Assembly: GCA_964638315.1 (NCBI GenBank)
Contig: CAZWYO010000018.1
Coordinates: 1 to 25,764, forward strand
Direction: 5' to 3'
Source of the DNA: an uncultured Candidatus Babeliaceae bacterium
GTDB taxonomy: Bacteria > Babelota > Babeliae > Babelales > Babelaceae
DNA: 25,764 bases
Of this stretch, positions 1 to 25,764 are shown in pieces. The position numbers and the translations under genes are program-made. The notes beneath the pieces are model-generated. The model saw only the letters and a program-made list of their open reading frames with translations. It searched no databases and was not told where the DNA came from. How positions within the stretch are numbered: the stretch's first letter is position 1; every line of letters begins with the position of its first letter.

Positions 1-47
1 ACCGAAACCCAGATGATATACAAAATTCCTTAATTAAGGGGTGCTCA

Positions 48-362
48 ATGTGGGCTATAAGTTTATATAACGGAAAAAACTCAAACTCCGCTCGTCACAA
101 AATTGGATATTTTGAGAAAGCCGGTTTTATACATGACCATAACAATATGCTATATTTAGCATACATCGCATATGAAAGAAGTTACATTTATTCCGCACAC
201 CCTGAGCTTGTCGAAGGGTTTCTCGGGTGCGGAACGTGTGTGAATTTTTTCGAATTAACCGCACATTCAGACCCTTCGACAAGCTCAGGGTGTGCGGAGT
301 TTGATACTCTTGAAAACCGTAAAAATGTTAAAAAACTTTTTGCATTTGGTGTAAGGAGCTGA
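48..362 (+). pseudogene. Degraded ORF whose centre is entirely a palindromic repeat insertion; possible remnant of a toxin partner for the downstream antitoxin fragment
   Basis: The ORF reads through repeat copy 1 at 198-298 (encoded peptide ...HPELVEGF...STSSGCAE...). It ends 3 nt before an antitoxin-like start, which is a toxin-antitoxin-like arrangement. No toxin motif was recognised. Confidence 0.2.
198..298. repeat. Composite nested palindromic repeat element, copy 1: motif M CACCCTGAGCTTGTCGAAGGG at 198-218 and its reverse complement at 272-292, each inside CCGCACA/TGTGCGG stems
   Basis: Inverted repeat read directly in the sequence. The same motif recurs at 1691-1711 and 25641-25661, with the reverse complement at 25716-25733. 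Confidence 0.8.
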
Positions 363-365
363 ACC

Positions 366-542
366 ATGAAAAAAGAATTTGAACTGAGCAGCGGCAATGT
401 TTTTGCTGATCTCAATCTACCAAACCCAGAAGAAGCTTTAACAAAAGCCGAACTTGCAAGACAGATTAATCGTGTTACTCTTCTTCTTCCCCCTGCTCTT
501 GACTCCGCCGGTACTCAACCGCCTCGTCACGCGCATGGATAA
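366..542 (+). pseudogene. Truncated HTH/XRE (HigA-like) antitoxin N-terminal fragment, 58 codons
   Basis: AAGGAG sits 7 nt before the ATG. The N-terminus MKKEFELSSGNVFADLNLPNPEEALTKAELARQI resembles the conserved N-terminal motif of XRE-family antitoxins. The HTH domain is missing and the reading frame runs into the convergent NUDIX gene. Confidence 0.4.
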
Positions 543-948
543 ATTGATTGATCATCGAAAGAAGGTGCCTGGCATTGTTGTACGTGAGCCGCTTAAGCGC
601 ATTGTTCACGTCCAACCAGGCAAAATCAACATGTTCTGATGAGAGCGCAACCTCATCGGTCGCAGCTTCGCCGACAAAAAAGGTTACATTTTTATCAACC
701 AGTTCACGCGCCTGTCCACGATAATAGTATGAGATAGTTTCGGAAAACCCCTTGATGGGCGAAACAACAAGACCGGTCTCTTCGCGTACCTCGCGCGAAG
801 CAGCCTCTTCAAGAGACTCACCTGCCTCTACCTTGCCCTTGGGAAGGTCCCAGTGGCCGCCAATATAGTGCAACAATAGATAGAGATACTTTCCCGTTTC
901 CGGGTCCCGGCGGTAGACCACAATCCCGGCAGACTGTTCTTTTTTCAT
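475..948 (-). CDS. NUDIX hydrolase (Nudix box GKVEAGESLEEAASREVREETGL)
   Basis: Nudix box GX5EX7REUXEEXGU is present. The ATG at 948 has GGGAGG upstream. The longer ORF to 1056 begins with TTG and was disfavoured. Confidence 0.8.
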   Translation of the reverse strand: MKKEQSAGIVVYRRDPETGKYLYLLLHYIGGHWDLPKGKVEAGESLEEAASREVREETGLVVSPIKGFSETISYYYRGQARELVDKNVTFFVGEAATDEVALSSEHVDFAWLDVNNALKRLTYNNARHLLSMINQFIHARDEAVEYRRSQEQGEEEE

Positions 949-1077
949 GTGCGCGATATCCTCCCTCACTAACCCCAGAATAAGCCGTCCGAATGCAAGA
1001 CCGACACGCGGACCAATAACGGTCCAACTTCTTATAGTATACCCCCAAATGGCCAAAGAAAAAAATAACTCCGCTCT

Positions 1078-1641
1078 CTACCTGTTCAACCAGCGCAAGA
1101 GGTCCTTAAATGCCGCAATACGATGGTCAAACTGTTCGCGCTCGCCGTTCTTTCTCAACTCAACAAATGTTCTGGTCTCCCCAAGCGGAACAAACATCGT
1201 GTCGAATGGTAAGGGGGGATTGACGGGGAAAACCTCAGGAAATACGATAGTCCCATCACACCGGCCCATAAAAACCTCGTACTGGTCGTCGCCATAAAAA
1301 TAAGCGAGATGGAGCTGGTAGTAGACGGGGTCCCCCTGATTGAGCAGCCGCTGCAAGCCATCAAACCCGATCCCCTTATATAAAAATTTGGTAAAGACCC
1401 CAGGAAAATTTTTGTAGCGCTCAAAATAGATTCCCGCATCATCAACAATGACCGGTCTTTTAAGCCGCCGCCACGCCTCTCTCCCCTTTTCTATCGCCAC
1501 AAAACGCTGGTCGGTGCTCTGCAGTTCGGGCAGCTCTTCGGCATATTGGATAAGCTTAACCTGTGGGGCATAGTGCTCAAAGAACTTGGCAACATCATCA
1601 AATTTGCCCTGGTTGCCGGTCGCATAAAAAATTTCGTACAT
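1078..1641 (-). CDS. rdgB: Non-canonical purine NTP pyrophosphatase, RdgB/Ham1 family (dITP/XTP pyrophosphatase)
   Basis: N-terminus MYEIFYATGNQGKFDD matches the ATGNxGK signature. The ATG at 1641 has AGGGA upstream. The ORF-track extension to 1806 only reads through repeat copy 2. Confidence 0.8.
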   Translation of the reverse strand: MYEIFYATGNQGKFDDVAKFFEHYAPQVKLIQYAEELPELQSTDQRFVAIEKGREAWRRLKRPVIVDDAGIYFERYKNFPGVFTKFLYKGIGFDGLQRLLNQGDPVYYQLHLAYFYGDDQYEVFMGRCDGTIVFPEVFPVNPPLPFDTMFVPLGETRTFVELRKNGEREQFDHRIAAFKDLLRWLNR

Positions 1642-1684
1642 CGTAATATCCCTAAAAAAAATTATCCACAAACTTTTACATAGA

Positions 1685-1847
1685 CCCGCACACCCTGAGC
1701 TTGTCGAAGGGTTTCCCGGGTGCGGACCATACAGAAAATTACTCAGATTTGCCGCACATTTAGACCCGGAGTTTATCCTGAGCGAAGTCGAAGGGACAGG
1801 CCCCATGCTTCGCCAAGGCTTCGCAGGGCTAGCGTCAGGGTGTGCGG
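1685..1847. repeat. Composite nested palindromic repeat element, copy 2: motif M at 1691-1711, second motif N GAGTTTATCCTGAGC at 1769-1783, terminal TCAGGGTGTGCGG
   Basis: Same CCGCACA...GGGTGCGG hairpin units as copy 1. The second unit is interrupted by the N-motif module also seen at 25544-25558. Confidence 0.75.
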
Positions 1848-1863
1848 ATTTTGAAATGCTAAC

Positions 1864-3207
1864 TTATTTGTCAAAGTTGGTATCCCTACTCCGCGCCTGT
1901 TTCAGCTGCGCCCAGTAGTCGAGCCGCTTCTGAATCTCTTTCTCAAACCCGTAAGCCCCCGGCTCATAAAAGACCGTCGTACTCACCCCATCGGGCAAAA
2001 AACTCTGCCCCGAAAAACACCCTTCTTCGTTATGATCATACCGGTACCCCGCGCCATACCCGATATTCTTCATCAACTTTGTGGGGGCATTACGAATGTG
2101 CAGCGGAACCGGGTCGTTGCGACTCTCACCAACCGCCCTTTTGGCCTTGCCCATCGCAATATAGACACTATTCGATTTTGGCGCGGTAGCCAGATAAATA
2201 ACGCACTGTGCCAATGCCACGTCACACTCAGGAAAACCCAAAAAGTGGACCGCCTGCTGCGCAGCCATCGCCTGCACGAGCGCTTGTGGGTCAGCGAGCC
2301 CAATATCCTCACTCGCAAAACGGATGAGCCGCCGTACGATGTAGAGCGGGTCAGCGCCCCCCTCAATCATGCGGGCGAGCCAGTAGAGCCCTGCCTGGAC
2401 GTCCGATCCGCGCAACGATTTGTGGAGTGCGGAGATAAGGTTGTAGTGCTCTTCCCCCTGTTTGTCATACGCCACATGCCGGCTGGTCATCGCCTCTTTG
2501 ATATTTTGTAGACCAATAACCCGTTTGCCCTCAACAAGGGGGGATGTCTGGACCGCGTACTCAAGGGCAGTCAGCGCGACGCGCGCATCACCATTTGCGT
2601 AGTTGACCAGCAGAGTTTTAGCATCTTCGTCAAGAGACGGATTACTGTTTAAGAGACCGTTTTCACCGTCGAGCAGGCACCGGTCAACAATCTGCGTAAC
2701 ATGTTCATCTTGGAGCGCATTAAGGATGCAGACCGTGCACCGGCTCAAGAGTGCAGAATTAATTTCGAATGACGGGTTTTCGGTGGTGGCACCGATAAGA
2801 ATGATGCTGCCACTCTCAAGCGGCTGCAGAAAAGCGTCCTGTTGGGCTTTGTTGAAGCGGTGAATCTCGTCCACAAAAAGAATAGTATTCTTGCCACCAG
2901 TCCGGATTCGCCCTTCGGCCTCTTCGATAATGGCTTTAATATCTTTGACCCCATTAAATACCGCGCTAAAAGCGACAAAGGGACGTTGCGTGAGATTGGC
3001 GATGACACCGGCCAGAGTAGTCTTGCCCGTGCCCGGCGGCCCCCAAAAGATATAGCTGCCAATAGAATCGTTAACGATAGCGCGGTAGAGCGGCTTATCG
3101 CTTGCAAGAATATGTTCTTGTCCAACGACATCTTCGAGGCGACGGGGTCGCATGCGTTGTGCAAGGGGCGGTTTATGTGCTTTAAAAAGGTATAATTGTG
3201 GATCCAT
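1864..3207 (-). CDS. rarA: Replication-associated recombination protein A (RarA/MgsA), AAA+ ATPase
   Basis: Walker A GPPGTGKTTLA, Walker B ILFVDEIHRFNK, and an N-terminus PLAQRMRP..L.DVVGQEHIL typical of RarA. Start set at MDPQ (3207) by length comparison with RarA. Confidence 0.85.
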   Translation of the reverse strand: MDPQLYLFKAHKPPLAQRMRPRRLEDVVGQEHILASDKPLYRAIVNDSIGSYIFWGPPGTGKTTLAGVIANLTQRPFVAFSAVFNGVKDIKAIIEEAEGRIRTGGKNTILFVDEIHRFNKAQQDAFLQPLESGSIILIGATTENPSFEINSALLSRCTVCILNALQDEHVTQIVDRCLLDGENGLLNSNPSLDEDAKTLLVNYANGDARVALTALEYAVQTSPLVEGKRVIGLQNIKEAMTSRHVAYDKQGEEHYNLISALHKSLRGSDVQAGLYWLARMIEGGADPLYIVRRLIRFASEDIGLADPQALVQAMAAQQAVHFLGFPECDVALAQCVIYLATAPKSNSVYIAMGKAKRAVGESRNDPVPLHIRNAPTKLMKNIGYGAGYRYDHNEEGCFSGQSFLPDGVSTTVFYEPGAYGFEKEIQKRLDYWAQLKQARSRDTNFDK

Positions 3208-3306
3208 GGTATTTATTGTACCACAATGGGAGTTTTGTGGGCAGGACAATTGCGCAGGTACTTACAACATTTTAGATGCAAATTGCCCCGCCAACTATCA
3301 TTCCAT

Positions 3307-4443
3307 CTATGCCGCAAGTTTGGCGAGTACCCGGGTGAGCTTATCCAGATCACCGTCCCCATCGCTCGCTCCAGGTTCTCCTGGGTGAGGCGGATAGTCA
3401 CCTGGTGGTGGAAGTTTAGGGGAAGGCGGATAGTCACCTATGTCTGGCGGAGTAAGTGGTTTCCCCCCAAACTTGGCTGGGACTCGCTCCAATTCTACCG
3501 GACTGGCGTCTTTAAGCTCCTTTTCCCCAAGGATTGTTTGCCAGTTTTTCAACCAGAGAGTTGGGCCATCATTTGACGGCTCAGTTGCTTCCACATCACA
3601 TGCTGCGCCGAGTAAAAGAGGAGCTACCTTTTTTTTGAGAAAGTCGGCAGGGATAACCTTGTATAAATCTCTAAAATAAAGCCTAGGAACACTTCCATCA
3701 CTTTCCACGTTTATATTCGTCGGAACCTGGTCAAACAATTCGCCGATTGACTGTTCGTCAAAAAGTCCCCATGTAACATTCTTATCAAAACGCTTCCAAG
3801 TTCCGTCAGTCTTAAAATATACATACACGGTGAAAAGATTTTCGTCCTTCTGCTGCTCCTTCTGCTTTTCAAACGTCTCAACAACACTCTTCTTTTGCTG
3901 TTCATGTAATTTCTTTGCTGCTTCATCAAGAAGCTTGATTTCATTCTGATCCGTTACAATTTTTTCCCCTGGTGGATTATACCCTACATACACAAGTCGG
4001 AGGTTGGGAAGTGCAGTTACATAGAACAATCGGTCAAACACTATCATGCCGCCCCACTTCACCAGCTCCTTCAAATTCTCCGCTCCATCAATACTTTTTA
4101 TTTGTGGGTCGATAACAAGAAAACCATCCTTAAGTTGCACATTGTTTTTGATCATGCCAAACAACTTCTTAAGCATAGCATCGCCGGGACGATCATGCGA
4201 CTCGCTAAGGGATTTCATCAAATAAAAAGTAACATTTGTCTTATCACTCCGTTCTAGCCACCCTTTTTCGGGATCCTTGGAGTAGACAGTCATGCTAAAA
4301 AGAACGTCTTTTTGTCTCTTTTCATCTACTGCTTGCTTTTTAAAAACTTCCAGAAATTTTTCCTCGGTCAATCCTGCCGCCTGCAGCACCACACCCGATG
4401 CACACAGCAGACAGCCCACAAAAATCACCCATATCTTCTTCAT
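3307..4443 (-). CDS. Secreted hypothetical protein with proline-rich C-terminal repeats (GDYPP x2)
   Basis: Signal peptide MKKIWVIFVGCLLCASGVVLQAAG. The DNA tandem repeat GGCGGATAGTCACCT at 3388-3440 encodes the C-terminal PPxGDYPP repeats. Confidence 0.6.
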   Translation of the reverse strand: MKKIWVIFVGCLLCASGVVLQAAGLTEEKFLEVFKKQAVDEKRQKDVLFSMTVYSKDPEKGWLERSDKTNVTFYLMKSLSESHDRPGDAMLKKLFGMIKNNVQLKDGFLVIDPQIKSIDGAENLKELVKWGGMIVFDRLFYVTALPNLRLVYVGYNPPGEKIVTDQNEIKLLDEAAKKLHEQQKKSVVETFEKQKEQQKDENLFTVYVYFKTDGTWKRFDKNVTWGLFDEQSIGELFDQVPTNINVESDGSVPRLYFRDLYKVIPADFLKKKVAPLLLGAACDVEATEPSNDGPTLWLKNWQTILGEKELKDASPVELERVPAKFGGKPLTPPDIGDYPPSPKLPPPGDYPPHPGEPGASDGDGDLDKLTRVLAKLAA

Positions 4444-4571
4444 CGCATCACTCCCATAGCATGAGAAACAACAGACGGCGCACGCATCTGACAGAATTGA
4501 CACGCCGCTCCAATCACTAGTCACGTTAGTGCAGCCTCGATTTTTTGTAAACGCATATTTCTACCCAACTA

Positions 4572-4580
4572 TGCTATACT
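4572..4580 (+). promoter_or_regulatory. Extended -10 element TGcTATACT upstream of the ABC-F gene
   Basis: TGn + TATACT lies about 50 nt upstream of the ATG at 4632. The same TATACTAG core occurs upstream of the SPFH gene. Confidence 0.3.
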
Positions 4581-4631
4581 AGTCAAAAGATCCCCACCTA
4601 CCAACTCTTTCGAATAACCTGCTACAATACC

Positions 4632-6524
4632 ATGATCAAAGCAACTGCAATCTCTCTCTCGTTCGGCGCACAGGCCATCTTCAAGGACGTCTCGTTTCTC
4701 ATAAACGGTCACGAAAAGATCGGGCTTGTCGGCCGCAATGGCGCCGGCAAAACAACCCTCCTCAAGGCCATCGCCGGCCAGCAGCCACTGACCGATGGGA
4801 CGATAACCATCGGACGCGACCTGACCTATGCCTACCTGCCACAAGAGGTCATCTTGCGGTCTGACAAACCGGTCATCATCGAGGCCCTCAACACATTTAA
4901 CAATCTCGGCGACTGCCTCGAAGAGACCGTCGTACTTGAGGACCGTATCGCCCATGATGTCACCATCGATAAAGCCGTCTTAGGAGCGCACCTGGTTGTC
5001 CTGCAACAGCGGCTGGTCGACGACCATCTGCGCGAGCATGAACAAGAGACCAAGACCATCCTCCGAGGGCTCGGGTTTAAAGATGCGCAGTTTAGGGTGC
5101 CCGTCACCCAGCTGAGCGTCGGCTGGAAGATGCGGCTCTCGCTTGCAAAATTGCTCTTGCAAAGAGCCGATTTTTATCTCTTTGATGAACCGACAAATCA
5201 CCTTGATCTTCCGGCAAAAGACTGGTTTTTGGACTTTTTACAGCGGGCAAAATTTGGGTATCTACTCGTCTCGCACAACCGCTACTTTCTCGACAACGCC
5301 TGCACCACCATTTACGACCTCTCGTGCGGATCGTTAAAAATCTACCAAGGCAACTACACAACTTTTCTCACCCAAAAAGAGCATAACCAGGCGCTGCTTG
5401 AAAAACAGTATATCGAACAGCAGAAATATATTAAAAAGCAGATGGAGACGATTCACCGCTTCCGCGCCTCAGCTTCGCGCGCATCGTTAGCGCAGAGCAT
5501 GCTTAAAGCTGTCCAGAAGATCGAACTGGTCGCTTTTGAACCGACACCCAAAACAGTGGCTTTCCATTTCCCGCCGGTAAAACCATCGGGACGTGAGGTG
5601 CTAACAATCGCCCATCTATCCGTCGCATTCGATAATAAACCGATATTTTCTGATGTCTCTTTTTTGATAAAACGGGGCCATAAAGTTGCTCTAATTGCAC
5701 CAAACGGGACCGGTAAGACTACTCTTCTGAATGCGATAGCCGAAAAACTAATTCCCGCCAAAGGCTCGATCACCTGGGGGCACAACGTGCGAACGGCATT
5801 TTTTGAGCAGAACCAAGAGCTGACGCTCGACCGGAACAAGACGGTTCTTGAGATCGCAACCGAGGCATGCCCAAACAGCCTGGCGCGGCAACACGTACGC
5901 GCGTATCTGGGTGCTTTTCTCTTTTCGGGCGACGACGTCGAAAAAAAGGTTGACGTGCTCAGCGGGGGAGAAAAAAACCGACTTGCAATGGTAAAAATTC
6001 TGTTGCAAGACGCCAACTTTTTGATGCTCGATGAACCGACCAACCACCTCGATCTGCAAGCACTCGAGGTCCTTCTGACGGCGCTCAAACAGTACACCGG
6101 TACGATCCTATTTGTTTCACACGAACGGGATTTTTTGAACCGGCTTGCAACCGATATTATCGAACTGACGCCAACCGGCGCGATAACCTATACCGGCAAC
6201 TATGATGATTATCTGCACTTTAAAGAGGTACAGCTGGCACCGCAAGGTGGGGCCAGCGATGCCGCTGCAAGTAACGCAAAAAAAGAGAAAGTGGTTGATA
6301 CCTCTCAGCGTGACCAGCACGAAAAACGCAAGCTTATCGGCAAGCTAGAAAACAAGATACGCAAGCTGGAACAAGAAAAAGAAGATCTCGTCAACCGACT
6401 CTACCAGATGACCTACGGCACCAAGGAGTATGCGGCTGCCTGCGAACGCCTAACAACCGTTGAGAAGGGTCTTGGCAAGGGGATGCAAGAGTGGGAAAAG
6501 CTGATGGAAGACGAGCAGGACTAA
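4632..6524 (+). CDS. ABC-F family ATPase (two ABC domains, no TM domain, C-terminal coiled coil; Uup/EttA-like)
   Basis: Two Walker A motifs (GRNGAGKTT, APNGTGKTT), two ABC signatures (LSVGWKMRL, LSGGEKNRL) and a C-terminal K/E-rich coiled coil. Confidence 0.85.
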   Translation: MIKATAISLSFGAQAIFKDVSFLINGHEKIGLVGRNGAGKTTLLKAIAGQQPLTDGTITIGRDLTYAYLPQEVILRSDKPVIIEALNTFNNLGDCLEETVVLEDRIAHDVTIDKAVLGAHLVVLQQRLVDDHLREHEQETKTILRGLGFKDAQFRVPVTQLSVGWKMRLSLAKLLLQRADFYLFDEPTNHLDLPAKDWFLDFLQRAKFGYLLVSHNRYFLDNACTTIYDLSCGSLKIYQGNYTTFLTQKEHNQALLEKQYIEQQKYIKKQMETIHRFRASASRASLAQSMLKAVQKIELVAFEPTPKTVAFHFPPVKPSGREVLTIAHLSVAFDNKPIFSDVSFLIKRGHKVALIAPNGTGKTTLLNAIAEKLIPAKGSITWGHNVRTAFFEQNQELTLDRNKTVLEIATEACPNSLARQHVRAYLGAFLFSGDDVEKKVDVLSGGEKNRLAMVKILLQDANFLMLDEPTNHLDLQALEVLLTALKQYTGTILFVSHERDFLNRLATDIIELTPTGAITYTGNYDDYLHFKEVQLAPQGGASDAAASNAKKEKVVDTSQRDQHEKRKLIGKLENKIRKLEQEKEDLVNRLYQMTYGTKEYAAACERLTTVEKGLGKGMQEWEKLMEDEQD

Positions 6525-7702
6525 AACCAGTCTTCCGGCTCTTCGAGCGACCGCCAACTCATGACGCGGCCTGCAGTACGTGACTGGTTTTCGTCGCCAC
6601 CGTAGATAACAATATTTTCTGAGCCATCTGTCTCAGCCAGCTTATTCCAATACCGGAGCTCATCAAAGTAGGCAGAATCAACGGTCCGACCGGATTTGAT
6701 CTCGATCGGCAAGAGCCTGTCGGCATATTCAACAACAATATCAATCTCATGCCCCTGCTTGTCCCGCCAAAAATAGAGCGGTGGACGCACGCCCCGATTG
6801 AAAAAATATTTGTGTATCTCGCTCACGACAAAAGACTCAAACAGCCCGCCACGCAGATAGTGTGTTGCAAGCTGGGCCGGGGCCGTTATGCGCAGTAAAG
6901 AGCACGCAAGCCCGGTATCGTAAAAATAGAGTTTGGGGGCTTTGATAAGCCGTTTACTAAAATTTTTGAAATGGGGCTGTGCGAGAAAAACAATAAAACT
7001 TGCCTCCAGAAGCGAGAGCCATGCGTTTGCAGTATTCACACTAATGCCGCAATCATTGGCGAGAGACGAAACATTAAGAAGCTCGCCGATGCGACCAGCG
7101 CAGAGGGCCAAAAAGTTCTGAAAAAGGCTCAGATCCTGAATATTCTGGATTAGTCGCACATCCCGCTCGACATACGTTGCAATGTAACTTGCGTACCAAT
7201 CTACCGGGTTACGATCATGTAAAAAGAGGCGGGGGTACATGCCGCGAAAGAGTGTCTCTTCAAGCCCCACTGTTCCATCACTTATGGCGGCACCACTAAG
7301 CTCTTCGAGCGAAAAGGGGAGCAGCGAGCAGATGGCAACACGACCAGCCAGGGTCTGTGTTATGGCAGAGTGAAGCAGAAAATTTTGCGAACCAGTGAGC
7401 ACAAAAAAACCCTGTTTCTGCTCAGCGTCCACAATGCCCTGAATGTAGGAAAGCAGATCTGGCACGCGTTGGATCTCATCAAATATCACCCCTGCGCCGG
7501 TCGTATAGGCCGCCAAAAAACCGCGTGCGTCGGTTTCGGCAAAGAGACGTGTATCCGTGTCTTCGAGAGAAACATAGGTGTAGGATGGGAATAGCATTTT
7601 TGATAACGTCGACTTGCCCGATTGGCGCGGACCAAACAATCCAATGACAGGGAACTGCGTACGCAGCTTCTCTATTTTTTGAGCAATTTTTCTTGCAATC
7701 AC
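6521..7702 (-). CDS. AAA+ ATPase with DUF4143-like C-terminal domain (COG1373-type predicted ATPase)
   Basis: Walker A GPRQSGKST near the N-terminus, with a length and architecture typical of AAA_14 + DUF4143 proteins. There is a 4-bp convergent overlap with the ABC-F stop. Confidence 0.75.
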   Translation of the reverse strand: MIARKIAQKIEKLRTQFPVIGLFGPRQSGKSTLSKMLFPSYTYVSLEDTDTRLFAETDARGFLAAYTTGAGVIFDEIQRVPDLLSYIQGIVDAEQKQGFFVLTGSQNFLLHSAITQTLAGRVAICSLLPFSLEELSGAAISDGTVGLEETLFRGMYPRLFLHDRNPVDWYASYIATYVERDVRLIQNIQDLSLFQNFLALCAGRIGELLNVSSLANDCGISVNTANAWLSLLEASFIVFLAQPHFKNFSKRLIKAPKLYFYDTGLACSLLRITAPAQLATHYLRGGLFESFVVSEIHKYFFNRGVRPPLYFWRDKQGHEIDIVVEYADRLLPIEIKSGRTVDSAYFDELRYWNKLAETDGSENIVIYGGDENQSRTAGRVMSWRSLEEPEDWF

Positions 7703-7759
7703 AACATACCTCTAAAAAACCTGGTTTAACCGCCATAAATATAGTGTAATCAAAAATTG

Positions 7760-7796
7760 GCCAAATTTGCATTTTGATTGCAAATTTGGCCAAAAC
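7760..7796. promoter_or_regulatory. Perfect 15-bp inverted repeat TTGGCCAAATTTGCA-(7)-TGCAAATTTGGCCAA in a divergent intergenic region
   Basis: Seen directly in the sequence. It lies between the divergent AAA ATPase gene (start 7702) and the ankyrin gene (start 7976), with no T-tract following, so it looks like an operator rather than a terminator. Confidence 0.4.
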
Positions 7797-7975
7797 TGTT
7801 GTTTAGCACGGTCTATTCGGTCAAATAACCAAAACGCAAACGGCCTGGAAATAACCTGACGCAAATTATTGTTACCACCAATTCCTATTTTGTATCATGG
7901 AGCTGGCGGCTTGTGTATCTGTCTATTTCAAACGTGATAGACATACAAAAAAAAACAAGTTCAAGAGGTGATGCT

Positions 7976-9100
7976 ATGTTGCGATTTTACAAAGGATTCC
8001 TGCTAACCTTGCTCGTTTTTGCTATGCTGCTACCACACAAAACATGTGCCATGGACAAAAGAGAACCAACAAAACTTATCGAACTTCTCAAAAAAGGCGA
8101 ACAACAAGATGTGCTCTGTTACCTCTCAACCTGCAACCTGGATGAGATTAACAAAAAGGACCATGAAACAGGATCCACAGCACTGCAGCTGGCAGCGCGA
8201 AGAGGATATGTAGAGGTTATGAGAGTTTTACTTGAAAAAGGTGCCAAAGTAAATGAGAAGAATGAAGGGGTGGATTGGACAGCCCTACACTATGCTTTCA
8301 CTTTTGCGCCAGAGGAATTTATAGGGGCAATAGTCACCCTGTTACTCAAAAATGGCGCAGACCCAAATATCTCAGATATCGTTGGAACCACACCATTTGT
8401 TCAGGCATGTGAAAAACGCAAATACAAGGTAGTCGATCTCTTCTTCAACAAAACGATAACCTCCTTCAAGCCAGATCTTACAAAAAAAAGGCTTACCGGC
8501 CTTCCCCCTCTGATTGATATCCTCACCTCTGACGCGCCTCCACCAAAAATAGTAAAATTATTACTTAAAAATGGCGCCCATACAGGGATTCTTCACGTAG
8601 CAGGCAAGGAATATGCGCTTGCAGACTGGGTGAAAATTTTTAGGCCACAGAAAAAGTTCCCCAACTACCAGACCGAAACAATTGCCAATTGCCTTACAGT
8701 TGCCCTGCTAAAAAGGGAACTCGAATGGAAAATTAAGAAAAATAGCCCTGGAGTTCAACTGGAATCGCTCGCGCAAAGGCTCCGCGCCGCTGACAAAAAA
8801 TACTACAAAAGCTTTCTGATGCTCGCCTACTTTCAAAATCAATTTGAAAACACCTGCGCAAAACTCTGCTATATTTTTGACCCCCCGTACAGTAACGGGA
8901 TCATAGCCACAGTCGCAGAAGAGCTGCAAATCCGTACCACAAAAAACAACCCGATAATTAAACCTGATATTCAGATACATTTTAGGAAAACCTGCAGATG
9001 CCTCTCATGCAGAAAATTCAGACGCACACGGCCAACTATGCACCAGAAAAAACTACCAGACACGCCCTTTAAAATCGAATTGATGGAAATAAAAAACTGA
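7976..9100 (+). CDS. Ankyrin-repeat protein with N-terminal signal peptide (effector-like)
   Basis: AGAGGTG lies 6 nt before the ATG. Signal peptide MLRFYKGFLLTLLVFAMLLPHKTCA, and several ANK repeats such as GSTALQLAARRGYVEVMRVLLEKGAKVN. Confidence 0.8.
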   Translation: MLRFYKGFLLTLLVFAMLLPHKTCAMDKREPTKLIELLKKGEQQDVLCYLSTCNLDEINKKDHETGSTALQLAARRGYVEVMRVLLEKGAKVNEKNEGVDWTALHYAFTFAPEEFIGAIVTLLLKNGADPNISDIVGTTPFVQACEKRKYKVVDLFFNKTITSFKPDLTKKRLTGLPPLIDILTSDAPPPKIVKLLLKNGAHTGILHVAGKEYALADWVKIFRPQKKFPNYQTETIANCLTVALLKRELEWKIKKNSPGVQLESLAQRLRAADKKYYKSFLMLAYFQNQFENTCAKLCYIFDPPYSNGIIATVAEELQIRTTKNNPIIKPDIQIHFRKTCRCLSCRKFRRTRPTMHQKKLPDTPFKIELMEIKN

Positions 9101-9203
9101 ACGGGCCACTCTATTGCGCCGAAATAGATAATCTTGTTAAGTTGGTATTGGACATCCACGAGTAATCTAATTTGATTTGTGTCGAAAGACACAAGGAGGT
9201 TGT

Positions 9204-10367
9204 ATGCAAAAGCTCACCATTTTTTGTTGCATGCTACTAATCGTTGCCGTTGGCACCACGAACACCATGAAAAAAAACGGGGTATGTAAAAAAAGACTTC
9301 TCTACCTCGCCATCCAAGAGGACAATCTGGCCAATGTAAAGGGAATACTTGAAACAAACAAAAAGCTTATCAATGAACCTCTCAAAGATGGATTTGCGGC
9401 CCTTCATCTGGCTGTTTATTTCAAACAGATCGAGATTATCAAACATCTTTTAGGCCTTCCCACCATCAATGCAAACGTCCATCGCATCCTATGTGGGTCT
9501 GCGCAGGGAGTTACGCCCCTTCACCTTGTAGCAAATAATGGCTCACTAGAGATCATCAATCTACTGAGCACACATCAAAAAATCAGAATCAATATCCGTG
9601 ATGAGTGGCGACGCACACCGCTCCATTTTGCATCAGCGCAGGGTGCAGTAGCAATAATAGCTTATCTCTGCTCATTACCTGGGATTGCTATCAATATCCG
9701 CGACATGGAAGGTCTCTCCCCGCTGGCCTATGCTGTCAAGAGCGGTTCACTCGAAGCCGTTAAGACGCTATGTGGATGTCTCAAGATAAATCTTCTTTAT
9801 AGTGACTGGGAAAAATCGATCGCTCTACACCTCGCAGCAGGAAATAACGGGACCGATATTATAAATTTTTTTCTCTCTAAAGGGGTGCCTGTCGACATTA
9901 GAAATGAACTCGGTTTCACACCACTGCATGTCGCCTCATTTTGCGGAAATAAAGATGCGATAAACCAACTCATAAATTGCGGTGCAGATGTTAATGCTCT
10001 GACAAAAAAGAAAGAGAAGCCCATAGACCTCTGTTTTATGCGTGGGCACTACGCGGCGGCAGCCGATCTTCTGAAAAACGGCGCATATATGACCGAAGCG
10101 CTATGGAAAAAAGTCTGCAAAAATGGAAACTTTTCACCTGTCGTTGATGCCCTGATCATCGACCCTTTTGTGAAAATAGATGGTCCCAAGAAAAAAACAG
10201 ACCTTTATAAAAGCATACATATTGCCATAAAAAATAAACAAAACACGCCGCTAGAACGGGTTTTTCGGAAATATGTCCAACAAATCTCTCAGGGCTATGG
10301 GCCAAATATCGTTCTAACTGAAGAAGACCAGAAGATTGAAAAGCAGTATTTTAAACCCCTACTGTGA
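9204..10367 (+). CDS. Ankyrin-repeat protein with N-terminal signal peptide (effector-like)
   Basis: AAGGAGG sits just before the ATG. Signal peptide MQKLTIFCCMLLIVAVGTTNT, and at least six ANK repeats (…TPLHLVANNGSLEIINLL…, …TPLHVASFCGNKDAINQLINCGADVNA…). Confidence 0.8.
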   Translation: MQKLTIFCCMLLIVAVGTTNTMKKNGVCKKRLLYLAIQEDNLANVKGILETNKKLINEPLKDGFAALHLAVYFKQIEIIKHLLGLPTINANVHRILCGSAQGVTPLHLVANNGSLEIINLLSTHQKIRINIRDEWRRTPLHFASAQGAVAIIAYLCSLPGIAINIRDMEGLSPLAYAVKSGSLEAVKTLCGCLKINLLYSDWEKSIALHLAAGNNGTDIINFFLSKGVPVDIRNELGFTPLHVASFCGNKDAINQLINCGADVNALTKKKEKPIDLCFMRGHYAAAADLLKNGAYMTEALWKKVCKNGNFSPVVDALIIDPFVKIDGPKKKTDLYKSIHIAIKNKQNTPLERVFRKYVQQISQGYGPNIVLTEEDQKIEKQYFKPLL

Positions 10368-10379
10368 AGCCCAAAACTG

Positions 10380-10388
10380 TGGTATACT
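10380..10388 (+). promoter_or_regulatory. Extended -10 element TGgTATACT upstream of the SPFH gene
   Basis: TGn + TATACT lies about 40 nt upstream of the ATG at 10428. Confidence 0.3.
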
Positions 10389-10427
10389 AGACTCTAATCT
10401 ACTTTTTCATATTTTTTTGAGGACTAT

Positions 10428-11336
10428 ATGTCCATTATCATTGGCATCATAATCACACTCGCCGTCATAGCAATTATGTTGTTTTTCAGCTCCTTTGTTA
10501 TTGTTGAGCAGCAAAAATTAGTTATTGTACAACGCTTTGGCAAGTTTAGCCGTGTCCTACAGCCCGGCCTAAACTTTAAAATACCGGTCGTAGAACTCGT
10601 TGCCGGAACGGTGAACCTCCGGATTCGGCAGCTCGACGTGCGCGTCGAAACCAAAACTGAAGACAACGTGTTTGTTTTTGTTATCGTTTCGGTCCAGTAT
10701 TTTGTTGATCCAAAGGGCGTATACGAGGCTTTTTATAAGCTACAAAACCCAGAACAGCAGATAACGTCATTTGTGTTTGATGTCGTACGTGCACGCGTGC
10801 CACGGCTCAAACTTGACGATCTCTTTGAGAAAAAAGATGAAATTGCCATTGCCGTCAAGGACGAAATCACGCAAGTGATGAATGATTTTGGGTATATCAT
10901 TCTAAAAGCACTTATCACCGATATCGAACCTGACTCTAAGGTCAAGGCCTCCATGAACGAGATTAACACTGCGCAGCGGCTCCGCATTGCGGCCGTTGAA
11001 AAGGGCGAGGCTGAGCGTATCCTTAAAGTGAAATCGGCGGAAGCAGAAGCGCAGAGTAAAGCGCTACAGGGCAAGGGCATAGCAGATCAACGGCGCGCCA
11101 TTGTTGAGGGCCTGCGCGAGTCGGTAAGCGAATTTCAAGAGAGCGTCCCGGGGACATCTGCCCACGACGTGATGAACCTCGTGCTCATGACCCAGTACTT
11201 TGACACGCTCAAAGAGATCGGTGCATCATCAACCACAAACACCATTCTGATCCCCCACTCGCCCGGCAACTTATCAGATATTTCTGACCAGATGCGCAAT
11301 GCGATGATTACGGCGCAACAAGTTGGTAAAAAGTAG
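10428..11336 (+). CDS. SPFH/band-7 family membrane protein (stomatin/prohibitin-like)
   Basis: N-terminal TM helix followed by an SPFH core (VIVQRFGKFSRVLQPGLNFKIP…) and a C-terminal Ala/Glu-rich coiled coil. Confidence 0.8.
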   Translation: MSIIIGIIITLAVIAIMLFFSSFVIVEQQKLVIVQRFGKFSRVLQPGLNFKIPVVELVAGTVNLRIRQLDVRVETKTEDNVFVFVIVSVQYFVDPKGVYEAFYKLQNPEQQITSFVFDVVRARVPRLKLDDLFEKKDEIAIAVKDEITQVMNDFGYIILKALITDIEPDSKVKASMNEINTAQRLRIAAVEKGEAERILKVKSAEAEAQSKALQGKGIADQRRAIVEGLRESVSEFQESVPGTSAHDVMNLVLMTQYFDTLKEIGASSTTNTILIPHSPGNLSDISDQMRNAMITAQQVGKK

Positions 11337-11443
11337 GCGACAAAACAAGAATTTTTTTCAATCTATTGCGCCTTGGGCCATCTCTCTGTTAAATTCAGAA
11401 TAGTTAAGTTCATGTATAGACTATTTTAAAAAATGGAGAGACC

Positions 11444-11656
11444 GTGAAACATTCGGCAGTATTAATCGTTGTCCTTGTGCTATCTGCTGTTGGGTCTTGT
11501 TGGATCCAGGCGGCCAAAGGCACTAGAGAAACAAAAAAGAAAATAATGGCCACAAGCCCAGAGTTTTTTCAGGATCCCCGCAAGATCCTCAGGGAAAAAT
11601 ATCGTCGCGAATTCGCAGAATATAACTATAACAACTCGAAAAAACAGACCCATTAA
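11444..11656 (+). CDS. Small hypothetical secreted protein or lipoprotein (70 aa)
   Basis: GTG start with GGAGAG upstream. Hydrophobic leader MKHSAVLIVVLVLSAVGSC, then a basic tail. Coding status is uncertain. Confidence 0.35.
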   Translation: MKHSAVLIVVLVLSAVGSCWIQAAKGTRETKKKIMATSPEFFQDPRKILREKYRREFAEYNYNNSKKQTH

Positions 11657-11696
11657 TATTTTTCACGACACGACACTATTGTGATCGTCAAATAAC

Positions 11697-11705
11697 CTGC
11701 TATAA
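11697..11705 (+). promoter_or_regulatory. Extended -10 element TGcTATAAT upstream of the HAD-like gene
   Basis: TGn + TATAAT lies about 30 nt before the ATG at 11737. Confidence 0.3.
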
Positions 11706-11736
11706 TACTTTTTTTATTGGTCTTAGAGACCAGAGA

Positions 11737-12474
11737 ATGCCACAGGGAAGAGAGGAACCTATGCAACCGTCCAATCTCATTTATACAATCGAAGACCTTG
11801 GCGATCTGGTGCCATTTTTGAATCGCAATAATAGTGCTCGCACACTCATGATATTTGACATAGATGATACACTCATACGGATGTGCGATCATCAAGCATC
11901 AGGAACTTGGTATAGAGAGGCTCACGACGAACTTACGGCTCAGGGGAAGTCTGCAGAAGAAGCAAAGTTCATTCTTTTTCAGACACACATCTCCGCCCTA
12001 TACCGCACACCGGTCGAATTGGTAAACAAAAAAATATCAGAACATATCAGCATGTTAAGCGAAAACAAGGTTACCACCATCTGCCTTACCGCACGCGAAG
12101 GACGCTGCCTTCTTTATGCAACGCTCAGGCATCTGAACGATGCGCATATCAACTTCATGCAGAGCGAGGAATGTCTAAAAAAGACACTCTTTTTCCCCGA
12201 AATACCTGATTGCGACATCATCTATTCATCTGGAATACTCTTCACCGGCGGCGCAAACAAAGGAGAGGTTCTTGAGCTCTTTTTTAAAAAAACTGGCTAC
12301 CTACCAACACATATAATCTTTGTCGACGACTCTTTAGTTAATGTCGAGGCGGTCAGCATAAGCGCCAAGAAAATGGGAATAGCGTTCGATGGTTTTCATT
12401 TTACTGGCGTTAAAATACCCCTTACAGAACCAACTTTTGTGGTACATAAGAAACCAATCCAACCAGAGCGGTAA
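11737..12474 (+). CDS. HAD-superfamily phosphatase-like protein (paralog A of 13156-13920); alternative start at 11761
   Basis: HAD motifs: I FDIDDTLIR, II LTAR, III K in GGANKGE, IV HIIFVDDSL. Clear paralogy with the gene at 13156. The ATG at 11761 has the better SD (AGAGGA). Confidence 0.7.
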   Translation: MPQGREEPMQPSNLIYTIEDLGDLVPFLNRNNSARTLMIFDIDDTLIRMCDHQASGTWYREAHDELTAQGKSAEEAKFILFQTHISALYRTPVELVNKKISEHISMLSENKVTTICLTAREGRCLLYATLRHLNDAHINFMQSEECLKKTLFFPEIPDCDIIYSSGILFTGGANKGEVLELFFKKTGYLPTHIIFVDDSLVNVEAVSISAKKMGIAFDGFHFTGVKIPLTEPTFVVHKKPIQPER

Positions 12475-12571
12475 GCCGCTTGACGCCCAGATGTGGTCTG
12501 ATTTTTATTGATTTTCGCCAAACATGCCTGGTACGATAAATATAGGTCGTACAAAATGGAAGGTTATGGTT

Positions 12572-13081
12572 ATGAAAAATATACGTATGTTCATGGTGAT
12601 TATGTTTCTGACATGGGCAAGTGGCGCTTTCTCGCGGCTCACGGAGTTCCTCCCCTCAGACAACGAATACAGTCAAAACCAAGGCAAACAAACAACTAAG
12701 CTCGATATCAAGACCATAGAACTCGAAAACAAACTCCGCGACAAGTACAATATGTCACGTGACCAAGAAAAAAAACTACGCGAAGAGCTGGCCAATCTAG
12801 AACAGAAAAAAGCTGCCGAAGAGAGAATGACAAAGCATCTCAACGAACTTGGTGCACTCGATGCAGCACTCAAGTGCAATGTCGAGATACTTAAACAGAT
12901 TAACGATGAGATACGACGACTAAAAAATCTTAAGTCCCATAAAAAAACCGCTAGCATCTTAAAAGATATCAAGAAACAGACGCGGGACCTAAAAAAGCAA
13001 CAAGGCAAACTTGATGATGTGGTAAAAGCTCTTATTAAAAAAAGAGATGGTGTTCAGCTGAAAATCAAGAAAATAGCCTAA
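12572..13081 (+). CDS. Secreted coiled-coil protein, K/E/L-rich
   Basis: GGAAGG lies 8 nt before the ATG. Signal peptide MKNIRMFMVIMFLTWASGAFS. The rest reads as heptad-like K/E/L-rich sequence. Confidence 0.6.
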   Translation: MKNIRMFMVIMFLTWASGAFSRLTEFLPSDNEYSQNQGKQTTKLDIKTIELENKLRDKYNMSRDQEKKLREELANLEQKKAAEERMTKHLNELGALDAALKCNVEILKQINDEIRRLKNLKSHKKTASILKDIKKQTRDLKKQQGKLDDVVKALIKKRDGVQLKIKKIA

Positions 13082-13155
13082 CCATTTGCACCCTGCTGTC
13101 AATCGCGTTATCATAAACTTATAAGTACCACCAAATATCCTTATAAAAGGTTTTT

Positions 13156-13920
13156 ATGTATATCATGAGAAGCGCACTATGCGCGATTGTTTTTTTATGC
13201 GCCCCGCTGCACACATATATTCGCGAAACTGACTCACTAGTCGATATAGTCGATATAGGTGATCAAAATACCCTCGTTGTTTTCGATCTTGACGACACCC
13301 TCATCCGCGGTTTTGGCGCAGCAACTGACGAATGGTTCAGAGCACACGTAAAAGAACTTGTTGACGCAGGTAAGACCGCCAGTGAAGCGATTGATATGGT
13401 CCTGCCCGCCTACGCCGCAGCACAGTGCACCACCAGAGTGCAGTTTGTTGAAAACAGCGCGCCAGATATTCTTACTGAGCTGCGTACACGAAAAATTCGC
13501 ACCATCGCGCTCACCTCACGCGGCAGAAAAGAGCTCTTTGCCGCAACATTCCGACAATTTTCTGATCTTGGCATCACGCTTAAACAGGACGACCCCGCAT
13601 GGCAACAGATGTTCACGCTCGAGCCGCTACGCGGGGAGACACGCTATCAGGATGGGATCATTTTCTGTGATGGGAATAACAAAGGGGCCGCCCTTGAAGT
13701 TTTTTTTGAACGACTCGGTTACCGCCCCACCCATATTATTTTTGTCGATGACTCTCTCGGCAACCTTCAGGCCGTTGAGAAGCTCGCAGAAAAGCTCCAT
13801 ATTCGCTTTAATGGATTCCACTATTTGCGTGTGCAACACGGGCTTTTGGATCAGCCGATTCTCACGCCGTCTTATGCGTCATCAACGCCTTCCAGCCAAC
13901 AGGAAACCTCGGTTCAATAA
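13156..13920 (+). CDS. HAD-superfamily phosphatase-like protein with signal peptide (paralog B of 11737-12474)
   Basis: Signal-like N-terminus MRSALCAIVFLCAPLHT, then FDLDDTLIR … GIIFCDGNNKGAALEVFFERLGYRPTHIIFVDDSL, collinear with paralog A. There is a 59-bp convergent overlap with thyX. Confidence 0.7.
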   Translation: MYIMRSALCAIVFLCAPLHTYIRETDSLVDIVDIGDQNTLVVFDLDDTLIRGFGAATDEWFRAHVKELVDAGKTASEAIDMVLPAYAAAQCTTRVQFVENSAPDILTELRTRKIRTIALTSRGRKELFAATFRQFSDLGITLKQDDPAWQQMFTLEPLRGETRYQDGIIFCDGNNKGAALEVFFERLGYRPTHIIFVDDSLGNLQAVEKLAEKLHIRFNGFHYLRVQHGLLDQPILTPSYASSTPSSQQETSVQ

Positions 13921-14554
13921 TCTGTGAAACGAGTGAAGCGTAGACCCCTATCTCCCGCTGGGCATTTGGGGCAAGCCGGAGCCCCGCAAGACGTGCATAG
14001 CCAGCAAGACTCGCTGTCTCAATGAACTCGGTATACATAGATTGCGGCAGAATAAGACGGGCCTGTTCAGGGCAGACACCCTGTTTGAGAAGACTATTAT
14101 AATAGGCCACAGATTGTGCGACAAATTCGCGCATTTCGGCAACAAGTTCGTCACTTTTTTCAACGAGATTTGCGCTCGATCCCTGTTTGACATTTGCGTC
14201 ACACTGGCGCAGGGACGCCGGCACAAAACATTCCGGTTCGCTCGTCACATAGCGGCGCGAGACCTCGTTGCGGCAAAAGCCGACCGTGTGCCGGTACCAC
14301 TCACGCGCAATAAAGATCGGCATGCGAATACGGAACCGAAGCTGCGGATGAAAGAATGGCGCGATATGTCTATGTTTTGCCAAATAATCGATAAGTTGAG
14401 CATCCCGCTCGGCAAGCACGTCATGCCCATCGACATGCTCAAAAGCTGACTCTTTATTAAACGAAACCCGGGCGGCATTTACGATGGTAAGATCATTACC
14501 AAAGCATTCGATAAGTTCGACAAAACCAATATTATCTGTGAGAAACAACTTCAT
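13862..14554 (-). CDS. thyX: Flavin-dependent thymidylate synthase ThyX
   Basis: GFVELIECFGNDLTIVNAARVSF and PIFIAREWYRHTVGFCRNEVSRRY align with the ThyX N-terminal and RHR-X7-8-S motif regions. GAGGG lies 5 nt before the ATG. Confidence 0.85.
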   Translation of the reverse strand: MKLFLTDNIGFVELIECFGNDLTIVNAARVSFNKESAFEHVDGHDVLAERDAQLIDYLAKHRHIAPFFHPQLRFRIRMPIFIAREWYRHTVGFCRNEVSRRYVTSEPECFVPASLRQCDANVKQGSSANLVEKSDELVAEMREFVAQSVAYYNSLLKQGVCPEQARLILPQSMYTEFIETASLAGYARLAGLRLAPNAQREIGVYASLVSQIIEPRFPVGWKALMTHKTA

Positions 14555-14575
14555 GTTCTACCCTCTCTTTTTTTA

Positions 14576-15721
14576 TCACACTTTTTTGCCAAGTATCAAT
14601 CGGTAGACCGCCTCGGCAACTCGCGGTGTGTCGTTAAGATCGCCACTGTAGGGCACATCAGGCTTATACGCCTCGTTATTCCCGCGCAAACGGCCCCGAT
14701 ATACTTTTATAGGAAATGTAAACATCCCCTGGCCGCTCGGCAGCTTCTCGCTGCGCACCTCCATGTAGAAGGTGTCTGCACCCGTCTGCTCCCCAAAGAG
14801 AATAACCGGATGTTTTAGATGCTTGAGCTCATCTATAAAATCGAGACATGCGCTGACACAGGCATGGTCAATTATGACAAAAATAGGGGCAGTAACGGGA
14901 TTGGGCACCTGCTTGATGTGAGGTTTATACTCACCCTTCGGCACCCGAACCAGCTTATCACCATGCTCAGATGCGGTCTTCATAGTCTGGTAGAACTCGT
15001 CATAACCGCGTGCAAGCTCACTCTCTTTACCAAAATCTTTTGCACAACCCTGCGCGATTTTTTTGATATGCAAAAGGTTGCCAGCGCTCACGCGATAATC
15101 AAGAGCGATCTTTTCCCAGAGCTCGTAGCGCTGCTGTTGGGCGTAGGAAGGAGAAAAGAGCTCTGAAATTATCTGACCGCTCCATGCAGAATTACCGCCC
15201 GTATTGCCATGCAGATCAAAAATAATCGCTCTGTAGTGGCGCAGATGCACCAACATCTTAAACATCTCAGCAAGCCGACCCTTCTGCTCCTCTCCGCCAA
15301 GCTCAAAGGTTGGTATCCGGATCCATGCTACGTGAGGGGCAATCTCATCAAAAGCTACCAGCTTTTTCGGGTCCTGTTTTTCTGTTTTAGTGGCGGTTTT
15401 CGCTTTTTTCTTTAGTGGACCGGTCCGAAGATGGCTGTCATGGAAACTGCTGACAAACGACTTAACAACGGCCTCATAACCATCGTGATCGATAATAGTA
15501 GTGAGGGCATTAAGGGCATTCTGGTAAGCAGCTTCAAGATTTTGGGAAAAATGCGGGTCTTCGGCATTGACGGGGCCCGGATGATTTTCAAGGATCTGAG
15601 CACGCATAAAATCGAGGTCCTGCCGCGCCATGCGCTGCCAGTAACTGCCGTCTTCATCGCACCCACAGAAGAGGGTGACCAATAAAACTAGAGATGTGGA
15701 CAAGAGATAGTTTTTGTTCAT
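14576..15721 (-). CDS. S41-family (C-terminal processing/tail-specific) peptidase-like lipoprotein
   Basis: Signal peptide MNKNYLLSTSLVLLVTLFCGC. IFDLHGNTGGN resembles the S41 DLR.N.GG motif and IDHACVSACLDF resembles the S41 G.SASA(S)E active-site region. The family call is tentative. Confidence 0.5.
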   Translation of the reverse strand: MNKNYLLSTSLVLLVTLFCGCDEDGSYWQRMARQDLDFMRAQILENHPGPVNAEDPHFSQNLEAAYQNALNALTTIIDHDGYEAVVKSFVSSFHDSHLRTGPLKKKAKTATKTEKQDPKKLVAFDEIAPHVAWIRIPTFELGGEEQKGRLAEMFKMLVHLRHYRAIIFDLHGNTGGNSAWSGQIISELFSPSYAQQQRYELWEKIALDYRVSAGNLLHIKKIAQGCAKDFGKESELARGYDEFYQTMKTASEHGDKLVRVPKGEYKPHIKQVPNPVTAPIFVIIDHACVSACLDFIDELKHLKHPVILFGEQTGADTFYMEVRSEKLPSGQGMFTFPIKVYRGRLRGNNEAYKPDVPYSGDLNDTPRVAEAVYRLILGKKV

Positions 15722-15791
15722 CTTCGCACCGTATCGGTTTCTATAAAAGAGTTAACGCTTAGTAGCAGTTTACCGGAAAACGGTCAGTTTT

Positions 15792-16007
15792 TCACGAGAG
15801 TTTTTTGGCCTGTTTTTTGGCGCTAAACCAGCAGGTGCAAATTGCCAAGACAACGCCTGTGGTAGCAACCACACAGCTAACACCGACCTGAACGCCTCCC
15901 ACTATCGTTTCGATGGTCTTGCAGGCTCCATCGCACACCGCATGGCTCACGCACGAGCTGCATCCAAGTGAAAGCACTAACCCAATCAACAGAAGATTTT
16001 TTTTCAT
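15792..16007 (-). CDS. Small Cys-rich lipoprotein/membrane peptide (71 aa, 8 Cys)
   Basis: Lipobox LSLGC. The mature part is CSSCVSHAVCDGAC, a hydrophobic helix and a KKQAKKLS tail. The ORF-track extension to 16073 was trimmed to the ATG at 16007. Confidence 0.4.
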   Translation of the reverse strand: MKKNLLLIGLVLSLGCSSCVSHAVCDGACKTIETIVGGVQVGVSCVVATTGVVLAICTCWFSAKKQAKKLS

Positions 16008-16076
16008 ATTTTTAGATCCGCTATTATTAACCATTACTAGTAAAATAATAGCGGATAAACGACGTTTTTGCAAGAT

Positions 16077-16484
16077 TCAACGCCCCCGATGTTTCGCCTT
16101 GCGCTTTTGCTGTGCCAACTCAAATTTTCTCATTTTCTCTTCTTCACAAACTTCTTTTGACTGCCGCTTGCGCTCACCCTTTTGGGCTTCAAGATCTCGC
16201 TTGAATGCCTCCTGCGCTTTGGTACCAACTCCAACTGCAACTTCTTTGCGGACCAGACGCTGCAGACGCTTGGGATTTATTCGTTTCTCGCTCTCGGGAT
16301 CAGCTTCAACTGGACGTGTAAATTGCAAATTGCTGTAGCTACTCTGTACAAATGCAAGCACCTGGCAGTCGGCCGGTTCTACACCGAAAGTCACACGTGC
16401 AACCTCAAGTTGGTCATCATGAAGACGCTCAAAAACACCGACCCAGAACTGGTCGTCAAAAAAAATAGTAAGACGGCTCTTCAT
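16077..16484 (-). CDS. Conserved hypothetical protein, DUF2992-like (FDDQFWVGVFER motif) with basic C-terminal tail
   Basis: N-terminus MKSRLTIFFDDQFWVGVFERLHDDQLEVARVTFGVEP resembles the DUF2992/YjdF-like family from memory. AGGAGGG lies 8 nt before the ATG. Confidence 0.45.
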   Translation of the reverse strand: MKSRLTIFFDDQFWVGVFERLHDDQLEVARVTFGVEPADCQVLAFVQSSYSNLQFTRPVEADPESEKRINPKRLQRLVRKEVAVGVGTKAQEAFKRDLEAQKGERKRQSKEVCEEEKMRKFELAQQKRKAKHRGR

Positions 16485-16506
16485 TGTTTTGGCCCTCCTG
16501 TCCCAC

Positions 16507-17232
16507 TCATGCCACTTGATACGAGACTCGGACAATCCCTCCCTTACACTTGACCTTGGTCACCTCCACGCGCCCAACGGCAGACGAGACAGACACATGT
16601 GTCCCACCACAGGGGCACGAGGCGAACTTCCCAATATGAACAACACAGACCGGCTTGCCAGCAGGAAGATAGTCTGGAACATGCAGACAGACCTTTTCAA
16701 GCTCGTCGCGCGCCATAAGAGCGCTCGTAACAGGAATATTCTCTTTAACCAGTGCATCCACATTTATCTGTAGCTCTTGCTGAAAAGTCGCGCACTCTTC
16801 AGGCGTCATAGTGGCCACATATTCGACATAGGGATGGTCGGGAAAATGGTACCCCTTGCCATTAGTAAGCGACCGTCCCGTGTTTTCCATCGCAACATCG
16901 AGCAGGTGGCCTGCAGTGTGCAAACGGCTCAATAGGTTCCGACGTGCGGTATCAATGCGTGCGGTAACCGCAGCTCCCTGGCCAAATGAGCCCGAAACAA
17001 ATTCACCAAAATGGTAGACGATCCCATCCGCAAACCGTGCATCATCAACCCTAAAAACACCCATGTCCCCAATGATTTCACCGTGATCTGCGGGCTGTCC
17101 GCCACCTTGAGGATAGAAGACCGTTCGATCGAGTATGACCGCTCTTTTGCCGTCCCGCTCGACGACATCAACGACCTGTGCGGTCGTCGCGGCTATGTCC
17201 CAATTGTTAATGTAGAGTAATTCTGTTTCCAT
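16507..17232 (-). CDS. AlaX-like tRNA editing protein (Ala-/Thr-tRNA synthetase second additional domain hydrolase)
   Basis: Zinc-binding editing motifs HTAGHLL (HxxxH) and CPCGGTH (CxxxH). Start trimmed to METELLY. Confidence 0.7.
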   Translation of the reverse strand: METELLYINNWDIAATTAQVVDVVERDGKRAVILDRTVFYPQGGGQPADHGEIIGDMGVFRVDDARFADGIVYHFGEFVSGSFGQGAAVTARIDTARRNLLSRLHTAGHLLDVAMENTGRSLTNGKGYHFPDHPYVEYVATMTPEECATFQQELQINVDALVKENIPVTSALMARDELEKVCLHVPDYLPAGKPVCVVHIGKFASCPCGGTHVSVSSAVGRVEVTKVKCKGGIVRVSYQVA

Positions 17233-17473
17233 AGTAGTAATCCATCCTCTGCGTGAATTCAAAAGTACCATCACCTGACCCGGGATCAAATATGCCAAAT
17301 TTATACACTAAAGAAAAGGGGCATAAATCAAAACAAAACAGCTGTATTTATTGGGGCGATCCGCGAGAGGTATACCTTTATAACAGCTGAAATGAAACAA
17401 TAACGCAAATAATGGCCCGACACCGTTGGTTACCCCAAAGATACCGGGCCACATAAAAAATTAAACCCGCACG

Positions 17474-18367
17474 TTACTCTTTTACTGCGATAAACTTGAG
17501 GCTAGAGATCGGCAGCTCTTTAGTGCCGAACCACTTCTCATTTACGGAGAAATCCTCGTCAACAATCGTCACCTTAAACCCAAGCTCCGTCAAACGATCA
17601 ATGTACTCCTGCTTACTTATCGCACCACTCACGCACGCGCAGAGCAACTTGGTATCCCTTTTCTGTTCTGGTGTGAGTGATCCAGTCAACACCACATCCG
17701 AGATCGCCATGGCCCCATTCTGTTTGAGAATGCGATGGATCTCCTTGAACACCTTCATCTTATCGGGCGCCAGATTGATAACGCAGTTGCTGATCACCAC
17801 ATCGACGGTACCGGTCGCAACAGGCATGTTTTCAATGTCCCCAAGCCTAAACTCAACATTGTCATACCCATACTTGACGGCATTAGCGCGTGCTTTTGCG
17901 ATCATCTTCTTGGTCATGTCGATGCCAATAACTTGTCCCGATTGACCCACCTTGCGCGCAGCTAAAAAGCAATCAAACCCTGCACCAGATCCCAGATCGA
18001 CAACCGTCGAGCCAGACTTAATTGGAGCAAAACTTACTGGATTGCCGCACCCAAGACCCAAATTAGCATCAGCAAGGTCATCGATCTCCTCGCGCGAATA
18101 ACCAATCTCTTCAGACAGCGCGGCGCCACCGCCACAGCATCCGCCCCCCAGACAGCACATGCCACCCTCGTCCGCTACTTTGCCGTACTCTTGCTGTATG
18201 ACCGCTTTGAGATCAGCACTGCTAGCGGGAGCTTTCTGCTCTGTCTGCTTCACCGCTTTTTTACCACAACAGCCTCCAGGACAACAGCAGCCAGACATGG
18301 TGGCTAGAGGAAAACTACACATGACAAAACAGACCGATACACGGCTCAGTTTGAAAGATATCTTCAT
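17474..18367 (-). CDS. ArsM-family SAM-dependent methyltransferase (arsenite methyltransferase-like) with N-terminal lipoprotein-type signal peptide and Cys/Gly-rich extension
   Basis: GLGCGNP, SAM motif VVDLGSGAGFD, VEFRLGDIE, VVISNCVINL and CACVSGA are collinear with bacterial ArsM. AAGGAG lies 6 nt before the ATG at 18367, giving leader MKISFKLSRVSVCFVMCSFPLATMSGC followed by CCPGGCC … MCCLGGGCCGGG. Confidence 0.75.
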   Translation of the reverse strand: MKISFKLSRVSVCFVMCSFPLATMSGCCCPGGCCGKKAVKQTEQKAPASSADLKAVIQQEYGKVADEGGMCCLGGGCCGGGAALSEEIGYSREEIDDLADANLGLGCGNPVSFAPIKSGSTVVDLGSGAGFDCFLAARKVGQSGQVIGIDMTKKMIAKARANAVKYGYDNVEFRLGDIENMPVATGTVDVVISNCVINLAPDKMKVFKEIHRILKQNGAMAISDVVLTGSLTPEQKRDTKLLCACVSGAISKQEYIDRLTELGFKVTIVDEDFSVNEKWFGTKELPISSLKFIAVKE

Positions 18368-18465
18368 ATAAAACTCCTTGAAAAAATGGATTAGCCCGCT
18401 TACGAGAACTATTCTCTTCAACCTCCCACACCCTCCACAATACTACAATCAGGACGCCCCCCCAC

Positions 18466-18963
18466 CTAAATTACCCCAGCAGTTATCTGCTTTCTCAAAA
18501 CAACGCCACACCTTTCAACCACTTTATGCGATTGAGCGCGGCCCATGTCGGTCTTTAGGAACGCCGTGTACTTATACAAAAATTTTTCCTCGGAGATACG
18601 CTTGCTATTTGCGAGCACGCTCGCCACTGGACCGTTCTCCCATACCTTCGCAGCGTCCGGAACATCTCCCAAAATGGTTGGCCTCAGATAGGCAACCACC
18701 GATGGTGTAATAGAGTTGGTGCGTGCAGCATATTCGAGAATACCCATCATGTTGCAAAAATGTTGGGGGACTTTCTCCTGCCCAAACATCTTCGCCACGG
18801 TTCCGGGGAACCAGACGAGAAAATGGAATACCGCCTCGTACGTCTCCTCAGAAAAGAAGGCCCCCGGCGCCTCATTCACAAGTACTTTCTCAACACCTGC
18901 AAGTTGCCCAACTGCAGAAGACATACTGAGCAAAAAGAGTAGAACAAAAGTTTTCCGCGCCAT
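18466..18963 (-). CDS. Secreted hypothetical protein (166 aa)
   Basis: GGGAGG lies 6 nt before the ATG. Signal peptide MARKTFVLLFLLSMSSAVGQLAG. No recognisable domain. Confidence 0.55.
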   Translation of the reverse strand: MARKTFVLLFLLSMSSAVGQLAGVEKVLVNEAPGAFFSEETYEAVFHFLVWFPGTVAKMFGQEKVPQHFCNMMGILEYAARTNSITPSVVAYLRPTILGDVPDAAKVWENGPVASVLANSKRISEEKFLYKYTAFLKTDMGRAQSHKVVERCGVVLRKQITAGVI

Positions 18964-19135
18964 CTTAGGCCTCCCACACCTGATACAAAACGCACACCTA
19001 AAAACACAAAAAAACTCACGTACTCGAGCATACCACAGTGCCAGTTCAACAGCCAAACCTTGCCTCGCACTAGAAAAAAATGATCTCACGAGCTATAATA
19101 ATAGCGTATATAAGTCACTTTTTTGGTATTAAACC

Positions 19136-19720
19136 ATGAAAAAAATATGGGTCGCATCAACAAACCAATCAAAGATCGATGGAACTCGCATGGCGTTTGA
19201 GTTGCTCTATCCAGGCGCTGAGTTTACCGCGATAGGTCAAAAGATCCCCTCAACAGACACTAAAGTACTTTGGCACGGAGAGCTCGTCGAGCAGCCACGA
19301 ACTGACGAAGATACTAAGCATGGGGCATTCGCGCGCCTTCAATATCTCATGGATATCAGCGTAACGCATAGCCAAGAACCGGATTTTTATGTCGCAATCG
19401 AGGCGGGTGTTGCACCGTACGGAGATGGGCTTATTGCTTCTTCCTGGGCAGCGGTATCAAATGGGGTTAATACAGAATCATACGGAAGATCCCCTAGCTT
19501 TATCGTCCCACCCCGTGTTGTCGAAGAGATGCAAAAGGGGCATACCATGCTCGAGGCATGCAAAATCGTCTACCCTCCGCATATGAATCCCAATGCAAAA
19601 GACGGACTTATCGCAATTCTTTCTGGTGGCGTAATCACCCGAACAGATCTCTCGGCCCAAGCAGTTATGATGGCGCTGTTGGAGGTTAAGAATCGTGCGT
19701 TGTATGGGAAATACGCTTAA
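19136..19720 (+). CDS. YjjX-like inosine/xanthosine triphosphatase (DUF84/NTPase_I-T family)
   Basis: MKKIWVASTNQSKIDGTRMAF, FYVAIEAGV and GGVITRTDLSAQAVMMALL align with E. coli YjjX MHQVVCATTNPAKI… / …WVAIEAG… / …LTR…QA…AL. A TATAAT lies at about 19093. Confidence 0.65.
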   Translation: MKKIWVASTNQSKIDGTRMAFELLYPGAEFTAIGQKIPSTDTKVLWHGELVEQPRTDEDTKHGAFARLQYLMDISVTHSQEPDFYVAIEAGVAPYGDGLIASSWAAVSNGVNTESYGRSPSFIVPPRVVEEMQKGHTMLEACKIVYPPHMNPNAKDGLIAILSGGVITRTDLSAQAVMMALLEVKNRALYGKYA

Positions 19721-19829
19721 ATCATGCAAAAATGCTTTGACAAGCCTATGCTGCACCTCTATAATAAAAACTGAATTAGCGCCATAGATCGTTGATACCA
19801 TATAACCTAAACCATCAGGAGTTTTATTT

Positions 19830-20303
19830 ATGAAATTGTCTATCAAGAGACTTTTATTAATCAGCATTTTCAGCATTCAGTTATTACCAATGGCCGCTGA
19901 GGCAATGCAAGAAAAAGAAAACCCACCGAAGAAAGAAGAACCAAAACCATGGTTGCATCAACGCTTATATAATGAGTATAGAGAACAACCTACTTGGGTC
20001 CAAGTAGCAGGGGCTGGCCCCGCCTGTTTAGCTCTCTACTCCGTTCCTGTGGGATTTTTTAAAAATCTTTTGTGCTTAGTCTTTGGAATCAAGCCAGGAA
20101 CATCCACCACCTTCGATACGAGTAAATCGATCGCTGAACCCTTTTACAAAAATCTTCCCCCAGTTATACAGGTCCCAATTGCCTTATGTATCTTGCCGCT
20201 CATTGGTAGTGCTGTTGAAACTGGCTACACTCTTAAATCAGTTGGGAAGGCTATCGGAACTGTGGCTAAAAATGTCGCGACCGCAGTGCAGGGCAAAAAC
20301 TAA
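19830..20303 (+). CDS. Secreted/membrane hypothetical protein (157 aa); cargo of a small insertion
   Basis: AGGAG lies 9 nt before the ATG, with a TATAAT at about 19760. Signal peptide MKLSIKRLLLISIFSIQLLPMAAEA, two further hydrophobic segments and an Ala/Gly/Val-rich C-terminus. Confidence 0.55.
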   Translation: MKLSIKRLLLISIFSIQLLPMAAEAMQEKENPPKKEEPKPWLHQRLYNEYREQPTWVQVAGAGPACLALYSVPVGFFKNLLCLVFGIKPGTSTTFDTSKSIAEPFYKNLPPVIQVPIALCILPLIGSAVETGYTLKSVGKAIGTVAKNVATAVQGKN

Positions 20304-20328
20304 TAAACAACGACCATTACATAAAGAG

Positions 20329-20420
20329 CCTGGTGAACGATTACGCGGACAGATCTCTCGGCACAGGCGATTGTCATGGCGCTGTTAAAAGCAAATAATG
20401 GGGATTTGTACGTAAAATAG
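20329..20420 (+). pseudogene. Displaced duplicate of the last ~26 codons plus stop of the YjjX-like gene
   Basis: It encodes ITRTDLSAQAIVMALLKANNGDLYVK* versus the gene's ITRTDLSAQAVMMALLEVKNRALYGKYA*. Nucleotide identity is about 70-75% with many synonymous changes, and an in-frame TGA lies just upstream. Confidence 0.7.
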
Positions 20421-20433
20421 GGCTAAAAAACAG

Positions 20434-21051
20434 ATGGTTACTATGCGAGAGCAAAACACAAAAGTAGTTATCTTCGATGTTGATGGCGTTCTGATTAACA
20501 GCACAGATGCATTCGGCAACTACCTGTGGAAAAAAGACATCGAAAAAGATCTCGGGATAACCCCCGATCAAGTAGAACAGATTTTTTCTAACGAGTGGCC
20601 CGCGGTAATCAGAGGGCATATTGATACAAGACAGCACTTTGAGAAAAGGCTCACAACATTGCAGCTAGAGCTTCCAGTTGATACGTTTATGGACTACTGG
20701 CTCGAGCATGATACAAATATTAACAGAGAAATAATACCGGAAATCGAAGCTATCAAGGGCATAAAACTCTATATCGGCACCAATCAAGATCCATATCGGG
20801 CGGCATTCCTGCAAAAGAAGTTTGCCAAATATTTTGATGGAATGTTTGCCTCGCATCAGATTGGGTTTATCAAGCCGGAGCCAGAATATTTTGAATACAT
20901 CGAATCACACCTGAACATGCAAGCCGCTAATATTGCCTTTATTGATGATTCTCTGTCCAACATTCAGGCGGCTATACAGCGTGGGTGGATATGCCATCAT
21001 TACCAAAATATCGAAGGGTATAGAGATTTTATCCGGTCTTGTGCCCACTAA
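20434..21051 (+). CDS. HAD-superfamily hydrolase, subfamily IA-like
   Basis: Motif I VVIFDVDGVLI, motif III K in FIKPEP, motif IV IAFIDDSLSN. Confidence 0.75.
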   Translation: MVTMREQNTKVVIFDVDGVLINSTDAFGNYLWKKDIEKDLGITPDQVEQIFSNEWPAVIRGHIDTRQHFEKRLTTLQLELPVDTFMDYWLEHDTNINREIIPEIEAIKGIKLYIGTNQDPYRAAFLQKKFAKYFDGMFASHQIGFIKPEPEYFEYIESHLNMQAANIAFIDDSLSNIQAAIQRGWICHHYQNIEGYRDFIRSCAH

Positions 21052-21112
21052 AACATCGCCCGCTTCAACCCAAAATACTCAGTCTTGCGCTCACCACTTT
21101 TCAGATCTTCTC
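21048..21112 (-). pseudogene. Displaced duplicate of the last ~20 codons plus stop of the NUDIX gene at 23491-23949
   Basis: Positions 21048-21110 match 23491-23553 with 3 mismatches. The minus-strand reading encodes EDLKSGERKTEYFGLKRAMF* versus the gene's DDLKNGERKTEYFGLKRARF*. The copy's antisense stop overlaps the HAD gene's TAA. Confidence 0.75.
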
Positions 21113-21163
21113 CAAAATAGCCCCAGCCCAGTAATATTTACGCGGCTGCGCGGCCTATCCTAC

Positions 21164-21192
21164 TTGACAATTATAATTATTATGGTTATTAT
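21164..21192 (+). promoter_or_regulatory. Sigma70-like promoter candidate, TTGACA-17 bp-TATTAT, in an AT-rich low-complexity tract upstream of the ankyrin-HExxH gene
   Basis: TTGACA at 21164-21169 with TATTAT at 21187-21192. The surrounding ATTATAATTATTA tract is of low complexity, so the hexamers may be fortuitous. Confidence 0.25.
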
Positions 21193-21255
21193 AATTATTA
21201 TAATTGCATTACATTAAGATATAAGATTCAATAAAATTGGGATCCGTGGAGAAAT

Positions 21256-23448
21256 ATGAAAAATTTTACCAAAATAACAGCATTAGCAATCCTATTTTGC
21301 ATTGCAATGCAAACGCATCCTGTGATAGATACTACTCTGAAGGTCATTGGTGCTGGAACAAGTGCGATAGGCTTTATAGCTGGAATAACGATAATGGCAA
21401 AAGAGTACATCAATGACAATCAGAAGCAGTATACAGAAACTATATGGCACGCGCTGATGGGGACGGTTGTAGCTGAAGATTCGAGCCAGTCAAGCTATTT
21501 TTTAAAGATCAAAGACCTGCTCTGCCCAAAACCCCGGGGGAGATACGTGCGAAACAAAAAAAAGAGTAAGGAAATTATTAAAGATGCCATCAATAATGGG
21601 TTGGATATCAATCAGGAGTGTAATTTTGGGTACTGGTCTGAGCTTCCTCTTCATGAGGCTGTTCGACACGAAAAAAATATTTCAATCATCAAACTTCTTC
21701 TCGATAATGGCGCCAAAGTGAACCTAAAAAACGCCCGAGAGGAATGTCTATTGCATAAGGCCGCCGACATAAAGGTTGTCGATTTTCTTCTATCCAAAGG
21801 GTGTGATCCAAACCTTCAGAATGCCCGTGGCCAGACAGCGCTGCACTATTTCCTCACTAGACAGAGCGGTCTAGTGATAAGCAAACTCCTTCTCGCCCAC
21901 GGTGCCAGATGCGACATCAAGGACCGGCACGGAGATACGCCGCTCCATCAGATCCTCAAAAAAAAGAATTCACCAGACCACCTCGAGTTTATTGCATTAC
22001 TTCTCAACCAAAAAGATTGTGATTCAAATAGCCAAAATATGGACGGACAGACTGCCTTACACCTTGCCATAGAAAACCACCAATATCAGCTTGTTAAGCT
22101 ACTAATCGATCATGGTGCCAATCCGCTCATAAAAAACAAAAACGGAAAGACTGCATTCGATCTTAGCTGTTCGACGCTCATACAGGGCGAACTACGGAGA
22201 GGACTAAACAGCAAGTATGAGGTCGACGATACAGTAACCCATCAGGATATTACAGACATCAAACCATTTGCATCGGAAAAAGCAGCAACCGACGCATATC
22301 GGCAGCTTCAGGAAGAGATAAAAAAACATGGACATACGTCGTTGATAGTCGACAAAATGCTTCTTTTCTGTCAACGACTAATGCGTTATAAGGTTATGAT
22401 AGATATTGCAAAACAAAAGACCTACACCCAAACACTCGGCCTCAGTATAAACAAAGCCGGCTACATTACCATGAAACTGCTTCCTCAAACCATTGATCGC
22501 GCACAAACGGGAGTAAACGGTAGTAAATTGACCGAGATAAACGAACAAAATACACTCCTGTTCATGTTAAAAATCGACAAAAACAGAACCACTACACGTA
22601 ACCGACTTTATGCGCTACAACAAAAACGCGTTAACCACGCACCCAACAAGTCGGCGAAGTCTTTCTTCCCCGAAATCTTCATAGATGATGAGACAGTTGG
22701 AACTAACGCATCTGGCATATATCGCACACAAGAATGCGTAATCTGGGTAGCTGAATGGGCGCTGTATACGGATGACTGGGTTCTTACCGTCATGCATGAA
22801 TTTCTCCACCACCTACAATATATTACCGGCCGAGAAATGGGTGGTTCTGATGGTGCACCAGTAAAAAACGATGATGAACTCGCAGAATCTTTCGGCGAGA
22901 TCATCAATGAGTATTTTGCTGAAAAAGGAAAAATAAAACTCGCCCCAGATAAAGAGAAACTCCTTGAAAAATTGCGCGCAGAAATAAAACCGAATAAATA
23001 TACACAAAAACAGATCGTTGATAAGTTGCTATGCGGCTTACCATACTTTTCCCAACTCATGAATTACGCGGTACTGCTACACGAACAAAAAAAGAAAAAT
23101 CCCAATACAGCACTTCAAGAACACGAAAAGGCCATACTCACGTGTTATGAGAAGCTTTGGCCTGAGATAAATAGGCGTATAATATGCGCTACAAAAAAGA
23201 TGGAAAAAGTCGATATCTGCGCAGAGAATGCAACTCGCTGCGAAGAACTTGCATTCAGGCAACACACTAAGAAAAAAGATTTTGAAAAATATACCAACAA
23301 AATAAAAGGCAAGCTGCGCACCTACTACGCTAAGAAAAACAAGCTTACATACGAGCTGCAGAAAAAGATCGATAAAGCAAGGAACTATCGTTACGGTAGC
23401 AAAGGATTTTTAAAACTCAAAAAAGAGCTCGGCCTCATACCAAGCTGA
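21256..23448 (+). CDS. Large ankyrin-repeat protein (730 aa) with N-terminal hydrophobic leader/TM and C-terminal HExxH zinc-metallopeptidase-like domain
   Basis: N-terminus MKNFTKITALAILFCIAMQT plus a second hydrophobic segment. At least six ANK repeats (LPLHEAVRHEKNISIIKLLLDNGAKVN … GQTALHLAIENHQYQLVKLLIDHGANP). The C-terminal half carries VMHEFLHHLQY (HExxH) followed by acidic DDELAESFGE. Confidence 0.8.
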   Translation: MKNFTKITALAILFCIAMQTHPVIDTTLKVIGAGTSAIGFIAGITIMAKEYINDNQKQYTETIWHALMGTVVAEDSSQSSYFLKIKDLLCPKPRGRYVRNKKKSKEIIKDAINNGLDINQECNFGYWSELPLHEAVRHEKNISIIKLLLDNGAKVNLKNAREECLLHKAADIKVVDFLLSKGCDPNLQNARGQTALHYFLTRQSGLVISKLLLAHGARCDIKDRHGDTPLHQILKKKNSPDHLEFIALLLNQKDCDSNSQNMDGQTALHLAIENHQYQLVKLLIDHGANPLIKNKNGKTAFDLSCSTLIQGELRRGLNSKYEVDDTVTHQDITDIKPFASEKAATDAYRQLQEEIKKHGHTSLIVDKMLLFCQRLMRYKVMIDIAKQKTYTQTLGLSINKAGYITMKLLPQTIDRAQTGVNGSKLTEINEQNTLLFMLKIDKNRTTTRNRLYALQQKRVNHAPNKSAKSFFPEIFIDDETVGTNASGIYRTQECVIWVAEWALYTDDWVLTVMHEFLHHLQYITGREMGGSDGAPVKNDDELAESFGEIINEYFAEKGKIKLAPDKEKLLEKLRAEIKPNKYTQKQIVDKLLCGLPYFSQLMNYAVLLHEQKKKNPNTALQEHEKAILTCYEKLWPEINRRIICATKKMEKVDICAENATRCEELAFRQHTKKKDFEKYTNKIKGKLRTYYAKKNKLTYELQKKIDKARNYRYGSKGFLKLKKELGLIPS

Positions 23449-23490
23449 TACCAATTTTTGTGCACGATCCGCACCCGGGTAACCATGCAA

Positions 23491-23949
23491 CTAAAACCTC
23501 GCCCGTTTCAACCCAAAATACTCAGTCTTGCGCTCACCATTTTTCAGGTCATCCCAGTCAAGATCTTTGATGGGCGCTGGGAAAACGATTTCGCTTGCCA
23601 GCTCTTCTTTGCCGTACCAGCCGACGTTCACGATGCCCTCAATCTTGGCCTCGTCAGTCTCAATAAGTTCACCACCGACCAGGTCACACAAAAACCAGAA
23701 TTTGAACATCCGGTATTTTTCGGTTAAGAGATCCTCCACAAACAAAAGATTGCCCACATGGACCTCAAGCCCCGTCTCTTCCATCACCTCACGCTTGACG
23801 GTATCGACCAGGTCTTCGCCATGGTTGGCGCCCCCGCCGGGGCCCAGCAAAAAAGACCCACCGCGTCCATCGGGACACCGGTTCAGCAGGATCTTGCCGT
23901 CATGTATGATAACCGCCGAAGCGGCGATACGCACTATTTTTTCCATCAT
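23491..23949 (-). CDS. NUDIX hydrolase (Nudix box GGGANHGEDLVDTVKREVMEETGL)
   Basis: Nudix box present. Start trimmed to MMEKIVRIA, and the gene is tightly coupled to the upstream gene (which ends at 23954). Confidence 0.75.
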   Translation of the reverse strand: MMEKIVRIAASAVIIHDGKILLNRCPDGRGGSFLLGPGGGANHGEDLVDTVKREVMEETGLEVHVGNLLFVEDLLTEKYRMFKFWFLCDLVGGELIETDEAKIEGIVNVGWYGKEELASEIVFPAPIKDLDWDDLKNGERKTEYFGLKRARF

Positions 23950-23953
23950 GCCC

Positions 23954-25764: not shown

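What the first reader, a model, noticed from the sequence alone, without database searches (positions are those of the whole stretch)
19625..20420. Second cassette-like insertion: secreted-protein gene bracketed by diverged duplicates of the YjjX-like gene's 3' end
Positions 20329-20420 are a diverged duplicate of the last ~95 nt of the YjjX-like gene at 19625-19720. It translates to ITRTDLSAQAIVMALLKANNGDLYVK* versus the gene's ITRTDLSAQAVMMALLEVKNRALYGKYA*. Nucleotide identity is about 70-75%, yet many substitutions are synonymous, so both copies evolved as coding sequence before one was displaced. That fits an incoming element bringing a homologous but foreign 3' end. The displaced copy ends 13 nt before the HAD gene start, which looks like the ancestral yjjX-HAD junction. 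The ~620-bp insert carries only one signal-peptide gene (19830-20303) with its own TATAAT and SD.
Basis: seen in the sequence. Interest (0 to 1): 0.68.

Follow-up and report, generated by a model that had tools for sequence, protein, structure and literature searches.

The report
Displaced gene-end relics at an insertion hotspot
A short dead copy of the end of a housekeeping gene (yjjX-like NTPase), mirrored by a dead copy of the end of the neighbouring NUDIX gene, is a recombination scar showing that three accessory genes were stacked between two convergent housekeeping genes; it is real and tidy, but it is an ordinary kind of scar, not a new mobile cassette.

Summary
Positions 20340-20427 (20329 with a 1-nt indel) copy the last 88-98 nt of the yjjX-like gene at 72% identity. 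The local score is 39 against 10.2±1.4 in shuffles. Differences fall 4/3/15 on codon positions 1/2/3 (P=0.0009) and dN/dS is about 0.09. The copy therefore comes from a once-functional, divergent yjjX allele, not from in-situ duplication and decay. No homology continues upstream.

Right after the HAD stop lies a mirror relic of the NUDIX 3' end (21047-21110), 92% identical to 23490-23553. The only close relative (L002, ~78% nt identity) has yjjX and NUDIX abutting with overlapping stops. So the whole 3.8-kb low-GC block 19722-23489 is extra: ORFan membrane gene, yjjX relic, HAD, NUDIX relic, ankyrin gene.

No integrase, transposase, attC or shared cassette ends exist. The best reading is two displacement events at an accessory-gene hotspot. 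In each, homology-anchored recombination with an illegitimate far end pushed an older gene end inward, leaving relic-HAD-relic as the core of an earlier yjjX-HAD-NUDIX locus.

Which yjjX copy is the incomer is unresolved. This is a new member of a known kind, of modest interest.

The parts
19136..19720 (+). Intact yjjX-like inosine/xanthosine triphosphatase gene (194 aa)
   Evidence: PF01931 NTPase_I-T, E=6e-31. NCBIfam ITPase/XTPase models hit below their cut-offs. 75% aa identity to L002 over the full length.
19634..19721 (+). a1: the 3' end of the intact yjjX gene that is repeated downstream
   Evidence: Reference copy of direct repeat D1. pS vs L002 is 0.49, the same as the rest of the gene at 0.52.
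19722..23489 (.). Accessory block inserted between the stop codons of convergent yjjX and NUDIX
   Evidence: Absent from L002, where the two stops overlap. GC is 41.8% against 49-52% in the flanking genes.
19737..19765 (+). Consensus sigma-70-type promoter of the cargo gene (TTGACA-17-TATAAT)
   Evidence: 12 of 12 matches. It is a consensus match only; function is inferred.
19830..20303 (+). Cargo: ORFan gene for a 157-aa protein with a signal-peptide-like N-terminus and two hydrophobic segments
   Evidence: AGGAG 8 nt upstream; hydrophobic segments at residues 8-26, 59-85 and 111-135. No Pfam, NCBIfam or PHROG family. Only itself found among 5.8 billion proteins and 1.84 billion representatives.
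20329..20427 (+). a2: relic of the 3' end of a second, divergent yjjX allele (ungapped part 20340-20427); non-coding now
   Evidence: 72% identity to a1; score 39 vs 10.2±1.4. No start codon, a 1-nt indel near 20338 and a TAC>TAG change. Codon-position differences 4/3/15, omega about 0.09. Homology stops abruptly upstream.
20371..20399 (+). Promoter-like site inside the relic (TTGTCA-17-AATAAT), 35 nt upstream of HAD
   Evidence: 10 of 12 matches. Both hexamers arise from a2-specific substitutions. Speculative.
20434..21051 (+). HAD-IA family hydrolase gene (205 aa)
   Evidence: PF00702 and PF13419; TIGR01509. Homologues of 50-70% aa identity sit in unrelated contexts elsewhere. GC 42%.
21047..21110 (-). 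b1: relic of the NUDIX 3' end; its stop overlaps the HAD stop
   Evidence: 92% identity to 23490-23553; score 54.5 vs 11.4±1.5. The reverse strand reads ...EDLKSGERKTEYFGLKRAMF*. 87.5% identity to the L002 NUDIX end.
21164..21192 (+). Promoter-like site of the ankyrin gene (TTGACA-17-TATTAT)
   Evidence: 11 of 12 matches.
21256..23448 (+). Ankyrin-repeat protein gene (730 aa) with a hydrophobic N-terminus
   Evidence: Ank Pfam families. Weak similarity to Dot/Icm Ank effector models, far below their cut-offs. Hydrophobic segments at residues 7-25 and 30-48.
23490..23553 (-). b2: 3' end of the intact NUDIX gene, repeated as b1; a 33-nt exact core is shared
23491..23946 (-). Intact NUDIX hydrolase gene. 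The ORF is open to 24075, but the L002 homologue supports the start at 23946.
   Evidence: PF00293. 72% aa identity to L002 over residues 44-194 of the long ORF.

Best explanation
The 20329-20427 segment is a dead relic of a second, divergent yjjX allele. It does nothing itself, except perhaps serve as spacer or promoter DNA for HAD. It is a scar.

The junction between the convergent housekeeping genes yjjX and NUDIX is a hotspot where accessory genes have accumulated. The present order is yjjX | ORFan membrane gene | yjjX relic | HAD | NUDIX relic | ankyrin gene | NUDIX. The inner piece, relic-HAD-relic, is the truncated core of an earlier compact version of the locus, yjjX-HAD-NUDIX.

Two later events pushed the old gene ends inward, one from each side. 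In each event, DNA from a related genome carried a homologous copy of the flanking gene plus a new promoter-bearing gene. It recombined by homology in or beyond the flanking gene. Its other end joined illegitimately inside the resident gene's last 64-98 nt. The model is homology-facilitated illegitimate recombination ('C-terminal displacement'); for the NUDIX side, single-crossover integration of a circularised fragment is an alternative.

On the yjjX side, the incoming segment was probably most or all of yjjX plus the cargo gene, from a lineage nearer to relative L002. The relic is probably what is left of the resident allele.

Shown: both relics, their coding-type divergence, the sharp boundaries, the empty site in L002, and the absence of mobility genes. 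Inferred: the order of events, the polarity, and the recombination pathway.
For: - Two mirror-image relics sit inside, and the intact genes outside. The yjjX pair a1/a2 scores 39 vs 10.2±1.4. The NUDIX pair b1/b2 scores 54.5 vs 11.4±1.5.
- They are the only such relics in the window.
- HAD is packed against both relics. The aligned yjjX stop lies 7 nt before the HAD ATG, and the HAD stop overlaps the NUDIX-relic stop. This mirrors the overlapping yjjX/NUDIX stops in L002.
- a2 diverged as coding sequence: differences 4/3/15 by codon position (P=0.0009), pS 0.68, omega 0.09. It was therefore a functional allele until recently relative to its age.
- Homology ends abruptly at the relic's 5' edge, and none continues into the insert. 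There are no repeats or inverted repeats at the unit boundaries. This fits illegitimate joints.
- L002 is colinear on both sides and lacks the whole block.
- Block GC is 41.8% against about 50% in the core.
- HAD homologues occur in unrelated contexts, so HAD is an accessory gene.
- No recombinase is present anywhere in the window.
- Polarity hint: yjjX is less diverged from L002 at synonymous sites (pS 0.52, bootstrap interval 0.42-0.61) than the flanks (methyltransferase codons >80, 0.90; NUDIX codons 1-125, 0.77). Max-chi-square gives 0 of 300 permutations. The relic is at 0.72 from L002 and 0.68 from a1, which is the flank-like level.
- Precedent: displaced 3' ends and orphan downstream genes attributed to HFIR in T6SS and Rhs loci (PMC5361080). 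One-sided homology yields duplications of 109-950 bp of the homologous end in E. coli (PMC3240628).
Against: - a1 and a2 are only 72% identical, with a longest exact run of 14 nt. If the donor and resident yjjX differed that much, homologous anchoring within yjjX would be very inefficient. The anchor would have to lie further upstream, or in a better conserved stretch.
- a1 shares the variable C-terminal tail (RALYGK) with L002 and shows no discontinuity with the rest of the gene. This is equally what a native a1 and a foreign a2 would give.
- The lower synonymous divergence of yjjX could be gene-specific constraint rather than import.
- b1 is as close to L002 as b2 is (pS 0.20 and 0.08). The NUDIX end is therefore conserved at nucleotide level for an unknown reason, and it says little about history.
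- Only one close relative exists. No genome with yjjX-HAD-NUDIX, yjjX-cargo or Ank-NUDIX was found.
Confidence: 0.5

Rival explanations
1. The relic-HAD-relic piece is the incomer. The intact yjjX is native, and a random fragment of a related genome's yjjX-HAD-NUDIX locus was captured. That fragment was cut 98 nt before the yjjX stop and at least 64 nt into NUDIX. It was probably anchored by homology in the conserved NUDIX 3' end, and its yjjX end joined illegitimately downstream of the cargo gene. The Ank unit was added later in the same way.
For: - a1 diverges from L002 as the rest of yjjX does (third-position divergence 44% vs 38%, p=0.66). a2 is significantly further away (68%, p=0.008).
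- a1 and L002 share the tail RALYGK; a2 has GDLYVK*.
- HAD has accessory-like GC (42%) and is absent from L002.
- The NUDIX end contains a 25-33-nt stretch identical between copies and L002. It could serve as an anchor.
- This model needs no recombination between the 72%-identical yjjX ends.
Against: - It requires yjjX to have an intrinsically lower synonymous rate than both flanking genes (pS 0.52 vs 0.77-0.90).
- It needs the cargo gene to have been there first by some other route.
- It is less economical than one symmetrical displacement process.
Confidence: 0.2
2. Remnant of an integrase-mediated integrative element of the e14/phage 21-icd type. In this reading, an element whose attachment site mimics the yjjX 3' end integrated into yjjX and restored the reading frame with its own copy. 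It displaced the native end (as with the icdC pseudogene) and later lost its integrase and nearly all cargo.
For: - Direct repeats of a gene's 3' end flank the insert, and the upstream copy completes the ORF.
- The differences are mostly synonymous, as in icd/icdC (PMC13626634).
- Exact runs of 14 nt (a) and 33 nt (b) could be cores.
- The NUDIX-end stretch with frozen synonymous sites could be a conserved attB.
Against: - No integrase, excisionase or any phage- or element-type gene in the insert or in the 25.8-kb window.
- The insert is 618 bp with a single ORFan gene.
- a1 is not distinguishable from the rest of yjjX in its divergence from L002.
- The cargo and Ank units share no end sequences.
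- Two independent decayed elements, each reduced to exactly one promoter-bearing gene, is not parsimonious.
Confidence: 0.13
3. In-situ tandem duplication of yjjX or of its 3' end, followed by neutral decay of the downstream copy. The cargo ORF would then arise within, or be inserted into, the decayed copy.
For: A relative (L003) does carry two tandem NTPase_I-T genes.
Against: - No homology between 19721-20339 and the yjjX 5' part, at either DNA or translated level (score 11.5 vs 11.9±1.4; no tblastn hit in order).
- Differences are concentrated at third positions (4/3/15, P=0.0009) with omega 0.09. Neutral decay would spread them evenly.
- pS between the copies (0.68) exceeds that between the gene and its L002 orthologue (0.49-0.52).
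- Both a1 and a2 resemble L003 gene 2, not gene 1.
Confidence: 0.03
4. Assembly artefact: a metagenomic contig that chimerically joins two strain variants of the locus.
For: The source is a metagenome-derived contig. Logan contigs of the Ank unit break exactly in the 33-nt exact b1/b2 core.
Against: - The yjjX-cargo and cargo-a2-HAD junctions are reproduced at 100% identity in separate run assemblies (L001, L005, L065).
- The cargo|a2 junction has no shared k-mer that could mislead a graph assembler.
- The variants either side of the b core are linked consistently with the given order.
Confidence: 0.03

Closest known systems
C-terminal displacement / orphan arrays attributed to homology-facilitated illegitimate recombination (T6SS effector-immunity arrays in Vibrio cholerae, PMC5361080; Rhs loci, PMC2935791 as cited there)
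   Same: An intact gene is followed by a new downstream gene. Then comes a displaced 3' fragment of the older allele, still attached to its own downstream gene. Homology has sharp ends, and no recombinase is involved.
   Different: Here the displaced genes are housekeeping nucleotide-hydrolase genes, not polymorphic toxins. There is no toxin/immunity logic. Displacement happened from both sides of a convergent gene pair, leaving a mirrored pair of relics. Donors are unknown.
icd / icdC with prophage e14 or phage 21 in E. coli (PMC13626634 and Hill et al. 1989 as cited there)
   Same: A protein-coding gene's 3' end is duplicated. The upstream copy keeps the gene intact, and the downstream copy is a C-terminal pseudogene. 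The differences between copies are largely synonymous.
   Different: No integrase or prophage is present, and the insert is a single 474-bp ORFan gene. The copies are far more diverged (72% identity). The intact gene's end is not distinguishable from the rest of the gene.
Single-crossover (Campbell-type) integration of circularised DNA with one-sided homology (E. coli lacZ experiments, PMC3240628)
   Same: It yields direct duplications of 109-950 bp of the homologous gene end flanking the inserted DNA. This fits b1/b2 (64 nt, 92% identity, 33-nt exact core).
   Different: It was observed in the laboratory with identical homology. It is implausible for a1/a2 at 72% identity.
Integron gene cassettes
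   Same: Single promoter-proximal genes are added serially at one site, pushing older ones along.
   Different: There is no attC, no attI and no IntI. The inserted genes carry their own promoters, and the repeats are gene ends, not recombination sites.

Membership tests
Integrase-mediated integrative element in a protein-gene 3' end (icd/e14 type) | Direct repeats of the target gene's 3' end flank the insert, and the upstream copy completes the ORF | tested here: met
Integrase-mediated integrative element in a protein-gene 3' end (icd/e14 type) | Tyrosine or serine recombinase (with or without an excisionase) encoded in or next to the insert | tested here: not met
   No such Pfam or PHROG hit in any ORF of the 25.8-kb window
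Integrase-mediated integrative element in a protein-gene 3' end (icd/e14 type) | Identical core sequence at the crossover point in attL and attR | tested here: inconclusive
   Longest exact run is 14 nt for a1/a2 and 33 nt for b1/b2. Neither can be shown to be a core.
Integrase-mediated integrative element in a protein-gene 3' end (icd/e14 type) | Empty site (attB) in relatives that matches precise removal of the insert | tested here: inconclusive
   L002 lacks the cargo unit, but it also lacks a2, HAD, b1 and Ank. No relative has only the cargo missing.
Displacement by homology-facilitated illegitimate recombination | Intact gene, new downstream DNA, then a co-oriented 3' fragment of an older allele attached to its own downstream neighbour | tested here: met
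   a1-cargo-a2-HAD, and the mirror image NUDIX-Ank-b1-HAD. The a2/HAD and HAD/b1 junctions are tight.
Displacement by homology-facilitated illegitimate recombination | Abrupt end of homology at the relic's inner boundary, with no repeat or recombination-site structure | tested here: met
Displacement by homology-facilitated illegitimate recombination | The intact (incoming) allele has a different history from the surrounding core genes | tested here: inconclusive
   yjjX pS vs L002 is 0.52 against 0.77-0.90 in the flanks; max-chi-square gives 0 of 300 permutations. Only two genomes are available, and gene-specific constraint is not excluded.
Displacement by homology-facilitated illegitimate recombination | DNA uptake or transfer route and one-sided recombination demonstrable in the organism | not testable with these tools
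Integron gene cassette | attC imperfect inverted repeat at the cassette end, and an IntI/attI platform | tested here: not met
   No inverted repeats at the unit ends, no shared end sequences, no integrase
Tandem duplication with decay | Homology extends over the duplicated unit, and differences are spread evenly over codon positions | tested here: not met
Transposon / IS / MITE insertion | Terminal inverted repeats and a target-site duplication | tested here: not met
   No terminal inverted repeats. The window's own palindromic element is not at these boundaries, apart from a weak 17-nt fragment at 23468-23484 (E=0.05). The short direct repeats at the junctions (7-9 nt, A-rich) are not beyond chance.

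The most novel reading that the evidence does not exclude
The ends of the convergent yjjX and NUDIX genes act as docking sites for an unrecognised, recombinase-independent (or trans-acting) system. That system serially inserts single promoter-bearing genes while rebuilding the target gene's end. The roughly 33-nt NUDIX-end stretch, whose synonymous sites are frozen across genomes and in the relic (pS 0.07-0.20 against 0.77 in the rest of the gene), would be its conserved attachment sequence.
Probability: 0.06. Interest if true: 0.7.

Novelty: new member of a known kind. Interest (0 to 1): 0.3.

Why it matters
The relics give a readable, stepwise record of how an uncultured, ankyrin-rich (probably host-associated) bacterium stacked lineage-specific membrane and ankyrin genes between two housekeeping genes without any mobile-element machinery. 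They also show that 'C-terminal displacement', best known from polymorphic toxin loci, leaves the same scars in ordinary housekeeping genes.

In practice, the relics are markers. Searching new genomes of this clade for a2-type and b1-type ends would identify the donor lineages and date the acquisitions. The finding does not reveal a new mechanism.

Tried and rejected
- Extended tandem duplication. I ran local DNA alignment and tblastn of five YjjX proteins against 19721-20440. Nothing appeared beyond the known 26 codons.
- Closer relatives. The genome contigs and metagenome-contig scans with a YjjX alignment returned hits of at most 34% identity. The protein search gave only L002-L004.
- Cargo homologues. 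There are none in 5.8 billion proteins or in 1.84 billion representatives, and none in Pfam, NCBIfam or PHROGs. So 'the same cargo next to yjjX elsewhere' cannot be tested.
- The HAD donor. Five HAD homologue loci (L060-L064) have unrelated neighbours and no yjjX or NUDIX relics. HAD was not found in viral contigs.
- Common cassette ends. The flanks of the cargo and Ank units share nothing beyond chance. No attC-like or terminal inverted repeats were found.
- A third flanked insertion. The extra 18392-19088 segment relative to L002 has no significant flanking repeat (13 vs 11.6±1.9).
- Other relics. An all-ORF tblastn against the window found only a2 and b1. There are none in L002-L004.
- Known RNAs. 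There are no Rfam hits and no tRNAs.
- Mosaic crossover inside the repeat (a1 resident on the left and foreign on the right). Polarisation with L002 gives no such pattern.
- RNA structure. The region of a2 folds slightly better than shuffles (z=-2.96). I did not pursue this, and I treat it as unexplained rather than functional.
Full report
**1. The observation**

The window carries a yjjX-like NTPase gene at 19136-19720 (PF01931, E=6e-31). Its last 88 nt (19634-19721, 'a1') recur at 20340-20427 ('a2') with 72% ungapped identity. A gapped alignment carries the match back to about 20329 through a 1-nt indel. The local alignment score is 39, against 10.2±1.4 (maximum 19.5) for 500 shuffles.

The relic translates in the yjjX frame as ITRTDLSAQAIVMALLKANNGDLYVK*. 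This aligns with the C-termini of all four available homologues. It has no start codon and stops upstream in frame. It also has a TAC>TAG change two codons before the position of the gene's own stop.

Between the copies lie three features. There is a perfect TTGACA-17-TATAAT promoter (19737-19765). There is an AGGAG. And there is one ORF (19830-20303) whose product has a signal-peptide-like N-terminus and two more hydrophobic segments.

Logan assemblies of three separate runs reproduce the yjjX-cargo and cargo-relic-HAD junctions at 100% identity (L001, L005, L065).

**2. Duplication and decay is excluded**

The 19721-20339 insert shows no similarity to the 5' 500 nt of yjjX (score 11.5 vs 11.9±1.4). 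Five YjjX proteins searched by tblastn at E<=100 find only the 26-codon relic.

The differences between a1 and a2 fall 4, 3 and 15 on codon positions 1, 2 and 3 (binomial P=0.0009). By Nei-Gojobori, pS is 0.68, pN 0.15 and omega about 0.09. This compares with omega 0.17 for the whole gene against its L002 orthologue.

So a2 was part of a functional yjjX gene for nearly all of its separation from a1. That separation (pS 0.68) is deeper than the one between the intact gene and L002 (pS 0.49-0.52).

**3.

The only close relative is Logan contig L002 (about 78% nt identity; 72-75% aa identity in three genes). It is colinear with the window on both sides, but the methyltransferase, yjjX and NUDIX genes lie directly adjacent. 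The yjjX and NUDIX stop codons overlap.

In the window the NUDIX gene lies at 23491-23946 on the minus strand. Everything from 19722 to 23489 is therefore extra relative to L002.

The same comparison uncovered a second relic. Positions 21047-21110 ('b1') begin inside the HAD stop codon. They are 92% identical to the NUDIX 3' end at 23490-23553 ('b2') and 87.5% identical to L002's. The score is 54.5 vs 11.4±1.5. The reverse strand reads EDLKSGERKTEYFGLKRAMF*, against DDLKNGERKTEYFGLKRARF* in the intact gene.

The full order is:

yjjX | cargo | yjjX relic | HAD | NUDIX relic | Ank (21256-23448) | NUDIX

The block has 41.8% GC, against 49-52% in the flanking genes. An all-ORF tblastn shows that a2 and b1 are the only gene-end relics in the 25.8-kb window. 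The relatives have none.

**4. The inner piece is a fragment of another version of the locus**

The stop that aligns with the yjjX stop (TAA, 20424-20426) lies 7 nt before the HAD ATG. The HAD stop overlaps the stop of the NUDIX relic on the other strand. This mirrors the overlap of the yjjX and NUDIX stops in L002.

Relic-HAD-relic therefore looks like the middle of a compact yjjX-HAD-NUDIX locus, cut 98 nt before the yjjX stop and 64 nt into NUDIX. This is inference from anatomy; no genome with that arrangement was found.

HAD homologues (50-70% aa identity) exist, but in unrelated neighbourhoods and without relics. HAD is thus itself an accessory gene. A functional link is plausible from established knowledge of these families. 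YjjX-type ITPase/XTPase, HAD-IA nucleotidases and NUDIX hydrolases all act on non-canonical nucleotides. NCBIfam gives only sub-threshold nucleotidase similarities for this HAD.

**5. No mobile-element machinery**

No ORF in the window matches an integrase, transposase or other recombinase in Pfam or PHROGs. There are no inverted repeats at the unit boundaries. The flanks of the cargo unit and of the Ank unit share nothing beyond chance.

The window's own palindromic repeat element is not at these boundaries, apart from a weak 17-nt fragment at 23468-23484 (E=0.05).

The cargo protein has no relative at all among 5.8 billion proteins or 1.84 billion cluster representatives.

**6. Mechanism**

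The arrangement is intact gene, then new gene, then a co-oriented 3' fragment of an older allele still attached to its downstream neighbour. Here it occurs from both sides. This is the signature described for 'C-terminal displacement'. In Vibrio T6SS effector-immunity arrays and in Rhs loci it is attributed to homology-facilitated illegitimate recombination (PMC5361080).

Experiments with one-sided homology in E. coli also gave mostly single-crossover integrations. These duplicate 109-950 bp of the homologous gene end (PMC3240628). That would fit b1/b2 (92% identity, 33-nt exact core). It would not fit a1/a2 (72% identity, 14-nt longest exact run).

The alternative precedent is the integrase-mediated icd/icdC duplication made by e14 (PMC13626634). 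It shares the anatomy, but its defining recombinase is absent here.

I therefore take recombinase-independent, homology-anchored displacement as the best explanation (confidence about 0.5). A decayed integrative element remains a minor rival (0.13).

**7. Polarity: which yjjX end is resident?**

The evidence points both ways.

For a native a1:
- Its third-position divergence from L002 (44%) equals that of the rest of the gene (38%, p=0.66). a2 is further away (68%, p=0.008).
- a1 shares the variable tail RALYGK with L002.

For a resident a2:
- yjjX as a whole is significantly closer to L002 at synonymous sites (pS 0.52, bootstrap interval 0.42-0.61) than the flanking genes are (methyltransferase codons >80, 0.90; NUDIX codons 1-125, 0.77).
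- A max-chi-square scan finds a low-divergence segment centred on yjjX that no permutation out of 300 matches.
- Its GC3 (0.47) is like L002's (0.49), not like its neighbours' (0.55-0.63).
- The relic's distances (0.72 to L002, 0.68 to a1) are at the flank level.

The most economical reading is that most or all of the present yjjX came in together with the cargo gene, from a lineage nearer to L002. The relic would then be the last 98 nt of the allele it replaced. With two genomes and 26 codons this is a lean, not a result. I give the opposite polarity (relic-HAD-relic as a captured foreign fragment) a confidence of 0.2.

**8. Unexplained**

The last 26 codons of NUDIX show almost no synonymous difference from L002 (pS 0.07) while pN is normal (0.16). 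b1 shares this pattern.

The plus strand there is C-rich and unusually unstructured (MFE -2.1 kcal/mol, z=+2.0). A nucleotide-level function is possible: termination of the convergent transcript, or a favoured recombination anchor. Neither was tested.

A promoter-like TTGTCA-17-AATAAT (10 of 12 matches) lies inside a2, 35 nt before HAD. It is created by a2-specific substitutions. The scan as a whole is not enriched over shuffles, so this is only a hint.

**9. Verdict**

The feature is real and better structured than reported. The 'foreign homologous coding end' idea is right in substance. The 'cassette' idea is not supported.

It is a new example of a known kind of recombination scar, in an unusual place: housekeeping genes, on both sides of a convergent pair, in an uncultured ankyrin-rich bacterium with almost no sequenced relatives. 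Interest is modest (0.3).

The most novel reading is a dedicated docking system at conserved gene ends. It is not excluded, but nothing positive supports it beyond the frozen NUDIX-end stretch (probability about 0.06).

Noticed in passing
window 193-297, 1686-1846, 25636-25733: A MITE/REP-like palindromic element with 26-nt arms (CCGCACACCCTGAGCTTGTCGAAGGG) occurs three times. Two copies bracket the NUDIX (475-1056) and Ham1 (1078-1806) genes. The pattern gives 4 arm matches against 0 expected.
   Followed up: partly
window 23491-23570 and 21047-21110; L002 1362-1440: The 3'-terminal 26 codons of NUDIX have nearly frozen synonymous sites between the window and L002 (pS 0.07 against 0.77 for the rest of the gene), with normal replacement divergence. 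Relic b1 shares the pattern. The plus strand is C-rich and unstructured.
   Followed up: partly
window 18392-19088: A 207-aa ORF (18466-19089, minus strand, hydrophobic N-terminus, no family) sits between the methyltransferase gene and yjjX. It is absent from L002. It has core-like GC and no flanking repeat beyond chance.
   Followed up: yes
L003 185-1380: A more distant relative carries two tandem NTPase_I-T (yjjX-like) genes about 36-48% identical to each other. They are followed by a nucleotidyltransferase/NTase_sub_bind pair on the other strand.
   Followed up: partly
L004 2577-5913: In another relative, yjjX is followed by a convergent 853-aa ankyrin-repeat gene. The 3' flank of yjjX is thus variable and carries accessory genes in every relative found.
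   Followed up: no
window 17474-18421 to 23946 vs L002: Synonymous divergence from L002 is strongly heterogeneous. About 36% of identical-amino-acid codons differ from methyltransferase codon 81 through yjjX to NUDIX codon 39, against 66% outside (0 of 300 permutations). This suggests an inter-lineage recombination tract centred on yjjX.
   Followed up: partly
window 20371-20399: A promoter-like TTGTCA-17-AATAAT lies inside the yjjX relic, 35 nt upstream of HAD. Both hexamers are created by relic-specific substitutions. The RNA of 20300-20440 folds somewhat better than shuffles (z=-2.96).
   Followed up: no
window 7913-10367, 11737-13920: Further low-GC accessory genes: two adjacent ankyrin-repeat genes, and two DUF2608 paralogues (36% aa identity) separated by an ORF with no family. 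ThyX, Ham1, MgsA and two NUDIX genes make this a nucleotide-housekeeping neighbourhood.
   Followed up: no
L066, L067 (window 21067-23539): Independent Logan contigs of the Ank unit start and stop inside the 33-nt exact core shared by b1 and b2. A k=31 graph cannot by itself tell the given order from a HAD-NUDIX junction plus an Ank circle.
   Followed up: partly

Follow-up and report, generated by a model that had tools for sequence, protein, structure and literature searches.

A complete coding sequence occupying positions 21,256 to 23,448 (forward strand, ATG start) of the window, i.e., the entire 25,764-nucleotide stretch of DNA that was analyzed, specifies a 730-residue protein composed of a leader, ankyrin repeats, a linker, and a zincin-like domain. 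We give roughly even chances to the reading that this gene encodes an exported, modular, effector-type gluzincin-like protease of a Dependentiae (TM6) bacterium targeted by its ankyrin repeats. According to this reading, an N-terminal Sec-type leader would direct export from the bacterial cytoplasm, and onward release would proceed through the type II secretion system (T2SS) or the vesicles of the phylum. The ankyrin solenoid (residues ~101 to 320) would bind a specific protein, probably of the host, and a flexible linker of ~10 residues would tether a zinc metallopeptidase domain (residues 332 to 730) that would cleave the bound protein or a neighboring one.

Dependentiae, which live as obligate intracellular parasites of protists, are widespread and almost entirely uncultured. 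They encode large numbers of ankyrin proteins whose action is obscure, and for these the window protein suggests a testable mechanism, namely, targeted host proteolysis. If the family as a whole consists of such exported effectors, it would be the first family of catalytic effectors to be defined in Dependentiae. No principle would be overturned, since effectors that join ankyrin repeats to an enzyme, like minimal zincin effectors, are an established idea.

Gene and ankyrin-repeat solenoid

The 205-bp gap upstream of the open reading frame holds a promoter-like σ70 match, TTGACA-17-TATTAT (11 of 12 positions; 21,164 to 21,192, forward strand), ~64 nucleotides upstream of the start codon. This call is a consensus match alone, and eight such matches were observed in the whole region versus 5.9 expected. 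A Shine-Dalgarno-like GGAG (21,248 to 21,251, forward strand), read directly from the sequence, lies 4 nucleotides 5′ of the ATG. A protein identical to the 730-residue product is present in NCBI (P0002) and is also found on two Logan contigs. The contig was placed in Dependentiae on the basis of the ABC-F protein encoded by the window, since every named close relative of that protein, at up to 76% identity, belongs to Dependentiae, Babeliales, or TM6. A search of the window against Rfam returned no match. The window also encodes an MgsA-like ATPase displaying ~56% identity to proteins from many phyla, which made it uninformative for taxonomic placement.

For assignment to the ankyrin repeats, we considered tandem 33-residue helix-turn-helix repeats that exceed the gathering cutoff of PF00023 or PF12796. 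Residues ~101 to 320 (21,556 to 22,215, forward strand) matched the Pfam families Ank_2, Ank, Ank_5, Ank_4, and Ank_3 with E values of 1e-14 to 3e-28, the Ank_2 score being 98.6 bits (E = 3e-28; cutoff, 27.3), and belong to the ankyrin repeats. A sequence-only reading of the window had counted at least six repeats. This count was roughly right, since PF00023 (91.6 bits) matched five separate stretches of the 730-residue protein and the full-length AlphaFold model contains approximately five canonical helix pairs between residues 101 and 320, the remainder corresponding to degenerate N- and C-terminal caps. The solenoid is followed by a flexible linker (residues 321 to 331; 22,216 to 22,248, forward strand) modeled with a pLDDT below 50. 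The junction between the ankyrin and zincin parts, DDTxTHxDxxDxKPFAS, is kept between the window protein and its closest homolog, P0001, indicating that both fused proteins stem from a single fusion event.

The zincin-like domain and its family

The C-terminal domain extends over ~400 residues (332 to 730; 22,249 to 23,445, forward strand) rather than the ~330 residues first proposed and consists of N-terminal helices, a β-sheet, the active-site helix, a Glu helix, and, at its C-terminal end, a bundle of helices. In the AlphaFold model of this domain (pLDDT, 89.5; pTM, 0.90), three strands are followed by a helix bearing HExxH (residues 508 to 527) and by a helix bearing E552 (residues 540 to 561). 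The domain thus displays the zincin core fold, defined by a mixed β-sheet, an active-site helix, and a ligand helix. Of its 400 residues, ~250 form family-specific helical elaborations flanking the core on both sides.

The only HExxH of the 730-residue protein, HEFLH at residues 514 to 518, is part of the sequence HEFLHHLQ (HExxHxxQ; residues 514 to 521; 22,795 to 22,818, forward strand). H514, E515, H518, and Q521 are invariant, and all 26 family members carry HExxHxxQ. Amino acid frequencies provide an estimate of ~2% for the chance occurrence of HExxH in a protein of this length, but invariance of the motif in the family and its location in a confidently modeled helix indicate that it did not arise by chance. 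As in the zincin superfamily (clan MA), this HExxH is both helical and conserved among homologs. The metallopeptidase-like motif recognized in the sequence-only reading was therefore confirmed, including the conservation of its histidines, whose variability among homologs would have spoken against it. We propose that H514 and H518 are zinc ligands and that E515 is the general base that would activate the catalytic water.

The Glu residue expected downstream from HExxH was also found, although not where it had been located. The stretch initially named, DDELAESFGE, was rejected as the ligand helix because both E541 and E544 are replaced by Lys in P0001. The conserved residue is E552 (in NEYFAEK), which belongs to the sequence EYFAE (residues 552 to 556; 22,909 to 22,923, forward strand), corresponding to a family motif, E-x-x-A-[E/D], carried by helix 540 to 561. 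E552 is kept in at least 90% of the members, A555 is invariant, and E-x-x-A-[E/D/C] is found in ~24 of 26. The motif is located 28 to 38 residues past the second His across the family and 34 residues after H518 in the window protein. We propose E552 as the third zinc ligand, on what would be a gluzincin-type Glu helix, and E556 would correspond to the Asp residue in the ExxxD motif of thermolysin.

An exhaustive HMMER search retrieved 25 proteins among 1.84 billion (1.84e9) representatives, and the named members are proteins from Candidatus Dependentiae metagenome-assembled genomes. When the C-terminal region served as the query, a word-indexed search for homologs retrieved P0001 as the sole match. 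The same type of search with alignment A2 added P0026 only and was swamped by ankyrin words of full-length P0001, and scans of genome and metagenome contigs with the two-sequence alignment revealed no relatives. The predicted catalytic domain belongs to a small zincin family, not curated before and almost confined to Dependentiae, which it adds to the zincin superfamily. The majority of the members are standalone, leader-bearing proteins, often encoded in tandem, and the family has expanded as divergent tandem paralogs. Ankyrin repeats are present in two members only, and we propose that these fusions are an uncommon, derived variant in which a targeting module was gained. The family genes occupy ordinary chromosomal contexts, exemplified by a position adjoining the ribosomal protein/SecY operon in L086. 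One 76.8-kb contig carries four paralogs. The family HMM, with its invariant HExxHxxQ and its ExxA[E/D] motifs, provides a handle for the identification of related effectors in metagenomes.

Comparison with known metallopeptidases and ankyrin effectors

The initial impression that this combination of domains did not correspond to a named family was borne out by database searches. The C-terminal domain had no match in NCBIfam, PADLOC, or PHROGs, since the NCBIfam and PADLOC matches of the full-length protein were to the ankyrin repeats, and in Pfam the matches were below threshold. None of them placed the domain in a noncatalytic family, an outcome that would have contradicted the initial reading. 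The nearest curated family, and the sole curated model recurring across the members, was PF20573 (DUF6782, "putative metallopeptidase"), which matched 12 of the 25 members and the family consensus. The alignment covered ~70 to 90 residues comprising the strands and the HExxH helix (best E value, 1.3e-5), but the scores of 16 to 25 bits (25.0 for the best member, P0019, and 16.5 for the consensus) were below the gathering cutoff of 27, and membership in DUF6782 was not retained. The window protein itself had no match to DUF6782 in Pfam, and a literature search revealed no mention of that family, which is likewise uncharacterized. Similarly, PF13058 (DUF3920) matched residues 483 to 532 in 1 of the 25 members with 18.7 to 19.9 bits, below the cutoff of 27.3, and membership was not retained.

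Neither the C-terminal sequence alone nor the family profile returned any significant match in searches of PDB sequences. The best zincin match was M3 oligopeptidase A, limited to the HEFGHalQ helix (E = 0.35). Foldseek comparisons with PDB and BFVD were also devoid of significant matches. Envelope proteases (BepA, BlaR1, and M48) are among the structural neighbors of the domain. NleC, NleD, and GtgA were absent among the structural matches listed. The gluzincins of clan MA(E), which include M1, M3, M13, M32, M34 (anthrax lethal factor), M48, and the minigluzincins, show no significant sequence similarity to the family, which differs from them by its His-to-Glu spacing of 28 to 38 residues, by an invariant Gln three residues past the second His, and by the large helical regions specific to it on both sides of the core. 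The window protein also differs from ImmA/IrrE (M78) and other small regulatory zincins (CapP, SprT/Spartan, Wss1, and the ArdC protease domain). It lacks an HTH or GAF partner domain and a repressor gene context. No match to Peptidase_M78 was found in Pfam, arguing against membership in ImmA/IrrE. SprT and Wss1 use a His residue as the third ligand, in contrast to the Glu of the window family. Membership in the metzincins, SprT, or Wss1 was rejected since neither a conserved third His nor a Met-turn signature was detected.

These comparisons also bear on whether the domain is a peptidase at all. It could be another metal-dependent hydrolase, acting in the removal of posttranslational modifications or on a nonprotein substrate, or a dead binding module that has kept the fold. 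The lack of a significant sequence match to any characterized peptidase, the extent of the family-specific elaborations, and the presence beside the motif of invariant Q521, which does not belong to the canonical gluzincin pattern, are in line with that possibility. We nonetheless consider it improbable, because the strict invariance of the two His and of the Glu of HExxH, together with a near-invariant downstream Glu, points to retained catalysis and because the structurally characterized proteins that share the core, among the matches listed, are almost all peptidases.

Like Legionella AnkX, other Dot/Icm Ank effectors, and the Ank-OTU and Ank-toxin proteins of endosymbionts (PMC3482391), the window protein is modular, combining a eukaryote-like ankyrin targeting module with a predicted catalytic domain in an obligate or facultative intracellular bacterium. 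It differs from them by a zincin domain of a new family and by a proposed export via Sec and the T2SS rather than via the Dot/Icm type IV secretion system. No ankyrin repeats are reported for any of the metallopeptidase toxin families that PMC3482391 lists. The NCBIfam models T4SS_AnkH, AnkY, AnkX, AnkG, and others matched the ankyrin part only, with at most 64.7 bits for equivalog cutoffs of 500 to 1400, and these assignments were not retained. The metalloprotease effectors NleC, NleD, and GtgA/GogA/PipA and anthrax lethal factor have no sequence relationship to the window protein and lack ankyrin repeats. Delivery of NleC/NleD/GtgA-type effectors and of lethal factor relies on type III secretion or on the protective-antigen pore.

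Interbacterial polymorphic toxin systems include HExxH toxin domains as well as ankyrin immunity proteins (PMC3482391), raising the question of whether the gene belongs to such a system, either as a metallopeptidase toxin that carries ankyrin repeats or through an immunity domain of the ankyrin type. We regard this as very improbable. The protein lacks RHS, filamentous, or other toxin-delivery repeats, the window contains neither an adjacent small immunity gene nor a polyimmunity locus, and the PADLOC match was to the ankyrin part alone. In addition, an obligate intracellular parasite has little scope for contact-dependent competition.

Leader, topology, and destination of the protein

The N-terminal hydrophobic leader noticed at first reading was recovered as a signal-peptide-like segment (residues 1 to 18; 21,256 to 21,309, forward strand) composed of MKNFTK, the hydrophobic stretch ITALAILFCIA, and a final M, residues 7 to 18 having a Kyte-Doolittle 12-mer mean of 2.75. 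A hydrophobic leader is present in nearly all family members and in five other open reading frames of the window, and its [AG]-M ending is common. A second, weaker, Gly/Ala-rich hydrophobic segment, LKVIGAGTSAIGFIAGITIMA, spans residues 28 to 48 (21,337 to 21,399, forward strand), contains a GxxxG motif, and has low pLDDT values in the full-length model. Its Kyte-Doolittle 19-mer mean is ~1.4 versus the usual transmembrane cutoff of 1.6. Similar segments are present in P0003 and P0007 but absent from P0001 and most family members, which have the leader only. Residues 28 to 48 may form a membrane anchor or else be translocated, so that more than one topology and final location are conceivable for the protein.

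By the usual rules of membrane topology, a chain that spans the membrane again past its signal peptide comes back to the cytoplasm. Were residues 28 to 48 to stop transfer and act as an anchor, both the ankyrin solenoid and the protease domain would remain at the cytoplasmic face of the bacterial inner membrane, at odds with a secreted effector. The presence of two hydrophobic segments in the first 48 residues could therefore reflect a cytoplasm-facing, membrane-tethered regulatory protease resembling site-specific proteases of the ImmA/IrrE, CapP, or RseP type and held by a helical hairpin or by a cleaved leader followed by the anchor. This topology appears unlikely to us because the second segment has no more than moderate hydrophobicity and is missing in P0001 and most of the family, because no repressor or operon of the ImmA/IrrE or CapP type is located nearby, and because PADLOC returned nothing for the domain.

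A more serious contender, which we still consider clearly less probable than export of an effector, is a protease of the bacterium's own envelope. With a leader and a lipid or transmembrane anchor, the zincin domain would sit at the cell surface or in the periplasm, where it would process bacterial envelope or secreted proteins or degrade host peptides for nutrition, and the ankyrin repeats would recruit a bacterial partner or substrate instead of a signaling protein of the host. Leaders are nearly universal in the family, and those of many standalone members are lipoprotein-like, with a Cys residue in an LLW[SA]C (several members) or LVAC context, the latter also being found in P0001. This lipobox-like Cys could mean that such proteins reside in the envelope and not in the host. 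The possible anchor at residues 28 to 48, the ordinary chromosomal contexts of the family genes, the presence of BepA, BlaR1, and M48 among the structural neighbors, and the reported secretion by Chromulinavorax of many peptidases that break down host polymers (PMC6561590) are in agreement with such a role. A housekeeping envelope function is, however, difficult to reconcile with a family confined to a narrow set of Dependentiae. Divergent tandem paralogs are a pattern typical of host-interaction genes, and the ankyrin repeats of intracellular bacteria are mostly tied to eukaryotic targets (PMC6561590, PMC4776705).

The organism, the leader, the fusion to ankyrin repeats, and published work on the phylum (PMC6561590, PMC4776705) make export as a host-targeting effector plausible. 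In Chromulinavorax, 78% of the ankyrin proteins have signal peptides, and these proteins are considered to be effectors of host manipulation (PMC6561590). TM6 core genomes encode a T2SS with two copies of gspD (PMC4776705), and the succession of a signal peptide, ankyrin repeats, and a C-terminal enzymatic domain is a known layout of endosymbiont effectors (PMC3482391). With somewhat less confidence than for the protein itself, at slightly below even chances, we suggest that the entire family consists of Dependentiae-specific zincin effectors exported by Sec and the T2SS and diversified in tandem, in which the capture of an ankyrin module in two lineages would have redirected the protease to a protein of the protist host. 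The protein ends with a conserved tail, YGSKGFLKLKKELGLIPS (residues 713 to 730; 23,392 to 23,445, forward strand; pLDDT, 93 to 95), for which the family consensus is GSxxFFxIKxKLGLLPK. This KLGLLPK terminus and the [AG]-M ending of the leader might serve for sorting or autoinhibition as signals particular to the phylum.

Domain architecture and predicted active site

The open reading frame at 21256..23448 (+) is intact and encodes a protein of 730 residues. The layout proposed by the sequence-only reading, namely a hydrophobic leader, an ankyrin block, and an HExxH region, was borne out by Pfam, the sequence, and the AlphaFold model, except that the C-terminal domain spans ~400 residues rather than ~330. 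Five of the ankyrin models in Pfam matched the ankyrin block (E = 3e-28 for Ank_2), PF00023 doing so in five stretches. In the full-length model (pLDDT 78.7), residues 1 to 100 were of low confidence, residues 101 to 320 formed approximately five ankyrin helix pairs of canonical form, together with caps, and a low-confidence linker (residues 322 to 331) preceded a confident C-terminal domain.

The protein contains a single HExxH motif (residues 514 to 518). In 25-sequence alignments of its C-terminal family, H514, E515, H518, Q521, Y390, F471, P472, and P596 were invariant, and E552 was retained in at least 90% of the members; A555 and P564 were invariant in one family alignment (A3). Motif scanning detected HExxHxxQ in all 26 members and E-x-x-A-[E/D/C] in ~24 of the 26, located 28 to 38 residues past the second His; the copy present here is E552-Y-F-A-E556. 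The downstream Glu had previously been sought in DDELAESFGE (residues 538 to 547), a stretch that is not conserved even in the closest homolog, P0001, in which E541 and E544 are replaced by Lys.

Modeling of residues 321 to 730 with the family alignment (pLDDT 89.5; pTM 0.90) revealed three short strands followed by helix 508-527, carrying HExxHxxQ, and helix 540-561, carrying E552 and E556. This order in the predicted structure, sheet, active-site helix, and ligand helix, is that of zincins. H514, H518, and E552 would act as the ligands of a metal, presumably zinc, and E515 as the general base. E556 occupies what we take to be the position of the Asp residue in the thermolysin ExxxD motif of clan MA. 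The C-terminal end (residues 713 to 730; 23392..23445) is conserved in about half of the family as GSxxFFxIKxKLGLLPK, reaches the stop codon or comes close to it, and was modeled with high confidence. This tail could be a sorting signal, an autoinhibitory segment occupying the cleft, or a structural element.

Family membership and proposed mechanism

The C-terminal domain matched no curated family above threshold in Pfam, NCBIfam, PADLOC, or PHROGs, and the earlier statement that no named family could be recognized thus holds. Pfam returned only DUF3920 (PF13058; residues 483 to 532; 18.7 to 19.9 bits, below the 27.3 cutoff), and the other three collections returned zero matches. A PDB sequence search with the single C-terminal sequence or the family profile gave no significant match. 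The nearest curated relative of the family is DUF6782 (PF20573), described as a "putative metallopeptidase family" and weakly matched by 12 of 25 members (best score, 25.0 bits; E = 1.3e-5) and by the family consensus (16.5 bits over ~87 residues), all scores falling short of the 27-bit cutoff. Membership in a curated peptidase family was rejected, since none matched above threshold, as were DUF6782 and DUF3920, both subthreshold, M78 (ImmA/IrrE peptidases), and the Dot/Icm Ank equivalogs (≤65 bits versus cutoffs of 500 to 1400). Our literature search found no paper mentioning DUF6782 or the zincin-like family.

A word-indexed search of 5.8 billion proteins retrieved a single homolog, P0001 (701 residues; 36% identity), which has the same ankyrin and C-terminal layout and a conserved junction. 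HMMER, run exhaustively against 1.84 billion cluster representatives, retrieved 25 family proteins in total, comprising the window protein, P0001, and 23 proteins of 297 to 511 residues devoid of ankyrin repeats. Two members are named in NCBI from a Dependentiae MAG, one of them (P0003) in assembly GCA_023484465.1. We rate the protein as belonging to a new zincin family that is confined to Dependentiae and in which fusion to ankyrin repeats is rare, being found in two proteins.

In the best-supported reading, the leader would direct Sec export, the ankyrin solenoid would bind a target protein, possibly of host origin, and the flexibly tethered gluzincin-type domain would cleave the bound protein. 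Its mode of action would resemble that of gluzincins and that of the modular effectors of Legionella and endosymbionts in which ankyrin repeats are joined to an enzyme. Published work supports the setting of this mechanism. Members of the Dependentiae live as obligate intracellular parasites of protists, and signal peptides are present in 44% of the coding sequences of Chromulinavorax and in 78% of its 98 ankyrin proteins, those with signal peptides being regarded as host-manipulation factors (PMC6561590). The core gene set of the phylum includes a type II secretion system with two copies of gspD (PMC4776705). A signal peptide, ankyrin repeats, and a C-terminal enzymatic domain form a recognized endosymbiont effector layout, for which metallopeptidase domains are not listed (PMC3482391). 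Useful to specialists more than startling, the protein is the first among the ankyrin proteins of Dependentiae for which a concrete catalytic hypothesis can be put forward, testable with a compact set of point mutants.

Leader sequences and topology

The short, positively charged N terminus is followed by a strongly hydrophobic stretch (residues 7 to 18) and by a second, weaker, Gly/Ala-rich one (residues 28 to 48), whose Kyte-Doolittle mean of ~1.4 falls below the usual transmembrane cutoff of 1.6. The latter might be a membrane anchor, or might even hold the bulk of the protein in the cytoplasm, and topology is the main uncertainty. A similar segment is missing from P0001 and most family members, many of which have a lipobox-like Cys that could indicate an envelope location.

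Leaders recurrently end in [A/G]-M followed by polar residues (CIAM|Q, TCAM|D, AEAM|Q, AWGM|E, SGAM, SDAM, SEAM, SNAM), often with a Cys 3 to 6 residues earlier (LLW[SA]C…). This ending occurs in ~18 of the 26 members of the family, and several unrelated window ORFs share it; the sites are in the ankyrin-zincin gene (21256..21312), in ORFs 7913..9100, 9177..10367, 19830..20303, and 23954..25012 (-), and possibly in 3307..4524 (-). The first residue of P0004 and P0025 is exactly this Met. The ending resembles an AxA cleavage site in which a conserved Met occupies position +1. Alternatively, it could serve as a sorting signal specific to the phylum, or as an internal start yielding a leaderless isoform.

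Gene and genomic neighborhood

The 205-bp intergenic gap upstream of the gene contains a near-consensus promoter-like site (TTGACA-17-TATTAT; 21164..21192) and a GGAG located 4 bases 5' of the ATG. A terminator-like hairpin with a T-run (23426..23446, -) closely follows the 3' end of the convergent NUDIX gene (23491..24075, -); it overlaps the final codons of the ORF and may be a shared or bidirectional terminator. The G+C content of the gene is 42.0%; it is 42 to 45% in 8001..13000 and 19001..23000, which carry ankyrin and leader-bearing genes, and mostly 47 to 53% in 1001..7000 and 13001..19000, which carry housekeeping genes.

The window spans the full length of a 25,764-bp NCBI contig. The neighborhood is ordinary chromosome, encoding NUDIX and HAD hydrolases, ThyX, an S41 peptidase, AlaX, methyltransferases, MgsA, and an ABC-F ATPase. 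The named relatives of the latter (up to 76% identity) are exclusively from Candidatus Dependentiae, Babeliales, or candidate division TM6; an MgsA-based scan was uninformative on the taxon. Two tandem genes, 7913..9100 (+; 395 residues) and 9177..10367 (+; 396 residues), encode ankyrin proteins with hydrophobic leaders and no recognizable catalytic domain, bringing the ankyrin proteins of this 25.8-kb contig to three. Of three HAD-superfamily paralogs (11737..12474, 13156..13920, and 20434..21051, +), two are clear DUF2608 proteins and one is an HAD_2 protein weakly matching DUF2608; the third gene lies immediately upstream of the ankyrin-zincin gene. ORFs 19830..20303 (+), 23954..25012 (-), 3307..4524 (-), 18466..19089 (-), and 12524..13081 (+), of 157 to 405 residues, have no Pfam match; at least three have signal-like leaders, and the set is regarded as further candidate exported proteins specific to the lineage.

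The neighborhood of P0001 showed no synteny with the window. Elsewhere, family members occur singly (locus L085) or as head-to-tail tandem standalone paralogs, in L004 (499..1974, 1995..3092, and 3121..4464) and in L086 (1931..3385 and 3463..4758), which adjoins a ribosomal/SecY operon. The tandem paralogs have near-identical leaders (MFKN…LTITLFTLLW[SA]CTSGAM) and divergent bodies, which suggests rapid diversification. Four members (P0004, P0008, P0013, and P0026) are all carried by one 76.8-kb NCBI contig.
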